NCBI GenBank assembly: GCA_964523885.1
Contig: CAZFYX010000038.1
Coordinates: 255-64,254, forward strand
From: an uncultured Burkholderiales bacterium
GTDB lineage: Bacteria; Pseudomonadota; Gammaproteobacteria; Burkholderiales; SHXO01
DNA: 64,000 nt
Direction of reading: 5' to 3'
In this document: positions 1 through 64,000 of the stretch, one piece after another
Position numbering within the stretch: the first letter of the stretch is position 1
Layout of the letters: each line of letters begins with the position of its first letter
The notes under the pieces: generated by a model
The model's input: only the letters and a program-made list of their open reading frames with translations
Told to the model about the DNA's origin: nothing
Databases searched by the model: none
Made by a program: the position numbers and the translations under genes

Positions 1-8806: not shown

Positions 8807-8834
8807 TGCTGAGGGTGGTCAGCAACGGAGAGCC

Positions 8835-9353
8835 TCATGACACCTCGAGCGTGAGCAGCAGCACGTCGCGCTCGCGCTTCGTGCTCACCCGCAGGCCGCT
8901 CTTCTCGAACACGCGCAGCATCGGCGTGTTGCCGGCGAGCACCTCGGCCACCAGGCGCTGCAGCCCGGCTTCGCGAGCGATGCCGGCGAGATGCCGCATG
9001 AGCCGACTGCCGATGCCCTGGCCCTGGTGCGCGTCGTCCACGACGAAGGCCACCTCCGCCGCACCCGGCTCGCTCACCACGTAGCGGGCGGTACCGACGA
9101 TGCGCTCGCGGCCCTGCTCCCGCAGCACTGCCGCCAGCGCCACGTGCTGCACGAAATCGACATGCGTGTAGTACTCGGCTTCGCGCTCGCTGAACCGGCG
9201 CTTGAGCGTGAAGAAGCGGCGGTAGATCGATTCGTCGCTCAACCGGCCTGCCGCCGCTTCCAGCTCGGCCCGGTCCTCCGGGCGCAGGGCACGGATCAGC
9301 AGCGTGCGTCCGTCGCGCAGGATCTCGGTGGCGGCGTACCGGCCCGCGTCCAT
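8835..9353 (-). CDS. GNAT-family acetyltransferase resembling the GNAT domain of Pat-type protein lysine acetyltransferases
   Basis: IRALRPEDRAELEAAAGRLSDESIYRRFF ... DDAHQGQGIGSRLMRHL (acetyl-CoA-binding Q/RxxGxG/A motif). It starts 4 nt after the ackA stop. Confidence 0.75.
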   Translation of the reverse strand: MDAGRYAATEILRDGRTLLIRALRPEDRAELEAAAGRLSDESIYRRFFTLKRRFSEREAEYYTHVDFVQHVALAAVLREQGRERIVGTARYVVSEPGAAEVAFVVDDAHQGQGIGSRLMRHLAGIAREAGLQRLVAEVLAGNTPMLRVFEKSGLRVSTKRERDVLLLTLEVS

Positions 9354-9357
9354 CCCG

Positions 9358-10539
9358 TCAGGCGGCGAGCAGGGCCCGCGTGTGCCGGGCGATCATCAGT
9401 TCCTCGTTGGTCGGCACCACCCAGGCCGAGACGCGGCTGCCGGTGGTGCTGATGCGCGGACCGCCCCTGGCGTTCGCCTTACAATCCAGTTCGACACCCA
9501 GCCATGCGGCGTCGCGGCACACGCGCTCGCGCAGCACGGCCGCGTTCTCGCCGATGCCGGCCGTGAACACGATGGCGTCCAGTCCGCCGAGGGCGGCGGC
9601 CAGCGAGCCGATCTCGCGCCGGATCCGGTACAGGAAGAGGTCCACCGCCAGCTTCGCACGCGGCTCGTCGCTCGCCAGCAGCGTGCGCATGTCGCTGGAG
9701 AGCCCCGACACGCCGAGCAGGCCCGACTGGCTGTAGATCAGCTTCTCGATCGCGCGTGCGTCCATCCGGCGCTGGTCCATCAGGTACAGCAGCACGCCCG
9801 GATCGATCGCGCCGCAGCGGGTGCCCATCATCAGGCCGTCCACCGCGGTGAAGCCCATCGTGCTGGCCACGCTCTGGCCGCCGGCGATCGCGCAGATGCT
9901 CGAGCCGTTGCCCAGATGCAGCGCCAGCGTGCGCCCATTCGCCGCCTTCGCGTCGTACTTCGGCAGCACCGACGCGATGTACTCATAGGACAGGCCGTGG
10001 AAGCCGTAGCGGCGCACGCCCTGCTCGTGCATCTCGTAGGGCAGGGCGAACATCTGCGCGAGCTCGGGGTTGGTGCGATGGAACGAGGTATCGAAGCAGC
10101 CGACCTGCGGGAGCTCGGGCGCACGCTCGAGCAGCAGCCGGATCGGCGCCAGGTTGTGCGGCTGGTGCAGCGGGGCGAGTGGCACGAACTGCTCCAGCGC
10201 CTGCAGCACCGCGCCGTCCAGGCGCACCGGCCTGGTGTAGGCCATGCCGCCGTGCACGATGCGGTGGCCGACGCCGATCAGGCGACTGCCCGCCAGGCGC
10301 TCACGCAGGAACCCCACCAGGTGCTCCAGCGCGCCGGCGTGACCCAGCTCCACGCCCTCACCCCAGGACTTCTCGGCCTCGACCTTGCCGGCCGGGTCCT
10401 TGGCGACGAAGTGGGGCGCGGTGTAGATGCCTTCGATCTGGCCGCGGTGGGTCAGGTCGAGGGCGGCGTCTCGCAGCGCGAACAGCGAGAACTTGATGCT
10501 CGACGAGCCCGCGTTGAGGACGGCGATGGCGTCAGCCAT
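9358..10539 (-). CDS. ackA: Acetate (propionate) kinase
   Basis: The N-terminus is AVLNAGSSSIKFSLF. It also has HRIVHGG and the full-length 393-aa ASKHA fold pattern. Confidence 0.93.
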   Translation of the reverse strand: MADAIAVLNAGSSSIKFSLFALRDAALDLTHRGQIEGIYTAPHFVAKDPAGKVEAEKSWGEGVELGHAGALEHLVGFLRERLAGSRLIGVGHRIVHGGMAYTRPVRLDGAVLQALEQFVPLAPLHQPHNLAPIRLLLERAPELPQVGCFDTSFHRTNPELAQMFALPYEMHEQGVRRYGFHGLSYEYIASVLPKYDAKAANGRTLALHLGNGSSICAIAGGQSVASTMGFTAVDGLMMGTRCGAIDPGVLLYLMDQRRMDARAIEKLIYSQSGLLGVSGLSSDMRTLLASDEPRAKLAVDLFLYRIRREIGSLAAALGGLDAIVFTAGIGENAAVLRERVCRDAAWLGVELDCKANARGGPRISTTGSRVSAWVVPTNEELMIARHTRALLAA

Positions 10540-10544
10540 GGGTC

Positions 10545-10584
10545 AGGTGAAGAGGTGAAAAGGTGAAGCGGTGAACGGGTGCCA
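10545..10584. repeat. Four to five tandem copies of an 8-bp unit (AGGTGAAN on the plus strand; NTTCACCT in mRNA sense) abutting the ackA start codon
   Basis: Read directly: aggtgaag aggtgaaa aggtgaag cggtgaac gggtgcca. The period of 8 is incompatible with coding. The repeat lies in the 81-nt pta-ackA spacer. Confidence 0.85.
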
Positions 10585-10620
10585 CCGGTGGTCCGCCAGG
10601 TTACGCGGCGTGATGCAAGC

Positions 10621-11562
10621 TTACGCCACGGCCTTCGACAGCGCTTCGCGGCGTGCGCGCGCCACCAGCGCGGCGACGGCGCACGAGGCAAGCCGCGTCA
10701 TCACCGAGTCTGCGCGGCTGGTCAGGATGATCGGCACGCGCGCGCCCAGCACGATGCCCGCGGCGTCCGCGTCGGCGAGAAAGGTCAGGCTCTTCGCCAG
10801 CATGTTGCCGGCCTCGAGATCCGGGACGATGAGGATGTTGGCGCGTCCGGCCACCGGCGAGTCGATCTGCTTGATCTGCGCGGCCTCGAGGCTGATCGCA
10901 TTGTCCAGCGCGAGCGGGCCGTCGAGGATGCCGCCGGTGATCTGCTTGCGGTCGGCCATCTTGCACAGCGCCGCGGCTTCGATGGTCGAGGGCACCTTGG
11001 GGTTCACCGTCTCCATCGCGGAGAGGATGGCGACGCGGGGCTCCTGCGCGCCGAGTGCGAGGGCGAGGTCGATCGCGTTCTGCACGATGTCGACCTTCTC
11101 CTCCAGCGTGGGGGCGATGTTCACCGCAGCGTCCGACACGATCAGCGGCTCGGGATGGGTGGGCACGTCCATGATGAAGCAGTGGCTGATGCGGCGCGCG
11201 GTGCGCAGACCGCCTTCGCGCGACACCACCGCGCCCATCAGCTCGTCGGTGTGCAGGCTGCCCTTCATCAGGCACTCGGCGCGGCCTTCGCGCACCAGCC
11301 GCACGGCTTCCGCCGCGGAGGCGTGGCTGTGCGGAGCATCGACCCGCTCAAAGCCGGAGAGGTCGAGCTTGCACTTGGCAGCCACGGCATCGATGCGCGC
11401 CTTCGGCCCGACCAGGATCGGCTTGATCAGCCCCATCTTCGCGGCATCGACTGCGCCGGTCAGGGAGGACTCGTCGCACGGGTGCGCGACGGCCGTGGTC
11501 ACGGGGGGAAACTCGCGTGCGCGCTGGAGCAGGCGTTCGTACTTCTCGTGCTTGCGGCTCAT
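10621..11562 (-). CDS. pta: Phosphate acetyl/butyryl-transferase (short PTA_PTB-type)
   Basis: 313 aa. ATG with AGGAG upstream. The PTA_PTB pattern is present (LMKGSLHTDELM, SDAAVNIAP, ANILIVPDLEAGN). Confidence 0.85.
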   Translation of the reverse strand: MSRKHEKYERLLQRAREFPPVTTAVAHPCDESSLTGAVDAAKMGLIKPILVGPKARIDAVAAKCKLDLSGFERVDAPHSHASAAEAVRLVREGRAECLMKGSLHTDELMGAVVSREGGLRTARRISHCFIMDVPTHPEPLIVSDAAVNIAPTLEEKVDIVQNAIDLALALGAQEPRVAILSAMETVNPKVPSTIEAAALCKMADRKQITGGILDGPLALDNAISLEAAQIKQIDSPVAGRANILIVPDLEAGNMLAKSLTFLADADAAGIVLGARVPIILTSRADSVMTRLASCAVAALVARARREALSKAVA

Positions 11563-11575
11563 CGAGGCTGTGCTC

Positions 11576-13894
11576 CTAGCTGGCGGCGCGCAGCGCGCGC
11601 CTGGCAGCGGGCGCGACGCCCAGCACCGCGCGGATGCGCTTCAGCATCGCGAACTGCCCGGTCGTCGGCTCCGTGGCCAGCACCCGCTTGTCCGCGACGA
11701 CGCGGTCGATCAGGGTCAGCAGGCGCTCGCGATCCGCGGGGTTGGCGAGCAGCGCCGGCAGCGTCTCGACGGCCTGGTCGGGGGCGTAGCGCACGATGAT
11801 CTCCTGCTCGCCACGGATGCGGCGGGCATCGTGCCGACTGAGGTCCTGCGGCAGCAGGTCGCGATACTCGGCGATCAGCTCCTCCTTGAGCTGCAGCTGC
11901 GACAGCGGCAGCGGCTCGCCGTGGCGTGCCAGCAGGTAGCCGACGCGGGTCAACGCCTCGGGATACCCGCCGGTGGCGACCGAGGCGAGCGCTTCCCTGA
12001 CGAACGGCAGCTCGCGCGGGTCGGTCGGCACGTCCTTCTGCGCCGCGAGCTCCTTGTCGGCCAGGTACAGCGACCACATGTTGCCGTAGAGCTCGAAGAA
12101 CGCGGCCTCGCTGATGGCATCCTGCATCGCCCGGTAGTAGTCGAGCGACGCGCTGAGCAGTTCGGAGAGCATCCGCTCGACCTTGCGTGACGGGTCGTCG
12201 GCGCCCAGCGGCTGGCGCTGCGCCTTGACCGCCTCCGCAGTCGGTGCGAGCCAGGCGAGCCAGGGGTTGAGGTCCGAGATCGACCAGCGCTGGAAGCGCA
12301 GCGGATGGAAGCTGCGCTGCAGCTGTGCGCCGTACTCGGTGGCCACGGCCTGCACCAGCGGGCGCGCGAACAGCTCGTACGCGCGCTGGTTGAATTCCGA
12401 GATCGCGTTGACCGCCTCGAACGGCTTCTCGTCCGCGCGCTTGAACCGGTTCAGCCGCGCGACCACCTCCTCGAGACGGCGTTCGACGAACTTCACGTCG
12501 TACACGGTCTTGCCGTCGGCACCGGTGCTCTCGCTGATCTGCATCCCGTACAGGCCCGGCGGCAGTGCCTCGATCGACTCGAGCACCGACACGATCTGGG
12601 CATGCTCCTTCTTGGCCACCTTGCCGGAGACGAAGATGCCCAGGTGGCCGATGTTCTCGTGCACCAGGCCCACGATCACCTGGCCGCGCGCCTTGATCTC
12701 CTCGGTGCTGCCGTACACGTCGGCGACCCAGTTGAACGCCTGCTGAGGGGGCGTGATGTTGTCACCCATGGAGGCGAAGAGAACGATCGGGACCTTCAGC
12801 TCGCGCAGGTCGAACACGCCGCTGCCCGAGCGCACCGTGCCCGACCACAGCTTGTTGCCCACGAACAGGTTCTGCGTGATCCACTCGATCTCTTCCCGGT
12901 TCATCAGGTAGAACCCGCCCCACCAGCGCTCGAACTCGAGGAAGCGCGGGGGTTCGCTGTCGACGTTAGCGAACACGTGGTAGTACTTGTCCCAGAACGT
13001 GTTGGCCGGATTCAGGCTCTCGAAGTTCTGCACCAGCCACGCGCCGTCGAACTTGCCTGCGCCCAGGTCGGAGGTGAGCGAGGCCAGCCAGGTGCCGCCG
13101 AGCAGGCCGCCGGCATAGCGCATCGGGTTGTCGCCTTCGCCTTCGCTCCACGCGCCGCCCCAGTACGACATGGGCGCGCCGTTGATCACGATGGGGCCGG
13201 TGTCGTCGGGGTTGGCCGCGCCCAGCATCATCGCGGCCCAGCCGCCCTGGCAGTTGCCCACGATGGCAGGCTTGGCCGCGTCCGGATGCAACGCGCGCAC
13301 CTTCTGCACGAACTGGCGCTCGGCCTCGCACACGTCGAGCAGGGTCTGTTCGGGCTCCGGCTCGGGGAAGAAGATCACGAAGTAGACCGGATGCCCCTCG
13401 CGCAGTGCGACGCCCACCTGCGAGTCGTCCTTGAAGCCGCCGATGCCCGGGCCATGGCCTGCACGCGGGTCGATGATCAGGTAGGGGCGCCGCTTCGGGT
13501 CCACCGTCACGCCCTGCGGCGGGACGATCCGCACCAGCGCGTAATTGACCGGGCGCTGCAGGGTGCGGCCGTCGAGCACCATCTCGTGGTCGAAGTGCAG
13601 GACCGGCGGCAGACCGGCGCGGGTGTGCTCGACGAAATTGTTGCCGCGCTGGCGCAGCGTGTCCCAGAACAGCACGCAGCGCTGGGCGAAGTCCAGCGCG
13701 TATCGCCCTGCGTCCGTCCACAGTTCCCAGGGTGTCATGGGCTTCGCCATGAGCCCTTCGACCTGCTCGCGGTACGCCTTCTGCACGCGCTCGTTGTACT
13801 GCTCCTGTGCGCGCTTCACGCGGGCCTGGAAGAGGCGGGTGACCTTGGTGGCGACGTCCTGGCTGCGGGAGAGGTGGCGGGTGGGATCGTTCAT
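11576..13894 (-). CDS. DUF3141-type alpha/beta-hydrolase, PHA-synthase-like
   Basis: A large conserved protein with a GxCxGG lipase/PHA-synthase box (VGNCQGGW). I prefer the ATG at 13892-13894 over the track's TTG at 13948, because a predicted promoter (box at 13964, -10 CATAAT at 13937-13942) would place the transcription start downstream of 13948. Confidence 0.65.
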   Translation of the reverse strand: MNDPTRHLSRSQDVATKVTRLFQARVKRAQEQYNERVQKAYREQVEGLMAKPMTPWELWTDAGRYALDFAQRCVLFWDTLRQRGNNFVEHTRAGLPPVLHFDHEMVLDGRTLQRPVNYALVRIVPPQGVTVDPKRRPYLIIDPRAGHGPGIGGFKDDSQVGVALREGHPVYFVIFFPEPEPEQTLLDVCEAERQFVQKVRALHPDAAKPAIVGNCQGGWAAMMLGAANPDDTGPIVINGAPMSYWGGAWSEGEGDNPMRYAGGLLGGTWLASLTSDLGAGKFDGAWLVQNFESLNPANTFWDKYYHVFANVDSEPPRFLEFERWWGGFYLMNREEIEWITQNLFVGNKLWSGTVRSGSGVFDLRELKVPIVLFASMGDNITPPQQAFNWVADVYGSTEEIKARGQVIVGLVHENIGHLGIFVSGKVAKKEHAQIVSVLESIEALPPGLYGMQISESTGADGKTVYDVKFVERRLEEVVARLNRFKRADEKPFEAVNAISEFNQRAYELFARPLVQAVATEYGAQLQRSFHPLRFQRWSISDLNPWLAWLAPTAEAVKAQRQPLGADDPSRKVERMLSELLSASLDYYRAMQDAISEAAFFELYGNMWSLYLADKELAAQKDVPTDPRELPFVREALASVATGGYPEALTRVGYLLARHGEPLPLSQLQLKEELIAEYRDLLPQDLSRHDARRIRGEQEIIVRYAPDQAVETLPALLANPADRERLLTLIDRVVADKRVLATEPTTGQFAMLKRIRAVLGVAPAARRALRAAS

Positions 13895-13963
13895 GGCGGA
13901 GAGGAGGGTTGTCGGCGAGGGATGTTGCAGCGCGCAATTATGAGGCAAGAAGGCTAAAGTTTC

Positions 13964-13977
13964 TTGACGTGGCGCAA
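13964..13977. promoter_or_regulatory. Imperfect FNR/CRP-family-type box TTGACgtggCGCAA with a well-spaced -10 (CATAAT, minus strand, 13937-13942)
   Basis: The left half-site is perfect and the right half has 2 mismatches to GTCAA. The -10 hexamer matches TATAAT at 5/6 and is centred about 31 nt from the box centre, on the strand of the DUF3141-pta-ackA operon. Confidence 0.4.
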
Positions 13978-14059
13978 GTTTGGTGCGGGGCAGGGTGGCC
14001 GGGAATGCGCTGCAGCTAGGCTGATCCTGGAAGGGGCGATGGATCCGCCCGGGCGAGGC

Positions 14060-15025
14060 CTAGAAACTGACCGCCAGCCCGACCGCCCAGCCCTGGACGT
14101 TGTCGCCAAATTTGTAGCGCAACAGCAGTCGCGTGCGGGTCACGATGATGTCGTACTTGCTCGAATCGAGCTCCAGTCCCGCGCCGACCGAAGTCAGGTA
14201 GTTGAACCCCAGTGCGCCCCGCAGATCGCCGAAGAACTGGGTATGTGCGAGTTCCAGGACGTAGCGCAGCGGGCGGTCCAGCATCAGCATGCCGGTCGGG
14301 GCCCGGTAGCGGGCCCAGAGGGACGCCGTGCGTGCATCGGAGGTGCCTTCGACGGCTTCCGAGGTGCTGCCGTAGCTGTGCAAGGTGATGTCGGTATAGC
14401 GCAGCTCGACGTCGACCTCGGCCTCCGGCAGGTAATGCTCGTAATCCAGCATCAGCGATCCGCCCACCCCATAGGCGTTGAGTTGGCCGTTGTCCAGGAA
14501 CTGGAGGTCCTGTCCGCTCTGGTTCTCCAGGATGTCGTTGAAGATCGACAGGTCGCTCTCCACGTGTCCCAGGGAGAAGTTGAAGATCGGCCGCAGGACG
14601 AGTCTGTCGTTGAGACGGAAGTCCCAGCCGGCCCCCACGGTGCCGGATAGGCTGTTCCACTTGACCGGGAAGAGACGCTGCTGTCTGCCGTCGCTTGCCA
14701 CGAAGGTCGGGTCGTAGCGGGCATAGGCCGCGGTGCCCTCGAGATAGAGCGGAAACTCGCGGCTCACGGTGAATCCGCCGCCGAGCGAGGTCATGCTCAG
14801 GCCCGGGTTGCCGGTGTTCGCATCGGTGATGGCAAGCGAACCGGTGGTGACGTCCGGCGTGAGCATGTATCCCATCAGCGAGAGCACGCCGTTGGCCTGC
14901 TTCTGCAGGTCGGTCTTGCTCACCGTGAAGACGGACTGGGCGTACGCGGCCGACGGGCCGGGTTCGGACAAGCTCGCGCCGAGCAATCCGGCTGCCGCGA
15001 GGGCAAGCCGGGTGAGGGCCTTCAT
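14060..15025 (-). CDS. Outer-membrane beta-barrel protein of unknown function
   Basis: Signal peptide (MKALTRLALAAAGLLGASLS...AYA-QS), alternating beta-strand pattern, and a C-terminal ...GWAVGLAVSF aromatic terminus. Confidence 0.6.
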   Translation of the reverse strand: MKALTRLALAAAGLLGASLSEPGPSAAYAQSVFTVSKTDLQKQANGVLSLMGYMLTPDVTTGSLAITDANTGNPGLSMTSLGGGFTVSREFPLYLEGTAAYARYDPTFVASDGRQQRLFPVKWNSLSGTVGAGWDFRLNDRLVLRPIFNFSLGHVESDLSIFNDILENQSGQDLQFLDNGQLNAYGVGGSLMLDYEHYLPEAEVDVELRYTDITLHSYGSTSEAVEGTSDARTASLWARYRAPTGMLMLDRPLRYVLELAHTQFFGDLRGALGFNYLTSVGAGLELDSSKYDIIVTRTRLLLRYKFGDNVQGWAVGLAVSF

Positions 15026-15149
15026 GGGCGCCGGTGGCCGTTCCTGGTCGACGCGGAGCGACTGGAGGGGGCGGCTGGCTGGACCAACACGACGACGTGG
15101 CGGGCGGGAGCGAGGCGGCGCGCTCGCGCATCGCCGCCCGCGGTGCCCT

Positions 15150-16007
15150 CTAGAACTTCTGCGGGACGTACTTGAACGGGTACTTCGGATCCTTGTAATG
15201 CCCGGCCTTCTGCCGGTCCGGCAGCTTCACCTTGTCGCGCTTGGGCGCCTTGTAGGGGATGCTGTCGAGCAGGTGCGAGATGATGTTCAGGCGCGCGCGC
15301 TTCTTGTCGTCGGACTGTGCGACGTACCAGGGCGCGAAGGCGTTGTCGGTGGCGGCGAACATCTCGTCGCGGGCCCGGGAGTAGTCGTACCAGCGGCTAT
15401 AGGACTTCAGATCCATGGGCGAGAGCTTCCAGATCTTCCGCCCGTCGTTGATGCGCGCCTGCAGCCGGCGGGCCTGCTCCTCCATGCTCACCTCCAGCCA
15501 ATACTTGCGCAGCAGGATGCCGGACTCGACGAACCAGCGCTCCACCAGCGGAACGCCCTTGAGGAACCGCTGTGCCTGCTCTTCCGAGCAGAAGCCCATC
15601 ACCCGCTCGACGCCGGCACGGTTGTACCAGCTGCGGTCGAAGATGACCACCTCGCCGCCGGCGGGCAGCTGCGAGACGTAGCGCTGCGCGTACAGCTGGG
15701 TCTTCTCGCGGTCGGTGGGGGCGGGCAGGGCCACGACGCGGAACACGCGCGGGCTCACGCGCTCGGTGATCGCCTTGATCGTCCCGCCCTTGCCGGCGCC
15801 GTCGCGGCCCTCGAACAGGATGCAGACCTTGGCCTTGGTCGCGACCACCCACTCCTGCAGGTTGACCAGCTCGATGTGCAGGCGCTTGAGCTCCTTCTGG
15901 TACGCCTTCTCGCTGAGCTTGCCATCTTCCTTCACGGCAGTCTCCTTCGCGGCAGTCTTTGCCCTCGCCCCGTTGCCCGAGTTGGTCTTGCCAGATTCCC
16001 TCTTCAT
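15150..16007 (-). CDS. ppk2: Polyphosphate kinase 2 (single-domain PPK2)
   Basis: Walker A (FEGRDAGGKGGTIK) plus the RSWYNRAGVERVMGF and SPMDLKS motifs. The ATG at 16005-16007 follows GGAGA and overlaps the upstream stop as ATGA. Confidence 0.88.
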   Translation of the reverse strand: MKRESGKTNSGNGARAKTAAKETAVKEDGKLSEKAYQKELKRLHIELVNLQEWVVATKAKVCILFEGRDGAGKGGTIKAITERVSPRVFRVVALPAPTDREKTQLYAQRYVSQLPAGGEVVIFDRSWYNRAGVERVMGFCSEEQAQRFLKGVPLVERWFVESGILLRKYWLEVSMEEQARRLQARINDGRKIWKLSPMDLKSYSRWYDYSRARDEMFAATDNAFAPWYVAQSDDKKRARLNIISHLLDSIPYKAPKRDKVKLPDRQKAGHYKDPKYPFKYVPQKF

Positions 16008-16408
16008 GCCGATCTCTCCATTCCTTTGACTTGTAAGTATTCCCTTGCCGAAGCGCCTGAAGCAGGGAGCGGGCGCTGCCACGGCCAGTGCCCGCTCACT
16101 TCCAACTCGAGGGCGAAGCTCAAGAACGTGCGGATGGCCACGATCACCGCCAGCACGCCCAGGTTCTGCAACGTGGGCTCGATCGCGACGGTCCCGATGA
16201 TGTCGGCGATGACGAGCAATTCCAGCCCGAGCAGGATCGCCCGGCCGAGATCAGCGCGCAGCATGTGGTAGGCATCCTGGAAGGTGGCACGCCGCACGAT
16301 GCGCGTCGCAAAGGCCCCGCCGGCGAAAACCGCCCCGAGCAGGAGCACCGCGACGCCCGCCACTTCGACCAGCTTCGCCGATTCGGCGACGAGGTGTTCG
16401 AATTCCAT
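16004..16408 (-). CDS. DUF1622-like small integral membrane protein
   Basis: The hydrophobic pattern includes RADLGRAILLGLELLVIADIIGTV. The stop overlaps the ppk2 start (ATGA). The alternative ATG at 16435 adds 9 codons that include rare CTA and AGA, so 16408 is preferred. Confidence 0.5.
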   Translation of the reverse strand: MEFEHLVAESAKLVEVAGVAVLLLGAVFAGGAFATRIVRRATFQDAYHMLRADLGRAILLGLELLVIADIIGTVAIEPTLQNLGVLAVIVAIRTFLSFALELEVSGHWPWQRPLPASGASAREYLQVKGMERSA

Positions 16409-16533
16409 TCTGTTGAGCTGCGTGCAGCCTAGCATTTTGGCTCTGGATGCACCGCAATCCGTTGTTAATTCTCGACGCCGGCGCGGCGCCGACCGTCCCC
16501 GAAGTCTTATCGCACGCAGGTCCGGGCGGATGC

Positions 16534-16547
16534 TTGACCTGCGTCAA
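16534..16547. promoter_or_regulatory. FNR/CRP-family-type box TTGAC-N4-GTCAA (perfect palindrome) in the divergent DUF1622-ppk2 / GH63 region
   Basis: TTGACctgcGTCAA is read directly. The minus-strand -10 candidate GATAAG (16506-16511) is centred exactly 32 nt from the box centre. The plus-strand candidate CAAAGT (16570-16575) is weaker. Confidence 0.5.
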
Positions 16548-16646
16548 GCAGCGGGCAGTGCAGCTCCCCCAAAGTGGCAGCGCGGCAGCATGCCTGCCCA
16601 CCTGCGCACGACTCATTCTCTCATCCTGCCACATCGGAGGCCCGCC

Positions 16647-19391
16647 ATGACGAAGGAATCCACCCGGTTGCAGGAAGCGCGCAACGAGAAGACCCCCTGG
16701 AAGAAGTGGGGACCGTACCTCAGCGAGCGCCAGTGGGGCACCGTGCGCGAGGACTACAGCGAGAACGGAGACGCCTGGAACTTCTTCACCCACGACCACG
16801 CCCGGTCGCGCGCGTACCGCTGGGGCGAGGACGGCATCGCCGGCATATCCGACGACAAGCAGCGGCTCTGCTTCGCCCTGGCGCTGTGGAACGGCAAGGA
16901 TCCGATTCTCAAGGAACGGCTGTTCGGGCTGACCAACAGCGAGGGCAATCATGGCGAGGACGTGAAGGAGTACTACTTCTACCTCGACAGCACGCCCACG
17001 CACTCGTACATGAAGTATCTCTACAAGTATCCCCAGGCTGCCTATCCCTACGGGGATCTGGTGGAAACCAACCGCCGGCGCAGCCGCAGCGAGATGGAGT
17101 ACGAGCTGCTGGACACCGGCGTCTTCGACGAGGATCGGTACTTCGACGTCTTCGTCGAGTACGCCAAGGCGGGTCCCGAGGACATCCTGGTGCGCATCAC
17201 CGCTGCCAACCGGGGGCCGGAGACCGCCGAGTTGCATCTGCTGCCTACGCTCTGGTTCCGCAACGACTGGGCCGACTGGATCGCCGAATCCAACCGGGCT
17301 CCGGGGAAGCCGGACCTCCGGCAGATCGCTGCAGCCCCCGGCATGAGCGCAGTCGCCGCCACCCATTCGCTGCTCGGTGAATTCAGCCTCTTCTGCGAAG
17401 GCGACGTGCCGCTGCTCTTCACCGACAACACCACCAACCACGAGCGCCTGTTCCCGGGACGGCAGCAGAACGAGAGCCGCTACGTCAAGGACGGCATCAA
17501 CGATTGCGTGGTACAGGGCCGGCAGGACGCGGTCAATCCGGAGCGGCAGGGTACCAAGGCGGCAGCGCACTACCGAGTGGAGATCGGCGCCGGCAAGGAA
17601 GCGGTCATTCGCCTGCGCCTCGTGCGCAAAGGCGCCGAGCAGAAGGGCGGGCCCTTCGGAAAGCAATTCGACGACGTCTTGGCCGACCGGCTGCGCGAGG
17701 CCGACGAGTTCTACCGGTCGGTCATCCCGCCGGCGGTGGGCCCCGATGCGGCCAACGTGATGCGCCAGGCGCTCGCCGGCATGCTGTGGAGCAAGCAGTT
17801 CTTTTTCTTCGACGGCGACAACTGGCTGGACGAGCACCACTCCAACCCGCTGCACTCCGGATTTCGCGCCGCGCGCAACTCCGAGTGGTTCCACATGCTC
17901 AACGAGGATGTGATCTCCATGCCGGACAAGTGGGAATACCCCTGGTACGCGGCCTGGGACCTGGCCTTCCATACGCTGCCGCTCTCGATCGTCGATCCCG
18001 ACTTCGCCAAGGATCAGATGAAGCTCATGCTCCAGGGCGTCTACCTGCACCCCAGCGGCCAGATGCCCGCGTACGAGTGGAACTTCAGCGACGTGAACCC
18101 GCCGGTGCACGCCTTCGCGACCCTGTTCCTGCACCGCACCGAGCAGGCCCTGCGCGGCCAGACCGACCTGGACTTCCTCAGGGCGACCTTCAACAAGCTG
18201 CTGATGAACTTCACCTGGTGGGTGAACCGCAAGGACCGCTTCGGCAAGAACGTCTTCGAGGGCGGCTTCCTCGGCCTCGACAACATCGGCGTCTTCGACC
18301 GCAGCGCCCCGCTGCCCACCGGCGGCCACCTCGAGCAGGCCGACGGCACGGCCTGGATGGCGCTCTTCACCCAGAACATGCTGGAGCTCGCGGTGGAGCT
18401 GGCCGCCCACGATCCGATCTACGAGGACATGGTGCTGAAGTTCGTGGAGCACTTCTACTACATCGCGGCCGGCATGAACCGCACCGGACAGGACGGGATG
18501 TGGGACGAGGAGGACGGGTTCTACTACGACCTGCTGCGGCGCCCCGATGGCAGCACCACGCGGCTGAAGGTGCGCTCGATGGTCGGGCTCCTGCCGCTGT
18601 GCGCGACCACGGTGATCGAGAAGTGGCAGCGGGAGCGCATCCCGCGCGTGATGACTCATATAACGGAGCGCCTGCGCCGGATACCGGAATTGCAGCGGAC
18701 CATCCACCCCACGGGGGCGGGACATCTCGGCGTCGCCGATCGCGGGGTGCTGGCCCTGGTGAACCCGGAGCGCTTGCGCAGGATCCTCAAGCGCATGCTC
18801 GACGAGAACGAATTCCTCAGCCCTCACGGCATCCGCGCGCTGTCGAAGTACCACGAGCAGCACCCCTACGTCCTCGATGTGAACGGCCAGGGGCACCGGG
18901 TGGACTATCTGCCGGCGGAGTCGAACACCGGCATGTTCGGCGGCAATTCCAACTGGCGCGGTCCGATCTGGATGCCGGTGAACGTGATGATCATCCGGGC
19001 GCTGCTCAACTTCTATCTCTACTACGGCGACAGCTTCAAGATCGAATGCCCGACCGGGTCGGGCAGGATCATGAACCTGTTCGAGGTGGCCAGGGAGATC
19101 TCGGACCGGCTCGCCAGCATCTTCATGCGCGACGACAACGGCCGGCGGCCGGTCTATGGCGGCACCGAGAAGTTCCAGAATGACCCCCACTGGCGCGACC
19201 TGATCCTGTTCTACGAGTACTTCCACGGGGACAACGGCGCGGGGCTGGGCGCGAGTCACCAGACGGGATGGACCGGCCTGGTGGCGAAGCTGATCCAGCT
19301 CTTCGGAATGCTCGATGCGAAGCGGGCGCTCGAGGCGGGGAAGGCCGCGGGTTTCGCGCAGCCCAGGCAGGCAGCGTCGATGCCGGGATAA
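16647..19391 (+). CDS. GH63-like / MGH1-like six-hairpin glycoside hydrolase (large bacterial glucosidase type), paralogue 1
   Basis: ATG at 16647 after GGAGG. Conserved blocks: [98 protein letters not shown]. Confidence 0.7.
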
Positions 19392-19424
19392 GCGGATGCC
19401 GCTGCGGGCGGCGCCTGTTGCGGA

Positions 19425-22400
19425 CTACTTCTGCGGCGCGCCGTTCGCGGGCGGGGTGGCCGGCGTGAGCGAATCGATCAGCTTCTTCGGCAGATCCAGC
19501 GTGCGCTGAAAGATCCCGACGAGCTCGCCGGTGACTGCGCGCGGGTCGAGCGGGATGACGGTCGGATCGCGGATGTCCCCGGTGACCTTCACCGGAATGC
19601 TGCTCAACGTCCCGCCGATGATGTAGCCGAACACGGGGATCGCGCGCACCAGCCGGTCCCAGGTGGTAAACGGCGCCACGAGTACCGTGAGGTTGGTGGT
19701 GCGGGTGTCCAGGTTGACCGTTCCGGTCGCTGCCAGCCCGACCGCATTGCTGTCGAATGCGGCCTCGTCGACCCGCACGACGCCCTTCTCGATGGTGCCG
19801 CGCCAACCCATCTTCTTATAGTCGAACCCCTCGGCCCCGAGGCTGACCTTGCCCTTCAGCACCGAGGTGATGCTCTTGATGGAAAGGATGTTGCCGATCA
19901 GCGCGAACTTCATGACCTTGCCCTTGCGGGCGCGCAACTGCACCGAGCCTTCCAGGTTGCGCAGCAGCTCGCTGGTCTTGCCGCGCGTGCGCAGGTCGGC
20001 GCGCATGTCGAAGCGGCCGGTGACCAGCACGCGCTGCTCGGTCATGCACTTCGCCGTTTCCTCGAGCTGCTGGTCCTGCGCCGTGAGCTGCGCTGCGATG
20101 GCCGCCCCCTGCGGGTCGAGCTGCAGCTGGAACGGAAACTCGATGCCGCAAAGCTTGGCCTGGGTGAGGGTCAGATCGATCTTCCCCGGCTGCACCGCGA
20201 GCGTGCCCGCGAGCGGCTCGACCCGGTAGCCGCTGTATTCCACGAAGCCTGCGTGCACGGCGACCTTGCCCTCCAGCGGCAGTGGCCAGATCTCGAGCGC
20301 CTCGGGCACCTCCCAGCCGCGCGGCTCCTGCGGCTCCTCGTCGCCGGCCGGGGGCGCGGTCTTCTTCGGCAGGAGCTCGTCGATCACGACTCCTGGGGTG
20401 TCGATCTCGGCATTGATCACCGGGCCCGAAGGCCCCCGGTAGATGTTCCCGCGCAAGGTCACCTTCTGCTTGGCGTAGGCGAAGGTCGCTTCCTCCACGT
20501 ACAAGGTCTTGCCGTCTCCGCGCAGGCTGATGCGGTCGATCCACGCCGGCACGCCGAGCAGCCGGTAAAGGCTGATCTGCTCACCGGTGAGCGTGCCCTC
20601 GCCATAGCTGCGGCCGCGCAGGTCGCGGTCGAGCGTGGCGTGGAAGTCGCCTTGTGTACGGCTGCGGCGTCCGCCGACCGACTTCGCGAACAGGCGGTTC
20701 GCGCTGGCGCCCGTGAGCAAGCCCTTGAACCGCACGTCGAGCAGGCGCCCGCGCATGGTCAGGCCGCTCGTCGCATCGCTCTCCTGGTCCTTGATGTGGA
20801 GGCTGCGCAGGTCGAGCATGCCGTCGTTCCAGGCCAGGTCGACCTCCAGGCTCGCGGCGGCCTCGGGCTGCGCCGTTGCCTGGAGGTCGATGCCCTCCTG
20901 CGCGCTCCAGCGCACGCGCTGCGCAGCGAACTGGATCGGCGTCTTCGGCCGCAGCCGAGGCGGTGCCTCGAAGTGCTCCCACGCCCATGCCACGAAGCGA
21001 TCGCCGATCTCGCCCTGCGTCGCCGACGCATCCACCTTGCGCGACTGGGCACGGTAGTCGGCCACTGTGCCCCCGATGCGTGCCTTCGCATCGAGCATGC
21101 CCACGCCGAAGGCATCGAATCGCAATGCGCTGGGCGTGATGCGCACCGACCCGCCGTCGAGCCGCAGGGGTCCCGGCAGGTCGGTGACCTCGACCTGTAG
21201 CTGGTGCGGGCTCAGGGTCACGTCGAAGTCCAGCGTCTCGAGCTTATCGACGTTCACGCTCAGATGATTGAGGGTTGCGTCGAGTTGACCAGCCGCCGTG
21301 GGGACGCGCTCAAGCTGGCCCGCGAGCGCGGGCTGCGCGCGCAACCACGGATACAGCTGGCGCAACGCCAGCGAGGCCGAGCCGCGCCCCGTCTTAATGC
21401 GCACCGGTGCCGTGCTCGGCATCTCGATCGTCACTCCGCGAAAGCTCGATTCGCCCAGCGCCCCGCTCGCGCCGATCACCGAGAACAGCGTCGAAGTCCG
21501 GACGATCCGGCCTTCGCGCAGCGTCACGGGCCAGGGAACTTTCGCAAACATCACCGATGAGTCCGAGCGCGTTACCGAGATGTCGACGCTGAACTGGCCC
21601 GCATCCAGCCCGATCTGCAGCGCCCCCGCAGCCCTGCCGCGCGCCGAGCGCAGCACTTCGCGCAACGGCGCAGGCGTGTCGGGCAGGCTGCGCGCCACCT
21701 CGAGTGCCTGGGCCAGATCGAGGTCATAGGCCGTGCCGATATGCATCCGCCCGCTGGCCAGTGTGTAGTCGAATGTGCCGTTGGAGACGCGCGTGCCGCC
21801 AAGCCGGCCCGCGATCGAGCGTGCGCTGACGGCGCCATCGCGCCAGGCAACCTCGCCGGCGATGCCCTCGACCTCCCGCTCCAGGTATGGCACCTTCATC
21901 GCGCCATCGGCCAGTTTGATGCTCACATCGATCGCGGAGGCGTCCGCCAGCTCCGCGAGGCTGGTGCCACGCGCGGTCACGCGCAGATCGGTGGCCTGGC
22001 CTCCATGGATGCGGCCGACATAGTCGCGCACCAGCGGCTCGTCCGCGGCCAGGGTGAGGGCCATGCCACGCAGCCGGGTGAGGTCGATGGCCGGCACGTC
22101 GATGGTGAGCTCCGCTGCCGGCTGGGAGGCGGGATCGAAGCGCACGCGCGCCGCTCCCAACGGGAGCACTTCTCCGAGCCGCAGCGTCTTCAGGTTCACC
22201 TCGAAACGTCGCCCCGCCAGCGTGGCGCTGGCTTCCGCCCGCCCGCCATGGATCCCGAAGCGCGTGCCGTTGCGCTCAATGCTTGCTGCGGGCACGTCGA
22301 GGACGATCTCCACGTCCAGGTTGGTGCGACCGTCCGTGGAGAGCTTGGCGCTGGCGCTGCCGGTAGGCACCAGCAACCTGGCAACCGTGGAGGGCACGAA

Positions 22401-23135
22401 GTCGTCGATCAGACCCTGCGGCTTGAATCCGACAGCGTCGATCTGGACCTCAGCGGAAAGGTCGGAATAGTTCAGATGTGCTCGGGTCTTCAGGCCGTCC
22501 CAGGTGTCGCTGCTCGAACTGGCGGACAGGTCCACGCCGCTGCGGTCGAAGCCCACTTCGGCGTTGAACTGCACCCGTTCGATGTTGCGCGGGCCCGGAA
22601 TGTCCGCGTCGATGCTGCCCTCCTGCACCTTGACCGTGAGGTCGGAGGCGAAGCGCTGCAGTACCGGGACGACCGGCTCGAGCGCACGGCGGTAAGCGGC
22701 GATGGGATCGAGGGGTTCGGTGGATGCGCTCTCGCCGGACGCCGGCACCTTCACCTTGACCACCGGGCGCACGATCAGCAGCTCCTGCAGTTCCACGCGT
22801 CCGGCGAACAGCGGCACGAGCCGGAGCGCGACCTCGAGCTCCTCGACGGTACCGTCGACCACGTCGGGGATGTGGATGTGGGCCTTGCGCATCACCCCGT
22901 GCGGCGCGGGGAGCAGATGGACTTCCAGTTCGTCCCATTCCAGCTGGCCATGCGCCGCCTCGGACAGCTTCTGCTCGAGTCTGGCCTGCACTGCAGGCAG
23001 ATCGAGCAGGGCAGGTCCGGCCACTGCCGCGATGACGGCGAGCGCGACCAGGCTCAGGACCGAAAAGGCGATCCAGCGCAGCAGCCGGTATCGGCGCGCG
23101 GTGGCGGTTCCCTGCGCTTGCGAGGAGTGGCGCAC
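19425..23135 (-). CDS. AsmA-like / YhdP-family giant envelope protein
   Basis: 1236 aa. It has an N-terminal membrane anchor (LLRWIAFSVLSLVALAVIAAVAG) and a long beta-rich periplasmic body. The AsmA-like C-terminal region is ...GGTLSSIPVKVTGDIRDPTV. GTG start. Confidence 0.6.
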   Translation of the reverse strand: MRHSSQAQGTATARRYRLLRWIAFSVLSLVALAVIAAVAGPALLDLPAVQARLEQKLSEAAHGQLEWDELEVHLLPAPHGVMRKAHIHIPDVVDGTVEELEVALRLVPLFAGRVELQELLIVRPVVKVKVPASGESASTEPLDPIAAYRRALEPVVPVLQRFASDLTVKVQEGSIDADIPGPRNIERVQFNAEVGFDRSGVDLSASSSSDTWDGLKTRAHLNYSDLSAEVQIDAVGFKPQGLIDDFVPSTVARLLVPTGSASAKLSTDGRTNLDVEIVLDVPAASIERNGTRFGIHGGRAEASATLAGRRFEVNLKTLRLGEVLPLGAARVRFDPASQPAAELTIDVPAIDLTRLRGMALTLAADEPLVRDYVGRIHGGQATDLRVTARGTSLAELADASAIDVSIKLADGAMKVPYLEREVEGIAGEVAWRDGAVSARSIAGRLGGTRVSNGTFDYTLASGRMHIGTAYDLDLAQALEVARSLPDTPAPLREVLRSARGRAAGALQIGLDAGQFSVDISVTRSDSSVMFAKVPWPVTLREGRIVRTSTLFSVIGASGALGESSFRGVTIEMPSTAPVRIKTGRGSASLALRQLYPWLRAQPALAGQLERVPTAAGQLDATLNHLSVNVDKLETLDFDVTLSPHQLQVEVTDLPGPLRLDGGSVRITPSALRFDAFGVGMLDAKARIGGTVADYRAQSRKVDASATQGEIGDRFVAWAWEHFEAPPRLRPKTPIQFAAQRVRWSAQEGIDLQATAQPEAAASLEVDLAWNDGMLDLRSLHIKDQESDATSGLTMRGRLLDVRFKGLLTGASANRLFAKSVGGRRSRTQGDFHATLDRDLRGRSYGEGTLTGEQISLYRLLGVPAWIDRISLRGDGKTLYVEEATFAYAKQKVTLRGNIYRGPSGPVINAEIDTPGVVIDELLPKKTAPPAGDEEPQEPRGWEVPEALEIWPLPLEGKVAVHAGFVEYSGYRVEPLAGTLAVQPGKIDLTLTQAKLCGIEFPFQLQLDPQGAAIAAQLTAQDQQLEETAKCMTEQRVLVTGRFDMRADLRTRGKTSELLRNLEGSVQLRARKGKVMKFALIGNILSIKSITSVLKGKVSLGAEGFDYKKMGWRGTIEKGVVRVDEAAFDSNAVGLAATGTVNLDTRTTNLTVLVAPFTTWDRLVRAIPVFGYIIGGTLSSIPVKVTGDIRDPTVIPLDPRAVTGELVGIFQRTLDLPKKLIDSLTPATPPANGAPQK

Positions 23136-23453
23136 GTCAGCCCATCAGGAATCTGGCTGCCCGGCCCTCACTGCAGCGAGGCAGGGAGCGGTGGACGGGG
23201 CATCCCACACCAATTGTCAACAGCATGAACGGATCAACGCGTCAGGCCAGTGCGCAGCGATTTGCCCGAGCGTGCGACGCCAGGGTGCCGCACCGGTGCA
23301 CATGCAGCGCGATGCAGCCATTGCGAGGTTCCCATTCTAGCGCCGGGGGCGGCGGCGGCGCGCCCCTCCAGGATGACTCCGTCAGGTGTCCGGCCTGGCA
23401 GATGGCAGCGGGTCGACCGGCAGTTGAGCGAACCCGCCACGGAAGCCGGCGCC

Positions 23454-24437
23454 TCAACCTGGCTTCCGTCGCAGCGTATCGGACGGCAGCTCGCCGAAGC
23501 ACTCCCTGTAGGCGCGGGAGAACTCACCGAAGTGCCAGAAGCCCCACTTGAGTGCCTCGGCAGAGACAGTGGTTGATCCCTGGGTACCCGCGAGCAGCGC
23601 CTGACGCACCCGGTGCAGCCTCAGCCGCATGAGATAGGCGATGGGCGTCAAGCCCATGATCTCCTTGAACGCGTGTTCCAGCGTTCGCTCGCTCACGCAG
23701 GCGGCTCTGCACAGGTCGCTCACGTAGAGCGGATCGTCGGTGTGCGACAGGGCGTAGTCCTCGGCGGTCTTGACGATGAGACTGTGGGCCTGCCGCGTGC
23801 GGTAACTGCGGTCGGCCTCGAGATCGTTGGCCACCCGCAGCGTCGCGAGGAGTGTTTCGAGCAATTCGACCTGGGCCGCGACCCGTTCGCTTCTGCGCTG
23901 ATTGAACAGATCGGGCTGGCGGGCGGCGGTGTTCACCAGTCGCTTTCCCCAATCGAACAGCCCGCGAACCTTGTCTGTGTCTGCCTGCAGCACCTCCACG
24001 CCGTGCGGCATGCGGAACTCGCTCTCGCGCTGACGGGCGGCGAGATGGGCGCTGACCTCATGCGGTGGGAGCAGGAATGTGACGCTCTCCCAGCCGGCGC
24101 CTGCGACGAACCTCGCCTCCGACCCGGGCTCGGCGACGACAATCAGATCGGGGCGGATCGGCAAACCGTTCACCGTCCCTTCCGCCCGGGGGCCGAACGT
24201 GACGTAGGCAAGCAGGCGCTTGCGGACGCTCGTGCGCGTCCGTATGCGCAGGTTGGTGGAATGGAAGGCGACCACCGCCGACTCCAGGCGGACGATCACT
24301 CGCAACGCCCGCAGCGGTGTCGACTGGAGCTGCATCACATCCTGGTCGATCAGCTCGATGCCTGCGCGGGCGGCGATGGGGTCCGTGATCTCGACGATGC
24401 TGACAGCAGGTTGGCCGGTGGTGACCGCCATGTTCAC
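23454..24437 (-). CDS. AraC/XylS-family transcriptional regulator
   Basis: C-terminal double HTH (VSDLCRAACVSERTLEHAFKE...EALKWGFWHFGEFSRAYRECFGELPS). The start is either GTG 24437 or ATG 24431. Confidence 0.85.
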   Translation of the reverse strand: MNMAVTTGQPAVSIVEITDPIAARAGIELIDQDVMQLQSTPLRALRVIVRLESAVVAFHSTNLRIRTRTSVRKRLLAYVTFGPRAEGTVNGLPIRPDLIVVAEPGSEARFVAGAGWESVTFLLPPHEVSAHLAARQRESEFRMPHGVEVLQADTDKVRGLFDWGKRLVNTAARQPDLFNQRRSERVAAQVELLETLLATLRVANDLEADRSYRTRQAHSLIVKTAEDYALSHTDDPLYVSDLCRAACVSERTLEHAFKEIMGLTPIAYLMRLRLHRVRQALLAGTQGSTTVSAEALKWGFWHFGEFSRAYRECFGELPSDTLRRKPG

Positions 24438-24632
24438 TTTCTGCGGATTTCCGATAGACGGCTCTGATTGATGGCCGGAAGATTCATCCAGGAAGGAAGT
24501 TTAGCAGCAGCGCGACCGGCGCCGATCCGGAGCCTGCTTGGTCCGCGTCTTCCATCCAGCGCACCCCTATGCATCGTGAGCGTTGGGCCATGGGCTCCGG
24601 GTGGCCCGCACCCTCCATCTGGTGGATCCCGA

Positions 24633-25610
24633 ATGAAGCTGCAGCAAGTGAGCGACAGCTGCTTCGCGTGCTGGAACGAGAGAAACCGCATGTGCGGCGC
24701 GAACTCGGGACTGATCAATCGAGGTGGCGGCGTGATCATCGACACGCAGCCGGACTTGCACCACGCGCGGCGCATGATGGAGTCGTTCGCACGGGTCTGG
24801 CAGGAAAGGCCCAGGCGGGTGATCAACACGAATGAAGATGCAGATCACGTCTGGGGCAACCAGCTCTTCGAGGGCGCCGAGTTCATCGCGCACCGGACCG
24901 TGCCCGATCGGATCAGGCAGGTCGCCGATCCGGAGCAGAGCCGGCAGCTGGTTGAACGGGCAGATCACTGGCTTCCCCGGTTGCTGCTCAAGGTCTTCCA
25001 CCCCGGTGCACTGGCAGTTGCCCGGCAGTTGAAGCAGCGCTACGACTTTGAAGGGATTGAACTGGTGCAGCCCACGACCCTGTTCGACGAGCAGCACGTC
25101 CTGGATCTTGCCGGTACGGAAGTTCGACTGATGCACGTGGGCCCATGCCACCAGCTGGGTGACACGATCGTTCATGTGCCGAAGGAACGGGTCGTGTTTG
25201 CGGGCGATGTCGTCTTCAGCGGATGCACCCCCATGGGCTGGGCCGGAACCTACCAGAAATGGCTCAGCGCCCTCGATCTCATCATCTGGCTCGACCCGGA
25301 AGTCATCGTTCCCGGACACGGACCGGTCTGCGGAATCGAGGCTGCGATGGAGATGCAGGCGTACCTCGAGTACGTGCGCGAGGAATCGGATCGGTTCTTC
25401 GAGCAGGGGCTGACCGCACCGGAGGCATGCATGCGAATCGATCTTGGACCGTATGCGCAGTGGCGAGGTGCCGCACGCCTTTACCTGAACGTCGAGCGGG
25501 CCTACCGGGAGCGCCGCGGCGAGCCACCAGATTCGCCCTGGGATCCGGCCGGTACCTTCGATGCTGTCTACAGGCTGGCGAAGGCGAGGGGGATCGATGT
25601 CGAGTTCTGA
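24633..25610 (+). CDS. MBL-fold metallo-hydrolase-like protein with an atypical metal motif
   Basis: The MBL-fold order of motifs is present, but HxHxDH reads NEDADH (VINTNEDADHVWGN). The downstream H (GPCHQLGD), D (FAGDVVF) and H (VPGHGP) are retained. Confidence 0.65.
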   Translation: MKLQQVSDSCFACWNERNRMCGANSGLINRGGGVIIDTQPDLHHARRMMESFARVWQERPRRVINTNEDADHVWGNQLFEGAEFIAHRTVPDRIRQVADPEQSRQLVERADHWLPRLLLKVFHPGALAVARQLKQRYDFEGIELVQPTTLFDEQHVLDLAGTEVRLMHVGPCHQLGDTIVHVPKERVVFAGDVVFSGCTPMGWAGTYQKWLSALDLIIWLDPEVIVPGHGPVCGIEAAMEMQAYLEYVREESDRFFEQGLTAPEACMRIDLGPYAQWRGAARLYLNVERAYRERRGEPPDSPWDPAGTFDAVYRLAKARGIDVEF

Positions 25611-25665
25611 GCGGGCCGATCCGAAGATCAGTCCAGGAAACGCTGCATCACCTGTGGGACGACAC

Positions 25666-27450
25666 ATGAAGAGACTAGCCGTTGCCGTCATCGTCGCGGC
25701 CGCCGCCGCGCTGCTCACCCCGGTTGCTCCGGCTCACGCGCAGGCCAAGCGACCCAACATCGTCATCATCCTCGGCGACGATTTGGGCTTCGCGGACATG
25801 GGCTCGTTCGGTGGCGAGATCAGGACGCCGAACCTGGACTCGCTCGCACGAAACGGCGTGCGGTTCACGAACTTCTACACCCAAGCGACCTGCTCGCCCA
25901 CGCGGTCGATCCTGCTGAGCGGGGTGGACTCGCACCTGAACGGCCTGGGCAACATGGACGAGTGGGCTGCGCCCAATCAGCAGGGCATGCCGGGCTACGA
26001 GGGCTACCTCAACAACCGCGTGGTGACGCTGCCGCAGCTGCTCAAGGGTGCCGGGTATCACACCTACATGGTGGGCAAGTGGCATCTGGGCAAGGCACCG
26101 GACCAGATCCCGGCTGCGCGCGGATTCGAGCGCGACTTCTCGCTGCTCGACGGCGCGGGCAGCTACTGGGACATGACCAACTTCACCGCCACGTCGCCCC
26201 GGTCGGTCTTCACCGAGGACGGGCGGTATCTGACGCGCCTGCCCAAGGACTACTACGCGACCAAGACCTACACCGACAAGCTGATCGGATTCATCGACGC
26301 CAACCATGCGGACGGCAAACCCTTCTTCGCCTACGTCGCCCACCAGGCGCCGCACGATCCCTTCCACCTGCCGATGGAATGGCGCACCCGCCACGTGGGC
26401 GAGTACGACAAGGGTTGGGAGGCGGTCCGGCAGGAACGGCTGAAGCGGCAGATCGAGCTCGGCATCATGCCCGCGGGCACGCAGCTGGCAGAGCGGATGT
26501 GGTTCGTGCCTGATCCGGTCGTGCTCGCGCCGGTCGCCAGGGCGCTGTTCGGCAAGAAGATGGAGCTCTACGCCGGAATGGTGGAGAACCTCGACTTCCA
26601 CGTCGGCCGCCTCATCGACCACCTCAAGCAGATCGGCGAGTACGAGAACACGATCTTCATCGTGTTCGGTGACAACGGCGCCGAGGGAACCGACCTGTTC
26701 AAGATGGTCGCCGGTTCGCCGGGCTCGCGCGACTTCCTGTTCAGCGCGATCAAGTGGTCGCAGACGCATCCCAACGCATGGGGCGATCCGGGCTCGTACG
26801 TCGGCTACGGTCCGATGTGGGCGCAGGTATCGATGACCCCATTCAGCCAGTACAAGGGCTGGGTCGCCGAGGGCGGCATCCGCAACGCGCTGATCGTCAG
26901 CGGCCCGACCGTCAAGCGTCCCAAGGGCAGCATCAACGACGGGCTGATGCACGTGGCCGACCTCATGCCGACGCTGCTCGAGATCGCCGGCACCAGCTAT
27001 CCGAAGACCCACCAGGGGCAGGAGCTGCCCCCGCTGCTGGGCAAGTCCTGGGGCGGCGTGCTGGCGGGCCAGGCGGACTCCCCCCGGACCGAGGAGGACT
27101 ACCTCGCGTGGGAGATCTTCGGCAACCGCGCCGTGCGCCAGGGAGTGTGGAAGATCCGCTGGGAATACAAACCGTTCGGCAAGGGCAACTGGGAGCTGTT
27201 CGACCTCGCCGCCGATGCCGCCGAGCGCAGGGACCTCGCGGCAGAGCGGCCGGACAAGCTGCAGGCAATGCTTGCGCTCTGGGAGCGCTACGTCCAGGCG
27301 AACAACGTGATCGTGCCCAACCGCTCCATGTTCGAGACGCTGGAGGACCAGCTGCCACAGCGCGTCCCGATCGAGGCCAATTATCCGCCGCTGCTCTACA
27401 AGCGCCAGTTCGTGCCGCCCAAGGAACTGATGGCGGATCCCAAGCCATGA
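25666..27450 (+). CDS. Cys-type arylsulfatase (formylglycine-dependent sulfatase family)
   Basis: Signal peptide; NIVIILGDDLGFADMG; sulfatase signature CSPTRSILLSG (C-x-P-x-R). Confidence 0.9.
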   Translation: MKRLAVAVIVAAAAALLTPVAPAHAQAKRPNIVIILGDDLGFADMGSFGGEIRTPNLDSLARNGVRFTNFYTQATCSPTRSILLSGVDSHLNGLGNMDEWAAPNQQGMPGYEGYLNNRVVTLPQLLKGAGYHTYMVGKWHLGKAPDQIPAARGFERDFSLLDGAGSYWDMTNFTATSPRSVFTEDGRYLTRLPKDYYATKTYTDKLIGFIDANHADGKPFFAYVAHQAPHDPFHLPMEWRTRHVGEYDKGWEAVRQERLKRQIELGIMPAGTQLAERMWFVPDPVVLAPVARALFGKKMELYAGMVENLDFHVGRLIDHLKQIGEYENTIFIVFGDNGAEGTDLFKMVAGSPGSRDFLFSAIKWSQTHPNAWGDPGSYVGYGPMWAQVSMTPFSQYKGWVAEGGIRNALIVSGPTVKRPKGSINDGLMHVADLMPTLLEIAGTSYPKTHQGQELPPLLGKSWGGVLAGQADSPRTEEDYLAWEIFGNRAVRQGVWKIRWEYKPFGKGNWELFDLAADAAERRDLAAERPDKLQAMLALWERYVQANNVIVPNRSMFETLEDQLPQRVPIEANYPPLLYKRQFVPPKELMADPKP

Positions 27451-27491
27451 GCGTTGCACAGCATTGGAAATCGATCTGCGAGGACGAAGAA

Positions 27492-28490
27492 ATGATGAAG
27501 AACGACGGTGATCGGACCACTCGGGTGGCCTGGACGCGGATGTGCCTGGCATTGACGCTTGCCCTGGCCGCGCTCGGTCCGCTGCAAGCCCTGGCCCAGA
27601 TGCCGGCGCGCTTCTACTGGAAGAGCCTGTCCGGAGCGGACGCAGTGCCGCTGATCGTCAACTCGGTCAGCGGCAACACCAATCCGTTCGATCCGGCGCA
27701 TTCCGTGCAGTCCACCGGGAACATCGATGCCACGCTCGCCCTCGTGGGCTACGCACACACCTTCGCGCTAGTCGATCGGGCCGCCACGGCCGCGGTGATC
27801 CTGCCGATGGGGCGGGTCTCGGGCGAGGTCACGACGGCGGGGAAGTCGTTCAACCAGTCGGCCAACGGGTTCGGGGATCCGATGTTCGAGTTCGACATCA
27901 ACGTCATCGGCCCGACGGCGCAGCGCAACCTTCAGGATGCCTTCCGCTATGAACCTGGCTTCTCGGTGGACCTGGTGGTCGACGTTGCGGTGCCGGTCGG
28001 CGAATACGACAGCAACCAGCCGCTGAATCTCGGGCAGAACCGCTGGTACGGGCGGGTGGGCGCGCCGGTGGTATGGCAACTCGGTCCATGGGTTCCCGGG
28101 CGGCGCACGACGCTGGAATTCGTGCCTGCGGTATGGGTCTTCGGCGACAACGACGACTATGTCGGGCAGACGCTGAAGACCGATCCGCTGTATCAGCTGG
28201 ATGCGCACTTGACCCGCGACTTCACCGAGCAGTTCTGGGGCTCGATTGATGCGTCCTGGTACGACGGGGCGCGTGCGACCGTCAACGGCGTCTCAGGCGA
28301 CAAGCTGAACGCCATCGGGGTCGGGCTCACGCTCGGATATACGCTCAACGACAACCTGCACCTGACGGCTGGCTACAAGTCGACCATCAACGACAACGGC
28401 CCGGGGGACCTGCGCATGGACATGTTCATGGTCACCCTCGTGTACGGGTGGCACCCGCTGGTCGAAGGCGCGCGGCGGCTGAAGGAATAG
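27492..28490 (+). CDS. Outer-membrane transporter-like barrel (MetA-pathway/phenol-degradation OM protein-like)
   Basis: Signal peptide ...CLALTLALAALGPLQALA-QM and a beta-barrel pattern with GFGDPMFEF. The start is uncertain: the ATG at 27447 overlaps the sulfatase stop as ATGA and is an alternative. Confidence 0.5.
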   Translation: MMKNDGDRTTRVAWTRMCLALTLALAALGPLQALAQMPARFYWKSLSGADAVPLIVNSVSGNTNPFDPAHSVQSTGNIDATLALVGYAHTFALVDRAATAAVILPMGRVSGEVTTAGKSFNQSANGFGDPMFEFDINVIGPTAQRNLQDAFRYEPGFSVDLVVDVAVPVGEYDSNQPLNLGQNRWYGRVGAPVVWQLGPWVPGRRTTLEFVPAVWVFGDNDDYVGQTLKTDPLYQLDAHLTRDFTEQFWGSIDASWYDGARATVNGVSGDKLNAIGVGLTLGYTLNDNLHLTAGYKSTINDNGPGDLRMDMFMVTLVYGWHPLVEGARRLKE

Positions 28491-28681
28491 ACATCGGGGC
28501 AGTTTCGGTGCTCGGGGCATCCGTGCCGGCGGGTGTGGCGCGGAAACCTCCGGTCGGCCCGGCTTGATCCGGCAAGGCCAACTGCCCCTCCGCCATCGCG
28601 GCACTCACGGGGCTGGACTGCGCTGACGATCCGAATGTTGCGCTTGAACCGCGCTACGTGCCGCAACCCCGGCACGCCTCG

Positions 28682-30025
28682 TCAGAACATCACCGTCGCG
28701 CGCAGCGACAGCACCCACACCCTGTCGTGCGCCGGGTTGAGCGCCGGATCGCCGATGTACTGCACGTCCGGCGCGAACACCAGGCCACCCAGGAAGGTCC
28801 AGTTCCAGTAGGCCTCGACGATGGTCTCGTTGCTGTCCGCCCCGGTGTATCCAGCGGGGCGGCTGAGTCCGACCGCGACGCCGATCTGGTCGGTGGCGCT
28901 GCGATGGAGGGGATCGTTCAGTGCGACGCCCACCGCATACGACGCCTCGATCGAGCCCGTGTTTCCGCTGGCCCCGTTCGCCCGGCCGAACACCGCCCAT
29001 GCGGGGTCGAGGTTCTGCACGGCGTTCAGCGACCAGCCGTGCGCACCGGTCCCCTGCTGTCCCGGATTGTCGTACCAGGTGAGCGAGTACTGGGCGCCGC
29101 CCAGCCCCTTGAACGACGGTGTCCACTGCGCATAACCGAACCATGCCGTGCCCGCCTGGTCGATCGACCGGAGGTGACTGAACGAGGCGTTGTTGGGGGC
29201 TTGCGCGCCGGCGGCGAACTGCAGTGTGCCGCTCGCATTCCACTGCACGAAGCCACCCAGCCCGGCGTCGGCGTACGCCGCGCTGCCGTTCTGCGCGAGC
29301 ACGTAGTTGATGAAGTTGAGCTGCGAGTTGCCCAGGTACTGGTTGGTGTCGAAGTTGAAGACCGGGTACTGGCCGCCTGCCAGCGCGATGGCGCCGCCCG
29401 GCAGCGTCTGCGTGTAGGTCAGTTGCGCGAACTGGTTCTGCGTGTCGGTCCACGCGTTGGGCGGGGTGACGACGCCGAGGGTGGACTGCATGTCGGCGAC
29501 CGTGTGCTGCGTGACGAAGCCGTTGTAGAAGCCGAGCAATTGCGCCGAGCCCGCGCCGAGCGTGGGGCTGCTGAACATGTTCCAGTCGAGCGAGACCTGG
29601 CCCAGCACGCTGGGTGCGGGCCGGCCGCCGTCCGGCGTGCCCGACTGCTGCATGAAGGTCGCGTCCACCGACCACTGCAACCCGGTGTCCTTCTGGAAGC
29701 CGGTCTTGAAGCGCGAGTACGCGCCGTAGAGATCGTCGATGTCCTGGTAGAGGCTGTGCCGCCGGGCTGCCCGGGCAATCGCCTGCTGGGCAAAGCCGGT
29801 TCCGCCGGCCGCCGTCGCGCTCGCGGCCGGCGGACCTGGCGCCCCGTCGCTCTGCGCGAAGGCGCGGAGGGACGGGGTCAGCAGGCTGCAGCACGTCGCA
29901 AGGAGCGCTGCGTAGCCGCATGCAACGACACCTCCCTGAGGTCGGGGTGAGCGGTGCAGCAAGCGTGCGCTGGACGTGGCGAGAGCGCCGGCGCCCAGGC
30001 GCGCGGCTGCCGCGAAGGCGGGCAT
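28682..30025 (-). CDS. OprB-family carbohydrate-selective porin-like protein
   Basis: The C-terminal signature ...EAYWNWTFLGGLVFAPDVQYIGDPALNP...LRATVMF is typical of OprB porins. The signal-peptide core is ALLATCCSLLTPSLRAFA-QS. The start is uncertain (ATG 30025 gives a long leader; TTG 29962 is possible). Confidence 0.6.
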   Translation of the reverse strand: MPAFAAAARLGAGALATSSARLLHRSPRPQGGVVACGYAALLATCCSLLTPSLRAFAQSDGAPGPPAASATAAGGTGFAQQAIARAARRHSLYQDIDDLYGAYSRFKTGFQKDTGLQWSVDATFMQQSGTPDGGRPAPSVLGQVSLDWNMFSSPTLGAGSAQLLGFYNGFVTQHTVADMQSTLGVVTPPNAWTDTQNQFAQLTYTQTLPGGAIALAGGQYPVFNFDTNQYLGNSQLNFINYVLAQNGSAAYADAGLGGFVQWNASGTLQFAAGAQAPNNASFSHLRSIDQAGTAWFGYAQWTPSFKGLGGAQYSLTWYDNPGQQGTGAHGWSLNAVQNLDPAWAVFGRANGASGNTGSIEASYAVGVALNDPLHRSATDQIGVAVGLSRPAGYTGADSNETIVEAYWNWTFLGGLVFAPDVQYIGDPALNPAHDRVWVLSLRATVMF

Positions 30026-30222
30026 GCGGACGTAATGCAGCGGATGACGGTCCCCCATTTTAGCGGCGAGGCAGCATCCGTATGGTCCTTTCTCGCGGCC
30101 ATCTCCGGGGACGGGGCCCGAGCGCGCACGGCACGGCAGTTGCTTTTCACGTTTCGTCGAGATTCGACGGGAGGCTCCGAGCGGATCTGCACCATCGTCG
30201 CACGATGCCGTTACAGGAACAC

Positions 30223-31041
30223 ATGGGCACCGTCATCGCGTTTCGCCGTCCGCCACACTGGCTCACGCACTACGAGCGCGGCCAGGTGCGCTCGATCGCG
30301 GCCTGGAAGGCGGCCCGGCCCGGCGCGTACGAGAGCTTCGTGCGCGGCCTCACCCGCCCGCTCGCCGAGAACGTGCATACGCTCCTCAAGCCCTCCGTGG
30401 TGCGCGTGTTCGGCGATCTGCTGGAGTACCTCAACAGCCGCTTCGCGCGCGACCACGACCTGACCCGGGACGCGGGCATCCGCGGCGCGGGCATCCTCGA
30501 CATCGAAAGCCTGTCACAGAAGCCGCTGGAGGTGGCCGACGCTGTCGCGGACTACGTGATTGCCGATGCGCGCAGCCGCGCGGTGGCGGCGGGCGCGGCG
30601 AGCGGCCTGGCCACCCCGGTGGCCCTGGCGCTGGGCATCCCCGCGGCATTCAGCGCCGCCTTGCGCGCAAGCCATCGGGTGGCGCAGGCCTACGGGTGCT
30701 CCGGCGAAGCCCAGTCCGATCGCGCCATGGTGCTGCAGGTACTGGCCCTGTCCCTGGCAGTGACGCGTGCGGAACGCACCCGGGCGATGCAGGACTACCG
30801 GCGCCAGCTCGAGCACGCGTTCGTCAACTCCGCGGTCGACGAGATCATCCAGATCATCATCGAGCGCACCGTCGTGCGGCTGCAGCTGGGGAGCGCTGTG
30901 CCCGGCCTCGGCGTCCTGATCAGCGCCCGCGTCCACGGCCGCTTCGTCGAGCGCGCCGCCGTATGCGCCAAGCGCGTGTTCCAGGAACGTTGGCTGCGCA
31001 CGCGCGGCAAGGTGGACTGGATCGAGCCTCGCGCCGCCTAG
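30223..31041 (+). CDS. EcsC-family protein, paralogue 1
   Basis: 272 aa. It has the EcsC-like pattern (ADYVIADARSRAV...HRVAQAYG...VFQERWLRTRGKV) and is about half identical by eye to 32295..33134. Confidence 0.6.
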   Translation: MGTVIAFRRPPHWLTHYERGQVRSIAAWKAARPGAYESFVRGLTRPLAENVHTLLKPSVVRVFGDLLEYLNSRFARDHDLTRDAGIRGAGILDIESLSQKPLEVADAVADYVIADARSRAVAAGAASGLATPVALALGIPAAFSAALRASHRVAQAYGCSGEAQSDRAMVLQVLALSLAVTRAERTRAMQDYRRQLEHAFVNSAVDEIIQIIIERTVVRLQLGSAVPGLGVLISARVHGRFVERAAVCAKRVFQERWLRTRGKVDWIEPRAA

Positions 31042-31208
31042 AGCGAGCGTCCCCCGCCCGGCGTCCGCTGCGTCCCAGAGCGCCGGGTGTCCGCAACGCC
31101 CCTGCACTTGTCATGCCGCGCGCATTGCGGGAGAATTCTCGTTCGCACCCCCCGCACCGTCGCCCCTCGGCCGCACGGCCCAAATCGCTGCAGGCTGTCC
31201 GCACCGTC

Positions 31209-31502
31209 ATGCCCGAGTACCGTATCTTCCAGTCCGTCTCCGTCGAGCTGTTCGAGCGCTTCCAGGCGCTCGGTCGCACCTACGACGTCATGTATGACCC
31301 GCCCTCCGGGCCCAACGGATATGCGCACGCCAGGACCCCGCTGGGGATCTGCAAGGTCGCGTTTGCGCTCGATGCGGAGAAGTCGCAACTCACGCTGGTG
31401 ATCTGCGAGAAGCCGATGCTCGTGCCCGCCAACAAGGTCTGGCAGGTGCTCGGGGACGCGATCGACGATTGCCGGGCGCAGGACGGCGCAACAGCGCGCT
31501 GA
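31209..31502 (+). CDS. Hypothetical small protein (97 aa), no recognised family
   Basis: GC3-rich codon pattern throughout and an ATG start. No obvious SD. It sits between EcsC paralogue 1 and the 260-aa gene. Confidence 0.5.
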   Translation: MPEYRIFQSVSVELFERFQALGRTYDVMYDPPSGPNGYAHARTPLGICKVAFALDAEKSQLTLVICEKPMLVPANKVWQVLGDAIDDCRAQDGATAR

Positions 31503-31515
31503 CGCGGGTCCCCAC

Positions 31516-32298
31516 GTGACCGCGGTGTTTCGCCAGCAGGCCCTGGCGCGCTGGCCCCGCTTCGCAGCGGCACTCGATGCACACTTCCCTGGCGCGATCG
31601 AGCTCACCGACTACGTGACCCGGTCCGCACGGGCGCTTGGGCGGCATGGTTTCGGCGACGCCAACACGCTGGGCGTCGTGGTCACCTGCCGTGACGAGAT
31701 CGCCACGCCCCTGCACACCCAGGTGATGCAGGCCTGGGGCAAGACCTTCGATGGCCGCAGCCTTGCCGGCTTCCTCTCCATGGGGGCGACCGGCATCGAC
31801 GCCGCGCTGTCGCATGCCCCCGTCGTCGACGGCCACGCGCGCTTCGCGCTCTATGCGATGCCGCACATCGCGATCTCCGAGGACGGCGTGATCGGCAACG
31901 TCTATCGCGAGAGCCTGCAGCAGGTCTCGCACGCGTGCGGCTCGCTGGCCGGCGTGCTGCACCAGCTGGAGGCGGGGCACGCGCGCCGCGTGATCGACCT
32001 GGACGACATCGAGCAGAGCCTGGTGAAGGGCCTGCTTCTGACCGCCCTGCGGCACGGCGAGGCGCGCGACCTCCTGGCGGTGACGCAGCTCGCTGGCCGG
32101 CTGATCACCGAGGATGTGGGACGCCTGGTCCTGGCCGCCGACCCGGCGCGGTACAGCTACGCGGTGTTCACCGGGGTGCTCGTGCACGGTCCTGGTGACG
32201 TTCACTGGGTCCACCCGCTGCATGCGTACGCGCGCGGTGTCGCCGTGGGCACCGGGACCGCCCACCTGACCGACCTGCACCTCGCGGTCGCGCGTTAG
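31516..32298 (+). CDS. Hypothetical 260-aa soluble protein with a Cys...His...Cys pattern (possible beta-CA-like/LCIB-like fold)
   Basis: GTG start 13 nt after the previous stop and GC3-rich codons. Candidate ligands: VVVTCRDEI, MPHIAISEDG, QVSHACGSL. Confidence 0.55.
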   Translation: MTAVFRQQALARWPRFAAALDAHFPGAIELTDYVTRSARALGRHGFGDANTLGVVVTCRDEIATPLHTQVMQAWGKTFDGRSLAGFLSMGATGIDAALSHAPVVDGHARFALYAMPHIAISEDGVIGNVYRESLQQVSHACGSLAGVLHQLEAGHARRVIDLDDIEQSLVKGLLLTALRHGEARDLLAVTQLAGRLITEDVGRLVLAADPARYSYAVFTGVLVHGPGDVHWVHPLHAYARGVAVGTGTAHLTDLHLAVAR

Positions 32299-33134
32299 CG
32301 CGCCCCGGGCGCGATCCACGCGACCTTGCCGCGGTCGCGCAGCCAGCGTTCCTGGAACACGTGCTTCGCTGCCACCGCCGCCTTCTCGACGAAGCGCGCG
32401 TGCAGGTAGGCGTTCATCAGTACGCCTGCGGCCGGCACTGCGGTGCCGAGCTGCACCCGGACGACGATGCGGCGCAGGAGCGCCGAGGCCGTATCCTCCA
32501 CCATCGAGCCCACCATGCCGTCCGCGAGCGCGACCTGGCAGTCGCGCAGTGCCCGTTCGTGGTCGCGGCGCGACACCGCCAGCGAGAGCGCCAGCGTCTG
32601 CAGCGCCAGGCGGCGGTCGACCGCCGTGTCGCCCGGGTAGCCATAGGCCTGCGCGACACGATGGATCGCGCGCAGCGCTGCGTCGAGCGCGACGGGCACG
32701 CCAACGGCGAGTGCGGTGGGCGAGGTGAATCCGGTCAGGGCGCCGGCCTTCACCGCGCGGCTGCGCGCATCGGCGATCACGTAGTCGGCCAGCACGTCGG
32801 CGTACTCGAGCGGGCGGCCGGCGAGGTCCTGCAGGGACGTGATGCCGGCCCGGCGCAGGCGCGCATCGCGGAGGATGCTGTCGCGCTCGGCGGTCCGCGC
32901 TGCCATGCGCTCGAGCACCGCATTCACCAGCCTGCCGATGGAGGGGCGCAGCGCCCGCTGCATGCCCCGTGTCACGGGGGCGGTCCAGCCCTGGAGGAAG
33001 CGCGCGAGCGCACCGGCCGGTGCGCCTTTCCACGCGGCGATCAGGCGCACCTGCTGGCGCTCGTAGCGCGACAGCGGCTGCGGCGGATGCACCCGTGAGA
33101 AGGGGAGGATGGTTCCTGGCGCGGTCGTTTCCAT
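32295..33134 (-). CDS. EcsC-family protein, paralogue 2 (last gene of the ATPase operon)
   Basis: 279 aa. ATG at 33132-33134. It shares the blocks ADYVIADARSRAV, HRVAQAYG and VFQERWLRDRGKV with paralogue 1. Its stop overlaps the stop of the convergent 31516..32298 gene. Confidence 0.6.
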   Translation of the reverse strand: METTAPGTILPFSRVHPPQPLSRYERQQVRLIAAWKGAPAGALARFLQGWTAPVTRGMQRALRPSIGRLVNAVLERMAARTAERDSILRDARLRRAGITSLQDLAGRPLEYADVLADYVIADARSRAVKAGALTGFTSPTALAVGVPVALDAALRAIHRVAQAYGYPGDTAVDRRLALQTLALSLAVSRRDHERALRDCQVALADGMVGSMVEDTASALLRRIVVRVQLGTAVPAAGVLMNAYLHARFVEKAAVAAKHVFQERWLRDRGKVAWIAPGAR

Positions 33135-33162
33135 GCACCACCTCGAAGCGTGCGGGTGCCCG

Positions 33163-33564
33163 CTACCCGTCGCGACGGCGATCGAGCGGCGGATAGCGCC
33201 GGTCGAGGTCGTCGAGTAGGCGGTTGATCTGGCGCAGCGCGGTGTGGATCGGGCGCGGCGCATGGCCGCGCTGCCACTTCTCCAGCTTGACGCGACCGGC
33301 CTTGGTCCGCGCGAGCAGGCCGATCAGGAGGATCGGCGCACCCAGGATGCCGGGGATGGCCAGCCCGATCAGGCCGGCCATGATAAGCGTGTTGCTGGTG
33401 CCGCGTGAGAGACGCTCCACGCGCTCGATGACGTACGCGTCCTCCTGCACTTCCAGCGCTTCGGCGGTGGCGGCGGTCACCGGCAGCAGTCGCGGATCGG
33501 GCCGGCCGAGGGGCGCGGGGAGCGGAACGACGCGGGTCTCGGTACTGTCTGGATTCTGGGTCAT
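33163..33564 (-). CDS. Small membrane protein (133 aa, central hydrophobic hairpin)
   Basis: ATG start 21 nt after the stop of the degenerate ATPase. The hydrophobic core is TLIMAGLIGLAIPGILGAPILLIGLLA. Confidence 0.55.
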   Translation of the reverse strand: MTQNPDSTETRVVPLPAPLGRPDPRLLPVTAATAEALEVQEDAYVIERVERLSRGTSNTLIMAGLIGLAIPGILGAPILLIGLLARTKAGRVKLEKWQRGHAPRPIHTALRQINRLLDDLDRRYPPLDRRRDG

Positions 33565-33585
33565 GGCGATGTTCTTTTCGCTGGC

Positions 33586-35967
33586 TCAGTCGGCAAGCGT
33601 GCTGGCGCGGTGTCGACCGGGATCGGGGACGGGGAGGGTTGCGGCGCCGGGCTGTACCCGCAGCGCTTGCAGGGCGCGCTTGGCGCGCTTGTATACGGCG
33701 AGCGTGCCGGCGTTGCTTGCCAGCACCACGGCAAGGCCGTTGAAGCCGAGCACGAACACGCCGGCGACGCAGAAGAGGTTGTAGCCGAGCACGGTGCGGC
33801 GCGTGCTCTTCAGGCGGTCGGCGTGCTCGCGTGCGCTGTGCAGGATCCCGGGCAGCGGGCGCAGGCGGCGGCCGAGGATCACGAAGTCGGCCGGGTTGCG
33901 CTCGACCGGCAGTGCGCCATCCAGTGCGATGGAGACGGCAGCGCTGCCGGCCAGCGGCAGCCCGTCGCAGTCGCCGACCACCGCGGCGTTGACGCCACGG
34001 CGGCGCAACCCCTCCATGAAGCGCACCTTGGTCGGTGCGGTCATGTCGCCGCTCGCGAGCCGGATGCCCAGTGCGTCGGCCAGCTTGCGGGTCTGCGCCT
34101 CGGGACGCTGGGAGATCAGGAACACCTCGACGCCGGCGTTGCGCAAGGCCGCGATCGTGGCCCTGGCTTCCGGCGGACCGCTGCGCCGGAAGCCGACGCG
34201 CGCGACTTCGACGCCGTCGATCTCGACGCGCAGCGCCGGCGGGGTGCGCTCCATCCCGGCAGGCCGGCCAAGCAGCGTGATGCGCTGGCCGTTGTTCTCC
34301 ACGGTGACCGCTTCCGCCTCCAGGCTCACCAGCGGCATCCGCGCTGGCTGCAGGCCCTGCGCGAGGCAGGCCTTCACCAGGGCCTCGGCGCGCTCGTCGC
34401 CGAGGTACAGCGCGGCCGAGGCGATGTGGGGGAGCAGGACGTGGGTGTCGAGCGCGCCGCGCGGCTTGATCCCTGCGACCTCCACCGCGGGCTCGTGCAG
34501 GTCGGCGTGATCGTCGATCACGACCATCGAGATCGCGCCGAGCGCCTGCAGCGCGGTGGGGTTGCGCACCAGCACGCCGGACTGCAGCAGTGTCCCGGCC
34601 TGATGCATCGCGCCCAGCGAAGCAGCCAGGGCCAGCCCGTTGGCATAGTCCGGGCGCAGGAGTGCGGAGGCGGTGGCCAGGTCACCCACCAGCAGCCCTA
34701 CGCCGGCGGTGGCCATGGTCGGCGCCACCGCGCCGTTGGCGAAGCGCTCGGCGCCTTCGTGCAGCGCGAGCCTGCGCGCGCTCGGCCGCGTCGCGTGCTC
34801 GAATGCGCGGCCGACCTGTGCACGCCATGCGTCGTCGCCGGTGCGCAGCACCTCGACCGTGATCGCCCCTTCGTACACCAGGCTGCCCGCCACGACGTCC
34901 GCGCCGGCCACCTTGCGGATCCAGGGGTTGGGCGCGGTGAGCGGCGGCTCGCGCACCAGTGCGCTGCCGTCCACCACCTTGCCATCGCCGGGCACCAGCT
35001 CGCCGGCGGCGACCCGTACGCGCGCACCGACCAGCGCTTCCCCGGTCACTGCAACCTCGCGCTCGGTATCCTCCAGATGCAAGGGCATCACCTGGTCCAA
35101 CAGGCCGTGGCCCTCGAGCGTGAGATCCTCGCGGTAGCGCTGCTCCCAGTAGCGGAAGCACCACAGCATGAGCGCCGCCGACAGGAACTGGCCGGTGCCG
35201 AGCGTCGCCACGATGATCGCCGTGTACAACAGCGGCAAGCCGGTCCGGCCCTGGGTCAGCTGGCGGCCGCCGGCACGCAGGATGTCGAGGTTGGCGACCA
35301 CCAGCAGACCGGCCGACAGCGGCGTGAGCGGCGCCAGCACGAGCTCGGCGGCGGCCAGGCCGACCGAGACGTTGGCGAGGCGGAAGTCCACCTGCGCCAT
35401 CGGCGGTGCGACCGCCAGGGCGATGGCGCGCTCCGCGATCCGCAGCACGCACTCGGCATCGAGGCTCGCGGGATCGAAGCGGATATCCATCCCGCGCACC
35501 AGCTTGCTGGCATGGGCACTCGCGATTCCGGGCACCGCCCGCAGGGCGGTCTGCGCCCGGCCCGTCGCGGCCTTGTCGTGCCCGAGGGCGCGGTGCCCGA
35601 TGAACAGATGCCCGGGCGCGACGTGCAGGCGTTCGGCGGTCGAGACCAGGGGCCCGTGCCGGTACAGCGTGACGACTTTGGCGCCGCTCCATGCCGGCAT
35701 GCGCTCACGGGGCAACCCGGTGCCGCGACCCTCGATCAGCCCGGCCAGCCCCTCCGTGAACGCTGCGCGCGCGCTCGCGCGCACGGCATAGCGGACGTGT
35801 GCAGCGCCCCGGTCGAGGTCGAGGCGGACGCTGCTCACCTCCGGACAGGCCAGCAGCCGGCGGGCAAGAGCGTCGGCGAGCGCGGGTCCCTGCGCGGAGC
35901 ACAGGCGGGGGTCGCGGATGCGCATGGCGTCGCGCTCGATGGCGACCTGGGGATGTTGGCCCTGCAT
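33586..35967 (-). CDS. Full-length P-type-ATPase paralogue with all catalytic motifs degenerate (predicted non-catalytic pseudo-ATPase)
   Basis: It is collinear with the 37546..40188 ATPase, but TGES is replaced by TAPN (34927-34938), DKTGT by DDHAD (34501-34515), SGD by SQR and GDGINDS by GDCDGLP. The ORF is intact over 793 codons, and 19 of 20 codons checked around DDHAD end in G/C. Confidence 0.7.
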   Translation of the reverse strand: MQGQHPQVAIERDAMRIRDPRLCSAQGPALADALARRLLACPEVSSVRLDLDRGAAHVRYAVRASARAAFTEGLAGLIEGRGTGLPRERMPAWSGAKVVTLYRHGPLVSTAERLHVAPGHLFIGHRALGHDKAATGRAQTALRAVPGIASAHASKLVRGMDIRFDPASLDAECVLRIAERAIALAVAPPMAQVDFRLANVSVGLAAAELVLAPLTPLSAGLLVVANLDILRAGGRQLTQGRTGLPLLYTAIIVATLGTGQFLSAALMLWCFRYWEQRYREDLTLEGHGLLDQVMPLHLEDTEREVAVTGEALVGARVRVAAGELVPGDGKVVDGSALVREPPLTAPNPWIRKVAGADVVAGSLVYEGAITVEVLRTGDDAWRAQVGRAFEHATRPSARRLALHEGAERFANGAVAPTMATAGVGLLVGDLATASALLRPDYANGLALAASLGAMHQAGTLLQSGVLVRNPTALQALGAISMVVIDDHADLHEPAVEVAGIKPRGALDTHVLLPHIASAALYLGDERAEALVKACLAQGLQPARMPLVSLEAEAVTVENNGQRITLLGRPAGMERTPPALRVEIDGVEVARVGFRRSGPPEARATIAALRNAGVEVFLISQRPEAQTRKLADALGIRLASGDMTAPTKVRFMEGLRRRGVNAAVVGDCDGLPLAGSAAVSIALDGALPVERNPADFVILGRRLRPLPGILHSAREHADRLKSTRRTVLGYNLFCVAGVFVLGFNGLAVVLASNAGTLAVYKRAKRALQALRVQPGAATLPVPDPGRHRASTLAD

Positions 35968-35994
35968 GGGGAGCGAGTGGTCGGGTGCGCGCGC

Positions 35995-36465
35995 TCAGCG
36001 CGCGGTGCGCTGGATCTCGATCGCCTCGCGGGCGCGCCCGGAGAGGCGGCCGGCGAGGGACTTGGCGTTCCGGTGCATGGCGATGAGGTTGAGGAATTCG
36101 CGCATGGCCGCTTCGGCTTCCTCGCGATCCTTCACCAGACCCAGGTGCAGGCGGAACCCATGCACCTGGTCGCGCTGCTTCTGCGCCGCGGCGGTCAGGT
36201 CGTGGACGATGACCACCGGCTCCTTCGTGGCGAGCACGCGGTCCTGCGCGGCCATCGCCTGCGACTGCTCGACGCTCAGCAGGAACAGCGGGTCGCCGGC
36301 CTGCAGGGCGTTGAGCTCGCCCAGGTGGGCATGCAGCACTTCGCTGGGGAGCGGCCTGGTGCGGGTGTCGACGACGTAGATGCGCAGCCGCGGCTGGGCC
36401 TTCGCCGGGTCGGACCAGCTCTCATTCGCGGCAACGAGCGTGTCCCGAGCGGCGTTGTCGTTCAC
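35995..36465 (-). CDS. Soluble protein of unrecognised family (156 aa), paralogue of the C-terminal domain of 36715..37485
   Basis: GTG start with GGAG 6 nt upstream. Shared blocks: PRLRIYVVDT / PRFKIFVVDT, VHDL, HGFRLHLGL / HGFRIHLGL, EF...I..HR. Confidence 0.6.
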   Translation of the reverse strand: MNDNAARDTLVAANESWSDPAKAQPRLRIYVVDTRTRPLPSEVLHAHLGELNALQAGDPLFLLSVEQSQAMAAQDRVLATKEPVVIVHDLTAAAQKQRDQVHGFRLHLGLVKDREEAEAAMREFLNLIAMHRNAKSLAGRLSGRAREAIEIQRTAR

Positions 36466-36483
36466 CCGGGACTCCGCATGCGG

Positions 36484-36681
36484 TCAGGATGCAGCCACGT
36501 ACGGCTGCAGCAGGCCTTCGGCGGCCATGTCCTCCAGCCGGGCGACCAGCGGATACTCCTCGCGGCCGAGCACCTGGTAGAGGTCGCGCAGCCGGCGGAT
36601 GCGCCGATAAATCTCGAAGGCCGTATAGGCGACCACGAGGGCGCCGAACACCATCGTCAGGATATCAGCCGTACGATCCAT
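36484..36681 (-). CDS. Small single-pass membrane protein (65 aa)
   Basis: ATG with GGAGGA 8 nt upstream. N-terminal TM segment (ILTMVFGALVVAYTAF) followed by a basic helix (EIYRRIRRLRDLY). It is tightly packed between the two paralogous genes (33-nt and 18-nt gaps). Confidence 0.55.
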   Translation of the reverse strand: MDRTADILTMVFGALVVAYTAFEIYRRIRRLRDLYQVLGREEYPLVARLEDMAAEGLLQPYVAAS

Positions 36682-36714
36682 GCCATGTCCTCCGGGTCCG
36701 CGCGTCCTGCCGGC

Positions 36715-37485
36715 TCAAATCTTCGCCAACAGGGCGATTGTATCCCTTAATCCCGCGCGCCTCAGCCGCTTCTGGACGTCGCGCTCGAGGGTGTTGGAGT
36801 CGCGGTGCAGGGTGATGAAGCGGGTGAATTCCTGCAGCATGTCCAGGGCGTGGGCGGGCGTGTTGGCCAGGCCGAGGTGGATGCGGAACCCGTGGAACTG
36901 CGGCCTGCCGGGACGGCTCTTCACCGCGAGGTCGTGGACACAGATCAACGGGTCCTTGCCGATCAGGGTGCGGTCCAGCTGGATGAAGTCGATAGACTGC
37001 GCGGGGCTGAGCACGAAGATCTGGTCCTCCGGCGCCAGCTTGGCGATCAGGCCGAAGTTGTCGCGCACGACCTGGCTGGCGGGGGAATGCCAGCCGGTGT
37101 CGACCACGAAGATCTTGAAGCGTGGCCCGGTCCTTCTGGCGGCGGCAGGCGCAGCGGCCACTGCAGGCACCGATGCCGCGGGGACCTGGTGCAAGGGTGA
37201 CACGTTCCCGGTCTGGGTCATGGGATGCTCCGGCGATAGCTCATGCGCAGGCGCAGCGGGCTCGTGCCCGTCCTGCGCTGCGTGCCCGGCGACCGCGACG
37301 TCGGCGGACGTGCCCGCCAACACGTCGAATTCCGTTCCGGCGGGGTGCGACACCTCGACGACATACGCCTCGACGGCGTCGAGGTGCGGACCGTCGAATG
37401 CAATCACGCTCTTCTGCGGGCTCCGTCGCCGTCCGTTGGCCAATGGCGGCGCATCCCTGCGCTTGCCGCGGCGCTTCTCGCTCAT
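36715..37485 (-). CDS. Protein of unrecognised family (256 aa): disordered basic/Ala-Pro-rich N-terminus plus a C-terminal domain paralogous to 35995..36465
   Basis: ATG at 37483-37485 with GGAGGAG 8 nt upstream. The C-terminal ~135 aa align by eye to the 156-aa protein at roughly one third to 40 percent identity. Confidence 0.6.
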   Translation of the reverse strand: MSEKRRGKRRDAPPLANGRRRSPQKSVIAFDGPHLDAVEAYVVEVSHPAGTEFDVLAGTSADVAVAGHAAQDGHEPAAPAHELSPEHPMTQTGNVSPLHQVPAASVPAVAAAPAAARRTGPRFKIFVVDTGWHSPASQVVRDNFGLIAKLAPEDQIFVLSPAQSIDFIQLDRTLIGKDPLICVHDLAVKSRPGRPQFHGFRIHLGLANTPAHALDMLQEFTRFITLHRDSNTLERDVQKRLRRAGLRDTIALLAKI

Positions 37486-37545
37486 CACCACATCTCCTCC
37501 ACGCGCAGCGGCACGGGACGCAGTCTCGCTACCTGCCGACCGCGA

Positions 37546-40188
37546 TCACGCCGCGGCTGCCACATCCGCCGTCCCGAAGCCAGCCGGATCGGCCTTGCGC
37601 TCCGCCCTCGCCGGGGCGGGCAGGGCCGGCGTCACCTGCGGTCGGCCCGGCACGAGCTCGTTGACCTGCGCGTTCAGGCCCGCGCTGCGCAGCTCCAGCT
37701 CCAGCCGGTGACGGCGCGCCGCCTCGTGCTGCGCGACCTTGCGCATCGGCCACACGCCGTTGGCGAGCGCCGCCAGGGCGGCGACATTGTTGGCGAGCAC
37801 CGAGGCGCCCACGCCGAAGCCCAGGGTGAACACGCCGGCCATGCACAGGGCGTTGGGCAGGATGATCATTCCCCAGCTGCGACGGATGTTGTGCTCGAGC
37901 GCCGTGGCGATGTCGCGCAGCTCGCACAGCTTGCCCAGGCCCTGCTCCATGAACACGATGTGCGCGGTGTCGGTGGCAATCGAGGTCGCGCCGCGCAGCG
38001 AGATCGCCACGTTGGCTTTCTTCAGCGCGATCGAGTCGTTGATGCCGTCGCCGACGAAGCAGACCTTGCGGCCTTCGGCCTGCAGCCTGGCGACGTATTC
38101 CGCCTTGTCCGCCGGCAGCACCTGAGCGAAGTAGCGGTCCATGCCGAGCTGCTCGGCGAGCTTGCGGGTGGGCGCCTCGTGGTCGCCGGAGATAATGGCG
38201 ATGTGCTTGATGCCGCGCTTGCGCAGACCGGCGATGATCTCGACCACCTCCGGGCGCACCGAGGCGCGCAGCTCCAGCGCGCCGCCGAGTGCACCGTCGA
38301 CCGCGACCATGACCATGGTGTGGCCCTCGCGGTGCGCCTCGTCCAGCGCGGCGGCGACGTCCGGCGGAACCGCGATGCCTTCCATGTCCATGAAGCGCGG
38401 GCTGCCCACCTTGATCGTGTGGCCGCCCACCCCCACGGTGATGCCGTACCCGACGCTGTACTGCGTCTCGTCGGTCGCCTGCAGCCTGAGGCCGGCTTCC
38501 TCGGCCTTGTGCAGGATCGCGAGCGCGATGGGATGGTGGAACTTGGCCTCGGCGGCGGCGGCGAAGCCCAGGATCTGCATGCCGTCGAAACCGTTGCAGG
38601 CGACGATGCGACCTACCTCGGGGCGCTCGCGGGTGAGGGTGCCGGTCTTGTCGAACAGGATCGTGTCCACGCTGTGCATGAGCTCCAGCGCGCGGCCGTC
38701 CTTCACCAGGATGCCGCGCTGCGCGCACAGGGCCAGCGAGGACAGCATCGCCAGCGGCGCGGCCATGCGGATGCCGGTGCCCAGGTCGCAGTTGAGGATG
38801 GCGACCGCACCGTTGGGGCCCATGGTGCCCATCGCCAGCGCACCGATCGCCAGGGTGGGGATGACCGCCTTGTCGGCCAGCTGCTCGCCCTTCTGCTGGG
38901 TGGCCATCTTGTAGCCGGCGGTGTCGTTCAGGATCTGCGCGATGCGCGCCGAGGCGGTGTCGCTGCCGGCCTTCTCGACCGACACGTAGACCTTGCCGGC
39001 GACCAGGATGGTGGAGGCGAAGACACGCTCGCCCACGCCCTTCTCCGCCGGCGTGGATTCGCCCGTGAGCGCGTGCTGGTCGACCATGGCCATGCCTTCG
39101 ACCACCACGCCGTCCACCGGCACCATGTCGCCGGTGTGTACCGCCACCACGTCGCCGGCATTGAGCTTGTCCAGGCTGACCTGGGTCTCCACGCCGTCGC
39201 GCACCAGCCACACGAAGCGCGGCTGCTTGCCGAATGCGCCGAGCAGCATGCGCTTGGAGTTGTCCTCGGTGCGCTTGACCAGCATGCGCCCGAACGACAG
39301 GCACCAGGCCAGCACCGCACCGGGGAAAATCTGCAGGGTGGACAGGCATCCGATCACCACGATCGAATCGAGCACGTCCACGCCGAGCCGACGCTCCTTG
39401 AACAACACGTCGTACGCGTTGCGGAAGCTGGGGATTGCGGTGTAGGCGAACAGTGCGGCCGACACCGGCAGCAGCGGTGGCGCTGCGAACTGCGCGAACG
39501 CGGCGAGCGGCAGCGAGCCGGTGCAGATCGCGAGGTGCAGGTCGAGCTTGTCGAGCTGGGTCGGATGCTCCGCGCTGGCCAGCGCGGCGTCGAGCACCTC
39601 CATGAGCTGCGCGACGTCGAGGATGCGCGGATCGTAGTCGATCTGCACCGCGCAGCTGATCGAGCTGCTCTTGAAGCGGTCCACGCCGTGCAGGGCCATC
39701 AGCTCGCGGTCGATGGCGTCGCACAGCGCCTGCTTGCGGTAGAGGACCGGATTCTTCAGGTGGACCGTGCCCAGCCGCCGGCGGGTGATCTGCCAGCCGG
39801 TCACCACGTGCCCGTAGCGGTGATAGTGCGCCACGCCGTGACGGTCGCGCACGCTGGACACCGGGGCGATCTGCGGCGGGCGCAACTCGACGGGCTGCCC
39901 CTCGCGAGTCCCGGCTTCGGCCGGCAGCAGCGGATCGGCATGCGTCATGACCGCGGCCAGGCGACCGAGCACATCGGCCAGCAGGCTGCGGGAGGGGTCG
40001 AAGCGCAACTGCGCCGCGGGGCGCCTGCCCTGGCCGATGGTTGCGCCCGACAAGTCGGTGGCGTGGAACGCGCGCTCCAGGAATCGCCGGCACAGGTCGC
40101 CCGCCGGGTCGGAGAACAGCGTCGCGCTGTGGATGTCGATGACGCCGGCGCGTGGGAAGGACAGCGCGACGTCGATGGTCGGTTCCAT
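37546..40188 (-). CDS. P-type ATPase, P1B-like architecture but lacking a CPx-type transmembrane motif and CxxC metal-binding domains
   Basis: TGES (39055-39066), DKTGT (38638-38652, verified codon by codon), FHHPIA, SGD and GDGINDS are all present. The membrane helix before the P-domain reads ILNCDLGTGIRMAAP (NCD at 38785-38793). The ATG at 40188 is preferred; the TTG at 40212 is an alternative. Confidence 0.8.
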   Translation of the reverse strand: MEPTIDVALSFPRAGVIDIHSATLFSDPAGDLCRRFLERAFHATDLSGATIGQGRRPAAQLRFDPSRSLLADVLGRLAAVMTHADPLLPAEAGTREGQPVELRPPQIAPVSSVRDRHGVAHYHRYGHVVTGWQITRRRLGTVHLKNPVLYRKQALCDAIDRELMALHGVDRFKSSSISCAVQIDYDPRILDVAQLMEVLDAALASAEHPTQLDKLDLHLAICTGSLPLAAFAQFAAPPLLPVSAALFAYTAIPSFRNAYDVLFKERRLGVDVLDSIVVIGCLSTLQIFPGAVLAWCLSFGRMLVKRTEDNSKRMLLGAFGKQPRFVWLVRDGVETQVSLDKLNAGDVVAVHTGDMVPVDGVVVEGMAMVDQHALTGESTPAEKGVGERVFASTILVAGKVYVSVEKAGSDTASARIAQILNDTAGYKMATQQKGEQLADKAVIPTLAIGALAMGTMGPNGAVAILNCDLGTGIRMAAPLAMLSSLALCAQRGILVKDGRALELMHSVDTILFDKTGTLTRERPEVGRIVACNGFDGMQILGFAAAAEAKFHHPIALAILHKAEEAGLRLQATDETQYSVGYGITVGVGGHTIKVGSPRFMDMEGIAVPPDVAAALDEAHREGHTMVMVAVDGALGGALELRASVRPEVVEIIAGLRKRGIKHIAIISGDHEAPTRKLAEQLGMDRYFAQVLPADKAEYVARLQAEGRKVCFVGDGINDSIALKKANVAISLRGATSIATDTAHIVFMEQGLGKLCELRDIATALEHNIRRSWGMIILPNALCMAGVFTLGFGVGASVLANNVAALAALANGVWPMRKVAQHEAARRHRLELELRSAGLNAQVNELVPGRPQVTPALPAPARAERKADPAGFGTADVAAAA

Positions 40189-40285
40189 GGGACTCAAGTC
40201 GTACCTCGGCAAGCGTTCTCGTCACGCACCGGCGGTGCGTTGCCCGGCCCGCGGACGCTCGCCCGCGGGCTGGCGCACTGCAGGG

Positions 40286-40645
40286 TCAGTGGCCGGACGC
40301 GTCCTCGACCGGCGCCGCGTACTCGCCGATGCCCTTGGCCTCGTTCACCGCGTCGATTGCCGCGCTCGCACCGTCCTTCAGGCCGCGCACGAAGGGGTTC
40401 TCCTGCGGGACGGACTTGGCGATGAAGACCGCGGCATAGACCAGTCCGTAGGAGATCATGTAGGAGCCGGTGTAGGCGGCCCGCGAAGCGGCGTTGGCGA
40501 TCTCGGGCCCGGCGTTGCCGAGCTTGGCGCGCAGGCTGGCTGCGTCGTTGGTGGCCGCACTGGCCGCCTTGCGCATGGCGTCGGCCACGGCGGACAGGGG
40601 ATCGGACCCGGCGGCTTCGGGGGCGGCGGCTTCGGCGCTCGACAT
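40286..40645 (-). CDS. Small Ala-rich membrane-anchored protein (119 aa), first gene of the ATPase operon
   Basis: ATG at 40643-40645 with a strong AAGGAGAAA SD. One hydrophobic segment (YMISYGLVYAAVFIA) is flanked by Ala-rich helices. Confidence 0.6.
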   Translation of the reverse strand: MSSAEAAAPEAAGSDPLSAVADAMRKAASAATNDAASLRAKLGNAGPEIANAASRAAYTGSYMISYGLVYAAVFIAKSVPQENPFVRGLKDGASAAIDAVNEAKGIGEYAAPVEDASGH

Positions 40646-40896
40646 GATGCTTTCTCCTTGATTCGTTGGGCTGACCCCATGCGGCCCGGGTGCCGGGCTC
40701 GCGTGGCGCATGGTAAGCATTACCTGATCGCCTACCCTACACCCCCAATACGGCTCAGGTCATGGGCAAATCTCGACAGGTTGGTGCATGCCACCGTCCA
40801 AGGCCGGGATTCGATCCGCTGCCATGACATTAGGCTGAGTGCCGCGGACGCATTTGATCCAGCGCAGATGTTCATGCCGGAGCCTGCGCGTGCACG

Positions 40897-41592
40897 TCAG
40901 ACCAGGTTCGACAGGGCATTGACCACCAGGCCCAGGATCAGGACCACGAAGAAGAACGACAGGACGGCGTGGACCAGGGTCAGCCGCCGCATGGTCCAGC
41001 CGGTGACGGACACGTCCGAGGTCTGGTAGCACATGGCGATGGTGAACGAGTAGTACATGAAATCCCAGTAGTCCGGGGTGTCCCGCTCCGGGAAGTCGAG
41101 TCCGCGGCGGTATTCCCGCTTGCCCGCCAGGACATGGTCGTCGTAGTACAGCCGCATGTAGTACAGCCCGACGAACAGGTTGAACAGCACCCAGGACAGC
41201 GCCACCGCCAGCATCGACATCACCTGGTGCAGGTTGCTCACCCACGCGGGCCAGCCCTTTACCGGCTCGAGCATGAAGATGACGCCGACGATGCTGGTGG
41301 CCACGACCACCGACGCCGTGATGACCGCGCGCAGCCCGCTCGGCTCCCCCTCGCTGGCCATGACCGCGCATTCCTCGGGCTCCACGGTGGTGAAGCGGAA
41401 GGCGCTCAGCGCGAGGTAGGCCAGGGTTCCGAGGTTGAAGGCCAGCACCAGGCGGGTGCTGACGGGGAGGGCTGCCGCGGCGAAGTACGCGACGACCGTC
41501 AGCACCAGCGCAAGGGCCAGGCTCGCAAGCGGGGATGCGAAGGCGGCACCCGGCGCGGGGTGCGACATCTTGTCGCGGTCAGCCTTGTTCAT
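40897..41592 (-). CDS. DUF1345-like integral membrane protein
   Basis: Multi-pass hydrophobic profile with the characteristic DYWDFMYYSFTIAMCYQTSDV block. ATG at 41590-41592. Confidence 0.6.
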   Translation of the reverse strand: MNKADRDKMSHPAPGAAFASPLASLALALVLTVVAYFAAAALPVSTRLVLAFNLGTLAYLALSAFRFTTVEPEECAVMASEGEPSGLRAVITASVVVATSIVGVIFMLEPVKGWPAWVSNLHQVMSMLAVALSWVLFNLFVGLYYMRLYYDDHVLAGKREYRRGLDFPERDTPDYWDFMYYSFTIAMCYQTSDVSVTGWTMRRLTLVHAVLSFFFVVLILGLVVNALSNLV

Positions 41593-41794
41593 CGTGTCCT
41601 TGTCCCGGCCGTCGGTGCCGACGCCGGGTCTGCGCAACCGTTGCGTGCCCTGCCTGGAAAACCGCACCGCACACTATGCCGTCGTGCTGCGGAGGAGTCA
41701 TTGGCACTTCTTGACAGCTCGCGCACCGCGCGGTGCAGTGCGGGAACGAGAACCAGAGCCAACCGGGCGCCGCCATGCCACAATCCCGCCCCGC

Positions 41795-44464
41795 ATGGAT
41801 ACCCGACCCTCAGGCAGGACCCACGACACCGCGGAGCATGCGCGCGTAGCGCTCGCGCCCCCCGGCCGCCCCGGCGACTGGAAGCTGCTCGGCCCCTATG
41901 TGAGCGAGCGCGCCTGGGGCACGGTGCGCGAGGATTACAGCGCGGACGGCAAGGCCTGGGAATACTTCCCGTACGAGCACGGGCGCTCGCGCGCGTATCG
42001 CTGGAACGAGGACGGACTGGCCGGCATCTGCGACATCGGGCAGCGCATGTGCTTCGCGCTCTCGTTCTGGAACGGGCGCGATCCGTTCCTCAAGGAGCGC
42101 ATCTTCGGCCTGGCCGGTCCGGAGGGTAACCATGGCGAGGACGCCAAGGAGTACTGGTGGTACGTGGACGCCACGCCGACCTCGTCGTGGCTGCGCTGGC
42201 GCTATCACTACCCGCAGGCGGAGTTCCCCTACGCGCAACTGCGCGAGGAGGCGAAGCGGCGGGGCAAGGCGGACCGCGAGTTCGAGCTCGCGGACACTGG
42301 CGTGTTCGACGGCGGGCGCTACTGGGAGATCAGCGCCGATTACGCCAAGGCCACGCCGACCGACCTGTGCCTGCGCCTGACCGTCCGCAATGCCGGCCCC
42401 GAGCAGGCCAGGCTGCACGTCCTGCCCACTCTGTGGTTCCGCAACCGGTGGTCCTGGATCGAGGATGGGCGCCGTCCGCAGGTACGGGCGGTGGAAGGTG
42501 CAGCCGATGTGGCCTGCGCCGTGGCCGAGGAGCCGCTGCTCGGTAGCTGGCAGCTGGCGGCCGGCCCGGGCCCGGACGGCAAGGCGCCGCAACTGCTGTT
42601 CTGCGAGAACGAGACCAACACGGCGCGGCTGTTCGGCGCCGGGGCCGGCGGTCCCGCTTACCCGAAGGACGGAGTCAACGACCACGTCGTATCAGGCGCC
42701 GCCTCGGTGAACCCGGCGCAGTCCGGGACGAAGATGGCGTGCTGGTACGTGCTCGACGTGCCGGCCGGCGCGTCGGTGGAAGTGCGGCTGCGCCTGGTGC
42801 GTGCCCCCCAGGCTGCACCGCCCGACCTCGCGGCCGGTTTCCAGCAGGTCATGCAGCAGCGCGCGCGCGAGGCGGACGAGTACTATGGCGCACTGCTGCC
42901 GGACGGCACGGGCGAGGACGAGGCGCGGGTCATGCGCCAGGCCTTCGCCGGCATGGTGTGGAGCCAGCAGTTCTATCACTACGATCTGGAACGCTGGCTG
43001 GCCGGGGATCCGACCCAGCCCAAGCCGCCGCAGCAGCGCGGTGCTGGCCGCAACGCGAACTGGCGTCACCTGGACAACCACGATGTCATCGCGATGCCGG
43101 ACAAGTGGGAGTACCCGTGGTATGCCGCCTGGGATCTCGCCTTCCACAGCGTGGTGCTGGCACACATCGACCCCGCCGCCGCGAAGCACCAGCTGCTGCT
43201 GCTGTTGCGCGAGTGGTACATGCATCCCAACGGCCAGCTGCCAGCCTACGAGTGGAACTTCAGCGACGTGAACCCGCCGGTGCAGGCGTGGGCCGCGCTG
43301 GCGGTGTTCCGCATCGACGGCGGCGAGGATTTCGACTTTCTCGCCCGCGCCTTCCACAAGCTGCTGCTCAATTTCACCTGGTGGGTCAATCGCAAGGACG
43401 CGCGCGGCGACAACGTGTTCCAGGGTGGCTTCCTGGGGCTGGACAACATCGGCCCGTTCGACCGCTCTGCCATGCTGCCCGACGGCGAGGTGCTGGAGCA
43501 GTCCGACGGCACGGCCTGGATGGCGAAGTTCTGCCTGAACATGCTGGAGATGGCGCTGCGCCTGGCCAACCGCGACCGCAGCTACGAGGACCTAACGCTG
43601 AAGTTCTTCGAGCACTTCGCCTACATCGCCGCGGCGATGGACGAGCTGTGGGACGAGGAGGACGGCTTCTTCTACGACCGCCTGCGCCGGTCGGACGGCA
43701 GCACGATCGCAGTGCGCGCGCGGTCGATGGTCGGGCTGCTGCCGGTGTTCGCAGGCGTGAGGCTGGATGCTGCGCTGTGGGAGAAGCTGCACGACTTCCG
43801 CGCCCGCGCGCGCTGGTTCATCGACAACAAGCCTCACCTGGCGGGGTTCCTGGGCTACTTCCCGCACGACGGCCGGCCCGAGCTGATATCGGTCTGCAGC
43901 GAGGCGCGCCTGCGACGGGTGCTCGCGCGCATGCTGGACGAGTCGGAGTTCCTGTCGCCGTTCGGCCTGCGCTCGCTCTCCCGCTACCACCGCGAGCATC
44001 CGCTGGTGATCCAGATCGACGGCGGCACGGCGAAGCTGGACTACGAGCCGGCCGAGTCCGCCACCGGGCTGTTCGGCGGCAACTCCAACTGGCGCGGGCC
44101 GATCTGGTTCCCGCTCAACTTCGTGGCGCTCGAGTCGCTGCGCCACCTGCACGAGTGCCTGGGCGACGCGTTCACGGTCGAGTTGCCGACAGGGTCGGGC
44201 AGGCAGGCGCACCTCGGGCAGGTGGCGGACGAGTTGGAGCGCCGCCTGCTCGCGCTGTTCCTGCTCGACGGTCGGCAGCGTCGTCCGGCGCATGGCGAGA
44301 CGCAGCTGTTCCAGGCCGATCCGGCCTGGCGCGATCACATCCTGTTCTACGAGTACTTCCACGGCGACACCGGCGAAGGCCTGGGCGCCTCGCACCAGAC
44401 CGGCTGGACCGCGCTGGCCGCAGCAATGATTGCCAACCGGACGATGCGCAAGCGCGGCACATGA
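41795..44464 (+). CDS. GH63-like / MGH1-like six-hairpin glycoside hydrolase, paralogue 2
   Basis: It carries the same conserved blocks as 16647..19391 ([89 protein letters not shown]). Confidence 0.7.
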   Translation: MDTRPSGRTHDTAEHARVALAPPGRPGDWKLLGPYVSERAWGTVREDYSADGKAWEYFPYEHGRSRAYRWNEDGLAGICDIGQRMCFALSFWNGRDPFLKERIFGLAGPEGNHGEDAKEYWWYVDATPTSSWLRWRYHYPQAEFPYAQLREEAKRRGKADREFELADTGVFDGGRYWEISADYAKATPTDLCLRLTVRNAGPEQARLHVLPTLWFRNRWSWIEDGRRPQVRAVEGAADVACAVAEEPLLGSWQLAAGPGPDGKAPQLLFCENETNTARLFGAGAGGPAYPKDGVNDHVVSGAASVNPAQSGTKMACWYVLDVPAGASVEVRLRLVRAPQAAPPDLAAGFQQVMQQRAREADEYYGALLPDGTGEDEARVMRQAFAGMVWSQQFYHYDLERWLAGDPTQPKPPQQRGAGRNANWRHLDNHDVIAMPDKWEYPWYAAWDLAFHSVVLAHIDPAAAKHQLLLLLREWYMHPNGQLPAYEWNFSDVNPPVQAWAALAVFRIDGGEDFDFLARAFHKLLLNFTWWVNRKDARGDNVFQGGFLGLDNIGPFDRSAMLPDGEVLEQSDGTAWMAKFCLNMLEMALRLANRDRSYEDLTLKFFEHFAYIAAAMDELWDEEDGFFYDRLRRSDGSTIAVRARSMVGLLPVFAGVRLDAALWEKLHDFRARARWFIDNKPHLAGFLGYFPHDGRPELISVCSEARLRRVLARMLDESEFLSPFGLRSLSRYHREHPLVIQIDGGTAKLDYEPAESATGLFGGNSNWRGPIWFPLNFVALESLRHLHECLGDAFTVELPTGSGRQAHLGQVADELERRLLALFLLDGRQRRPAHGETQLFQADPAWRDHILFYEYFHGDTGEGLGASHQTGWTALAAAMIANRTMRKRGT

Positions 44465-44501
44465 CCGGCGCTGCCCGCATCCCCCGAACCAGGAGTGGCT
44501 C

Positions 44502-45368
44502 GTGAAGTTCACGCTGACCGTCGTCGTGCCGCTGCTGGTGATCTTCACCATGTTCGTGGTCGGCCTGAACCTGACGCGCGAGGCCTTCGTCGCGCTGAAG
44601 CAGCACCCGCGCGCGGCGCTGCTCGGGCTGCTGGGCCAGTGGCTGCTGCCGCCGGTCGTGGCCGTGCTGGTCGCGCGCGCGCTGGCGTTGCCCCCGGTGC
44701 TGACCACCGGGCTCATCCTGGCTGCAGCCGCGCCGGTCGGGGTCATGTCCAACTACTACGCGCTGGTCGCACGCGCCAACGTGGCCCTCGCGGTGACGCT
44801 GACCGCGGTGTCGAGCGTGGCTTCGGCCCTGTCCGCACCCCTGGCCGCCTCGCTGGGCTATGCGCTGGCGCTCGGGCAGGATGCGCCGTTCGACCTGCCG
44901 ACTGCGCAGGTGCTCAAGCAGACCATCATCGGGCTGCTTCTGCCGGTGGTGGTGGGCATGGCCGTGCGGCGGTATGCGACCGCGTGGGTGCTGAAGCACG
45001 AACGCACGCTCGAGCGGCTCGCGCTCGTGGCCGTGGCGCTGCTGGTCGCCTTCATCGTCTCCGACCAGATCGAGCTGATCCGCACGCAGTTCTGGCTGCT
45101 GCTGCTGACCTGCGCGCTGTTCACCGCGCTGATGCTCGCGGCGGGGTGGATCGCCGGCCGGATCGCCTCCCGGGAGGCGGCCGACCGTTGCGCCATGCTG
45201 TTCGGGTTTCCTGCACGCAACATGGGCGTGGCCATGCTGATCGGCGTGGCAGCGTTCGGTCGCCTCGACATCGCGGCATTCGCGGCGGTGTTCTTCCTCG
45301 TGCAGGTTGCCGTGCTGCTGCCGCTGGCCGCGTCGATGGCGCGCCGCACGCCCACCCCGTCCGCCTAG
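44502..45368 (+). CDS. Bile acid:sodium symporter (BASS/SBF-like) family transporter
   Basis: GTG at 44502 with AGGAG 7 nt upstream. The protein is a 288-aa polytopic membrane protein with a BASS-like pattern (GLNLTREAF...LILAAAAPVGVMSN...FGFPARNMGVAM). Confidence 0.65.
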   Translation: MKFTLTVVVPLLVIFTMFVVGLNLTREAFVALKQHPRAALLGLLGQWLLPPVVAVLVARALALPPVLTTGLILAAAAPVGVMSNYYALVARANVALAVTLTAVSSVASALSAPLAASLGYALALGQDAPFDLPTAQVLKQTIIGLLLPVVVGMAVRRYATAWVLKHERTLERLALVAVALLVAFIVSDQIELIRTQFWLLLLTCALFTALMLAAGWIAGRIASREAADRCAMLFGFPARNMGVAMLIGVAAFGRLDIAAFAAVFFLVQVAVLLPLAASMARRTPTPSA

Positions 45369-46432
45369 CCGCGATTGCCGATCTGCACCCGCCACTTCGC
45401 GGGCGTGGTCCCGTTCCAGCGCCGGAACGCGCGCACGAACGTGCTGGTGTCCGCATAGCCCGTCGCGAGCGCGACGTCGTCCAGTCCGACGCTGGTGTCG
45501 CGCAGCAGCTGGCCGGCGACCTCCTGCCGCACCTGGTCGAGGAGCGCCTGGAACGTCGTGCCCTGCGCCTTCAGGCGCCGGTTCAGCGTGCGCCGGTGCA
45601 GGCTGAGTTCCTGCGCGACATCGTCGCCCGAGCTGTTTCCGTGCAGCAGCAGCAGGCGCAACGCCCGTCGCAGGCTGTGGATCAGGTGAGGTGCAGTGGC
45701 CGCTTCGAGCCTGGCCAGGAGCACCCGGTGCATTGCGGGATCCGCGCCGGGGATCGGCTGATCGAGCAGCGTGCGGGGCAGATGCAATGCGGTGTAGAGT
45801 CGGTTGAAGCGCAGCGGGGCGCCGAAGAACTTCCGGTACGGCTCGATGTCGGCCGGCTCGGAGCGGGCCACGCTGACCTCGCGCAGCCGGCATGGCGCCT
45901 GGAGCAGGTCGCCGAGCAGCCGGTAGCCGATCGCCATCACGATGTCGTAGATCTGCGGCACGCCCTCGACGCCCGACTCGTAGATCGCGTAGCCCATCAC
46001 GGCGCCATCGGCGCGTTCGATCACGAAGGCGGTGCCACCATCGCTGTTGAGGCGCTGGTATATGCTCAGCATGCGAACGGCGTCACCGACCGTTTCGCAA
46101 TGCCGCATCACCTGGCCCGTCGGGCCGAGGCTCTCGGGTGTCCACTCCGCCCCAACCAGCAGGCCGAAGTGGGGCAGGCCGGTTGCGCGCGCGGCCTCTG
46201 CCAGCATGCGGCCGATCGCGCGGTATGGAATACGCGCCTCGACGTCGTCCAGGACGTCGGCCGCCAGGCCGGCATGGGCGAGCACCGCAGCGGGGTCGGC
46301 ACCGTTCTCGCGCAGGAGCCGCGGGATGCGAGCCAGGGCGCCGACGCGTTGCGTGGCCGGAGTGTGGGGCGGCAGGATGTCATGGGGTGCGCCGCTGCCG
46401 TTACCGGGCAAGGCGTTCGAAGCGAATCCCAT
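45365..46432 (-). CDS. AraC-family transcriptional regulator (OruR/ArgR-like N-terminal sensing domain)
   Basis: C-terminal double HTH (GDDVAQELSLHRRTLNRRLKAQGTTF...VALATGYADTSTFVRAFRRWNGTTP). Confidence 0.85.
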   Translation of the reverse strand: MGFASNALPGNGSGAPHDILPPHTPATQRVGALARIPRLLRENGADPAAVLAHAGLAADVLDDVEARIPYRAIGRMLAEAARATGLPHFGLLVGAEWTPESLGPTGQVMRHCETVGDAVRMLSIYQRLNSDGGTAFVIERADGAVMGYAIYESGVEGVPQIYDIVMAIGYRLLGDLLQAPCRLREVSVARSEPADIEPYRKFFGAPLRFNRLYTALHLPRTLLDQPIPGADPAMHRVLLARLEAATAPHLIHSLRRALRLLLLHGNSSGDDVAQELSLHRRTLNRRLKAQGTTFQALLDQVRQEVAGQLLRDTSVGLDDVALATGYADTSTFVRAFRRWNGTTPAKWRVQIGNRG

Positions 46433-46709
46433 ACGGTTGCTGTTGGTGCGCTATGCATGCCTGCATGTGTGCCAATGGCATGCACTGACCCGTCCACCCG
46501 GCTGCCGCCCCTGTCGCAGTTGCCGGATGCCATGCAGTGCGTCCAGAATAGCACGTGCCGGCATGCGACGATCGCGGCAGATGGTCGCAGTTCCGGGTCG
46601 GCCGGCGGTTCTTTCCGGTCACCGTCAAGCGGTCGGGCTGCTTCCGGCGCCGGATCAGGGCCGCGGGCGCCAACATCACGAACAAGGTCCCAGACCCGCG
46701 TCCGTCCAC

Positions 46710-47384
46710 ATGCGCGAAATTGTCTTCCTGGTCGACGTCGACAACACGCTGCTCGACAACGATCGCATCCAGAACGACATCCAGGACCAGCTCGAGCACG
46801 AGTACGGACCGGAGTGCCGCGACCGCTACTGGACCATCCAGGAGCGGTTGATGGACCAACTGGGCTACCGCGACTACCTGGGCGCCCTCAACCTGTGCCG
46901 GGACGAGCGGCCCAACGACGTCGACCTGCTGCGCATGTCCTCGTTCCTGCTCGACTACCCGTTCGCCGAGCGGCTCTACCCGGGCGCCCTGGACGTGCTG
47001 GCCCGGTTTCGCCAGTGGGGGCCGGCGGTGGTCCTGTCCGACGGTGACATGGTGTTCCAGCCGCGCAAGGTGGAGCGCGCCGGCATCGTACCGGCCGTGG
47101 GCGGGGACGTGCTCATCTACATCCACAAGGAGCAGGCGCTCGACGACATCGAGCGCCGCTATCCCGCCCAGCGCTACGTGCTGGTCGACGACAAGCTGCG
47201 CATCCTGGCTGCCGTCAAGGCCGCCTGGGGCGACCGGGTGACGACGGTGTTCGTCCGCCAGGGCAAGTTCGCCCTCGACCCGGCGATCGTGGAAGCCTGC
47301 CCGCCGGCCGACCTCGCGGTGGACCGCATTGCCCAGTTGCTCGAACTTCCCAAGCCGGCGTTGACCGGGAAAGGTGCCCGATGA
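46710..47384 (+). CDS. HAD-superfamily hydrolase
   Basis: Motif I is VDVDNTLLDN (DxDxT), with a downstream SDGD and VDDK. The stop overlaps the next start (ATGA). Confidence 0.7.
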   Translation: MREIVFLVDVDNTLLDNDRIQNDIQDQLEHEYGPECRDRYWTIQERLMDQLGYRDYLGALNLCRDERPNDVDLLRMSSFLLDYPFAERLYPGALDVLARFRQWGPAVVLSDGDMVFQPRKVERAGIVPAVGGDVLIYIHKEQALDDIERRYPAQRYVLVDDKLRILAAVKAAWGDRVTTVFVRQGKFALDPAIVEACPPADLAVDRIAQLLELPKPALTGKGAR

Positions 47385-48082
47385 AGATCCTGGCCGTCGA
47401 TGTGGGCGGTACGCACGTGAAGATCCTGGCGACCGGCCAGAAGGAGCGCAGGGAATTCGCCTCCGGCCCGACGCTGACTGCCCGGCAGATGGTGGCGCAG
47501 GTAAAGCGGCTCGCGAAGGGCTGGGATTACGACCATGTGACAGTGGGCTATCCGGGCCCCGTGCTGCGCAACCGTCCGATGGCCGAGCCGCACAACCTCG
47601 GCAAGGGCTGGGAGCACTTCGACTTCGAGAAAGCCTTCGGGCGACCCACCCGGGTCATGAACGACGCCGCCATGCAGGCGCTGGGCAGCTACCGGGGCGG
47701 CAAGATGCTGTTTCTCGGCCTGGGCACGGGCCTGGGCTCGACCCTGATCGTGGACGGCATCGTCGAGCCCATGGAGCTTGGGCACCTGCCCTATCGCAAG
47801 GCGACCTATGAGGACTACGTCGGCCTGCATGGCCTCGAGAAGCGCGGCAGGAAGAAATGGCGCCAGCACGTGGCCGATGTCATCGAGCGTCTGGTCGCGG
47901 CACTCGAGCCCGACGAGGTGGTGCTCGGGGGCGGGAATGCCCGCCTGCTGGACGGCTTGCCGAAGGGCTGCCGCGTGGGCGACAACTCGAACGCGTTCCT
48001 GGGCGGCTTCCGCGCATGGCAGGACAACTTGCCGGCGCGAAGGCGTACGCGAGCCGCCACGCGCAAGCGGACCGGAACATAA
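47381..48082 (+). CDS. ROK-family sugar kinase (glucokinase-like, short form)
   Basis: MKILAVDVGGTHVKI phosphate-1 motif, VMNDAAMQALG, and GLGTGLGSTLIVDG. 233 aa. Confidence 0.7.
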   Translation: MKILAVDVGGTHVKILATGQKERREFASGPTLTARQMVAQVKRLAKGWDYDHVTVGYPGPVLRNRPMAEPHNLGKGWEHFDFEKAFGRPTRVMNDAAMQALGSYRGGKMLFLGLGTGLGSTLIVDGIVEPMELGHLPYRKATYEDYVGLHGLEKRGRKKWRQHVADVIERLVAALEPDEVVLGGGNARLLDGLPKGCRVGDNSNAFLGGFRAWQDNLPARRRTRAATRKRTGT

Positions 48083-48133
48083 TGCCGGATTGCCCCGGCA
48101 GCGGGCCGGGTGGGGATCGACGAGGAGCAAGCG

Positions 48134-49153
48134 ATGCAACTGGGCATGATCGGTTTGGGCAGGATGGGCGCCAACATGGTGCGGCGGCTCATCCGCGGCG
48201 GGCACGAGTGCGTGGTGTTCGACATGTCGCCGAAGGCGGTCGAGGAACTGGTGCGCGAGAAGGCCGTGGGTGCCACCTCGCTGCAGGACTTCATCGGCAA
48301 GCTGCAGAAGCCCCGTGCGGTGTGGCTCATGGTGCCGGCGGCCGTGGTGGACAAGAGCATCGCGGACCTGTTGCCGCTGCTCGACCGGGGCGACATCCTG
48401 ATCGACGGCGGTAACTCGTACTACGTCGATGACATCCGCCGCGCCAAGGAACTGGCGGCGAAGGGCATCCACTATGTGGACGTGGGCACGAGCGGCGGGG
48501 TGTGGGGACTGGAGCGCGGCTACTGCATGATGATCGGCGGCGAGGACGCGGTCGTGAAGCGGCTCGATCCGATCTTCTCGCGGCTCGCCCCGGGCATCGG
48601 CGACATCGAGCGCACGCCAGGGCGTGACCAGGCCGGCGGCACGGCCGAGCAGGGCTACCTGCACTGCGGGCCGAATGGCGCGGGCCACTTCGTCAAGATG
48701 GTCCACAACGGGATCGAGTACGGAATCATGGCGGCCTACGCCGAGGGCCTGGGCATCCTCGCGTCCGCCAACGTCGGCAAGCGGTCGCACGAGGTGGATG
48801 CGGAGACCACGCCGCTGCGCGAGCCCGAGCACTACCAGTACGACCTGAACCTGCCCGACATCGCCGAGGTGTGGCGACGCGGCAGCGTGATCGCATCGTG
48901 GCTGCTGGACCTCACCGCTGGTGCGCTGTTCGCCGATCCGAAGCTGGCGAAGTTCGCCGGCCGCGTCTCCGATTCCGGCGAGGGCCGCTGGACCATCAAG
49001 GCGGCGATCGACGAAGCCGTGCCCGCACCGGTGCTGACTGCCGCGCTGTACGCGCGCTTCAGCTCGCGCGGCGAGGCCGAGTTCCAGAACAAGGTGCTGT
49101 CCGCCATGCGCTTCGGCTTCGGCGGCCACCTCGAGAAGCCGGAAGGCAAGTGA
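48134..49153 (+). CDS. gnd: 6-phosphogluconate dehydrogenase (decarboxylating), short GndA/YqeC-like form
   Basis: [19 protein letters not shown] Rossmann motif, GGNSYYVDD, and [29 protein letters not shown]. Confidence 0.85.
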
Positions 49154-49184
49154 CCGCGCACGCCCGCGAACAGGCAGCCCCACG

Positions 49185-50564
49185 ATGAGCGAGATCCAAT
49201 CCGACGCCCTGGTGTTCTTCGGCGCCACCGGCGACCTGGCCTACAAGAAGATCTTCCCGGCGCTGCAGGCGATGTTGAAGCGCGGCCACCTGCAGGTGCC
49301 GGTGATCGGCGTGGCCAAGGCCGGCTGGAATCTCGATCAGCTCAAGGCGCGAGCGAAGGAGAGCCTGGAGAAGCATGGCGGCGGCGTCGACAGCGCCGCC
49401 TTCGAGAAGCTGTGCAGCCAGCTGCGCTACGTGGACGGCGACTACAGCGACGCGGCGACATTCCAGGCGATCCGCAAGGAGCTGGGCAACGCGCAGCACC
49501 CGGCGCACTACCTTGCAATCCCGCCGGTGCTGTTCGGCACGGTGGTCGAGCAGCTGGCGAAGGCGGGCTGTGCGCAGGGCGCACGGGTCGTCGTGGAGAA
49601 GCCGTTCGGCACCGACGCCAGGTCGGCGCGGGGACTGAACAAGATCCTGTTCAGCTGCTTCGACGAGAAGTCGATCTTCCGCATCGACCACTACCTGGGC
49701 AAGCGGCCGGTGCACAACATGATGTTCGTGCGCTTCGCCAACGCGTTCCTGGAGACGTTCTGGAACCGCACCCATGTGGAGAGCGTGCAGATCACGATGG
49801 CGGAGAACTTCGGCATCCAGGGCCGGGGCGCGTTCTACGACCAGACCGGCACCATCCGCGACGTGATCCAGAACCACCTGTTCCAGGTGCTCTCGAACCT
49901 CGCGATGGAGCCGCCGGTGCACACCGACAGCGAGTCGATTCGCGACGAGAAGGTCAAGGTGCTCAAGGCCATCGGCACGCTGGAGCCGCACGACATCGTC
50001 CGCGGCCAGTTCCGCGGCTTCCGCAGCGAGCCCGGCGTGAAGCCGGATTCGCAGACCGAGACCTTCGCGGCGGTGCGGCTGGGCATCCACTCCTGGCGCT
50101 GGCAGGGCGTGCCGTTCTACATCCGCGCGGGCAAGTCGCTGCCGGTGACCTGCACCGAGGTGATGGTGCGCCTGCGCAAGCCGCCACAGGTGTTCGAAGG
50201 CTGCCGGCCCGTTTCGAACTACATGCGCTTCCGCATCAACCCGCAGACCGAGCTGGCGTTCGGCCTCACCGCGATGGATCCCGACGAGAAGATGGTCGGG
50301 GCGCAGGGGGAGATGCTCGCCAGTCGCCATCCGGGCCCGAACGAGATGGATGCCTACGAGCGCGTGCTCGGCGATGCGATGGCTGGCGACGCGACCCTGT
50401 TCGCGCGCGAGGACTACGTCGAGGAGGCGTGGCGCATCGTCGATCCGGTGCTCAAGGCCGCCACGCCCGTTCACGAGTACGAACCCGGCACCTGGGGTCC
50501 GGCGCAGGCGGAGCAGAAGCTCGCCCCGGCCGGCGGCTGGAACAACCCGGCCGTCCCGCAGTAG
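49185..50564 (+). CDS. zwf: Glucose-6-phosphate 1-dehydrogenase
   Basis: FFGATGDLAYKKIFPAL and the active-site RIDHYLGK. Confidence 0.93.
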   Translation: MSEIQSDALVFFGATGDLAYKKIFPALQAMLKRGHLQVPVIGVAKAGWNLDQLKARAKESLEKHGGGVDSAAFEKLCSQLRYVDGDYSDAATFQAIRKELGNAQHPAHYLAIPPVLFGTVVEQLAKAGCAQGARVVVEKPFGTDARSARGLNKILFSCFDEKSIFRIDHYLGKRPVHNMMFVRFANAFLETFWNRTHVESVQITMAENFGIQGRGAFYDQTGTIRDVIQNHLFQVLSNLAMEPPVHTDSESIRDEKVKVLKAIGTLEPHDIVRGQFRGFRSEPGVKPDSQTETFAAVRLGIHSWRWQGVPFYIRAGKSLPVTCTEVMVRLRKPPQVFEGCRPVSNYMRFRINPQTELAFGLTAMDPDEKMVGAQGEMLASRHPGPNEMDAYERVLGDAMAGDATLFAREDYVEEAWRIVDPVLKAATPVHEYEPGTWGPAQAEQKLAPAGGWNNPAVPQ

Positions 50565-50574
50565 CGCCGGCTCG

Positions 50575-51264
50575 ATGAAGATCGAGGTCCTGGACGACGC
50601 GGATGCGGTGGCGGAAGAGGCCGCAGCGATCATCGCCACCGACGCGCGCATTGCGGTGGCGGTGCGGGGCCGCTTCGTGGTGGCCGTCAGCGGCGGCCGT
50701 ACGCCGTGGGCGATGCTGCGCGCGCTCGCGCAGATGCAGATGCCGTGGGAGGACATCCACGTGCTGCAGGTCGACGAGCGCGTTGCGCCCGCCGGCGATC
50801 CCGATCGCAACCTGACCCATCTGCGCGAGAGCCTGCAGGATGCGCCGCTGCGGGCAGGGAACCTGCACCCCATGCCCGTGAATGCCGAGGATCTCGACGC
50901 GGCTGCCGCCGCGTATGCCTACACCCTGCACGAAGTCGCCGGCATGCCGGCCGTGCTCGACCTCGTGCACCTTGGCCTCGGGCCCGACGGGCACACCGCG
51001 TCGCTGGTCCCGGGCGATGCATCGCTCGACGTGACCGACCGTGCGGTCACGCTGGCGGGACCGTACCAGGGACGCCGCCGCATGACGCTCACCTATCCCG
51101 TGATCGACCACGCGCGACGCATCCTCTGTGTGGTGACCGGCGAGGAGAAGGCCGGCATGCTGCGCCGGCTGCGCGATGGCGACCGCACCATCCCGGCCGG
51201 GCGGGTGCGTACGCACCGCGCGCTGGTGCTGGCGGACAAGGCTGCTGCTGCAGGGCTGAAGTAG
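50575..51264 (+). CDS. pgl: 6-phosphogluconolactonase
   Basis: VAVSGGRTP, DERVAP, LGLGPDGHTASL. Confidence 0.88.
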   Translation: MKIEVLDDADAVAEEAAAIIATDARIAVAVRGRFVVAVSGGRTPWAMLRALAQMQMPWEDIHVLQVDERVAPAGDPDRNLTHLRESLQDAPLRAGNLHPMPVNAEDLDAAAAAYAYTLHEVAGMPAVLDLVHLGLGPDGHTASLVPGDASLDVTDRAVTLAGPYQGRRRMTLTYPVIDHARRILCVVTGEEKAGMLRRLRDGDRTIPAGRVRTHRALVLADKAAAAGLK

Positions 51265-51275
51265 AGACAGTCCAG

Positions 51276-53405
51276 ATGGCTCGCGCACGTGCCCAAGGCA
51301 AGCGTCCGGCGACGGCTGGCCCCGTGAACCCCGGGCGCAGCTTTCCGCTCGGTGCCACGGTGGACGGCGACGGCACCAACTTCAGCGTCTTCTCCAAGCA
51401 TGCGACCGCGGTGCAGCTGCTGCTCTTCGACGCCGTCGACGCCGGCGCGCCCGCGCGGGTCATCGATCTCGATCCGCGCATCCACCGCACCTATCATTAC
51501 TGGCACGCGTTCGTGCCCGGCGTGTCGGCAGGGCAGCTGTATGGCTATCGCGTGCACGGACCGTCGGATCCGGGCGCGGGAATGCGCTTCGATCCCGACA
51601 AGCTGCTCATCGATCCCTACGGCAGGTGCATCGCCCGCCCGGCGCACCGCGACCGCCTCGCCGCATGCCGTCCGGGCGACAACGCGGCGGTGGCCCACAA
51701 GAGCGTGGTGGCCGACACCAGCCGTTACGACTGGGAAGACGACCAGCCGCTGCGCCGCCCGTTCTCGCGCACGGTCATCTACGAGATGCATGTCGGCGCC
51801 TTCACGAGGCATCCCAACTCGGGCGTGGTGCCGGACCGCCGCGGCACCTTCGCCGGGCTGGTGGACAAGATCCCCTACTTGCAGGCGCTGGGCATCAGCG
51901 CGGTCGAGCTGCTGCCGGTGTTCGCGTTCGACGAGCAGACTGCGCCGCCCGGGCTGACCAACGTCTGGGGCTACCAGCCGCTCTCGTTCTTCGCCCTGCA
52001 TCCCGGCTATGCCACGGGCGGGGCGCCGCTGGCAGTGCTCGACGAGTTCCGCGACATGGTGAAGGCGCTGCATCGCGCCGGCATCGAGGTGCTGCTCGAC
52101 GTGGTCTACAACCACACCGCGGAGGGCGGCACGGAGGGCGCGACGCTGTCGCTGCGCGGGCTGGCCAACGACACCTATTACCTTCTGGACGAGGATCGGG
52201 CCACCTACCTCGACTACAGCGGCTGCGGCAACACGCTCAACGCCAACGAGCCGATCGTGCGCCGGATGATCCTCGACAGCCTGCGCTACTGGGTGAGCGA
52301 GATGCACGTCGACGGCTTCCGCTTCGACCTCGCCTCGATCCTCTCGCGCGACCAGCAGGGCCGGCCCATGGCGGCGCCGCCGGTGCTGTGGGACATCGAG
52401 TCCGACCCGGTGCTATGCAACGTCAAGCTGATCGCGGAGGCCTGGGACGCGGTCGGCCTCTACCAGGTCGGCTCGTTCGCGGGCGACAGCTGGAAGGAGT
52501 GGAATGGCCGCTTCCGCGACGACGTGCGTGCCTTTCTCAAGGGCGATGCGGATACCGCGCGTGCGCTGGCCTACCGCCTCACCGGCAGCCCGGACGTCTA
52601 CGAGCACGAAGCGCGCGAGCCGGAGCAGAGCATCAACTTCGTGGCCTGCCACGACGGCTTCACGCTCAACGACGTGGTGTCGTACAACGGCAAGCACAAC
52701 GAAGCCAACGGCGATGCCAACCGCGACGGCGCCGACGACAACCGCAGCTGGAACTGCGGTGTGGAGGGCGAGAGCGACGATCCCGAGGTGGAGCGCCTGC
52801 GCAACCGGCAGGTGAAGAACTTTCTCGCGCTCACCCTGCTCGCGACCGGCACCCCGATGCTGCTGATGGGCGACGAGGTGCGCCGCACGCAGCACGGCAA
52901 CAACAACGCGTACTGCCAGGACAACGAGAGCGCCTGGTTCGACTGGTCGCTGCTCGACCGGCACGCCGACATCCTGCGCTTCACCCGGGGGCTCATTGCG
53001 GTGCGCATGGCGCGCGATCTGCCGGCGGAGCGCACAGGCATGACGTTGAACGAACTGCTGCGCCGGCAACCGGTAAGCTGGCACGGCGTTCGGCTCGGGC
53101 AGCCCGATTGGGAGCGCGATTCGCACAGCCTGGCCGGATGCGTGGCGGCGCTGGGCGGCGGTCTCGTGCTGCACGTGATTGCCAACGCCTACTGGGAGCC
53201 GCTCGACTTCGAGCTGCCGGCGGTGCCCGAAGGCTACCAGCCGTGGCGCCGGGCAATGGACACCGCTCTCGAGCCGCCACTCGACATCGCGGCCTACGTG
53301 CAGGCCGAGGAAGTTCAGGGAGGCTCCTACCGCGCGCAGCCGCGCGCGGTGGTCGTGCTCGTTTCGCGCCAGCAAGGCACATTGCGCCAGATCAATGGTG
53401 CGTGA
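51276..53405 (+). CDS. glgX: Glycogen debranching enzyme (GH13, GlgX type)
   Basis: N-terminal FPLGATVDGDGTNFSVFSKHA, then YWGYQP-type VWGYQPLSFF, DVVYNHT, GFRFDLASIL, EAWD and FVACHDGFTLND. Confidence 0.92.
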   Translation: MARARAQGKRPATAGPVNPGRSFPLGATVDGDGTNFSVFSKHATAVQLLLFDAVDAGAPARVIDLDPRIHRTYHYWHAFVPGVSAGQLYGYRVHGPSDPGAGMRFDPDKLLIDPYGRCIARPAHRDRLAACRPGDNAAVAHKSVVADTSRYDWEDDQPLRRPFSRTVIYEMHVGAFTRHPNSGVVPDRRGTFAGLVDKIPYLQALGISAVELLPVFAFDEQTAPPGLTNVWGYQPLSFFALHPGYATGGAPLAVLDEFRDMVKALHRAGIEVLLDVVYNHTAEGGTEGATLSLRGLANDTYYLLDEDRATYLDYSGCGNTLNANEPIVRRMILDSLRYWVSEMHVDGFRFDLASILSRDQQGRPMAAPPVLWDIESDPVLCNVKLIAEAWDAVGLYQVGSFAGDSWKEWNGRFRDDVRAFLKGDADTARALAYRLTGSPDVYEHEAREPEQSINFVACHDGFTLNDVVSYNGKHNEANGDANRDGADDNRSWNCGVEGESDDPEVERLRNRQVKNFLALTLLATGTPMLLMGDEVRRTQHGNNNAYCQDNESAWFDWSLLDRHADILRFTRGLIAVRMARDLPAERTGMTLNELLRRQPVSWHGVRLGQPDWERDSHSLAGCVAALGGGLVLHVIANAYWEPLDFELPAVPEGYQPWRRAMDTALEPPLDIAAYVQAEEVQGGSYRAQPRAVVVLVSRQQGTLRQINGA

Positions 53406-53476
53406 TGAGCCGTCGCTATGATCAACCCCTCGCTTGCAGCAGCGCCGCGCGTGGGACGCATGAGAGGATGCAAGTC

Positions 53477-54724
53477 ATGAAGCAATGCGCAGTTGCAGCG
53501 ATCGCGCTGCTGGCCCTCGCCGCAGCGCCGGTGGGGGCGCAGACATCGGGTGGTGCCGCGGACCGGATCCAGCGCGGCGAGTACCTCGCGCGAGCCGGCG
53601 ACTGCATCTCGTGCCACACCCAGCCCGGCGGCGGCGCGCCCTATGCGGGCGGGTTGACGATGAAGACGCCCTACGGCGATCTGATCAGCCCCAACATCAC
53701 GCCGGACCTCCAGACCGGCATCGGCGCCTGGTCATCCGACGACTTCTACCGCGCGCTGCATGACGGCGTGGGAAAGAACGTGGGCGATCTCTATCCCGCG
53801 ATGCCCTACACCTTCTATACGAAGATCACGCGCGAAAACAGCGACGCGATCTACGCCTTCCTGCAGGCGCTGCCGCCGGTGCGCAACGTCGTGTACGCCG
53901 ACCTGCTGCGCTGGCCGTTCGACATCCGCATGTCGATGGCGTTCTGGCGCGAGCTCTACTTCGCCGAGGGCACCTTCCGGCCCGATGCGGCGCGCAGCGC
54001 GGAGTGGAACCGGGGCGCCTACCTGGTGGAGGGACTGGGCCACTGCAGCGCATGTCACTCGCCGCGCAACCGCCTCGGTGCGATCGAGCAGGACAAGGCC
54101 TTCACCGGTGCCACCATCGACGGTTGGTTCGCGCTCAACCTCACCTCCGAACTCAAGACCGGGCTGGGCAGCTGGAGCGTCGAGCAGATCGCCACCTACC
54201 TGAAGACCGGTGCATCGAAGCGCAAGTCCACCACGCTGGGCGACATGGCGGAAGTGGTGCACAACAGCCTGAGCTTCATGACCGATACCGACCTGCTCGC
54301 CATGGCGACCTACCTCAAGAGCATCCCCGCAAACACCTCCAGCGCGGGCGCCGGGCCGGTCGAGCGGGTGCCGCGCAAGGCCGCCAAGCTCTACCTGGAC
54401 AACTGCGGCGCGTGCCACCAGGCCAAGGGGCGGGGCATTCCCGGCACGTTCCCGCCGCTGGCCGCCAACGGCGTGGTGCTCGCGCCGGATCCGGCCAACA
54501 TCCTGATGGTGGTGCTCAAGGGCGTGCCGAGCCGCAACGGCTACATGGCGATGCCGAGCTTCGCCGGGCGGCTCAGCGACGAGCAGATTGCCGACATCGC
54601 CAATTACGTGCGCAGCAGCTGGGGCAACGGCGCGGCGGCGAACGTCACGCCGCAGATGGTGCAACGGCTGCGCGGGCAGTTGTCGGGCAATGCGAATGGG
54701 ACGCGGCTCGCACACACACGCTGA
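53477..54724 (+). CDS. Trihaem c-type cytochrome (dehydrogenase cytochrome-c-subunit type)
   Basis: Signal peptide and three CxxCH motifs (CISCH, CSACH, CGACH). The ATG at 53477 is preferred because the GAGAGGA spacing suits it; the ATG at 53468 is an alternative. Confidence 0.85.
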   Translation: MKQCAVAAIALLALAAAPVGAQTSGGAADRIQRGEYLARAGDCISCHTQPGGGAPYAGGLTMKTPYGDLISPNITPDLQTGIGAWSSDDFYRALHDGVGKNVGDLYPAMPYTFYTKITRENSDAIYAFLQALPPVRNVVYADLLRWPFDIRMSMAFWRELYFAEGTFRPDAARSAEWNRGAYLVEGLGHCSACHSPRNRLGAIEQDKAFTGATIDGWFALNLTSELKTGLGSWSVEQIATYLKTGASKRKSTTLGDMAEVVHNSLSFMTDTDLLAMATYLKSIPANTSSAGAGPVERVPRKAAKLYLDNCGACHQAKGRGIPGTFPPLAANGVVLAPDPANILMVVLKGVPSRNGYMAMPSFAGRLSDEQIADIANYVRSSWGNGAAANVTPQMVQRLRGQLSGNANGTRLAHTR

Positions 54725-54904
54725 ACGTCATCCCTTTGTGCTGCATGCGCACGTAGTGGTGGAAAGATTGCACATGCCACTTTAGTATTGAGGGTTGGCC
54801 CGGTCCGGGGCCCGCGTTGTATGCAATTCGCGACAGCAGCGTCGCTTTCCCGCCCGGCCACGGATGCTCCAACACCCAGACGAAAAGTACGGAGACCTGA
54901 ACCC

Positions 54905-56068
54905 ATGCGTCTGCTCCTCGCCGCGATGATCGCCTTGGCGGCCCTGCCCGGCTGCAGCAAGAAAGAGGAGGCTGCGGCAGCGCGTCCCGCCGTCGATGTC
55001 ACCGTGGTGAAGGCGGTGCCGCGCGACACGCCGGTGGCCTACGAATTCGTCGGCCAGACCGAGAGCTCCCATCAGGTCCAGATCCGCGCGCGCGTGAACG
55101 GCTTCCTCGAGCGGCGGGTGTACACCGAAGGCACCCTCGTCAAGGCGGGGCAGGTGATGTTCCACCAGGATCCGAAGCCATTCCAGGCCGCACTCGACGC
55201 CGCGAAAGGCGCGCTTGCACAGCAGCAGGCGCGCCTCCTGACGGCCGCGGCGAATCTCGCCCGGGTCAAGCCCCTGGTCGCGCAGAACGCCTTGAGCCAG
55301 AAGGACCTCGACGACGCGACCGGGCAGGAGCAGGCGGCGGCTGCGGCGGTGGAGACGGCGAAGGCGCAAGTGGAGGAAGCACGCCTGAACCTGGGTTACA
55401 CCACGATCACCACGCCGGTCACGGGCCTGTCCAGCTTCGCCCGCGTGCAGGACGGTGCCTATGTGAACGCAGAGAACAGCCTGCTCACCAGCGTCGACCA
55501 GGTCGACCCGATCTGGATCAACTTCAGCCTGTCCGAGAACGATGTGCTGCAGTCGCGCGGCGAGCGCGACAAGGGACGCCTGCGTGCGCCCAAGGACGAC
55601 GACTACGAAGTGGAGGCCGTGCTGGCCGACGGCACCACCTTCGGCCAGAAGGGGCGCATCACCTTCCGCAATGCGGCCTACAACCAGCAGACCGGCACGT
55701 TCCTGGTGCGCGCGACGCTGCCCAATCCGAGCGCGCTGCTGCGTCCGGGCCAGTTCGTGCGCGTGCGCGTGCACGGCATGGTGCGGCCCAACGCCATCCT
55801 GGTTCCGCAGCAGGCCGTGCAGAACGGTGCGCAGGGGCATTTCGTGTACGTGGTGAAGGACGGCAAGGCGGAGGTGCGGCCGATCAAGGTCGGACCGTGG
55901 AAAGCAAACGAGTGGTTCATCGACGAAGGGCTCGCTGCCGGTGACCTGGTGGTGGTCGACGGAATGATGAAGCTCGGGCCGGGTGCGACCGTGAAGGTGG
56001 CGAAGGAACTCGCGCCGGGCGAGCCGCTGCCTGGTGCCGCACCAGCTGCGGCTTCGGCTCAGAAGTAG
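54905..56068 (+). CDS. RND efflux membrane-fusion (periplasmic adaptor) lipoprotein
   Basis: Lipobox LAALPGC and the adaptor pattern (LNLGYTTITTPVTG, coiled-coil Ala/Gln-rich hairpin). Confidence 0.9.
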   Translation: MRLLLAAMIALAALPGCSKKEEAAAARPAVDVTVVKAVPRDTPVAYEFVGQTESSHQVQIRARVNGFLERRVYTEGTLVKAGQVMFHQDPKPFQAALDAAKGALAQQQARLLTAAANLARVKPLVAQNALSQKDLDDATGQEQAAAAAVETAKAQVEEARLNLGYTTITTPVTGLSSFARVQDGAYVNAENSLLTSVDQVDPIWINFSLSENDVLQSRGERDKGRLRAPKDDDYEVEAVLADGTTFGQKGRITFRNAAYNQQTGTFLVRATLPNPSALLRPGQFVRVRVHGMVRPNAILVPQQAVQNGAQGHFVYVVKDGKAEVRPIKVGPWKANEWFIDEGLAAGDLVVVDGMMKLGPGATVKVAKELAPGEPLPGAAPAAASAQK

Positions 56069-56083
56069 CCGGGACGCGCCCAC

Positions 56084-59000
56084 ATGATCTCCGATTTCTT
56101 CATCGACCGACCCATCTTCGCGACGGTCCTGGCGGTCGTCATCTCCATCGCCGGCCTGGTCGCGATGGTGAACCTGCCCATCGCGCAGTACCCGCAGATC
56201 ACCCCGGTGCAGATCTCGGTGACCGCGACCTACCCGGGCGCCAACGCCGAGCTGGTGGCGCAGAACGTGGGCGCGCCGATCGAGAGCCAGGTCAACGGCG
56301 CCAACAACATGCTGTACATGTCGTCGACCAGTGCGTCGACCGGCAACTACACGCTGACGGTCTACTTCTCGATCGACACCGATCCCGCGCTGGCGCAGGT
56401 GGACGTGCAGAACCGCGTCAACCAGGCCATGGCGCAGCTGCCCGACTCGGTGCAGAAGCAGGGCGTCAACGTGCAGCAGAAATCGCAGACGTTCCTGATG
56501 ATCCTCGCGCTGTACGCGCCGGACGGCCGCTACTCGCCGGACTACATCGCCAACTACACCAACGTCTTCGTCCTCGACTCGATCAAGCGCATCAACGGCG
56601 CCAATCAGGCCTCCGTGTTCGGCGTGCCCGACTACGCGATGCGCATCTGGCTCAAGCCGGACCGGATGGCGCAGCTGGGCATCACGGCCACCGACATCTC
56701 CAATGCGGTGTCCAAGCAGAACCAGCAGTTCGCGGTGGGACGCATCGGCGACCGTCCGACCGCCGGGACGGTTCCGCAGACCTTCCCCGTCACCACCAGC
56801 GGCGCATTCACCGAGCCGAGGCAGTTCGAGAACATCATCCTGCGCACCAACAACGAAGACGCGGCCATCGTGCGGGTCAAGGACGTCGGCTATGCCGACC
56901 TGGGCCGCAAGAGCTACTCGATCAGCACCAATTACCAGGGCAAGCCGTCCACCCTGATCGCGGTCTACCAGCAGCCGGGCGCGAACGCGATCCAGGTGTC
57001 CAAGGACGTGCGCGCGACCCTGGCCGAGCTGTCGAAGAGCTTCCCGCCGGGGCTGCAATACGAGATCGCGCTCGATACCACGCTGTTCGTGCAGGCCTCG
57101 ATCAAGGAGGTGGTGAAGACCTTCTTCGAGGCGGTGGTGCTGGTGGTGCTGGTCGTGTTCGTGTTCCTGCACAGCCTGCGCCTGACCATCATCCCCACAC
57201 TGGCGGTGCCGGTTTCCATTCTCGGCGCGCTGGTGGGCATGCTGGTGTTCGGGTTCTCGATCAACATGCTCACGCTGTTCGGCATGATCCTGGCGATCGG
57301 CATCGTCGTGGACGACGCCATCGTCGTGGTGGAGAACACCGAGCGCAACATGGTGGAGTTCGGCCTGGGGCCGAAGGAAGCCGCGAAGCGCGCGATGGCG
57401 GAGGTGACCGGACCTGTCATCGCCATCGTGCTGGTGCTCAATGCGGTGTTCATCCCGGTGGCCTTCCTCGGCGGCATCACCGGGCAGCTCTACAAGCAGT
57501 TCGCCGTGACCATTGCGATCTCGGTGGTGTTCTCGGGGATCGTGGCGCTGACGCTATCCCCGTCCATGGCCGCCTTGCTCATCCAGGCCAAGCATGGCCC
57601 GAAGAAGGGCTTCTTCGCGTGGTTCGACCGGACCTTCGACCGGCTGGCGAACGGCTACGTCGGCGGGGTGAAGCGGCTCATCCATTTCTGGTACGGCGGG
57701 CTCGCCGCGCTCGCGCTGGTGGTGGTCGGAGTCGTGATCCTGTTCGGCAAGTGGCCCACCGCGTTCGTTCCGCAGGAGGACCAGGGCTACATCTTCGTAC
57801 CGTACGCTGCGCCCGATGCAGCCAGCCTAGACCGCACCGAAGCGCTGGGTCGGAAGGCCGCCGAGTTCATGAGCAAGAACCCGGCTGTCGCGAACGTGAC
57901 CGAGGTGAACGGCTACAGCCTGATCGACTCGCAGAACAAGACCAACAACGGCCTGCTGTTCGTTTCGCTCAAGGACTACGAGCAGCGCAAGTCCCCGGAG
58001 CTGAGTGCCCCGGCGCTGATCGCGGAGGCGCGCAAGGCCTACGCCGGCATCCAGGAAGGCGTGGTCTTCCCGGTCAATCCGCCCTCGATTCCCGGGCTGG
58101 GCGTGGTCGCGGGCTTCCAGATGTGGATCCAGCAGAAGGGCGGCGGCAGCTATGCGCAGCTGGTGTCGGTCGCACAGGAGATCGTGGCCAAGGCGCGCAC
58201 CCAGCAGAAGCTCGCCGGTGTGAGCACCACCGCCAACGCCACCGGCCAGCAGCTGCTCGCGGATGTCGATCGCGACAAGGCCGAGGTGCTCGGCGTGCCG
58301 GTGCAGGACGTCTACAACACCCTGCAGACCATGTTCGGTTCGCTGTACGTGAGCCAGTTCCCGAAGGATTCGCGCCTGTGGCAGGTGATCCTGCAGGCCG
58401 AGCCGAAGTACCGGATGACCCCGGAGGACGTGGGCCGCTTCTACGTGCGCAACCGATCCGACGACATAATACCCCTTTCGGGACTGGTCAATACCCGCTA
58501 CGTGAGCGGGGCGGACCTGGTCACCCGCTTCAACAACTATCCTGCGGTGCAGATCACCGGCTACGCCAACATCGGCGTCAGCTCGGGAGAGGCGCTGAAC
58601 ATCATTCGGGGCATCGCCGACGAAGTGCTTCCATCGAACTACGGCTACGAGTGGTCGGGCGAGGCGCGCGAGGAGGTGTCGTCGGGCTCCACCTCCGCCA
58701 TCGCGTTCGTGTTCGGCCTGATCTTCGTGTTCCTGATCCTGGCCGCGCAGTACGAGAGCTGGTCGCTGCCGGTGGGAGTCATGCTGGCGGTCCCGTTCGC
58801 ACTGCTCGGCTCGATCCTCGCGATCATGCTGCGCAAGATGCCCAACGACCTGTACTTCCAGATCGGCCTGCTCACGCTGATCGGCCTGGCTGCGAAGAAC
58901 GCCATCCTGATCGTGGAGTTCGCGGTCGAGAAGAACCGCAGGGAAGGGCTGTCTTTCTTCGATGCCGCCGCCGAGGCGGCGCGCCTGAGGCTGCGACCTA

Positions 59001-59296
59001 TCATCATGACCTCATTCGCGTTCATCCTGGGCGTGGTGCCGCTGGCGATCGCCACCGGTGCGTCGTCGAACAGCCGCCACTCGATCGGCACCGGCGTGAT
59101 CGGCGGAACCTTGTTCGCAACCGTGATCGCGATCTTCTTCATCCCGATGCTGTACTGGGCGCTGGAGACGATCAGCCACAAGCTGTTCCCGAGCAAGGAG
59201 CCGCCGCCCGGATCGAAGCCGCACGCGCCGCCCGAGCACACGCCGGCTGGTCCCGCGCCGGCTGGGGCCGCCCACGACCAGCACAGGGGCGACTGA
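56084..59296 (+). CDS. RND multidrug efflux permease (HAE1, AcrB/MexB-like)
   Basis: 1070 aa. The N-terminus is MISDFFIDRPIFATVLAVVISIAG, and the protein follows the 12-TM RND pattern throughout. Confidence 0.93.
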   Translation: MISDFFIDRPIFATVLAVVISIAGLVAMVNLPIAQYPQITPVQISVTATYPGANAELVAQNVGAPIESQVNGANNMLYMSSTSASTGNYTLTVYFSIDTDPALAQVDVQNRVNQAMAQLPDSVQKQGVNVQQKSQTFLMILALYAPDGRYSPDYIANYTNVFVLDSIKRINGANQASVFGVPDYAMRIWLKPDRMAQLGITATDISNAVSKQNQQFAVGRIGDRPTAGTVPQTFPVTTSGAFTEPRQFENIILRTNNEDAAIVRVKDVGYADLGRKSYSISTNYQGKPSTLIAVYQQPGANAIQVSKDVRATLAELSKSFPPGLQYEIALDTTLFVQASIKEVVKTFFEAVVLVVLVVFVFLHSLRLTIIPTLAVPVSILGALVGMLVFGFSINMLTLFGMILAIGIVVDDAIVVVENTERNMVEFGLGPKEAAKRAMAEVTGPVIAIVLVLNAVFIPVAFLGGITGQLYKQFAVTIAISVVFSGIVALTLSPSMAALLIQAKHGPKKGFFAWFDRTFDRLANGYVGGVKRLIHFWYGGLAALALVVVGVVILFGKWPTAFVPQEDQGYIFVPYAAPDAASLDRTEALGRKAAEFMSKNPAVANVTEVNGYSLIDSQNKTNNGLLFVSLKDYEQRKSPELSAPALIAEARKAYAGIQEGVVFPVNPPSIPGLGVVAGFQMWIQQKGGGSYAQLVSVAQEIVAKARTQQKLAGVSTTANATGQQLLADVDRDKAEVLGVPVQDVYNTLQTMFGSLYVSQFPKDSRLWQVILQAEPKYRMTPEDVGRFYVRNRSDDIIPLSGLVNTRYVSGADLVTRFNNYPAVQITGYANIGVSSGEALNIIRGIADEVLPSNYGYEWSGEAREEVSSGSTSAIAFVFGLIFVFLILAAQYESWSLPVGVMLAVPFALLGSILAIMLRKMPNDLYFQIGLLTLIGLAAKNAILIVEFAVEKNRREGLSFFDAAAEAARLRLRPIIMTSFAFILGVVPLAIATGASSNSRHSIGTGVIGGTLFATVIAIFFIPMLYWALETISHKLFPSKEPPPGSKPHAPPEHTPAGPAPAGAAHDQHRGD

Positions 59297-59297
59297 C

Positions 59298-60764
59298 ATG
59301 CTGCGTCCCATGACGTCTGCCGGCTCCGTGCGCCTGCGTCCCCGCGTCACGCTGCTGTTCACTGCTGCCCTGCTGTCGGGCTGCATGGTGGGCCCGGACT
59401 ACCAGCGGCCGCAGACCCGGGTGCCCGAGGCCTACCTGTACGAGCCGAAGGATGCAGCCGACACTGCCAACACGCAGTGGTGGAAGCAGTTCCAGGATCC
59501 GGTGATGGACCAGCTCATCAAGGATGCGCTGGCGAACAACTACAACGTGAAGATCGCCGCGGCCAACGTGGAGCAGGCCTCCGCTGCGATCATCACGGTG
59601 CGCTCGCCGCTGTTCCCGCAGGTGGGCTACGGCGCGGATGCGAGCCGCAATCGCTACAGCACAAACGGCGCGACGCCGATTCCGAGCGGGGTCTCGGCCA
59701 CGCAGAACAACTTCCAGCTGTTCGCCGGGGCAAGCTGGGAGATCGACCTGTGGGGCCGGGTGCGCCGCGAGACCGAAGCTGCGCAGGCGCAGCTGCTTGC
59801 CACCGAGCAGGCGCGGCGCGGCGTGCTGCTGTCGCTGGTGTCCTCCGTGGCGGGCAGCTACTTGCAGCTGCGTGCGCTCGACCAGCAGCTGGTGATCTCC
59901 CAGCGCACGCTGGAGGCCTACGCCGAGTCGGTCAAGCTGTTCGAGCTGCAGAACAAGTACGGCCAGACCTCGATGATGACCGTGGAGCAGGCGCGCAGCC
60001 AGTACGAGAGCGCTGCCGCGCAGATTCCGCAGATCAGCCAGCAGATCGTCGAGACCGAGAACGCGATCAACATCCTGCTCGGACGCAATCCCGGGCCGGT
60101 TCCACGCGGTGCGCCGCTCAAGGATATCGCGTTGCCCGCCGTGCCGGCAGGGTTGCCGTCGACGCTCCTCGAGCAGCGCCCCGACATCGCGCAAGCCGAG
60201 CAGAACCTCATTGCCGCCAATGCGCTGATCGGTGCTGCCAAGGCGCAGTACTACCCGTCCATCTCGCTGACCGCCGGTTACGGCACGGCCAGCTCGGATC
60301 TGTCCAACCTGTTCAAGGGGGGCTCCCGGACCTGGAGCTACGGCGGATCGATCACGGGCCCGATCTTCACCGGCGGCTCCATCTTCGGCCAGGTCGCCCA
60401 GGCCACCGCCAGCCAGAAGGCGGCGCTGTACGCGTACCAGCAATCGATCCAGAACGCGTTCGGCGACGTCGAGACCAGCCTGTCCGCCCGCGAGCAGCTC
60501 ACCGTCCAGCTGCAGGCGGAGGAAAAGCTGGTCAAGGCGCTGCGCGAGTACGCGAGACTGGCGCGCCTGCAGTACGACGGCGGCTATACGCCCTATCTCA
60601 CCGTGCTGTATGCCGAGCAGCAGCTGTTCCCGGCCGAGCTCAACTATGTGCGCACGCTCGCGCAGCTGTACGTGGCGTCGGTCAACATCTACAAGGCCAC
60701 CGGCGGGGGCTGGATCGACGAGGCCAATGCGATGGCGCCGCAGCCCGTGCCGGAGAAGTGGTGA
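59298..60764 (+). CDS. Efflux outer-membrane factor lipoprotein (NodT/OprM family)
   Basis: Lipobox LLSGC followed by VGPDYQRP. Two TolC-like repeats. Confidence 0.9.
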   Translation: MLRPMTSAGSVRLRPRVTLLFTAALLSGCMVGPDYQRPQTRVPEAYLYEPKDAADTANTQWWKQFQDPVMDQLIKDALANNYNVKIAAANVEQASAAIITVRSPLFPQVGYGADASRNRYSTNGATPIPSGVSATQNNFQLFAGASWEIDLWGRVRRETEAAQAQLLATEQARRGVLLSLVSSVAGSYLQLRALDQQLVISQRTLEAYAESVKLFELQNKYGQTSMMTVEQARSQYESAAAQIPQISQQIVETENAINILLGRNPGPVPRGAPLKDIALPAVPAGLPSTLLEQRPDIAQAEQNLIAANALIGAAKAQYYPSISLTAGYGTASSDLSNLFKGGSRTWSYGGSITGPIFTGGSIFGQVAQATASQKAALYAYQQSIQNAFGDVETSLSAREQLTVQLQAEEKLVKALREYARLARLQYDGGYTPYLTVLYAEQQLFPAELNYVRTLAQLYVASVNIYKATGGGWIDEANAMAPQPVPEKW

Positions 60765-60786
60765 GCTGGCAGGCCGGTGCCGCGGG

Positions 60787-62124
60787 CTACTGCACCACCC
60801 GCGGAAGCCAGAGCGCGATCTGCGGCCAGAACATCACCGCCAGCAGGCAGATGATCTGGATGATCATGAACTCGCCCATGCCCCGATAGATGGTGCCCAG
60901 GCTCCACTGCGGCATGACGTTCTTGAGGTAGTACGCCGACATCGCGACCGGTGGGCTCAGGAACGCCGTCTGCAGGTTGATCGCGATCAGCGCGCCGAAC
61001 CAGATCATCAGCTCCTGAGGTCCCAGGCCCAGCTGCAGCGTCTGCACCACCGGCAGGACGATCGGCAGGAACACGAGGATGATCGCGGGCCACTCGAACG
61101 GCCAGCCCAGGACGAAGATCAGGACCATGATCAGCACCAGCTTGCCCCAGTCCGGCAGGGGCACGCTGTTCAGCGCATTGGTGATCAGGTCCGTCGCACC
61201 GAGCTTCGTGAACACCGCGCCGAACACGGTGGAGGACACCGCGAGGAACAGCACCATGCTCGAGGTGATCATGGTGGAGATCGCAGCGGACTTCAGCGCC
61301 TTGAACGTGAGCTTGCGATACGCGGCAGCCAGCACGGTGGCGCCGAATGCGCCGCAGGAGGCGGCTTCGGTCGGCGTGGCCAGCCCGGCGAGGATGGTGC
61401 CAAGGGTGAAGCCGATCAGCGCGGCGAGCGGTACCACGCCGACGAGGAACTCGCGGGCGAGCTCGAGCTTGTCCGTCACGCGCTCGCTCGCCGGAACGGG
61501 CGGACCCAGCTCCGGCTTGAGGAAGCTGCGCACGAGGCAGTACGCGATGTACAGGAACGCCAGCATCAAGCCCGGGCCGAAGGCCGAGGCGTACAGCAGG
61601 TTGACCGGGACGCCGATGGTTGGCGCCATGACCACCAGCATGACGCTTGGCGGGATCAGGATCCCCAGCGTCCCGCCGGCCGCGATCGCGCCGGCCGAGA
61701 GCTTCGCGTCGTAACCGGTGCGCACCATCACCGGGCCTGCCATGATGCCCAGCACCGTCACGGCGGCGCCGACGATGCCCGTGGCCATGGCGAAGATCGT
61801 CGCGGTCAGTATCACCGCCAGGTAGAGCGAGCCGCGCAGTGGCGCCAGCACGTTGCGCATCGCCAGGAACAGCCGCTCCATCAGCCCGGCCTGCTCGGTC
61901 ATGAAGCCCATGAAGATGAACAGCGGCACCGCGGGCAGGATGTCGTCCTTCATCAGCCCCCAGACCTGCAGGTAGGCGAGGTTGAAGGTCAGTTCGGTGC
62001 CCAGGCCGATCGCGCCGAAGAACAGCGCGATGAACAGTAGCGTGAACGCGATCGGGAAGCCGATGAAGATGATCGTGATCATCGCCACCAGCATCAGCAG
62101 TCCCAGGATCTCCTGTCCGCTCAT
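60787..62124 (-). CDS. dctM: TRAP transporter large permease subunit
   Basis: 445-aa polytopic protein with the DctM pattern (GFPIAFTLL..., LFIFMGF...). Confidence 0.88.
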   Translation of the reverse strand: MSGQEILGLLMLVAMITIIFIGFPIAFTLLFIALFFGAIGLGTELTFNLAYLQVWGLMKDDILPAVPLFIFMGFMTEQAGLMERLFLAMRNVLAPLRGSLYLAVILTATIFAMATGIVGAAVTVLGIMAGPVMVRTGYDAKLSAGAIAAGGTLGILIPPSVMLVVMAPTIGVPVNLLYASAFGPGLMLAFLYIAYCLVRSFLKPELGPPVPASERVTDKLELAREFLVGVVPLAALIGFTLGTILAGLATPTEAASCGAFGATVLAAAYRKLTFKALKSAAISTMITSSMVLFLAVSSTVFGAVFTKLGATDLITNALNSVPLPDWGKLVLIMVLIFVLGWPFEWPAIILVFLPIVLPVVQTLQLGLGPQELMIWFGALIAINLQTAFLSPPVAMSAYYLKNVMPQWSLGTIYRGMGEFMIIQIICLLAVMFWPQIALWLPRVVQ

Positions 62125-62195
62125 CTCTTGTGTCCCAATGGAAGTCCCGCGCGGCGCTTACCGGGGCAGGGGGCCGGGCTCAGGCGTTCGCAGCC

Positions 62196-62747
62196 TCAGA
62201 TCTCGATCTTCTCGTGATGCACCAGCAGCGCGCCGGTCCGCGCGGCCCAGAGGCTCTTCATCAGCTCGGAGATGCCCTGCAGGAACAGCAGCGCCGCCGA
62301 GAGCGGAATGACGGCGCGGAACGGCCAGATCGGGGGCTGCCAGGCGGTCAGCGTGGAGCGCTCGTCGATCGACCATGCATAGTTGAACTCGTTGAACGAG
62401 ATCCAGCACAGGACCGCCATGGTAGGGAGGAACAGCAGCAGATATGCGACGGCGTCGATGATGCCCTTGGTGCGGTCGCTGAACTTCTCCCACAGCATGT
62501 CGGTACGCACGTGCGCACCCTTTTGCAGCGCGTAGGCGGCGCCGAGCATGAACAGTGCGCCGTAAGACATCACCGTGGCCTGGGTGGCCCAGTCCGTCGG
62601 GGAGTTGAGCGCATAGCGCATGAACACTTCCACGGTATTCGCCACGACCAGCGGGGCCACCAGCAGCGCACACGCGTAACCGCTCCACAGCACGACCCGG
62701 TCGATCATGCGGATGGCGTGGACGTAACCCGGGGCCGGGCGGCTCAT
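62196..62747 (-). CDS. dctQ: TRAP transporter small permease subunit
   Basis: 184 aa, four hydrophobic segments, located between dctP and dctM. ATG at 62745-62747; the upstream extension in the ORF track is Arg/Pro-rich and judged non-coding. Confidence 0.8.
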   Translation of the reverse strand: MSRPAPGYVHAIRMIDRVVLWSGYACALLVAPLVVANTVEVFMRYALNSPTDWATQATVMSYGALFMLGAAYALQKGAHVRTDMLWEKFSDRTKGIIDAVAYLLLFLPTMAVLCWISFNEFNYAWSIDERSTLTAWQPPIWPFRAVIPLSAALLFLQGISELMKSLWAARTGALLVHHEKIEI

Positions 62748-62799
62748 GCCCGGTCCCCGGTAGCGTCGGCCCGCGCCTGCACCTGGCGCACCGGGCGCT

Positions 62800-63894
62800 T
62801 CACTTCTTCTCCGGCCAGTAGTAGGTCGATGCCAGGTCGTAGTCCGGATAGACGTTGCGCCGGGCCGGCACGATGCGCGAGGCGTAGGCGCGCTGGGAGT
62901 CGTAGACCTTCTTGAAGAACGCGTTCTTCGCGTACTCCTCCTTGGCGATTTGGTCCCACGATTCGAGCATCTTGGTGAGGATGTCCTGCGGGGTGCGCGA
63001 GATGGTGACGCCGTGCTTCTCGCGCAGCTCGACGATGGCCTCGGCATTGAGCTTGTTCATCACCAGCTGGGAGCGCAGCGTCGCGTCCATCGCGGCCGAC
63101 TTGATCACCTCCTTCTGGTCGTCCGGCAGCTTCTTCCAGACGTCGCCGTTGATGAGGATTTCCGCGACCGTCGCCGGCTCGTGCAGCGAGGGCATGTAGG
63201 CGTACTTCCACACTGACTGGAAGCCGATGCGCAGGTCCTCCACCGGGCCGACCCACTCCGCGCAGTCGATCACGCCGCGCTGGCCGGCCGGGACGATCTC
63301 GCCGCCGGGCATGTTCACCGTGTTCATCCCCGACTTGCTGAACACCTCCGCGGTGATCCCGGTCTCGCGGCACTTGCGGCCCTTGAGGTCCTCCCAGCTC
63401 TTGACCGGGGTCTTGAACCAGCCGAGGATCTGGGGCCCGCCGGAGGTCATCGGGATGACGTAGACGTTGCGCTGCAACTGGGTCTGGTAGAACTCCTCGT
63501 ACAGCGCCAGCCCGCCGCCCTCGTGCAGCCAGCCCATGTAGTCCAGCATGTCCATGCCGAACGGACCGCCGGGCGCGGGACCGAAGAGGGTGGCTGTCCG
63601 GTTCTTGCCCAGCCAGTACGCGGCCCCCGACTGCGCGCCGTCGAGCACGCCCTTGTGCACTGCGTCGAGCACTTCGAACGGCGGCACGACGGCGCCGGGC
63701 GGCAGCATCTCGATCTGCAGCCGCCCGCCGGTCATCAGCTTTACCCGCTCGGCGAAGTACTTGCCGTTCTCGAAGAACAGGCTGGCGGCCGGGAAGGCCG
63801 ACTCGAACCTGAGCTTGGTCACCTGCTGCGCGGATGCCGATACGGAAGCAACCGCGAGTGCACAAGCCACGGCCAGGATGCGTGCGATCCTCAT
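62800..63894 (-). CDS. dctP: TRAP transporter periplasmic substrate-binding protein (DctP type, FcbT1/COG4663-like)
   Basis: ATG at 63892-63894 with GGAGGAG upstream and signal peptide MRIARILAVACALAVASVSASA-QQ. Conserved blocks: PGGEIVPAGQRGVIDCAEWVGP and WKYAYMPSLHEP. Confidence 0.85.
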   Translation of the reverse strand: MRIARILAVACALAVASVSASAQQVTKLRFESAFPAASLFFENGKYFAERVKLMTGGRLQIEMLPPGAVVPPFEVLDAVHKGVLDGAQSGAAYWLGKNRTATLFGPAPGGPFGMDMLDYMGWLHEGGGLALYEEFYQTQLQRNVYVIPMTSGGPQILGWFKTPVKSWEDLKGRKCRETGITAEVFSKSGMNTVNMPGGEIVPAGQRGVIDCAEWVGPVEDLRIGFQSVWKYAYMPSLHEPATVAEILINGDVWKKLPDDQKEVIKSAAMDATLRSQLVMNKLNAEAIVELREKHGVTISRTPQDILTKMLESWDQIAKEEYAKNAFFKKVYDSQRAYASRIVPARRNVYPDYDLASTYYWPEKK

Positions 63895-64000
63895 GACTCC
63901 TCCCCGATGTTCGTTGTGCGCGCCCGGTGCCGGTACGCGCCGGGGCCGGTTCGGTCCGGCCTCGCGGGGAGGATAACTCCGATGGCGCCGTTGTGCCATC

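Follow-up and report, generated by a model that had tools for sequence, protein, structure and literature searches.

We propose, with a probability of about 0.5, that a gene cluster from an uncultured Burkholderiales bacterium encodes a conserved multi-subunit cation pump, whose substrate is probably a hard cation and which is tied to polyphosphate. The cluster lies in a stretch of 64,000 nt, which we call the window. It pairs a P1B-type ATPase that has all its catalytic motifs (the live ATPase) with a full-length paralogue that has lost them (the dead ATPase). As far as our literature searches showed, the cluster has no published description, in agreement with the novelty claimed in an earlier note made from the sequence of this DNA.

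Results

Organization of the gene cluster

By ORF coordinates and pairwise comparison, we confirmed eleven ORFs with the order, spacing and paralogy described earlier, and 10 of the 10 gene models checked exactly match proteins called in public assemblies (Table 1). The minus-strand run of eight genes has intergenic gaps of 97, 60, 33, 18, 27, 21 and 28 nt, and the convergent gene of a 260-aa protein overlaps the stop codon of its last gene by 4 nt. The start of the plus-strand EcsC gene is uncertain; its ORF opens at 30082, and candidate ATG codons lie at 30205 and 30223. Scanned with simple consensus sequences, the eight-gene run showed no internal site resembling a promoter or terminator. 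We also searched for a Fur, Zur, MntR or PhoB box, a riboswitch and a metal-responsive regulator, and recognised none of these. Performing the profile searches that the earlier note had proposed, we assigned the ATPase and EcsC families and newly recognised an LCIB-type protein. Five of the cluster's proteins matched no Pfam or NCBIfam family.

Table 1. Genes of the cluster and one flanking gene, with their positions in the window
Product	Position	Strand	Basis or remark
m119, 119 aa	40286-40645	minus	exact match to called protein
live P1B-type ATPase, 880 aa	37546-40188	minus	TIGR01525 above cut-off
partner 1, 256 aa	36715-37485	minus	C-terminal half homologous to 156-aa protein
m65, 65 aa	36484-36681	minus	single-pass membrane protein; exact match to called protein
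partner 2, 156 aa	35995-36465	minus	AF2 model, Foldseek
pseudo-ATPase (dead ATPase), 793 aa	33586-35967	minus	P1B fold, catalytic motifs gone
m133, 133 aa	33163-33564	minus	helical-hairpin membrane protein
EcsC-family protein, 279 aa, final gene of minus-strand run	32295-33134	minus	Pfam EcsC
LCIB-type (theta) carbonic-anhydrase homologue, 260 aa	31516-32298	plus	Pfam LCIB_C_CA
p97, 97 aa	31209-31502	plus	AF2 model
second EcsC-family protein	about 30223-31041	plus	Pfam EcsC
DUF1345 membrane protein, possible accessory gene	40897-41667	minus	Pfam DUF1345

The cluster is conserved across phyla

We found 36 further loci, each in a different GTDB species-representative genome and all of them MAGs. 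The loci span Gammaproteobacteria, Alphaproteobacteria and Acidobacteriota, the host groups being Methylococcaceae, Steroidobacteraceae, Acetobacteraceae/Stellaceae, other Alphaproteobacteria and Acidobacteriaceae. The recurrent order is m119-ATPase-partner-m65-[dead ATPase]-m133-[p97 or EcsC], with a conserved core of m119, live ATPase, a partner with a probable thioredoxin fold, m65 and m133, and with the dead ATPase as an optional member. Among cultured methanotrophs, Methylomagnum ishizawai and Methylococcus mesophilus have the same gene order, and Methyloterricola oryzae and Methylolobus aquaticus also carry the cluster. This neighbourhood census supports the earlier view of a coherent module, with a live and a dead ATPase and dedicated accessory proteins. 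That view had taken ATPase plus partner as the repeated unit. The comparative order instead reads ATPase-(partner-65aa)n-dead ATPase, where n is 1 or 2, and shows the partner-m65 pair as the repeat. Locus L012, on a contig of only 5.4 kb, has this pair twice and no dead ATPase before the m133 gene.

The earlier note saw no clue to the substrate. Two kinds of clue emerged, namely the loss of soft ligands at the membrane site of the live ATPase and the recurrence of CAX, PPK1, Nramp-like and PitA genes nearby. A Ca2+/H+ exchanger (CAX, above the NCBIfam 'cax' equivalog cut-off) lies within 10 kb in 10 loci, PPK1 in 10, a divergent Nramp in 8 and PitA in 3. CAX, PPK1 and Nramp are each spread over two or more of the three groups, and ppk1 adjoins the cluster in three different arrangements. 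We found no iron genes or Fur box near the cluster. In some alphaproteobacterial loci, the adjoining module consists of a second ATPase type, with the motifs D-Y-G-T-G and S-N-G-S, and an HMA_2 protein with two TM helices. As to the ion, CAX favours Ca2+ and Nramp favours Mn2+/Fe2+, and neither neighbour is universal.

The live ATPase has no soft ligands at conserved membrane-site positions

The live ATPase scored 404.6 bits on the P1B model TIGR01525 (cut-off 346.25). Its sequence has TGES, DKTGT, HP and GDGIND all intact, as claimed earlier, and reads as eight predicted TM helices behind an N-terminus of two HMA_2-like domains. The catalytic motifs are kept in the 12 live orthologues of our alignment. 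P1B ATPases comprise seven subtypes, which are sorted by their membrane metal-binding motifs. To our knowledge, all of these subtypes use Cys, His or Met. None of the three residues is found at family-conserved membrane-site positions of the live ATPase, where the motifs are N-C/S-D-x-G-T-G-I-R-M-A-A-P, P-N and N-N...L-A-N-G. In an alignment with LpCopA (3rfu), CPC corresponds to L-G-T and the MxxSS region has only Asn. Throughout the live family, x-G-T stands in place of CPC, and the Asp just before it is invariant. Both the live ATPase and the second ATPase type invariably have this TM4 Asp and, five residues downstream, an Arg. A simple divalent-cation site does not explain the conserved Arg.

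Live orthologues are 63-75% identical across three phylum/class-level groups, N-terminal domains included. Such tight conservation is unusual and is consistent with many interaction surfaces. More than 1,800 relatives fall below E 1e-40, and many among the best 120 are 64-75% identical. Public databases annotate the live protein as 'heavy metal translocating P-type ATPase' or 'Cu2+-exporting ATPase'.

We tried several known identities and rejected them. The Cu+/Zn2+/Cd2+ pumps of P1B-1 and P1B-2 (CopA, ZntA, CadA) do not fit, as TIGR01511, TIGR01512, NF007952 and NF033775 all stayed below their cut-offs and TM4 has no CPC, APC or SPC. P1B-6 (FezB) identity fails on N-S/C-D-x-G-T-G and t-N-N-v-A in place of D[Y/F]SCA and HNxxT. 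The KdpB model gave 144 bits against a cut-off of 527.9.

The paralogue has lost every catalytic motif and kept polar membrane residues

The 793-aa paralogue reached only 123 bits on TIGR01525 (cut-off 346.25), and the two ATPases are 26% identical over ~700 residues (E 6e-43). DDHAD stands in the place of DKTGT, LTAPN in that of TGES and GDCDG in that of GDGIND, and HP and TGD are also gone, so that the complete motif loss reported earlier for this full-length paralogue is confirmed. Judged by these motifs, it is a P1B homologue in fold and a pseudoenzyme. All 14 dead-type orthologues of at least 400 aa from other genomes, comprising 13 full-length copies (~800 aa) and a 509-aa piece of the split copy in locus L002, lack DKTGT and GDGxND. 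Thus, the inactivation is old and maintained, and does not reflect decay. The dead ATPase gene has a GC3 of 0.90, a typical coding value for this genome. Dead-type orthologues are 35-40% identical, and their hosts are Gammaproteobacteria, Alphaproteobacteria and Acidobacteria. The TM4 Asp, the TM5 Pro-Asn and the TM6 Asn are kept at 90% or more in this family, with the membrane motifs p-D-Y-a-t-g and i-s-N-l-g. Since the protein would neither bind nor hydrolyse ATP and yet keeps polar ion-site residues, it is most likely a non-catalytic membrane partner.

The pseudo-ATPase had been called obligate-looking, which the census does not support. The dead ATPase occurs in only 15 of the 36 loci, compared with 29 for the live ATPase, and complete-looking clusters exist without it. 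On the L002 contig, the 10 kb around the split dead ATPase and m133 contain no live pump. Because the dead ATPase is missing from many clusters and L002 has no live pump, its role may be looser than that of a stoichiometric subunit.

Soluble partners and small membrane proteins

The 256-aa partner combines a disordered basic N-terminal tail with a cysteine-less domain of ~135 aa that has a probable thioredoxin fold; the 156-aa partner is the same domain with a short tail. The paralogy seen earlier holds, the 156-aa protein being 36% identical to the C-terminal half of the 256-aa protein (E 1e-25). A partner gene is present in 35 of the 36 loci, and the family, which has no Pfam match, comprises 198 representatives when clustered at 50%. 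The AF2 model of the 156-aa protein (pLDDT 78, core >90) has a beta-alpha-beta-alpha-beta-alpha-beta-alpha topology. Its best Foldseek matches were redox-inactive PDI b' domains, thioredoxins and KaiB, all of them weak (E 6.7e-3 or worse, TM 0.37-0.55), and a sequence profile search of the PDB found nothing. The 60-sequence partner alignment has no CxxC/CxxS and no conserved cysteine at all. Near-invariant residues are D33, G35, W36, L63, S68, G80, D82, P83, G103, L108 and G109.

The m119 protein had been described as a membrane protein with a strong Shine-Dalgarno sequence. The latter is there (GGAGA, 7 nt ahead of the start), and the former is less clear. An Ala/Asp-rich amphipathic N-terminus is followed by one aromatic-rich, weakly hydrophobic helix that is borderline for a membrane span (maximum Kyte-Doolittle 19-mer 1.31). 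The m119 gene is present in 27 of the 36 loci, always directly upstream of the live ATPase, and its product is 52% identical to the Methylococcales orthologue. The m65 protein carries a TM helix at its N-terminus (residues 4-25) with an R-rich juxtamembrane stretch; its gene always follows a partner gene (29/36 loci), and the Methylococcales orthologue is 35% identical. Neither m119 nor m65 matched Pfam even at E 10, DUF1490 and DUF6110 included. The m133 protein, found in 25 of the 36 loci, has a hydrophobic hairpin at 57-87 with the motif PG..G.PF and a conserved cytosolic C-terminal DDLERRYP. Comparing m65 with m133, we detected no homology (hhalign probability 0.2%). Orthologues of m133 match DUF454/YbaN weakly and over the hairpin only, with 11-23 bits against a gathering threshold of 35.1 (E 1e-4 to 0.36); the m133 of the window itself has no such match.

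A DUF1345 protein (Pfam E 4.6e-46) is encoded directly upstream of m119 on the same strand. In loci L007, L014, L018 and L037, too, DUF1345 is encoded no more than 10 kb from the cluster, and in L037 it stands immediately before the m119 gene. The 251-nt gap to the next gene in the window makes co-transcription uncertain.

EcsC proteins, p97 and the LCIB-type carbonic anhydrase homologue

The two EcsC paralogues noted earlier are 53% identical and both match Pfam EcsC (PF12787), with 86.2 bits for the 279-aa protein and 83.1 bits for the plus-strand protein (cut-off 30.4). An EcsC gene follows the dead ATPase or m133 in the Methylococcales, Methylomagnum and Methylococcus loci. An EcsABC system was considered and rejected, as there is no ABC-transporter domain in the cluster proteins or the scanned flanking genes. 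The 260-aa protein, previously an unknown, is an LCIB-type theta-carbonic-anhydrase homologue (Pfam LCIB_C_CA, PF18599, E 7.5e-50). Cys58, Asp60, His117 and Cys141 are invariant among three homologues and, by analogy with beta/theta carbonic anhydrases, would be the putative zinc site. An LCIB gene is also present in the Methylomagnum cluster and in locus L003.

The soluble p97 was modelled by AF2 (pLDDT 89.7) as a beta-alpha-beta4-alpha, KA1-like fold. Its best Foldseek matches were KA1/AMPK-alpha C-terminal and COR domains (TM 0.5-0.69, E only 0.017 or worse), and no sequence match was found in the PDB. The partner and p97 models suggest interaction-type folds without catalytic residues. The p97 gene is in line with the pump genes in 13 loci, usually right after m133. 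The plus-strand genes had been taken as a separate convergent unit; elsewhere, p97, EcsC and LCIB are all in line with the pump genes, and they are part of the same system.

Discussion

A model of the pump and its alternatives

In the model that we favour, the live ATPase would hydrolyse ATP and move a hard cation out of the cytoplasm, most likely Ca2+ and next Mn2+/Fe2+; a thiophilic metal would be excluded. The small membrane proteins m119, m65 and m133 would work with the pump, and one or two cysteine-less thioredoxin-fold proteins would serve as cytosolic adaptors and not as enzymes. The dead ATPase, added in about half of the lineages, could act in the membrane as a scaffold, conduct the ion or sense it. 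EcsC, KA1-like p97 and the LCIB-type carbonic anhydrase might form an outer accessory layer. To handle divalent cations and phosphate, the module would cooperate with PPK1, CAX, Nramp-like import and PitA. We infer physical complex formation solely from synteny, and the identity of the ion from the chemistry of the ligands and from the neighbouring genes; which way the ion is moved and what each accessory protein does are likewise presumed.

The public heavy-metal and Cu2+-exporting annotations and the passed general P1B model would suggest an ordinary Cu/Zn/Cd efflux ATPase beside a decaying duplicate and unrelated small ORFs. We consider this very improbable, and it is already contradicted by the synteny and motif data. 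CPC, SPC, APC and other soft-ligand motifs are absent, and the Cu, Zn/Cd and CopA/ZntA equivalog cut-offs are not reached. Thirteen other genomes have a full-length dead copy, and only L002 has a split one; in the window, the GC3 of this copy is of the coding type, and every small ORF is conserved across phyla. The ATPase might instead pump protons or another non-metal, its TM4 Asp/Arg pair acting as in P3A H+-ATPases, and energise CAX and other exchangers of the same membrane. The pair is invariant in the live and second ATPase types, and the recurrent H+-coupled neighbours CAX, Nramp and PitA would need a proton gradient. However, the respiratory chain already energises the cytoplasmic membrane, and so such a pump is sensible only where there is an internal compartment. 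In other proteins, the P1B scaffold and HMA_2 domains go with metals, and the basis of the idea is a two-residue analogy; we find it improbable. A divergent true ferrosome (fez) cluster storing Fe2+ seems quite improbable as well. It shares the cluster logic of fez, Nramp-like Fe2+/Mn2+ importers adjoin the cluster in 8 loci, and the alphaproteobacterial second-ATPase module has an HMA_2 plus two-TM protein, as reported for FezC. However, D[Y/F]SCA and HNxxT are missing from the live, dead and second ATPases, no Cys or His is at family-conserved membrane-site positions, and the pump has 8 predicted TM helices against 6 reported for FezB. The surroundings have no Fur box or iron genes, and the hosts are mostly aerobes (methanotrophs, Acetobacteraceae, Acidobacteriaceae), whereas ferrosome hosts are mainly anaerobes.

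Less easily set aside, and in our view unlikely without being far-fetched, is that the cluster encodes a storage organelle with a lipid boundary, similar to a ferrosome or an acidocalcisome. A pump in the vesicle membrane would load a cation stored with phosphate, polyphosphate or carbonate, and the small hairpin and single-pass proteins would shape or mark the membrane. Acidocalcisome membranes hold a P-type pump, a Ca2+/H+ exchanger, polyphosphate synthesis, and phosphate and divalent-metal transporters; CAX, PPK1, the Nramp-like protein, PitA and carbonic anhydrase recall this inventory. The m133 protein is a helical hairpin, p97 is modelled with a KA1-like fold, and KA1 domains bind acidic membranes. 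However, the fold similarities are weak (E >0.001), bacterial PPK1 makes its polyphosphate in the cytoplasm, and these neighbours are also in keeping with normal cation homeostasis at the cell membrane. In architecture, the cluster resembles fez clusters (bioRxiv 10.1101/2020.01.10.902569), with the TM4 D-x-G-T-G in register with the P1B-6 motif D-[Y/F]-S-C-A, and intracellular Ca-carbonate inclusions of Pseudomonadota are membrane-bounded, without a known calcium pump (PMC11773610). Against this, the P1B-6 signature motifs are absent, and DUF4405, FeoA and DUF2202, the Fez accessory families, were not detected. A speculative and rather unlikely elaboration makes the module the core of a new organelle that stores minerals inside a membrane and is found in aerobic methanotrophs, acid-soil Alphaproteobacteria and Acidobacteria. 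This organelle would be a Ca/Mn-loading counterpart of the ferrosome, filled with polyphosphate, phosphate or carbonate via PPK1, PitA, CAX and LCIB-type carbonic anhydrase, and built on a heteromer of the active ATPase and an ion-binding ancient pseudo-ATPase.

Significance of the module

The live-ATPase clade is abundant, has none of the Cys, His or Met ligands at conserved membrane-site positions and is annotated as a copper or heavy-metal exporter, which would amount to widespread misannotation. Its substrate would widen the chemistry of the P1B class. A dead copy long retained beside its active relative is a natural experiment on the P-type ATPase scaffold without ATP. We know of no bacterial precedent for a kept full-length pseudo-P-type ATPase, and this would be the first described. 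The linkage with PPK1, CAX, Nramp-like proteins, PitA and carbonic anhydrase offers a handle on the old question of how bacteria load and organise cation-polyphosphate or intracellular carbonate deposits. Five protein families of the module are still without a name, and its presence in cultured methanotrophs opens it to testing now.

Comparison with known systems

Acidocalcisomes proper belong to eukaryotes, and acidocalcisome-like granules are reported in Agrobacterium and Rhodospirillum. The likeness here lies in a gene neighbourhood with a P-type pump, a Ca2+/H+ exchanger, polyphosphate synthesis and phosphate and divalent-metal transporters, in a subset of loci only. In contrast, the clusters have no V-type ATPase or H+-pyrophosphatase, and their polyphosphate-making enzyme is PPK1 and not VTC.

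Fez clusters encode a P1B-6-related ATPase (FezB), several tiny hydrophobic proteins and soluble proteins whose N-termini are basic; some have a second ATPase, FezH, with different membrane sites (bioRxiv 10.1101/2020.01.10.902569). FezD is another member, the small membrane proteins are FezA/C/E/G, and P1B-6/FezB is recognised by D[Y/F]SCA in TM4 and HNxxT in TM6 (bioRxiv 10.1101/2020.01.10.902569). In the present cluster, too, the P1B ATPase has no classical CxxC metal-binding domain, tiny hydrophobic and uncharacterised soluble proteins are encoded beside it, and some of the loci have a second ATPase with a different membrane site. The TM4 motif has the same register and the same leading Asp (D-Y/F-S-C-A versus D-x-G-T-G), and the neighbours here suggest a similar tie to phosphate-rich storage. 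Between the P1B-6 motifs and the three ATPase types here, only the leading Asp, an aromatic residue (2/3 types) and one Asn are common. However, the FezC-type HMA plus 2 TM, DUF4405, the FeoA domain and DUF2202 are unmatched in Pfam by the 11 window proteins, and an HMA_2 plus 2-TM protein occurs only in some alphaproteobacterial loci, beside a different ATPase. Conversely, descriptions of fez clusters include no thioredoxin-fold partner, m119, m65, m133, p97, EcsC or LCIB. Here, the second ATPase is a dead one, most hosts are aerobes, and the neighbours suggest Ca/Mn and polyphosphate and not Feo, Fur or siderophore genes.

In the PacL-Ctp 'effluxosomes' of Mycobacterium tuberculosis, the gene just upstream of that of a non-canonical P1B ATPase encodes a small protein which the pump needs to be stable and to cluster, and CtpC is P1B-6-like (PMC13460109). 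The Ala/Glu-rich cytosolic segment of PacL binds the N-terminal domain of the pump (PMC13460109). Similarly, the N-terminus of m119 is amphipathic and rich in Ala and Asp, and the m119 gene is always just ahead of the pump gene. However, the acidic Ala-rich segment of m119 comes before the hydrophobic helix, whereas in PacL the TM helix comes first. Moreover, m119 and m65 have no DUF1490 or DUF6110 match, and a pseudo-ATPase, a thioredoxin-fold partner and EcsC are all absent from PacL systems.

KdpFABC also combines a P-type ATPase with a non-hydrolysing membrane subunit that has ion-binding residues and with very small membrane peptides. In the present cluster, KdpA, KdpC and KdpF homologues are absent, the non-catalytic partner is dispensable in many lineages, and this partner is a degenerate P-type ATPase rather than channel-derived. 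Still, the membrane Asp and Asn kept by the dead ATPase would suit a conduit-like role.

Gene content of the locus

The open reading frames of the window locus fall into two convergent units, eight genes with gaps of 18-97 nt on one strand and three on the other, the last of which overlaps the stop codon of the minus-strand EcsC gene by 4 nt. All 10 gene models tested are identical to proteins in public assemblies, so their starts agree with independent gene calling. The 880-aa protein (the live ATPase) matched E1-E2_ATPase, Hydrolase, and TIGR01525 (404.6 bits against a cut-off of 346.25), which makes it a P1B-type ATPase. The 793-aa protein (the dead ATPase, or pseudo-ATPase) gave weak matches to the same models (TIGR01525, 123 bits). 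The two share 26% identity over about 700 residues (E 6e-43), and the 793-aa protein carries DDHAD for DKTGT, LTAPN for TGES, and GDCDG for GDGIND. The 156-aa protein is a paralogue of the 256-aa protein and aligns to its C-terminal half at 36% identity (E 1e-25); this shared domain defines the two partners. Both EcsC proteins scored above the Pfam threshold and are 53% identical to each other. The anatomy described in the earlier note (ORFs, spacing, overlap, paralogy, and motif loss) was thus as claimed, and the Pfam and NCBIfam models confirmed its ATPase and EcsC assignments. The 260-aa protein that it had listed as unknown is a homologue of LCIB-type (theta) carbonic anhydrases, with Cys58, Asp60, His117, and Cys141 invariant against the homologues from Methylomagnum and the related locus L003. 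In the window, this homologue is tied to a cation-pump cluster. To our knowledge, bacterial members of the LCIB family, known from algal CO2 concentration, are little studied.

The two partners and the small proteins of 119, 65, 133, and 97 aa (m119, m65, m133, and p97) belonged to no Pfam or NCBIfam family. When the Pfam threshold was relaxed to E 10, the five unnamed proteins still gave nothing, bar a weak DUF454 similarity of m133 orthologues. A promoter and terminator scan returned no informative site inside the operon.

Positions of features in the window and in related loci (L numbers) of other genomes
Feature	Location	Strand	Remark
Eight-gene operon	window 40645 down to 32295	-	
Three-gene unit	window, about 30223 to 32298	+	
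LCIB-type (theta) carbonic-anhydrase homologue, 260 aa	window 31516-32298	+	E 7.5e-50
DUF1345 membrane protein	window 40897-41667	-	directly upstream of the cluster, same strand
Acetate kinase, DUF3141 (790 aa), PPK2	window 9358-16082	-	grouped together some 15 kb away from the pump locus, not adjacent
Two paralogous MGH1-like/GH63 glycoside hydrolases, ~1,000 aa	window 16284-19391, 41435-44464	+	flank the region on either side
Isoamylase, glucose-6-phosphate dehydrogenase, 6-phosphogluconate dehydrogenase, ROK-family protein genes	window 47-53 kb		after the second glycoside hydrolase
Complete RND efflux operon (membrane-fusion protein, AcrB-type pump, outer-membrane factor)	window 54788-60764	+	
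EcsC, second live P1B ATPase, ~200-aa HMA_2/two-TM protein	L005 3364-6100, L016 3399-6000, L017 5-2000, L035 3284-6041		divergent module beside the cluster
Rearranged Methylococcus-type cluster	L019 6322-12751, L028 202-6621, L038 7653-10676		
Split dead-type ATPase, then m133 homologue	L002 10001-12909		
CHAD-domain protein	L041 19520-20515	-	near the Methylococcus mesophilus cluster

The cluster is conserved across genomes

A word-indexed homology search with the 156-aa protein returned only 3 matches, and an exhaustive profile search was needed to recover the family; the partner domain then comprised 198 cluster representatives at E 1e-3 or below. The genome scan was seeded with a 16-sequence partner alignment, a 52-sequence alignment being too diverse for this use. 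Scanning species-representative genomes, we found 36 loci, every one from a MAG, in Methylococcaceae, Steroidobacteraceae, Rhodopila, Stellaceae, other Alphaproteobacteria, and Acidobacteriaceae/Terracidiphilus. The samples were largely from peat, soil, and boreal lakes. Cultured hosts include Methylomagnum ishizawai, Methylococcus mesophilus, Methyloterricola oryzae, and Methylolobus aquaticus. A search of the plasmid collection found nothing related to the locus or the partner. Public annotation everywhere calls the pump only a heavy-metal or Cu2+ ATPase and the other cluster proteins hypothetical.

A component census by tblastn and ORF clustering located the partner in 35/36 loci, the live ATPase and m65 in 29 each, m119 in 27, m133 in 25, the dead ATPase in 15 (5 gammaproteobacterial, 6 alphaproteobacterial, 4 acidobacterial), p97 in 13, and EcsC in 9. 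The genes run in the order m119-ATPase-(partner-m65)n-[dead ATPase]-m133-[p97 or EcsC], where n is 1 or 2. The arrangement of the window recurs in one Methylococcales MAG (117 aa, ATPase, 182-aa partner, 67 aa, dead ATPase, EcsC, 142 aa), each small protein being homologous to its window counterpart. The cluster is thus a system conserved between genomes and did not come together by accident in this one alone. Two points of the earlier note need revision: the pseudo-ATPase is not obligate, given its frequency, and the duplicated unit is not ATPase plus partner, as the pair that repeats is partner-m65. L012, on a contig of only 5.4 kb, has two copies of this pair and then m133, no dead ATPase lying in between. 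In the three Methylococcus-type loci, the order is rearranged to ppk1-partner-m65-m119-ATPase, with PitA and a 279-aa protein convergent downstream; the dead ATPase and m133 are absent from their available sequence.

The membrane site of the live ATPase lacks Cys, His, and Met

DKTGT and GDGxND were kept in 27/27 live-type ORFs above 500 aa from the related loci, and the live clade is 63-75% identical across phyla, N-terminal domains included. In a HMMER alignment to Legionella CopA (3rfu), L-G-T (x-G-T in the family), preceded by an invariant Asp, lies opposite CPC; P-N lies opposite YN, and a stretch with Asn as the sole polar residues lies opposite the MxxSS helix. The family-conserved membrane-site positions contain no Cys, His, or Met. 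The published P1B classification holds CPC, SPC, PCP, SCA, and CSC sites only (PMC13460109). FezB, the P1B-6 ATPase of the ferrosome (fez) gene cluster, has the signature D-[Y/F]-S-C-A plus H-N-x-x-T in TM6 (bioRxiv 10.1101/2020.01.10.902569). The live ATPase places D-x-G-T-G-I-R-M-A-A-P in register with D-[Y/F]-S-C-A, but the defining S-C and the TM6 motif are missing. Model scores, consensus motifs, and the 3rfu alignment ruled out a FezB, CopA, or ZntA identity.

Several alphaproteobacterial loci carry a third ATPase type, 35% identical to the live pump, with D-Y-G-T-G-I-R-V-A-A-P in TM4. It adjoins another EcsC and a protein of HMA_2 plus two TM helices, the architecture described for FezC in the ferrosome paper (bioRxiv 10.1101/2020.01.10.902569). 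Because EcsC also stands beside this ATPase in the neighboring module, it accompanies the whole ATPase lineage.

The dead ATPase is a maintained pseudoenzyme

All 14 dead-type ORFs above 400 aa are without DKTGT and GDGxND; 13 are about 800 aa long, and the fourteenth is a 509-aa piece of a split copy in L002. The clade consensus has lost the HP (nucleotide-binding) and TGD motifs as well. Orthologues show 35-42% identity. Their domains still follow the usual order, and three membrane features (TM4 Asp, TM5 Pro-Asn, and one TM6 Asn) are conserved at 90% or more. The dead ATPase is therefore an old, maintained pseudoenzyme. A decaying pseudogene was ruled out by the ORF survey and by the GC3 of 0.90, the value of a real gene. 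The pseudo-ATPase may be a non-catalytic partner, optional to the cluster, with ion binding probably retained.

The L002 copy is split in two ORFs (509 + 248 aa), and the surrounding 10 kb contain neither live ATPase nor partner. Either this copy is decaying, or it indicates that the dead ATPase and m133 can exist as a pair of their own.

Soluble accessory proteins resemble interaction modules

The AF2 model of the partner domain has a confident core (pLDDT above 90 over residues 27-135) of thioredoxin-like topology and no conserved cysteine. Its best Foldseek matches, all weak, were redox-inactive PDI b' domains, thioredoxins, and KaiB. The N-terminal tail differs in length between members and is frequently, though not always, basic; an 'R-rich N-terminus' was dropped as a defining feature, being present in only about 23/60 sequences. 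The p97 model (pLDDT 89.7) is beta-alpha-beta4-alpha and comes closest, below significance, to KA1/AMPK-alpha C-terminal and COR domains. Neither the partner profile nor the p97 profile had a significant match among PDB sequences. None of the soluble components is enzyme-like; they look like interaction modules.

m65 has a single N-terminal TM helix followed by an R-rich stretch, and m133 a helical hairpin (PG..G.PF) and a conserved DDLERRYP tail, its similarity to DUF454/YbaN being sub-threshold. Although the two fell in one BLAST cluster, homology was rejected (hhalign probability 0.2%). m119 combines an Ala/Asp-rich amphipathic N-terminus with a weakly hydrophobic, aromatic-rich helix. It occupies the same operon position as the mycobacterial PacL chaperones (PMC13460109) but is not homologous to them. 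Extra m119 copies lie upstream of the cluster in L007, L013, L014, L021, and L026, several beside a CAX Ca2+/H+ exchanger gene.

Transporter and polyphosphate genes recur beside the cluster

We clustered all flanking ORFs within 10 kb and searched the representatives against Pfam and NCBIfam. CAX Ca2+/H+ exchangers, above the 'cax' equivalog cut-off, occurred at 10 loci in Gammaproteobacteria, Alphaproteobacteria, and Acidobacteria; PPK1 at 10 loci in all three groups; divergent Nramp at 8 alphaproteobacterial and acidobacterial loci; and PitA at 3 Methylococcus loci. LCIB was found at 2 loci (L003 and Methylomagnum) plus the window. A single-copy gene should be present in any given 20-kb stretch in far fewer than 1% of genomes, so the observed frequencies, in differing arrangements, cannot be put down to chance. 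The ppk1 gene of Methylococcus is co-directional with partner-m65-m119-ATPase and lies 80-120 nt upstream of it, and in alphaproteobacteria it is either upstream of the cluster or convergent downstream. The Methylomagnum order is dead ATPase-223 aa-EcsC-CAX-LCIB.

DUF1345, also found at 4 related loci (L007, L014, L018, and L037), is the sole recurrent neighbor adjacent to the window cluster. PPK2, 15 kb away, is a second polyphosphate enzyme in the window. In Methylococcus mesophilus, genes for RelA/SpoT and a CHAD-domain protein follow the cluster at a distance of a few genes downstream; CHAD domains are associated with polyphosphate granules.

Rfam searches of the window region (E 0.1 or below) and of 14 related loci (gathering score) gave no riboswitch or leader, one tRNA only. 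Consensus scans for Fur, Zur, MntR, and PhoB upstream of m119 at 28 loci gave no credible box, and no conserved regulator was found around the cluster.

Discussion

The best-supported reading of these sequences is a multi-subunit pump of P1B architecture for a hard cation. The live ATPase would work in concert with polyphosphate and H+-coupled cation/phosphate transporters, the pseudo-ATPase would join as an optional non-catalytic ion-binding partner, and the thioredoxin-fold partner and m65 would serve as a repeatable adaptor pair. Substrate clues, which the earlier note had considered absent, come from the membrane site and from the CAX, PPK1, Nramp, and PitA neighbors. We favor Ca2+ or Mn2+/Fe2+ as the pumped ion, the former because the ligand set is all-oxygen (Asp, Thr, Asn) and CAX is a neighbor, the latter because of the Nramp neighbors.

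The main alternative, rather unlikely in our estimate, is that the module would give rise to a storage compartment enclosed by lipid. Its cluster logic parallels that of fez clusters, and the neighbor inventory matches the transporter inventory of acidocalcisomes. The membrane-bounded intracellular Ca-carbonate of Pseudomonadota still has no known calcium pump (PMC11773610). However, no feature found here shows a compartment. A true ferrosome is a weaker proposal, as the defining motifs are missing, and so is an ordinary Cu/Zn/Cd exporter, which both motifs and synteny contradict. A proton pump, equally among the weaker readings, has the invariant TM4 Asp/Arg pair as its sole basis.

Literature searches that covered ferrosomes, the subtypes of P1B pumps, pseudo-ATPases, EcsC, PPK, and carbonate deposits inside cells found no description of this gene set, in line with the lack of precedent claimed earlier. 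We rate the cluster as one of a known kind, the P1B ATPase gene clusters with dedicated small partners, made unusual by its Cys/His-free membrane site and its conserved pseudo-ATPase.

Follow-up and report, generated by a model that had tools for sequence, protein, structure and literature searches.

A catalytically degenerate P1B-type ATPase with conserved predicted ion-site residues, encoded beside a catalytic sister pump

The window analysed here is a 64,000-nucleotide stretch of a contig from an uncultured Burkholderiales bacterium, with a GC content of 73%. It contains two P-type ATPase genes on the same strand, separated by three small genes and accompanied by further small genes on either side (Table 1). 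The upstream ATPase is catalytic; the downstream one is here called the pseudo-ATPase. The initial annotation had described the latter as an uninterrupted frame of 793 codons with the codon bias of real genes and short gaps to both neighbours, and this description holds. The intergenic gaps are 27 nt upstream and 21 nt downstream, and GC1/2/3 of the frame (0.77/0.52/0.90) resemble those of adjacent genes, with a GC3 well above the 0.77 of a 1046-aa antisense ORF. That ORF, an example of the long spurious frames that occur in the window, was rejected as a true gene (GC1/2/3 of 0.89/0.50/0.77, without homology). A promoter and terminator scan of the region returned nothing informative at such GC content. 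Genes for Omp85, OprB, AsmA/YhdP, and RND efflux proteins are also encoded in the window and mark its host as Gram-negative.

Table 1 Features of the pseudo-ATPase locus, with coordinates in the 64,000-nucleotide window
Feature	Coordinates	Strand	Evidence or remarks
Pseudo-P1B-type ATPase, 793 aa	33586..35967	-	Pfam/NCBIfam profiles, BLASTP, AlphaFold2 (AF2), Foldseek
A-domain dephosphorylation loop, TGES to TAPN	34927..34938	-	Alignment to neighbour and codon translation
TM4 motif R438-P-D440-Y at the M4 helix break, position of the CPC ion site in canonical P1B pumps	34645..34656	-	Translation, family alignment, model
Phosphorylation loop, DKTGT to DDHAD; Asp kept, K/T/G/T gone	34501..34515	-	Alignment, translation
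GDC, remnant of the GDGIND hinge/Mg site	33967..33975	-	Alignment, translation
TM5-TM6 segment with N730, C733, and N752, predicted ion-site residues	33712..33780	-	Family alignment
g144, small Ala-rich protein with hydrophobic hairpin	40286..40720	-	Conserved directly upstream of catalytic ATPase
Catalytic sister ATPase, 888 aa (alternative start ATG 40188)	37546..40212	-	TGES, DKTGT, HP, SGD, and GDGIND intact; TM4 NCDLGTG; 67-77% identity with homologues from other phyla
sm258, conserved C-terminal domain of ~135 aa, weak thioredoxin-like fold, no CxxC; start uncertain	36715..37491	-	Constant operon member
tm65, conserved 65-aa single-TM micro-protein	36484..36681	-	Locus comparison
sm156, paralogue of sm258 domain, 36% identity	35995..36465	-	
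tm133, small membrane protein with conserved C-terminal RxLDDLxRRYP	33163..33564	-	Directly downstream of pseudo-ATPase in nearly all loci
EcsC-family protein, true start probably ATG 33134	32295..33263	-	Recurrent accessory neighbour
DUF1345 membrane protein	40897..41667	-	Accessory neighbour, also at Stellaceae locus
LCIB-type carbonic anhydrase	31516..32298	+	Accessory; LCIB-type or beta carbonic anhydrases recur at other loci

The homology of the pseudo-ATPase to P1B pumps is far beyond chance. It aligns with its catalytic neighbour at 26% identity over 690 columns (BLASTP E 2e-38) and matches both the Pfam family E1-E2_ATPase (PF00122, 5.3e-13) and TIGR01525 (E 1.7e-35), while PF00702, for the HAD-type P domain (7e-4), falls under its cut-off. 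Its TIGR01525 score is 123 bits versus 404.6 for the neighbour, so that only the pseudo-ATPase fails the curated cut-off of 346.25. The protein has two N-terminal ferredoxin-like domains (HMA_2-type), eight predicted TM helices, and folded A, P, and N domains, and with the E1-E2 match this architecture places it in the P-type ATPase superfamily. Every domain is folded in the AlphaFold2 model (pLDDT 90.8, pTM 0.88), with which Foldseek retrieves ATP7B, ZntA, and CopA at E of about 1e-29 to 1e-24, and KdpB is also among the structural matches. As far as a predicted structure can show it, the entire P1B fold has been kept. Alignment to P-type ATPase profiles and a structure prediction for the A, P, and N domains had both been proposed as checks in the initial annotation, and they gave significant matches and confident folding.

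The catalytic motifs of this fold are degenerate in the window protein. Alignment and codon translation bear out the substitutions that had been listed relative to the neighbour: LTGESTP is replaced by LTAPNPW, FDKTGTLT by IDDHADLH, SGD by SQR, PADK by (A)PTK, and GDGINDS by GDCDGLP, and the N-domain HP is gone, with FHHP of the neighbour aligning to LGDE. The C-terminal membrane stretch remains similar between the two paralogues (GVFVLGFNG versus GVFTLGFGV), also as first described. The protein fails each test of catalytic competence (DKTGT, TGE(S), GDGxND, and the N-domain His-Pro), and a search for DKTGT elsewhere in its 793 residues, proposed as a possible refutation, found none. The earlier statement that every catalytic signature is replaced is correct for the motifs TGES, DKTGT, HP, and GDGIND but slightly overstated at the level of residues. 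D485 in the column of the phosphorylated Asp, S619, K647 (the PADK Lys), and G665-D666 of the hinge persist. With D485, S619, K647, and D666 in place, a residual HAD-type reaction cannot be excluded from the sequence.

The pseudo-ATPase belongs to a family of more than 100 clusters at 50% identity. An exhaustive profile search gave 150 matches at no less than 298 bits. A word-indexed protein search with the pseudo-ATPase returned only four orthologues and badly understates the family size, and a scan of genome contigs with two peptide patterns found only 10 loci, limited by those patterns. The hosts include Methylococcales, Planctomycetota, a Stellaceae MAG, and soil metagenomes. In a neighbour-joining tree built on Poisson distances, the pseudo-ATPases form a large monophyletic clade (bootstrap 100%) that is sister to a clade of catalytic and odd members (96%), and the two are joined with 100% support against other P1B pumps. 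Independent, younger losses of DKTGT occur inside the catalytic clade. The literature searched describes neither a dead P-type ATPase partner nor this operon, and this widespread family is apparently undescribed.

Judged from the alignment of 104 family members, the residues for ATP binding, autophosphorylation, and dephosphorylation have been lost across the pseudo-ATPase family. The consensus of the phosphorylation loop is D(74)/E(12)-D(67)-H(33)-P(53)-A-L(74), without K/T/G/T, and in some members the Asp gives way to G, A, V, Q, I, or L. The Glu of TGE is essentially lost, with x-G-x-x-G and no conserved Glu in its place, and the N-domain HP is replaced by an LGDxR motif. At the GDGxND hinge the N-D pair is lost, the D is kept in 58/104, and Cys is present in 39/104. 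HAD motif II retains S/T in 84/104 and motif III K/R in 70/104. Several members have lost the N domain altogether and are still encoded in the operon. The question raised at the outset, whether the degenerate motifs are themselves conserved, thus has a divided answer: D-D-H-P-A-L, L-G-D-x-R, and V-G-D-C are partly conserved as new motifs, and the catalytic positions vary across the clade.

These remnants leave room for the idea that the protein is still an enzyme, with D485, the new D-D-H motif, and GDC serving a phosphatase or phosphotransferase activity or, through Asp/His/Cys ligands, metal-dependent reactions at a rebuilt site in the P domain. D-D-H-P and G-D-C occupy the two loops from which real pumps build their Mg/phosphate site, folding of the P and N domains is predicted with confidence, and D485 is shared by the window protein and 74 of the 104 members, alongside the retained residues of motifs II and III. 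However, the individual residues are conserved at only 56-71%, compared with 94-98% for the membrane site, and none approaches invariance. The putative His and Cys ligands are present in only 33 and 39 members, and the variable Asp column, the missing TGE loop, and the N-domain deletions all count against a remaining activity, which we regard as improbable.

Evolutionary rates indicate that the pseudo-ATPase is a real gene under purifying selection and is not decaying. By the NG86 method, which ignores codon bias, dN/dS of orthologue pairs is 0.17-0.44 (median 0.31, 40 pairs), and for none of the five pairs that were bootstrapped did the upper bound exceed 0.48. TM segments have an omega of 0.16-0.18 and cytoplasmic domains one of 0.29-0.34. 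The rate of evolution of the pseudo-ATPase (omega ~0.35) is two to three times that of its partner (0.14), and across phyla its homologues share 28-54% identity versus 67-81% for the catalytic protein. Orthologues are unbroken in all short-read assemblies wherever the contig allows; broken ones come from long-read MAGs, and of 33 metagenome loci two or three have one. In two of the long-read MAGs (L007 and L010) the catalytic gene is broken as well. At three loci (L011, L045, and L052) a broken pseudo-ATPase gene lies beside a catalytic gene without internal break, which in L045 and L052 is cut only by the contig end; the pseudo-ATPase gene can therefore be lost.

The same data bear on the possibility that the frame is a decaying pseudogene, kept open merely by the scarcity of stop codons at 73% GC. 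Long spurious ORFs such as the 1046-aa antisense frame do exist here, and a few orthologues are fragmented (L002, L011, L045, and L052). Yet the frame has coding-type GC3 and remains unbroken across Proteobacteria and Planctomycetota at 28-54% identity, the membrane residues are near-invariant, the full-length fold is confident, and both the dN/dS values and their upper bounds are those given above. An intact ORF with a GC3 of 0.90 and an omega of 0.17-0.44 does not qualify as a pseudogene, and we give decay next to no credence; the present data already refute it. Orthologue integrity, dN/dS well below 1, and the other tests that might have overturned the initial proposal of a retained non-catalytic function all came out in its favour. 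The choice among a scaffold, a regulatory subunit, and a transport subunit is not resolved.

Conservation across the pseudo-ATPase family peaks in the TM segments, a region where the initial comparison had not considered TM4. Over the aligned stretch of this helix the pseudo-ATPase has RPDYANG and the neighbour NCDLGTG, and neither carries a Cys-containing P1B tripeptide; the corresponding residues are Y-A-N and L-G-T, with an invariant Asp one residue upstream. M4 is broken at residues 438-442 in the AF2 model. The family signature is [RH]-[PQ]-D-[YW], and three of the predicted site residues are almost invariant (D440 in 102/104, N730 in 102/104, and N752 in 98/104), with C733 present in 82/104. 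The M4 Asp, the M5 Asn-x-x-Cys, and the M6 Asn are common to the pseudo-ATPase clade and its catalytic sister clade. Two residues ahead of the M4 Asp, 102 of the 104 pseudo-ATPases have R or H where the catalytic clade has Asn, and this basic residue may act as a built-in counter-ion.

The genes around the pair are also conserved. In 26 further loci with upstream sequence the order is g144, catalytic ATPase, thioredoxin-like protein, 65-aa membrane peptide, pseudo-ATPase, and tm133. Two to three small genes separate the ATPases across the family loci, and many of these loci have a tm65 stop codon that overlaps the start of the pseudo-ATPase gene. A structure search with the sm domain gave only weak thioredoxin-like matches (E 0.01-0.1), and nothing is built on them. 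Among loci with upstream sequence, to which the pairing counts are restricted, the catalytic gene lies upstream of the pseudo-ATPase gene in 15/15 metagenome loci, in L004-L012 and L014, and in one JGI contig. When the catalytic protein was taken as the starting point instead, 2/2 loci (Methylomagnum ishizawai and the Stellaceae MAG) again carried the pair, and the pairwise identities of one protein correlate with those of the other (r = 0.73). The exception is L002, which has a fragmented pseudo-ATPase gene and no catalytic partner within 10 kb; at L015 no partner was seen upstream, and the contig stops just past the pseudo-ATPase gene. A pseudoenzyme partner, in the sense of a dead paralogue that is conserved, co-encoded, and co-inherited with a live one, is thus present at all upstream-covered loci except L002. 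Of 47 loci, Na_Ca_ex is a neighbour at 8, EcsC at 6, DUF454 at 4, carbonic anhydrase at 4, and OprB at 3. The Asp/Asn-based site without Cys, together with the recurrence of Ca2+/cation antiporters and carbonic anhydrases nearby, makes a hard cation (Ca2+, Mn2+, Mg2+, or Na+/H+), and not Cu or Zn, the probable substrate. This identity is inferred solely from residue chemistry and gene neighbours.

The conserved pairing with a catalytic sister and the near-invariance of the membrane-site residues lead us to favour, with some reservation, a non-catalytic partner subunit of the adjacent pump that carries an ion site of its own. A single ancient duplication of an unusual, Cys-free P1B-like pump may have given rise to the catalytic and pseudo-ATPase lineages, which would since have been inherited jointly within one operon. 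We infer that the pseudo-ATPase, the catalytic ATPase, and the small proteins could assemble into one membrane complex, in which the pseudo-ATPase would supply a second ion-binding membrane domain driven by, or gating, the live pump; alternatively, it might be the regulatory or stabilising half of that complex. Analogies exist in the pairing of KdpB with KdpA and in heterodimeric ABC transporters of which one site is dead. However, there is no direct evidence for a complex, and two proteins that act in series, or a regulator and its target, would account just as well for adjacency and co-inheritance. The two- to threefold faster evolution exceeds what is expected of a tightly packed obligate subunit, and L002 lacks a partner within 10 kb, and elsewhere the pseudo-ATPase gene is broken beside a catalytic gene without internal break.

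Some of these observations fit a function exercised alone, in which the pseudo-ATPase would either let cations pass passively, as a channel or uniporter, or work as an ion sensor or 'transceptor' in the membrane, with cytoplasmic domains that transmit or gate, and would share the operon merely for homeostasis of the same ion. Catalytic residues drift but those of the ion site hardly vary, the cytoplasmic domains are constrained (omega ~0.3) and have motifs of their own such as LGDxR, evolution is much faster than that of the partner, and no partner is found in the available sequence of L002 and of the truncated L015. Such autonomy is harder to reconcile with near-universal adjacency, a gene order fixed across phyla, and correlated divergence, and the R/H near the M4 Asp suggests, by inference, a site that is neutralised and not open. 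We also know of no P-type ATPase fold that conducts ions without the phosphorylation cycle. An autonomous role is in our judgement unlikely, though less so than a residual enzyme.

The system shares features with several known ones and matches none of them. Like CopA, ZntA, and ATP7B, to which it is homologous over its full length, the pseudo-ATPase has eight TM helices with A, P, and N domains, N-terminal ferredoxin-like domains, and an M4 unwound at the ion site; unlike these P1B ATPases, it lacks conserved DKTGT, TGES, HP, and GDGxND and has no Cys TM4 tripeptide. The subgroups P1B-1 to P1B-7 are defined by the TM4 tripeptides CPC, SPC, PCP, SCA, or CSC (PMC13460109). The adjacent catalytic clade is closest, as a sister clade with an identical N-terminal double domain and the same M4, M5, and M6 site residues, but it keeps all the catalytic motifs that the pseudo-ATPase clade has lost and lacks the R/H-P/Q before the M4 Asp. 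Its members are annotated as 'heavy metal translocating P-type ATPase' in Methylomagnum ishizawai, Methylococcus mesophilus, Methyloterricola oryzae, and others; database labels on the Cys-free branch read 'Cu2+-exporting' or 'heavy metal translocating' ATPase.

FUPA24 (TC 3.A.3.24; mycobacterial CtpH/CtpI) provides a precedent, in that a functional P-type ATPase is there accompanied by a non-functional portion that resembles one; Chan et al. 2010 are said to have recognised the N-terminal part as a dead type I ATPase. Functional motifs in FUPA24 are confined to the C-terminal region (PMC3573892). The FUPA24 halves are fused in one polypeptide and of different topological types, the dead type I half lying N-terminal to a live type II ATPase, whereas the window pair consists of separate ORFs, both type I (P1B topology), with small genes between them and a conserved ion site in the dead copy, and does not qualify as FUPA24. 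KdpFABC is likewise a P-type ATPase that works only in complex with a second ion-binding membrane subunit and the tiny single-TM KdpF, to which the pseudo-pump and tm65 would be the analogues. KdpA, however, is channel-derived and not a dead pump, the complex in the window is only inferred, and no homology to KdpA, KdpC, or KdpF was seen in the window system. In mycobacteria, small PacL membrane proteins encoded upstream of P1B pumps bind the N-terminal domain of the pump and are needed for its stability and clustering (PMC13460109). The g144 protein, small, Ala-rich, and membrane-bound, occupies the same position as in these PacL-Ctp 'effluxosomes', but it matches no Pfam family at E of 0.001 or below, and hence neither DUF1490 nor DUF6110, and PacL systems have no pseudo-ATPase. 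A P1B-6/ferrosome or PacL-type system was rejected on the absence of SCA or CPC from TM4 and of DUF1490/DUF6110 from g144. Heterodimeric ABC exporters with one degenerate ATP site and the pseudoenzyme activator AdoMetDC prozyme (PMC5201418) also retain a dead paralogue as obligate partner of a live one; their folds are unrelated, and the comparison is conceptual only.

More tentatively, and with less than even confidence, we propose that an obligate heteromer of live and dead P-type ATPases, in which the phosphorylation cycle of the sister drives or gates the ion-binding membrane domain of the pseudo-ATPase, with the 65-aa peptide, the thioredoxin-like protein, and two small membrane proteins constitutes an undescribed multi-subunit cation pump, and that the two clades are a new Cys-free P1B branch with an Asp/Asn site suited to a hard cation. 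The repeated presence of Ca2+/cation antiporters and carbonic anhydrases in the vicinity makes Ca2+ a possible substrate and suggests a possible part in Ca2+/carbonate or pH handling by methanotrophs, Planctomycetes, and soil Proteobacteria.

Few membrane enzymes have been studied as thoroughly as the P-type ATPases. To our knowledge, they are treated as self-sufficient catalytic subunits, aided at most by small accessory proteins or by the channel-like subunit of Kdp. The system can be tested, as it is present in cultured methanotrophs (Methylomagnum ishizawai and Methylococcus mesophilus), and the family includes natural experiments in its N-domain deletions and in the younger, independent DKTGT losses of the catalytic clade. 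A large and ancient clade of selectively kept dead pumps that preserve the ion pocket and accompany a live sister from phylum to phylum would add a pseudoenzyme-subunit principle to the superfamily, and would flag a whole Cys-free P1B branch of unknown ion specificity behind the present database labels.

By homology and fold, the pseudo-ATPase belongs to the P1B type of P-type ATPases. Its Pfam match is to E1-E2_ATPase (5e-13); it also hits TIGR01525, a model of heavy-metal ATPases, at 1.7e-35, with 123 bits where the curated cut-off is 346, and aligns with the neighbouring 888-aa catalytic ATPase at 26% identity (E 2e-38). From neighbour to pseudo-ATPase, TGES becomes TAPN, DKTGT becomes DDHAD, SGD becomes SQR, PADK becomes PTK, GDGIND becomes GDCDGL, and FHHP becomes LGDE; the first two changes translate exactly at the positions where the initial annotation had placed them. 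The observation made there is confirmed, although its claim that every catalytic signature is replaced was slightly too strong, since the motifs are substituted but D485 (in the column of the phosphorylated Asp), the Lys of PADK, and the hinge GD remain. TM4 reads NCDLGTG in the catalytic neighbour and RPDYANG in the pseudo-ATPase, and the Cys-containing TM4 tripeptide of P1B-1 to P1B-7 (CPC, SPC, PCP, SCA, CSC; PMC13460109) is absent from both paralogues. The pseudo-ATPase fails all catalytic-motif tests and meets neither the NCBIfam cut-off nor the P1B subtype criterion; residual or novel catalysis is considered improbable. The AlphaFold2 model (pLDDT 90.8, pTM 0.88, 77-sequence alignment) contains two N-terminal ferredoxin-like domains, folded A, P, and N domains, and eight TM helices, of which M4 is interrupted at residues 438-442, and Foldseek matches it to ATP7B, ZntA, CopA, and KdpB (E 4e-29 to 1e-20).

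Because the GC content of the window is 65-73%, the length of an open frame alone is weak evidence of a gene. The 793-aa frame is uninterrupted, as the initial annotation had described, and lies 27 and 21 nt from the flanking genes, and its codon-position GC1/2/3 of 0.77/0.52/0.90 matches the pattern of surrounding genes. An antisense 1046-aa ORF that also spans upstream neighbours was rejected as a high-GC artefact (Arg/Gly/Ala-rich, GC1/2/3 0.89/0.50/0.77). No relative of the pseudo-ATPase above 42% identity was found in the protein collections searched, and the catalytic partner and the small protein sm258 have matches (98%, P0189, and 100%, P0309, respectively) on short ENA contigs, indicating that the host lineage is barely sampled.

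Orthologues are present in Methylococcales, Planctomycetota (Isosphaeraceae and others), a Stellaceae (Alphaproteobacteria) MAG, and many soil metagenome contigs. In short-read assemblies the ORF is whole wherever the contig allows. Broken orthologues were found in long-read MAGs, and loci L007 and L010 have a fragmented catalytic gene as well; the copies in L002, L011, L045, and L052 are also broken. Across 40 orthologue pairs (78-97% identical; Nei-Gojobori), the median dN/dS is 0.31 (range 0.17-0.44), with the upper end of the bootstrap 95% interval at or below 0.48 in all five pairs bootstrapped; in five paired comparisons the median for the catalytic partner is 0.14. The three TM blocks have an omega of 0.16-0.18, and the N-terminal, A, P, and N domains one of 0.29-0.34, so the whole protein is constrained, its membrane part about twice as strongly. 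Despite the broken copies, we see scarcely any room for the alternative that the gene is decaying. Between L017 and L025, dS is 0.076 for the catalytic genes versus 0.21 for the adjacent pseudo-ATPase genes, which hints at recombination inside the operon.

When 1.8 billion cluster representatives were searched exhaustively with a profile, at least 150 matched, and every match listed scored 298 bits or more. Of the 150 listed, about 135 are without the catalytic motifs, seven are relatives of the catalytic type (N[CSA]D[FLY]GTG, DKTGT, [ST]HP, SGD, GDG[IV]ND), and six are partly degenerate. For the 104 pseudo members that reach 650 aa, the residues in the DKTGT columns are D74/E12, D67, H33, P53, A, L74; TGE has lost its Glu, L-G-D(76)-x-R(82) stands in place of HP, and G(88)-D(58)-C(39) forms the hinge. 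The membrane residues are M4 [R84/H18]-[P73/Q19]-D102-[Y83/W18], M5 P86-N102-x-x-C82, and M6 N98. Thus, catalytic positions are far from invariant and membrane ion-site residues nearly so; at the sequence level, this pattern marks a protein that has abandoned the phosphorylation cycle and kept ion binding. TM segments are the most conserved and the N domain the least; the latter is deleted in pseudo-ATPases of 670-750 aa (P0093, P0097, P0110, P0112, P0119-P0122, and P0127), of which P0093 (L014, 8001-10190) is still within a full operon. The dN/dS values, coding GC, fold, and conserved membrane residues support the earlier proposal of a retained non-catalytic function, and show the protein to be a non-catalytic P1B homologue that folds, is under selection, and has a conserved Asp/Asn site in the membrane.

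In a neighbour-joining tree set against other P1B pumps (636 columns, 100 bootstraps), the pseudo family (100%), the catalytic-type plus partly degenerate sequences (96%), and the two joined (100%) are supported, which indicates one ancient duplication behind the catalytic and pseudo clades. The partly degenerate sequences (P0152, P0155, P0177, and P0185-P0187; locus L019) nest within the catalytic clade, so the phosphorylation loop was also lost there independently and more recently. Surviving motifs vary among the six; P0152 and P0177, for example, retain TGE and some of the GDGxxD hinge, with DKTGT changed to DQ[AS]AV. A divergent catalytic-type relative, P0148 (L018, 312-8729; TM4 NADYGTG), is clustered with an FtsZ/tubulin-like gene, a standalone HMA_2-domain protein, an SDF-family transporter, and several small ORFs, which may be a different, possibly organelle-like, context.

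Features of the operon and its surroundings in the window, in minus-strand order for the operon
Feature	Position	Strand
DUF1345	40897-41667	-
g144	40286-40720	-
Catalytic ATPase	37546-40212	-
sm258	36715-37491	-
tm65 (65-aa micro-ORF)	36484-36681	-
sm156	35995-36465	-
Pseudo-ATPase	33586-35967	-
tm133	33163-33564	-
EcsC	32295-33263	-
LCIB-type carbonic anhydrase	31516-32298	+
Second EcsC	30082-31041	+
Antisense ORF (rejected)	33610-36750	+
GH63/MGH1-like glycoside hydrolase	16284-19391	+
GH63/MGH1-like glycoside hydrolase	41435-44464	+

The core order (g144, catalytic ATPase, sm, tm65, pseudo-ATPase, tm133, with sm and tm65 sometimes repeated) is kept in 15 of 15 metagenome loci with upstream sequence, in genome loci L004-L012 and L014, in one JGI contig, and, starting from the catalytic protein, in both loci recovered (Methylomagnum ishizawai and the Stellaceae MAG). 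The exceptions are L002, where the pseudo gene is fragmented and the partner missing within 10 kb, and L015, which has no upstream partner and whose contig ends just past the pseudo gene. Across hosts, catalytic proteins share 67-81% identity and pseudo proteins 28-54%, and their pairwise identities correlate (r = 0.73). The pseudo-ATPase is thus co-inherited with its catalytic sister and several small membrane proteins. That it is a subunit or partner of the neighbouring pump is the reading we favour with some reserve, complex formation being inferred only. An autonomous passive transporter or sensor seems unlikely, if less so than residual or novel catalysis.

The conserved single-TM tm65, easily missed by gene callers, has homologues at nearly every locus; at most of these its stop and the start of the pseudo-ATPase share 4 nt, suggesting translational coupling. 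The paralogues sm258 and sm156 (36% identity) share a conserved domain of ~135 aa with only a weak thioredoxin-like fold match and no CxxC. Tandem sm-tm65-sm-tm65 arrangements occur in Methylomagnum (L016), L020-L022, L027, L028, and L037; the second tm65 is lost in the window. Accessory neighbours at 47 loci include Na_Ca_ex (8), EcsC (6), DUF454 (4), carbonic anhydrase (4), and OprB (3), and the window contributes one further carbonic anhydrase, two EcsC genes, and one OprB porin; of these, the carbonic anhydrase, the second EcsC, and the porin lie past the operon. The algal CCM-like LCIB-type enzyme of the window is flanked by the EcsC paralogues, and LCIB-type or beta carbonic anhydrases adjoin the operon in Methylomagnum, the Stellaceae MAG, L024, and L025. 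The two glycoside hydrolases are paralogues of ~1000 aa, 22 kb apart.

As a partner of the pump, the pseudo-ATPase may supply either a second membrane domain that binds ions or a half with a regulatory or stabilising role, and the pseudo-clade-specific basic residue beside the M4 Asp could act as a built-in counter-ion. A hard cation is inferred as the probable transported ion; judging by neighbour genes, Ca2+ is the foremost guess, with low confidence. In available sources the catalytic partner carries a generic label, Cu2+-exporting or heavy-metal ATPase. The closest precedents include FUPA24, reportedly also described by Chan et al. 2010, and KdpFABC, a pump within a multi-subunit complex that includes a tiny peptide. 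FUPA24 is a double-length protein with functional motifs confined to one part (PMC3573892), PacL-Ctp effluxosomes are a further close precedent (PMC13460109), and half-dead ABC heterodimers and prozyme-type activators (PMC5201418) are conceptual precedents only. None of these has a separate conserved dead pump partnered to a live one, and full-text literature searches found no account of the pseudo-ATPase family or operon. The family is a large undescribed pseudoenzyme clade within a textbook enzyme family, and the partner hypothesis is clear and testable, with cultured hosts in existence.

Follow-up and report, generated by a model that had tools for sequence, protein, structure and literature searches.

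What are two related small soluble proteins doing between the genes for two P-type ATPases? The question is raised by a locus in an uncultured Burkholderiales bacterium, analysed here within a window of 64,000 nucleotides, in which the minus strand encodes, in this order, a P-type ATPase (ATPase1), a protein that we call X-A, a membrane peptide (pep65), a second X protein (X-B) and another ATPase (ATPase2; Table 1). The two X proteins are paralogues and belong to an undescribed family that is predicted to adopt a thioredoxin fold and has no conserved cysteine; they are probably new helper subunits of the pump encoded alongside them.

Table 1. Genes of the ATPase cluster and its surroundings, in coordinates of the window.
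Feature	Coordinates	Strand	Description
DUF1345 membrane protein	40897..41667	-	Recurrent cluster neighbour
up144	40286..40720	-	Small protein with a conserved hydrophobic segment
ATPase1	37546..40212	-	888 aa, active-looking P1B-like P-type ATPase
X-A	36715..37485	-	256 aa from ATG; predicted disordered tail (residues 1-110) and predicted thioredoxin-fold domain (residues ~120-245)
pep65	36484..36681	-	65-aa single-pass membrane peptide
X-B	35995..36465	-	156 aa, divergent X-A paralogue with the same predicted fold
ATPase2	33586..35967	-	793 aa, catalytically degenerate ATPase paralogue
mem133	33163..33564	-	Small membrane protein
LCIB-type β-carbonic anhydrase	31516..32298	+	PF18599, E 7.5e-50
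small97	31209..31502	+	Small soluble protein
OprB-family outer-membrane porin	28682..30058	-	Recurrent neighbour, 13 related loci

A preliminary description of this DNA had placed each X gene immediately downstream of one ATPase gene. That is not the arrangement observed: ATPase2 begins 27 nt downstream of X-B, and the two X genes both fall between the ATPases. The spacers around the X genes are 18-60 nt, including the 33 nt and 18 nt given earlier, and the good Shine-Dalgarno sequences noted before X-A, pep65 and X-B are present in GGAGG-like form at all three starts. The X-A reading frame extends to a GTG at 37491, which would give an alternative product of 258 aa. Public contigs with identical proteins carry gene calls of 256, 65, 156 and 793 aa, the same lengths as here.

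The paralogy of the two X proteins was well founded. The C-terminal ~135 aa of X-A match X-B at 36% identity over 127 ungapped residues (BLASTP, E 1e-25), and all five shared motif blocks first picked out by eye fall inside this alignment. The family was also rightly called unrecognised. Searches of Pfam, NCBIfam and PADLOC returned no match for X-A, X-B, pep65, up144 or mem133, and the lack of a PADLOC match led us to reject a defence system. When 74 family members were compared with Pfam, only scattered chance matches appeared, with no thioredoxin- or KaiB-type model at E ≤ 0.1, and a sequence profile search of the PDB gave nothing significant (E ≥ 0.87), the best match, to the 'DTSGR' of SRP54 (E 0.87), being at chance level. 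Neither the family nor the gene cluster is described in the literature we searched. An exhaustive search of 1.84 billion proteins yielded about 198 representatives, in all of which the X domain is C-terminal; in one sub-family it is preceded, as a fusion, by an extra domain of ~230 aa that matches nothing in Pfam or the PDB.

Across the family alignment the conserved positions are D33, G35, W36, D82, P83 and G109, and the conserved loop motifs are D-S/T-G-W, G-x-D-P and HGFRLxLGL. Pro83, within G-x-D-P and directly before β3, where thioredoxin-fold proteins have their cis-proline loop, is the sole invariant residue. X-A keeps the loop as D-T-G-W; in X-B it reads DTRTR, and the near-invariant G-W is gone. 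X-B is fast-evolving, yet under purifying selection (dN/dS 0.26), and it has no peptide gene of its own. At the position of the thioredoxin CxxC (or CxxS) motif, the N-terminus of α1, the family has D-S/T-G-W-x-S-x-A (DTRTRPLP in X-B), with no conserved cysteine; X-B contains no cysteine at all and X-A a single non-conserved one in β3, in agreement with the early remark that redox cysteines are missing. The domain is rich in histidine (median of 9 in ~140 residues). Tails rich in arginine and lysine are frequent, with at least 6 such residues among the first 30 in 25 of 64 proteins, and the tail of X-A is Arg-rich at its extreme N-terminus. A Tat signal was rejected on inspection, as no hydrophobic h-region follows the Arg-rich start.

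AlphaFold models of X-A and X-B have a core pLDDT above 90, and DSSP assigns them the β-α-β-α-β-β-α topology of thioredoxin; in X-B the elements are E27-32, H38-54, E60-62, H65-81, E84-89, E101-107 and H114-131, and X-A has the same order. Extra C-terminal helices are modelled beyond this core. The best 50 Foldseek matches of each paralogue are all thioredoxin-fold proteins, including KaiB, the N-terminal domain of SasA, the b' domain of PDI and PDILT, and complex-I NDUFA2, the matches themselves being weak (E 0.008-0.3, the best 0.0077; TM 0.4-0.6). What had been offered as a weak thioredoxin- or KaiB-like impression is thus matched by the predicted topology, and the flavodoxin-like alternative offered with it is contradicted by topology and fold matches alike. 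The N-terminal 110 residues of X-A have no secondary structure in the model and a pLDDT of 43-55, in keeping with the disorder suspected there. An alignment of family profiles (hhalign) with E. coli TrxA and S. elongatus KaiB gave a probability below 1%; because these comparisons were not significant, the resemblance of 'GWNSPA' in X to 'WCGPC' in thioredoxin is an impression only. On the models, the conserved loops can be read as forming the face that carries the active site in thioredoxin.

The peptide between the two X genes was correctly recognised as a membrane peptide. pep65 has a short N-terminus, a single hydrophobic transmembrane helix, an RRIRRLR cluster and an acidic helical C-terminal tail, and it belongs to a conserved family of peptides encoded directly after X genes, in which the juxtamembrane stretch has a median charge of +4 and the C-terminal tail of -6. 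The X-peptide unit persists where ATPase2 is absent, and in one remote relative (L004) it is found with no visible ATPase. The recurring functional unit would be an X protein plus a single-pass peptide of ~65-70 aa encoded directly downstream.

The two ATPases differ sharply in their catalytic motifs. ATPase1 has TGES, DKTGT and GDGIND and scores 404.6 bits against TIGR01525 (cutoff 346), and ATPase2 falls far below that cutoff at 123; its phosphorylation motif reads DDHAD instead of DKTGT, and neither TGES nor GDGxND survives. The latter two motifs are missing in all six ATPase2 orthologues aligned, and the DKTGT site there reads mostly DDH(A/E)(D/A), with EDHEE and DDNEA in two. The degeneracy of ATPase2 is conserved across phyla, and the catalytic motifs of ATPase1 are kept in the aligned lineages. 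In TM4 of ATPase1 the sequence D-L-G-T-G...AAPL stands where CopA has CPC; aligned to A. fulgidus CopA, the CPC is replaced by L-G-T, kept as (L/M)GT in orthologues, and none of the Cys/Pro metal sites sought in TM4 (CPC, SPC, CPH, PCP) was found. Transmembrane motifs are D(L/M)GTG and NNVAA in ATPase1 and DY(A/S)T(A/G) and SNxGT in ATPase2. Neither a Pfam HMA match nor a CxxC is present in the N-terminal ~270 aa of ATPase1, which to the eye resemble degenerate HMA-type βαββαβ domains. A literature search on dead P1B paralogues returned nothing relevant.

Related loci were collected with a genome scan based on a 4-sequence alignment. ATPase1 lies directly upstream of X in 40 of the 49 evaluable loci, and a peptide gene lies no more than 300 nt downstream in 81 of 90 X genes; these counts overstate the independent observations, because the search patterns came from close relatives and related soil samples contributed many near-duplicate loci. 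Co-occurrence with P-type ATPases, which had been proposed as a check, is strong. The X-peptide unit recurs in Acidobacteria, Stellaceae and soil metagenomes, and the same gene order is found in genomes of Acidobacteriaceae, Terracidiphilus and Stellaceae; ATPase2 usually follows the unit, and X keeps its position in different phyla even though the surrounding genes have been rearranged. The unit occurs once or twice per cluster whether one ATPase is present or two, so the implied pairing of one X partner with each ATPase, with which copy numbers do not correlate, was dropped.

Three further small proteins accompany the pump. One or two copies of up144, with the motif Y-[ST]-G-S-Y...Y-G-[LV]-V-Y-A-A-V-F, are found directly upstream of ATPase1 in related loci. 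The protein mem133, which we read as a two-helix hairpin, has a conserved place immediately behind ATPase2 or, in loci lacking ATPase2, behind the peptide. In related loci small97, which has no relative among PDB sequences, follows mem133; in the window it has moved to the opposite strand. Beyond these, neighbours include a Ca2+/H+ exchanger (CAX, 15 loci), OprB (see Table 1), a carbonic anhydrase of the Pro_CA family (PF00484; 11 loci), to which the LCIB-type enzyme of the window is non-orthologous, and DUF1345. No gene for kaiC was found by tblastn among the neighbours of X in the related loci surveyed, and no unassigned conserved neighbour emerged from the long ones. The carbonic anhydrase, exchanger, porin and DUF1345 genes point to a cation- and pH-homeostasis island of acid-soil bacteria; a literature search on carbonic anhydrase, exchanger and P-type ATPase in one cluster returned nothing relevant.

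At a probability of roughly 0.55, our preferred reading is that X and the peptide form an accessory module, tethered to the membrane and neither redox-active nor catalytic, that serves a conserved P-type ATPase system of several genes, comprising an active P1B-like pump without a thiol metal site, usually its dead paralogue, and the three small proteins. The peptide would span the membrane with its C-terminus inside, and its acidic cytosolic tail would hold X, which has a basic disordered tail of its own, at the membrane beside the pump. X would use the classical thioredoxin active-site face, on which the D-S/T-G-W loop follows β1 and the invariant Pro loop precedes β3, for binding and not for redox chemistry, and by this binding it would regulate or assemble the pump. 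X-B may be a relaxed and degenerate copy, with both X proteins relying on the one peptide. Paralogy, predicted fold class, the lack of conserved cysteines, gene linkage and the decay of ATPase2 rest on observation; the contacts, the regulatory role and the transport of a cation are inferred.

Several known systems are similar in part. The b' domain of PDI and PDILT, KaiB, the SasA N-terminal domain and NDUFA2 lack CxxC and act by partner binding, not redox. X shares with them the same core but no detectable sequence or profile similarity, and it differs in its own loop motifs, extra C-terminal helices and disordered basic tail. In the genome it is accompanied by a P-type ATPase and a membrane peptide, an entirely different set of partners that includes no kaiC. 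The peptide, like KdpF, sarcolipin, phospholamban and FXYD, has one transmembrane helix and is encoded with a P-type pump, as those are encoded or assembled with theirs. X and the peptide together recall KdpC and KdpF of KdpFABC, where the pump likewise comes with a short single-pass peptide and one more small protein. In KdpFABC, too, the pump has a membrane partner that does not itself pump, the channel-like KdpA; in the present cluster that partner would be a dead P-type ATPase. Neither KdpFABC nor the subunits of P2 pumps (sarcolipin, phospholamban, FXYD) have any sequence relationship to the proteins described here. A thioredoxin-fold subunit is not known to us from any P-type pump, and none was found in the literature searched.

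A thioredoxin fold beside a transport ATPase also calls to mind a redox enzyme or a metallochaperone. That X is a thioredoxin- or glutaredoxin-type oxidoreductase serving the pump has virtually no chance of being right: only the topology speaks for it, and the sequence, with no CxxC, refutes it. An unlikely though more serious alternative is that X is a soluble cation chaperone or a cation or pH sensor, which would bind protons or the substrate of the pump (a hard or borderline divalent ion, e.g. Ca2+, Mn2+ or Fe2+) through Asp and His and deliver the ion to ATPase1 or gate it, as in CopZ-CopA and ArsD-ArsA. ArsD and CopZ are likewise small soluble proteins encoded beside a transport ATPase, and ArsD, a metallochaperone, has a thioredoxin-like fold. 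The His-rich domain would suit this role, as would the conserved Asp 33 and 82, the histidines common in the VHD and HGFRLHLGL blocks, a pump TM4 free of Cys ligands and the strongly acidic tail of the peptide. However, ArsD and CopZ bind metal via cysteines, of which X conserves none, most His positions are not kept in distant family members, and purifying selection persists on X-B although its copy of the conserved loop is gone. The best 50 fold matches include neither ArsD nor CopZ, nor any HMA domain.

It is improbable that X and the peptide are instead an independent small stress or membrane module, hitch-hiking in the island with no direct role at the pump. Some lineages do retain X, with a remnant of the peptide, without ATPase1; a remote X member adjoins a putative MscS-like channel gene rather than an ATPase, and in one sub-family X is fused to another domain. 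Yet in the nine of 49 loci from which the ATPase is absent, the peptide gene is decayed or absent (frameshifted, altered or missing), which suggests that these X copies are relics, and the tightly spaced position of X between two ATPase genes, conserved despite shuffled flanks, speaks against a passenger. A distant analogue of the ferrosome (fez) system seems more improbable still; there, a P1B-6-like pump pair, together with small hydrophobic proteins and soluble Arg-rich ones, would form or fill a store of mineral or ions enclosed by a membrane inside the cell, with X as an Arg-rich organelle-associated factor. Fez clusters, too, have companions of the pump: some encode a second divergent P1B-ATPase, and they include small hydrophobic proteins, a protein with two TM helices, a soluble protein described as 'chaperone-like', and soluble proteins whose N-termini bear R-rich motifs. 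Features shared with FezB and its cluster are a P1B-type pump without the classical N-terminal metal-binding domain, a second divergent P1B-ATPase and small hydrophobic proteins; X tails are often Arg-rich, and a carbonic anhydrase and a Ca2+/H+ exchanger occur nearby. The signatures of the P1B-6 group are D[Y/F]SCA and HNxxT (10.1101/2020.01.10.902569). The TM4 and TM6 motifs of ATPase2 resemble them, but their Cys and His are replaced (DYATA, SNxGT), leaving a resemblance only. FezB is reported with six helices, and our reading of the alignment gives both ATPases eight, with long N-terminal domains that are not Arg-rich. The GxxxG hydrophobic region of fez companions was not seen in the consensus of the peptide, up144 or mem133, no iron genes lie near the cluster, and its hosts are soil Acidobacteria and Alphaproteobacteria, whereas those of fez are mostly anaerobic.

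A bolder picture, which we regard as speculative and rather unlikely, is that of a heteromeric P-type machine of a kind not recognised before. In it the active pump would be paired with its dead paralogue as ion path or scaffold, and X with the peptide would gate the pair as a His-rich sensor of thioredoxin fold, tethered to the membrane. With the help of carbonic anhydrase and the Ca2+/H+ exchanger, such a machine might give bacteria that dominate acid soils a form of cation handling coupled to pH or carbonate, possibly including an intracellular store like the ferrosome.

Few groups of transporters have been studied as closely as the P-type ATPases, yet only a handful of bacterial ones are known to have dedicated subunits, KdpFABC being the main case. 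The cluster offers a new family with a predicted thioredoxin fold and no conserved cysteine, a new conserved family of single-pass peptides, and a conserved pair of active and dead ATPases, in one operon that Acidobacteria and Alphaproteobacteria from acid soils and peat have in common. Should X and the peptide prove to be genuine subunits, they would represent a new mode of regulating or assembling a P-type pump, and the cluster would also be a rare example of such a pump with a pseudo-enzyme as its partner. Carbonic anhydrase, which recurs in the form of two unrelated families, and the Ca2+/H+ exchanger suggest that the cluster is linked to the handling of pH, inorganic carbon or calcium in host organisms that dominate acid soils and whose physiology is poorly understood.

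Seven consecutive genes, separated by intergenic gaps of 18-73 nt, were located on the minus strand of the window (see the table). They include ATPase1, an active-looking P1B-like P-type ATPase, and ATPase2, its degenerate paralogue, together with two members of an undescribed protein family, here termed X (X-A and X-B), the single-pass membrane peptide pep65 encoded between them, and the small proteins up144 and mem133, which recur in the cluster. The preliminary description had each X protein directly downstream of an ATPase copy, which is wrong for X-B: its gene precedes ATPase2 by 27 nt, which places both X genes between the two ATPases. The tabulated lengths of X-A, pep65, X-B, and ATPase2 were reproduced by gene calls on public metagenome contigs with an identical X-B. 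A consensus scan detected no promoter-like site and a single terminator-like site, within the DUF1345 gene outside the seven-gene row, a result that fits a single operon, as weak evidence at 70% G+C. X-A, pep65, and X-B share a reading frame, with only single stop codons and short spacers between them; this is probably a coincidence. Long antisense ORFs opposite the ATPase genes, two of which are tabulated, were rejected as genes, being an expected product of DNA of 70% G+C.

Features of the window discussed in the text, ordered by position
Feature	Position	Strand	Remarks
PF00484-like carbonic anhydrase	6010-6582		
OprB porin	28682-30058		
EcsC-family gene (PF12787)	30082-31041	+	
LCIB-type β-carbonic anhydrase (PF18599)	31516-32298	+	E 7.5e-50
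EcsC-family gene (PF12787)	32295-33263	-	
mem133	33163-33564	-	
ATPase2	33586-35967	-	793 aa
Antisense ORF (rejected)	33610-36750	+	1046 aa
X-A, pep65, X-B in one frame	35995-37485	-	
X-B	35995-36465	-	156 aa
pep65	36484-36681	-	65 aa
X-A	36715-37485	-	256 aa from ATG; GGAGGAG ~9 nt upstream of ATG
Antisense ORF (rejected)	37243-40425	+	1060 aa
ATPase1	37546-40212	-	888 aa
up144	40286-40720	-	

X-B aligned with the C-terminal part of X-A over 127 residues without gaps (36% identity, E 1e-25), and every shared motif block listed earlier was found in this alignment; the suggested paralogy is thus real. The family was also rightly called unrecognised: no Pfam, NCBIfam, or PADLOC model matched X-A or X-B, nor pep65, up144, or mem133. 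Only three relatives of X-B were returned by a word-indexed search of 5.8 billion proteins, while profile searching with HMMER, run exhaustively against 1.84 billion cluster representatives, yielded a family of 198 proteins at E ≤ 1e-3, 140 of them at E ≤ 1e-10. In all relatives recovered by the profile search the X domain is C-terminal, preceded by nothing or by a variable tail of up to ~150 aa rich in Ala, Ser, Pro, Glu, and Arg; six long relatives carry ~200-290 additional residues. At least six Arg/Lys occur within the first 30 tail residues in 25 of 64 relatives and also in X-A (MSEKRRGKRRDAPPLANGRRRSPQK). One residue, Pro83 (X-B numbering), was invariant in an alignment of 74 sequences, and D33, G35, W36, L63, S68, G80, D82, G103, L108, and G109 were nearly so; the family consensus reads RFxIFxIDSGW ... 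DPxYVL ... QS ... LIGxDPI ... HGFRLxLGL ... LHxEGxxGAIEI. In a sub-family on short contigs (P0081, P0088, P0121, P0151, P0157, and P0158), the X domain is fused behind a conserved N-terminal domain of ~200-230 aa, which had no match in Pfam or, for one representative (P0121), in a PDB sequence search.

AlphaFold2 models were built with the family alignment. The X-B model (mean pLDDT 80, pTM 0.73) was confident over residues 21-130 (block means 76-97, mostly >89), with disordered N- and C-termini; the X-A model (mean pLDDT 72, pTM 0.58) was confident over residues 121-240 (block means 84-96), and residues 1-100 were virtually without secondary structure (pLDDT 43-55), in agreement with the disorder previously proposed for this N-terminus. 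Both domains were predicted to adopt a β1-α1-β2-α2-β3-β4-α3 arrangement followed by C-terminal helices, which is the thioredoxin topology. Foldseek searches of the PDB with X-B retrieved thioredoxin-fold proteins only. The b' domain of PDILT, which is non-catalytic, scored best (E 0.0077, probability 0.98, TM 0.38-0.48); next came thioredoxins, the N-terminal domain of SasA, and KaiB in its fold-switched form. For X-A, Legionella KaiB ranked first (E 0.031; TM 0.52 on the target), ahead of thioredoxins, a thioredoxin-like subunit of complex I, PA1234, and PDILT b'. No match of either protein reached E 1e-3. The common topology and the confinement of matches to this fold, all of them weaker than E 1e-3, thus support a predicted thioredoxin fold class with no close relative. 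At the profile level, no significant similarity was seen to E. coli thioredoxin or S. elongatus KaiB. The tentative impression of a thioredoxin- or KaiB-like fold was borne out, and the flavodoxin-like option was not. In the models, the invariant Pro falls exactly at the position of the thioredoxin cis-Pro loop, whereas the CxxC site is occupied by a D-S/T-G-W loop. The family has no conserved cysteine, consistent with the absence of redox cysteines noted initially, and a redox role for X is excluded by sequence.

The peptides, of which 43 distinct sequences were compared, consist of a short N-terminus, one hydrophobic helix (e.g. SALALGYLVY), the stretch EID-RRRRKL, and an acidic helical tail (DVFDVLDADDA..ITARLEDMVASGELQPY). 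Median charge is +4 in the juxtamembrane stretch and -6 in the tail; applied to these charges, the positive-inside rule predicts a cytoplasmic C-terminus.

Among 185,579 species genomes scanned, carriers of the family were two Stellaceae genomes and genomes of Terracidiphilus, Acidobacteriaceae, and Acidobacteriales. A metagenome scan gave 306 relatives, for which 80 loci, mostly from soil, were retrieved; these were recovered with patterns from close relatives, and many are near-duplicates from related samples, such that the independent observations come nearer to a dozen clades in the tree than to 80. Placing the window proteins on these loci by tblastn revealed a recurrent order: up144 (one or two copies), ATPase1, X, peptide, an optional second X and peptide, ATPase2, mem133, and small97, a further small protein. 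Linkage is tight: ATPase1 lies immediately upstream of X in 40 of the 49 loci with enough upstream sequence, as expected from the suggested association with P-type ATPases, and a peptide gene follows within 300 nt in 81 of 90 X genes. The most frequent layout combines two ATPases with a single X-peptide unit; in Acidobacteria, two ATPases are also found with two such units, and a single unit is followed by mem133 without ATPase2 in five loci (L045, L053, L078, L081, and L084) or by DUF1345 in three (L028, L064, and L066). The number of X copies thus does not track that of ATPases, and what is repeated is X together with a peptide; X-B is among the few cases in the data set of an X without its own peptide gene.

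The nine ATPase-less loci fall into two clades and a remote member, L004. Members of the first clade, and L083, retain a peptide gene with a frameshift or without the basic cluster; a clade of ATPase-less X genes in L041-L044, L051, L055, L059-L061, L069, L079, and L083 likewise has a frameshifted peptide gene or one with RRWWE in place of RRRRKL. In the L072/L074/L076 group of the second clade, no peptide gene was detected. L059 keeps a DUF1345-exchanger-porin-up144 island and lacks ATPase1. Such copies look like relics of decaying clusters. L004 (7500-10850) holds the most remote X-peptide pair, its peptide still recognisable after X, downstream of what by eye is an apparent MscS-type mechanosensitive channel gene; frameshifts seem to be present, and no ATPase is visible up to the contig end.

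ATPase1 scored 404.6 bits with the heavy-metal P-type ATPase model of NCBIfam, above the cutoff of 346, retains the TGES, DKTGT, and GDGINDxxALKKA motifs, and has orthologues of 67-74% identity across phyla. The CPC metal site of A. fulgidus CopA aligns with L-G-T inside its D-(L/M)-G-T-G, and N-N is found in TM6; ATPase1 thus lacks the canonical thiol site. ATPase2, a paralogue at 22-27% identity, was compared between the window and L001, L005, L007, L008, and L009. DKTGT is replaced by DDH(A/E)(D/A) or a close variant in every lineage aligned, TGES and GDGxND are missing, and the nucleotide-binding region is shorter; by its sequence, ATPase2 is a conserved pseudo-enzyme. In both Acidobacteria and Alphaproteobacteria it is kept beside its intact paralogue. 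P1B-6 ATPases of ferrosome (fez) gene clusters are defined by D[Y/F]SCA and HNxxT signatures (preprint 10.1101/2020.01.10.902569). Compared with the fez enzyme, FezB, ATPase2 has similar motifs in TM4, DY(A/S)T(A/G), and TM6, SNxGT, but the signature Cys and His are substituted. By eye, the N-terminal regions of both ATPases (~220-270 aa) resemble HMA-type βαββαβ domains without CxxC; neither gave an HMA Pfam match.

The window and a close metagenome contig, L090, are identical in DNA across the 3' end of X-A and most of pep65; from ~36580 identity drops to ~85% across X-B and into ATPase2, a pattern suggestive of either a recombination junction or a local acceleration of evolution. X-B is 84% identical between the two (dN/dS 0.26), and pep65 shows synonymous changes only. 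Either X-B, though still constrained, diverges far more rapidly than the adjoining genes, or the DNA beyond a recombination junction has had a history of its own. X-B has a long branch in the family tree, and it and its orthologue P0002 (84% identical) read DTRTR in place of D-S/T-G-W. TM4 of the window ATPase2 reads ASLGAM against APLET in the other aligned orthologues, and on this reading of the alignment appears the most degenerate.

Recurrent neighbours were obtained by ORF clustering in 14 long loci, and three were then counted by tblastn in all loci: a Ca2+/H+-type exchanger of the Na_Ca_ex family (15 loci), an OprB porin (13), and a PF00484 β-carbonic anhydrase (11); DUF1345 occurs in 9 of the 14 long loci. 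The PF00484 enzyme is absent at the window's cluster, where an unrelated LCIB-type β-carbonic anhydrase, present in none of the other loci, adjoins small97 as an apparent non-orthologous replacement. Since two unrelated carbonic anhydrase families are found in one island, we argue that CO2/bicarbonate/proton chemistry belongs to the function of the cluster. A second, PF00484-like enzyme (tblastn; 33% identity to that of L009) lies 30 kb from the window's cluster. On either side of small97 and the carbonic anhydrase lie two oppositely oriented EcsC-family genes, one of which, as an ORF, overlaps the mem133 3' end by ~100 nt; they were not found in related loci, and the pair thus looks like an insertion or rearrangement specific to the window. 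Going by the names of samples and isolates, the source habitats would be peat and forest soils, and neighbours and habitat together fit cation and pH homeostasis.

We propose that the peptide would tether X to the inner face of the membrane, that the acidic tail of the peptide may pack onto the basic tail or the surface of X, and that the conserved loops of X, on the face that holds the active site in thioredoxins, may bind a protein or a cation, so that the X-peptide dyad would assemble or regulate the pump. The main rival, in which X would serve as a cation chaperone or pH sensor acting through His and Asp, draws on the His-rich X domain (median of nine His), but the majority of these residues are unconserved in distant family members. 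A ferrosome-like organelle role is of low probability; pointing to it are the P1B-6-like motifs of ATPase2 and, as described for fez clusters, a second divergent ATPase, small hydrophobic proteins, and Arg-rich N-termini.

No prior description of the X family or its gene cluster was found in the libraries and literature searched. The thioredoxin fold and, as a concept, accessory subunits of P-type pumps are already known; what is new here is thus the protein family and the putative type of subunit that it may represent.

Follow-up and report, generated by a model that had tools for sequence, protein, structure and literature searches.

A P1B-like P-type ATPase without heavy-metal-binding signatures and its conserved cassette: a probable pump of calcium or other hard cations

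What might a pump of the heavy-metal (P1B) type transport once every heavy-metal-binding signature has gone from it? The question is raised by a P-type ATPase, ATP1, encoded in a 64,000-nt stretch of DNA from an uncultured Burkholderiales bacterium (the window; Table 1). Proteins of the ATP1 family are publicly annotated as 'Cu2+-exporting ATPase' or 'heavy metal translocating P-type ATPase'. A preliminary description of the gene had drawn attention to its non-canonical membrane motif. The minus-strand orientation, the second ATPase of the locus (ATP2), the conserved cassette and the HMA_2/CoBaHMA identity of the N-terminal module are additional to that description. Overall, we suggest that ATP1 belongs to an uncharacterised multi-subunit pump that probably handles calcium or another hard cation and is not a copper or zinc exporter.

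Table 1. Features of the ATP1 locus, in positions of the window
Feature	Position	Strand	Description
LCIB-type beta-carbonic-anhydrase-like protein	31516..32298	+	PF18599, 7.5e-50; convergent with the operon
EcsC-family protein	32295..33134	-	PF12787, 3.5e-24; last gene of the same-strand run, optional accessory
p133	33163..33564	-	small membrane protein; PG-rich hydrophobic hairpin, conserved C-terminal helix QI.R.L.DLERRYP
ATP2	33586..35967	-	793-aa pseudo-P-type ATPase, paralogue of ATP1
p156	35995..36465	-	second copy of the putative thioredoxin-fold protein, paralogue of the p258 C-terminal domain
p65	36484..36681	-	65-aa single-pass membrane peptide, FEIxRRxxxLRxxYxVL...PY
p258	36715..37491	-	low-complexity N-terminus and cysteine-less domain of putative thioredoxin fold (residues ~115-258)
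ATP1	37546..40188	-	880 aa; catalytically intact CPx-less P1B-like P-type ATPase, the gene under study
M5-M6 block of ATP1	37756..37878	-	S771, W772, P778, N779, C782, G785, S796, N800, N801, N810, G811
DKTGT phosphorylation motif of ATP1	38638..38652	-	D513-T517; invariant in 153/153 sequences
M4 signature of ATP1	38755..38793	-	N466-C467-D468-L-G470-T471-G472-I-R474-M-A-A-P478; L-G-T at the CPx position
N-terminal domain 2 of ATP1	39568..39873	-	residues ~106-207; CoBaHMA-type HMA_2 with extra N-terminal strand
N-terminal domain 1 of ATP1	39943..40167	-	residues 8-82; ferredoxin/HMA-like fold without CxxC, AlphaFold2 pLDDT >90
p144	40286..40720	-	small Ala-rich protein, one hydrophobic segment; immediately precedes ATP1
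DUF1345 (BPSS1818) membrane protein	40897..41667	-	PF07077, 4.6e-46; directly upstream, same strand

Catalytic core and membrane site of ATP1

ATP1 starts at an ATG at position 40188 (the open reading frame extends up to a TTG at 40212; GC3 = 0.93) and matches the Pfam families E1-E2_ATPase (1.7e-31) and Hydrolase (7.8e-31). Its catalytic core is complete, as initially described: TGES (residues 375-378), DKTGT, HP (552-553) and GDGIND (713-718) are all present, and all are invariant in 153 family sequences. Judged by these motifs, ATP1 is an active P-type ATPase, with a phospho-Asp motif, a TGES loop, a hinge and a nucleotide-binding domain. The protein scores above the generic P1B model TIGR01525 (404.7 bits, cut-off 346), and the best-scoring solved structure is AfCopA, with which it is collinear from MA to M5 (query 201-784), in keeping with the P1B-like domain order already proposed. 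A simple hydropathy scan picks out three clear helices; the MA/MB 8-helix topology, assigned by homology, places ATP1 among generic P1B pumps together with the TIGR01525 score and HP. ATP1 scores below the Cu model TIGR01511 (278 versus 397 bits) and the Cd/Zn model TIGR01512 (302 versus 313.5 bits); no metal-specific model is passed. Scores against the ZntA and KdpB models are 209 bits (cut-off 1240) and 144 bits (cut-off 528), respectively.

The P1B pumps (CopA, ZntA, CoaT/PfeT; TIGR01525; PDB 3J09, 3RFU, 4UMV, 7QBZ) are a close known system. They have in common with ATP1 the domain order (N-terminal HMA-like domains, MA/MB, six core helices, A, P and N domains), the 'MDxL'-type start of M1, HP, the M5 Asn of 'YN', and a Pro located nine residues past the CPx site. 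In M4, however, the tripeptide is LGT, without Cys or Pro. This register comes from a phmmer alignment to AfCopA, in which CPC of AfCopA lies opposite L469-G470-T471 and no mis-registered CPx appears; the alignment is ungapped back from the conserved Pro478, with posterior probabilities that are only moderate there, and so does not bear out the small insertion in M4 that had been suspected. The NCD noted earlier is indeed located at 38785-38793 (residues 466-468), but it lies one turn upstream of the CPx position and is not its equivalent. Nor is its Cys a family feature, position 467 being Ser in 140/153 sequences (92%) and Cys in 13/153.

Across the 153 sequences, and with the same outcome across loci, the family signature reads N-[S/C]-D-x-G-T-G-I-R-M-A-A-P. 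Its N, D, G, T, G, I, R, A, A and P are each invariant (153/153), and the CPx-equivalent tripeptide is always L/F/M-G-T, with Gly where the helix-breaking Pro would be. In contrast to P1B pumps, ATP1 thus has an invariant Asn-x-Asp upstream of the tripeptide and an Arg three residues downstream. The residues listed for the M5-M6 block in Table 1 are invariant as well, with the exception of N801 (150/153). N779 is the counterpart of the Asn in the CopA 'YN' motif, M5 reading PN, and the invariant Cys782 is added one helical turn away. M6 carries SVLTNN (S...T-N-N), as against MxxSS, DxG or HEGxT in P1B pumps. Mapping of the conserved polar residues, as the preliminary description had proposed, thus yields invariant Asn, Asp, Ser and Thr in M4-M6. 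Cys, His and Met are absent from the M4 CPx position and the M6 motif in all 153 sequences; invariant Cys residues in or near membrane helices are C222, C281, C296, C488 and C782.

The tripeptides of P1B-1 to P1B-7 (CPC, CPH, SPC, PCP, SCA, CSC) all contain Cys (PMC13460109). M4 of ATP1 matches none of those in that list, and its specificity is unreadable from the P1B-1 to P1B-7 rules, as had been anticipated. From P1B-1 pumps only the M5 Asn is kept, without MxxSS, without CxxC and with a score below TIGR01511. The P1B-2 motifs (CPC, M5 Lys, M6 DxG) are absent, as are D[Y/F]SCA and HNxxT of P1B-6, compared by motif definitions; at the P1B-6 positions we found NSDLGTG and N779-x20-N800-N801-V-A, with no His. 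Read from its sequence, ATP1 is an otherwise intact "heavy-metal"-type pump from which every heavy-metal-binding signature is lost.

In favour of an ordinary exporter of Cu+, Zn2+ or Cd2+ with an unusual motif, as the public annotation has it, are the score above the generic P1B model, AfCopA as the best-scoring solved structure, the retained CopA M5 Asn and the heavy-metal names in public sources. Yet the failed Cu and Cd/Zn cut-offs, the M4 and M6 motifs devoid of Cys, His and Met, and the missing CxxC make such an exporter very improbable.

The N-terminal CoBaHMA-type module

Two HMA-shaped segments had been suspected upstream of the membrane domain. An AlphaFold2 model of the ATP1 N-terminus (pLDDT 88.7) supports this with two domains, residues 8-82 and ~106-207, and Foldseek matches the N-terminus to tandem ACT domains, ATP7B, MerP, CopZ and RAN1 MBD3. 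CxxC is absent from both domains, each of which has one conserved Cys (C33 and C156); the position of the classical GMxCxxC loop is taken by NPVLYRKxxLC, with a single Cys. The N-terminal 220 aa gave no HMA match (PF00403) even at E<=10, consistent with the claim that ATP1 has no CxxC metal-binding domain. Conserved residues of domain 1 are R18, C33, R35, R39 and R62. In domain 2, the extra strand (beta0) bears H123/R124 (H123 present in 111/153 sequences, R124 in 150/153), and the conserved basic residues are K/R143, R151, K152, R161, R171, K173 and R188. PF19991 (HMA_2) is matched by 18 of 44 ATP1 homologues, best in homologue P0067 (residues 175-241, 33.9 bits, gathering score 30), and ATP1 of the window itself is below Pfam detection for HMA_2. 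By homology and predicted fold, domain 2 is a member of this already named family, Pfam HMA_2 having been equated with CoBaHMA (bioRxiv 10.1101/2024.07.07.602159).

Described CoBaHMA proteins (W-type calcyanin and the CoBaHMA-DUF454 protein by ccyA) and ATP1 are alike in the HMA-like fold, the His/Arg extra strand, the conserved basic positions of beta1 and beta2, and the absence of CxxC. The CoBaHMA-DUF454 architecture has been reported beside ccyA, a marker of calcification, along with cax (bioRxiv 10.1101/2024.07.07.602159). A cax gene also recurs near ATP1, and in eight loci a DUF454 protein bears the module too, in the form of a fused ATP1-like N-module. In contrast to CoBaHMA proteins, the module occurs here as a pair, joined to a P-type ATPase and likewise to its pseudo-ATPase paralogue, and, unlike calcyanin, ATP1 has no GlyZip domain and no ccyA nearby.

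Gaschignard reportedly hypothesised in 2024 that CoBaHMA binds anionic lipids, and the domain is said to be found in lipid-metabolism proteins. The ATPase cycle might then drive membrane remodelling, lipid handling or signalling via CoBaHMA, for which ATP2 and the small proteins would be the effectors. Up to three proteins per locus can bear the same N-module, and the partners EcsC and DUF1345 have no assigned function, both in line with such a role. We nevertheless regard it as quite improbable, since the M4-M6 polar residues are strictly invariant, as for an occluded ion site, ATP2 keeps its membrane positions and loses cytosolic ones, and P1-type pumps have just six core helices, with no lipid pathway known to us.

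Cassette partners

ATP1 lies in a same-strand cassette (intergenic gaps of 18-97 nt in the window) that is conserved in Gammaproteobacteria, Alphaproteobacteria, Acidobacteriota and Planctomycetota. The order is small membrane protein, ATP1, cysteine-less protein(s) of putative thioredoxin fold, p65, ATP2, small membrane protein. ATP2, 1.6 kb downstream of ATP1 and present in 31/34 loci, is collinear with it (26% identity over 705 aa, E 8e-43) and scores 123 bits against TIGR01525, far under the cut-off. All of its catalytic motifs are lost (TGES to TAPN, DKTGT to DDHAD, HP to GD, GDGIND to GDCDGL). These losses hold across loci, the phospho-Asp itself being gone in L008, L011, L028 and L038, and 'D[YWF]x[ST][GA]P' in M4 and 'PNxxCxAGxF' in M5 are kept. 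Identity between phyla is 55-75% for ATP1 and 30-42% for ATP2. A dead paralogue as partner sets ATP1 apart from P1B pumps and resembles no known metal exporter, which further argues against the heavy-metal annotation; we know of no metal exporter so partnered.

The remaining partners are small. p144 (119 aa from 40645 in the public gene call) lies upstream of ATP1 in 32/34 loci and has no Pfam, NCBIfam or PADLOC match. The AlphaFold2 model of p258 (pLDDT 86, pTM 0.82) resembles thioredoxins, PDI b' and KaiB in Foldseek (prob up to 0.98, E 8e-3 to ~1e-2, TM 0.4-0.56); the resemblance is weak but consistent, as with few exceptions the top 50 matches are Trx, PDI or KaiB-like. A D-x-G-W-x-S-P motif of the p258/p156 family sits where Trx has WCGPC, and the active-site Cys are absent. 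Sequence-level profiles gave no match for p258/p156, and the p258 family is an orphan one, with 231 representatives among 1.84 billion proteins. A Trx-like protein is present in 29/37 loci and p65 in 27/35; in L045, L046 and L047 the end of p65 and the beginning of ATP2 share 4 nt. p133 (31/33 loci) weakly resembles DUF454/YbaN (hhalign prob 57%). Nine cassette proteins gave no match to PADLOC anti-phage models.

Similar parts lists are known. P1B-6 FezB/fez clusters and CtpC-PacL 'effluxosomes' also combine a non-canonical P1B pump with small membrane proteins and soluble helpers, and some fez clusters hold a second ATPase, FezH, as the cassette holds ATP2. Compared by description, these systems further resemble ATP1 in the short M5-M6 loop and the lack of a classic CxxC domain. 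Unlike in fez clusters, the partner ATPase of the cassette is catalytically dead, and ATP1 has neither P1B-6 signature. In KdpFABC, a P1-type catalytic subunit is active only in a multi-subunit complex that includes the tiny single-pass peptide KdpF, and an Asp and a basic residue likewise occur in the membrane domain. The partner in the cassette, however, is a degenerate pump copy and not a channel homologue, and there is no KdpA or KdpC.

We suggest, from synteny alone, that ATP1 and ATP2 associate as a heteromer. ATP1 would run a normal Post-Albers cycle via Asp513, and ATP2 would supply a non-catalytic membrane and CoBaHMA scaffold. The small membrane proteins may be accessory subunits, by analogy with KdpF, FXYD proteins and PacL, and the basic CoBaHMA patches might dock on anionic lipid and thereby position or regulate the complex.

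Genomic neighbours and the candidate cargo

We counted neighbours within 10 kb in 23 fully flanked loci. Among transporter neighbours a cax-type Ca2+/H+ exchanger (CaCA) leads by a wide margin (13/23), and 5/5 of the CaCA proteins tested score above the TIGR00378 'calcium/proton exchanger' equivalog cut-off. A carbonic anhydrase, LCIB-type or Pro_CA (two Pfam families), occurs in 9/23 loci, EcsC-family and DUF1345 genes in 7/23 each and Nramp in 4/23; CorA is a neighbour in one locus. Methylococcus mesophilus 16-5 carries the cassette with two cax genes directly upstream; the strain forms intracellular amorphous CaCO3 and is reported to be ccyA+ and iACC+ (bioRxiv 10.64898/2025.12.07.689555). 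A plasmid variant of ATP1 in Methylobacterium radiotolerans, 47% identical, retains NADLGTGIRMAAP and lies ahead of genes for a CorA-like divalent-cation transporter and a degenerate ATP2-like protein. Among named neighbours, judged on genes with Pfam matches, there is no CopZ/CsoR/CueR/MerR-type gene, a further point against an ordinary heavy-metal exporter.

An intact pump that has lost its heavy-metal signatures, in a cassette with a dead copy of itself and near cax and carbonic anhydrase, is therefore probably a multi-subunit hard-cation pump. Our preferred reading is a P1B-derived pump that has abandoned soft metals, with ATP1 as its sole catalytically competent subunit and Ca2+ as the most likely cargo; we hold it tentatively, a little short of an even chance. 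A hard divalent cation would be held at a putative O/N-donor site formed by N466, D468, T471, N779, S796, N800 and N801, with Arg474 as a built-in counter-charge to Asp468, like Lys693-Asp714 of ZntA. Ca2+ would leave the cytosol either over the inner membrane or for a compartment inside the cell, and the pump may cooperate with CAX and carbonic anhydrase to manage calcium, protons and inorganic carbon.

Several observations count against calcium. The proposed site has a single evident carboxylate, D468, and known Ca2+ sites employ several. A cax gene is absent from the 64-kb window itself. A calcyanin/glycine-zipper ORF was found neither in the window nor within 10 kb in any locus, and the cassette and ccyA differ in distribution, the cassette extending to Methylomagnum, Methyloterricola, Planctomycetota and Acidobacteriota, hosts of which none is known to us to calcify.

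The five invariant Cys, Nramp in four loci and CorA in one keep Mn2+, Fe2+, Mg2+ or Co2+ in play. A pump for one of these ions may fill an internal storage compartment in the manner of ferrosome (fez) clusters, and the parallel parts list, the position of the invariant C782 near N779 and the CorA-like gene after the Methylobacterium ATPase point in that direction. The short M5-M6 spacing N-x20-N-N also resembles the P1B-6 hallmark N-x18-H-N (PMC13460109). However, beside the missing P1B-6 signatures, no Feo, Fur, DtxR or ferritin-like genes were seen among the cassette neighbours examined, where cax and carbonic anhydrase stand in place of the iron genes of fez. Cassette hosts are largely aerobes, as against anaerobic ferrosome hosts, no Mn2+ or Mg2+ riboswitch was found upstream, and the prevalence of cax again points elsewhere. 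We consider a transition-metal or Mg2+ pump rather unlikely.

The single carboxylate can also be read differently. In the plasma-membrane H+-ATPase AHA2, Asp684/Asn106/Arg655 form a proton-acceptor and counter-charge arrangement. The invariant N466, D468 and R474 of M4 might act likewise in a proton pump, or the Arg might bind HCO3- in a proton-coupled or anion (bicarbonate) transporter partnered with carbonic anhydrase. Recruitment of carbonic anhydrase from two Pfam families and the H+-coupled CAX nearby would fit. Such a transporter is improbable in our view, as we know of no P1-type ATPase that pumps H+ and of no P-type ATPase that pumps an anion. Moreover, the many invariant Asn, Ser and Thr of M5/M6 point to a multi-dentate cation site, only 9/23 loci have a carbonic anhydrase, and the Asp-Arg pair could equally well be a ZntA-like built-in counter-ion.

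Returning to calcium, a bolder version of the preferred reading can be put forward as speculation that is itself improbable. The live and dead paralogues might form, with the small subunits, a previously unrecognised heteromeric kind of P-type pump that fills the vacant role of an ATP-driven loader of Ca2+, removing H+, for intracellular carbonate or other mineral or storage compartments; its CoBaHMA domains would place it on anionic-lipid membranes, alongside CAX and carbonic anhydrase. If this were true, controlled intracellular calcification, or a related Ca/inorganic-carbon organelle, would have a much wider distribution than is recognised and would extend to Planctomycetota, Acidobacteriota and many methanotrophs, and the system would have been masked by 'Cu2+-exporting ATPase' annotations.

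Catalytic core and membrane site of ATP1

ATP1 is a catalytically intact P-type ATPase that descends from the P1B group. It is encoded on the minus strand (read on the plus strand, 37546-40188 gives no ATPase), and the third-position GC of its gene is 0.93 (window GC about 68%). All catalytic motifs listed in the preliminary description (TGES, DKTGT, HP, GDGIND) were found, along with Pfam E1-E2_ATPase (1.7e-31) and Hydrolase (7.8e-31) domains and no Pfam HMA domain. The P1B-like identity proposed there is borne out by the generic heavy-metal P1B model TIGR01525 of NCBIfam, which ATP1 passes (404.7 bits, cut-off 346). It stays under the copper model (278 bits versus 397) and the cadmium/zinc model (302 versus 313.5), and scores below the cut-off for all named NCBIfam equivalogs. 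Members of the family are publicly annotated as 'Cu2+-exporting' or 'heavy metal translocating' ATPases, and their partner proteins as 'hypothetical'; the copper/heavy-metal exporter label is probably wrong for this clade.

The best solved-structure match to ATP1 (phmmer) is Archaeoglobus CopA (1.1e-68). The alignment is ungapped between the Pro that is universally conserved (P478 of ATP1) and the CPC motif of CopA, with moderate posterior probabilities there; hence CPC pairs with L469-G470-T471, and NCD is immediately upstream of these. The CPx place thus reads L-G-T, without Cys or Pro, and the claimed lack of a CPx-type motif holds. NCD had been located exactly, but it was taken for the CPx equivalent and a small insertion in helix M4 was suspected. 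We dropped this reading because the CopA alignment is ungapped and Cys467 is not conserved: in a family alignment of 153 sequences, drawn from genome loci as well as 120 database homologues, residue 467 is Ser 140 times and Cys 13 times, so the Cys of the window protein is a minority variant. The surrounding N466-x-D468-x-G470-T471-G472-I473-R474-M-A-A-P478 is invariant in the same alignment.

Nearly all P-type ATPases have a helix-breaking Pro in M4. In the ATP1 family a Gly replaces it, with an Arg three residues further on. In M5, the Asn known from the 'YN' motif of CopA is retained (P778-N779) and joined by an invariant C782; M6 has S796-x-x-T-N800-N801 where CopA has MxxSS. Soft-metal ligands are absent at the canonical positions of this membrane site. 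Each of the seven recognised P1B subtypes has a defining tripeptide with Cys (CPC, CPH, SPC, PCP, SCA, CSC; PMC13460109), none of which the ATP1 family matches, so the earlier view that specificity cannot be read from P1B subclass rules was correct. P1B-6/FezB differs in its D[Y/F]SCA and HNxxT signatures, both absent from the ATP1 family. We could not find the M4 signature N-x-D-x-G-T-G-I-R described in the literature searched.

A conserved cassette with a pseudo-ATPase

Five same-strand genes follow ATP1 with gaps of 18-97 nt (see table): p258 and p156, which share a Cys-less domain with a putative thioredoxin (Trx) fold, the peptide p65, the ATPase-like ATP2, and the small membrane protein p133. 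An EcsC-family gene comes after p133, and the gene for p144, another small membrane protein, lies upstream of ATP1 together with a DUF1345 gene. The p65 gene is so short that usual ORF filters miss it.

Features of the window and of homologous loci (L numbers)
Feature	Location	Strand	Remarks
Orn/Lys/Arg decarboxylase	216-3008	-	
DUF3141 protein	11576-14059	-	838 bits
GH63/MGH1-like glycoside hydrolase	16272-19391	+	paralogous pair, about 1010-1040 aa
GH63/MGH1-like glycoside hydrolase	41435-44464	+	second of the pair
AsmA/YhdP-like protein	19425-23144	-	
OprB-type porin	28682-30058	-	
EcsC-family gene	30064-31041	+	flanks carbonic anhydrase gene
LCIB-type carbonic anhydrase	31516-32298	+	
EcsC-family gene	32295-33263	-	flanks carbonic anhydrase gene
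p133	33564..33163	-	downstream of ATP2
ATP2	35967..33586	-	P-type ATPase-like, 793 aa; downstream of p156
p156	36465..35995	-	paralogue of p258 C-terminal domain
p65	36681..36484	-	65-aa single-pass membrane peptide between two Trx-like genes
p258	37491..36715	-	downstream of ATP1
ATP1	40188..37546	-	880 aa from ATG; ORF reaches upstream to TTG at 40212
NCD of ATP1	38785-38793		residues 466-468
SBF-family transporter gene	44430-45368	+	
N-module-DUF454 fusion, L001	7187-8200		between cassette and cax
N-module-DUF454 fusion, L025	15420-16472		between cassette and cax
ATP1-ATP2 variant, L024/L025	12526-14970		Pirellulales
P1B-like ATPase, L032	4463-6490	-	no cassette

ATP2 is collinear with ATP1 (26% identity over 705 residues, E 8e-43) and scores 123 bits with TIGR01525. 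Its catalytic motifs are all lost (TGES to TAPN, DKTGT to DDHAD, HP to GD, GDGIND to GDCDGL), and across ATP2 orthologues the catalytic positions are not conserved at all, the phospho-Asp itself being gone in four loci. Membrane positions are retained, with D-[YWF]-x-[ST]-[GA]-P in M4, P-N-x-x-C-x-A-G-x-F in M5 and an Asn in M6. Judged from its sequence, ATP2 is a maintained pseudo-ATPase.

A genome scan yielded 43 loci from Methylococcaceae, Acidobacteriota, Isosphaeraceae, Pirellulales and other Planctomycetota, and Alphaproteobacteria, to which look-up added Methylomagnum ishizawai, Methyloterricola oryzae, a Stellaceae MAG and Methylococcus mesophilus 16-5. Among loci with an ATP1 of at least 50% identity and enough flank, we found p144 in 32 of 34, a Trx-like protein in 29 of 37, p65 in 27 of 35, ATP2 in 31 of 34 and p133 in 31 of 33. 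The p65 stop and the ATP2 start overlap by 4 nt in three loci. Identity across phyla is 55-75% for ATP1 and 30-42% for ATP2. ATP1 is inherited together with ATP2, its dead paralogue, and with four or five small proteins. In the literature searched we could not find a description of the obligate dead paralogue, the cassette or its linkage to cax (Ca2+/H+ exchanger) and carbonic anhydrase genes; nothing relevant emerged on FUPA families or on P-type ATPases that are inactive or occur in pairs, and for no bacterial P-type ATPase did we find, or do we know of, a published catalytically dead paralogue with strict co-inheritance.

The model of the Trx-like domain (pLDDT 86) weakly resembles thioredoxin, PDI b' and KaiB folds (E about 1e-2, probability up to 0.98), with G-W-x-S-P at the place of the thioredoxin WCGPC. 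The family has no Pfam or NCBIfam model; a word-indexed search returned 4 proteins only, and a profile query was needed to recover 231 representatives (E<=1e-3) among 1.84 billion proteins. NCBIfam has no names for the cassette small proteins, and p133 matches DUF454 weakly (hhalign probability 57%). PADLOC models gave no matches to cassette proteins, which excludes an anti-phage defence role as far as PADLOC reaches. Rfam riboswitches were found neither in the 30-46 kb part of the window (E<=1) nor in six loci (gathering score), and a promoter/terminator scan was uninformative; no riboswitch or regulator gave an independent clue to the substrate.

Several loci depart from this arrangement. 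A mobilizable-plasmid variant of the system is found on pMRAD05 of Methylobacterium radiotolerans (NC_010518.1; loci L049/L050). Its ATPase, WP_012340169.1, is 47% identical to ATP1 and keeps N-A-D-L-G-T-G-I-R-M-A-A-P in M4 (NADLGTGIRMAAP); downstream of it come a CorA-like gene, whose score is far under the CorA equivalog cut-off, and then a 614-aa degenerate ATP2-like 'hypothetical protein'. In L024/L025 ATP2, which seems to have lost part of the P/N region, directly follows ATP1 with no Trx-like or 65-aa peptide gene between, and Trx-like and p133-like genes are instead found upstream. The MAG loci L037, L040, L042, L016 and L035 have ATP1 or ATP2 broken into several frames. This probably reflects errors of assembly or long-read frameshifts and not pseudogenisation, except in L037, where DKTGT reads DIAGI.

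Sequence comparison suggests that CPx-less ATPases make up a wider, unclassified clade, in which the Arg474 position is often basic. Distant relatives in L036, L039 and L041 (42-49% identity) have other CPx-less M4 helices and no cassette. Together with the L032 gene they are P1B-like ATPases of 27-49% identity from Chloroflexota, Clostridia and others, with NANFGFRVK, GANYAEILR, SSNFSEIMR and QLDFAQGVG in M4.

N-terminal module and genomic neighbourhood

The AlphaFold2 model of ATP1 residues 1-221 (45 aligned sequences, mean pLDDT 88.7) has two alpha/beta domains (8-82 and about 106-207). Searched against the PDB with Foldseek, the module returned ATP7B, the tandem ACT domains of aspartate kinase, and single HMA domains (MerP, TM 0.78; RAN1 MBD3, 0.72; CopZ, 0.69); the two HMA-shaped segments proposed from sequence are therefore real. 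Both lack CxxC, as was also noted then, and each has one conserved Cys where helix 1 starts. In domain 2 an extra N-terminal strand bears H123 and R124, and further basic residues (K/R143, R151, K152, R161, R171, K173, R188) are conserved. A search for classical HMA or other Pfam domains (E<=10) in the ATP1 N-terminus and the small proteins gave nothing useful. PF19991 (HMA_2) is matched by 18 of 44 ATP1 homologues (in P0067 over the domain 2 equivalent, 33.9 bits versus a gathering score of 30) and not by the window ATP1 itself. HMA_2 corresponds to CoBaHMA, an HMA-superfamily domain with a beta0 strand, a conserved His and a basic patch (Bruley et al., bioRxiv 10.1101/2024.07.07.602159), first described in calcyanin, a cyanobacterial marker of intracellular amorphous CaCO3 (iACC) formation (PMC8890360). 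Both this domain and the P1B superfamily are already known. CoBaHMA-ATPase architectures may already be listed in the 2024 CoBaHMA work of Gaschignard.

The neighbours of the cassette point to a calcium and inorganic-carbon theme. Among the 23 loci with at least 8 kb on both sides, a gene of the CaCA (cax) type lies within 10 kb of the cassette in 13, a carbonic anhydrase of any type in 9 (LCIB-type in 4, Pro_CA in 5) and both in 7; EcsC and DUF1345 neighbours occur in 7 loci each and Nramp in 4. All five CaCA proteins tested exceed the TIGR00378 'calcium/proton exchanger' equivalog cut-off (247-374 bits versus 211). Methylomagnum and Methyloterricola have ATP2, p133, EcsC, cax and LCIB-type carbonic anhydrase genes in tight order on one strand. 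In eight loci (L001, L025, L007, L033, L022, L024, L026, L037) an ATP1-like N-module (the first 200 residues or so, double HMA/CoBaHMA; HMM E 7.5e-13, 6e-7) is fused to a YbaN-like DUF454 membrane domain (86-93 bits) and encoded between cassette and cax. A CoBaHMA-DUF454 architecture has been reported beside cax and ccyA, a marker of calcification, in Microcystis (bioRxiv 10.1101/2024.07.07.602159). Methylococcus mesophilus 16-5 is among the two methanotroph isolates for which iACC formation has been shown (bioRxiv 10.64898/2025.12.07.689555); it has the cassette, which is immediately preceded by two cax genes.

Three observations speak against a strict link: the 64-kb window contains no cax gene, no calcyanin-like glycine-zipper ORF lies near the cassette at any locus, and most cassette hosts are no known calcifiers. 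We looked for the 'two cation-transporting ATPases' adjacent to ccyA on the Fischerella NIES-4106 megaplasmid as ATP1/ATP2; no Fischerella record is among the 25 plasmid matches listed, and the cyanobacterial plasmid matches to ATP1 among them are generic P1B pumps, 33-36% identical.

One GH63/MGH1-like gene borders the cassette region immediately upstream, and the SBF-family transporter gene comes after it; a GH63 homologue follows the cassette in L040. OprB is found beside the cassette also in the Stellaceae locus L047. The DUF3141, decarboxylase and AsmA/YhdP-like genes are, as far as can be seen, unrelated to ATP1.

Proposed mechanism and implications

ATP1 and ATP2 may assemble into a heteromer, in which the small membrane proteins would serve as accessory subunits and a site of O/N donors would bind a hard divalent cation. 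In ZntA, Lys693-Asp714 form a built-in counter-ion pair; by analogy, Arg474-Asp468 could play this role in ATP1. On anionic lipid, the basic CoBaHMA domains might hold the complex in place or regulate it. As cargo we favour the hypothesis of Ca2+ because of the cax linkage, with Mn2+, Fe2+, Mg2+, H+ and bicarbonate scored as rivals. For magnetotactic bacteria that form iACC, PMC11773610 reports no P-type Ca2+ pump.

P1B classification and substrate prediction rest on the Cys-containing M4 tripeptide, a scheme that omits this large and strongly conserved clade (55-75% identity, four phyla), which has no M4 Cys/Pro and an invariant Arg in a transport helix. ATP2 would be a tractable model of how a primary pump uses a pseudo-enzyme subunit. 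The linkage to cax, carbonic anhydrase and CoBaHMA-DUF454 genes bears on which pump concentrates Ca2+ in makers of intracellular carbonate, and the hypothesis is directly testable, since one host that forms such granules, Methylococcus mesophilus 16-5, is in culture.
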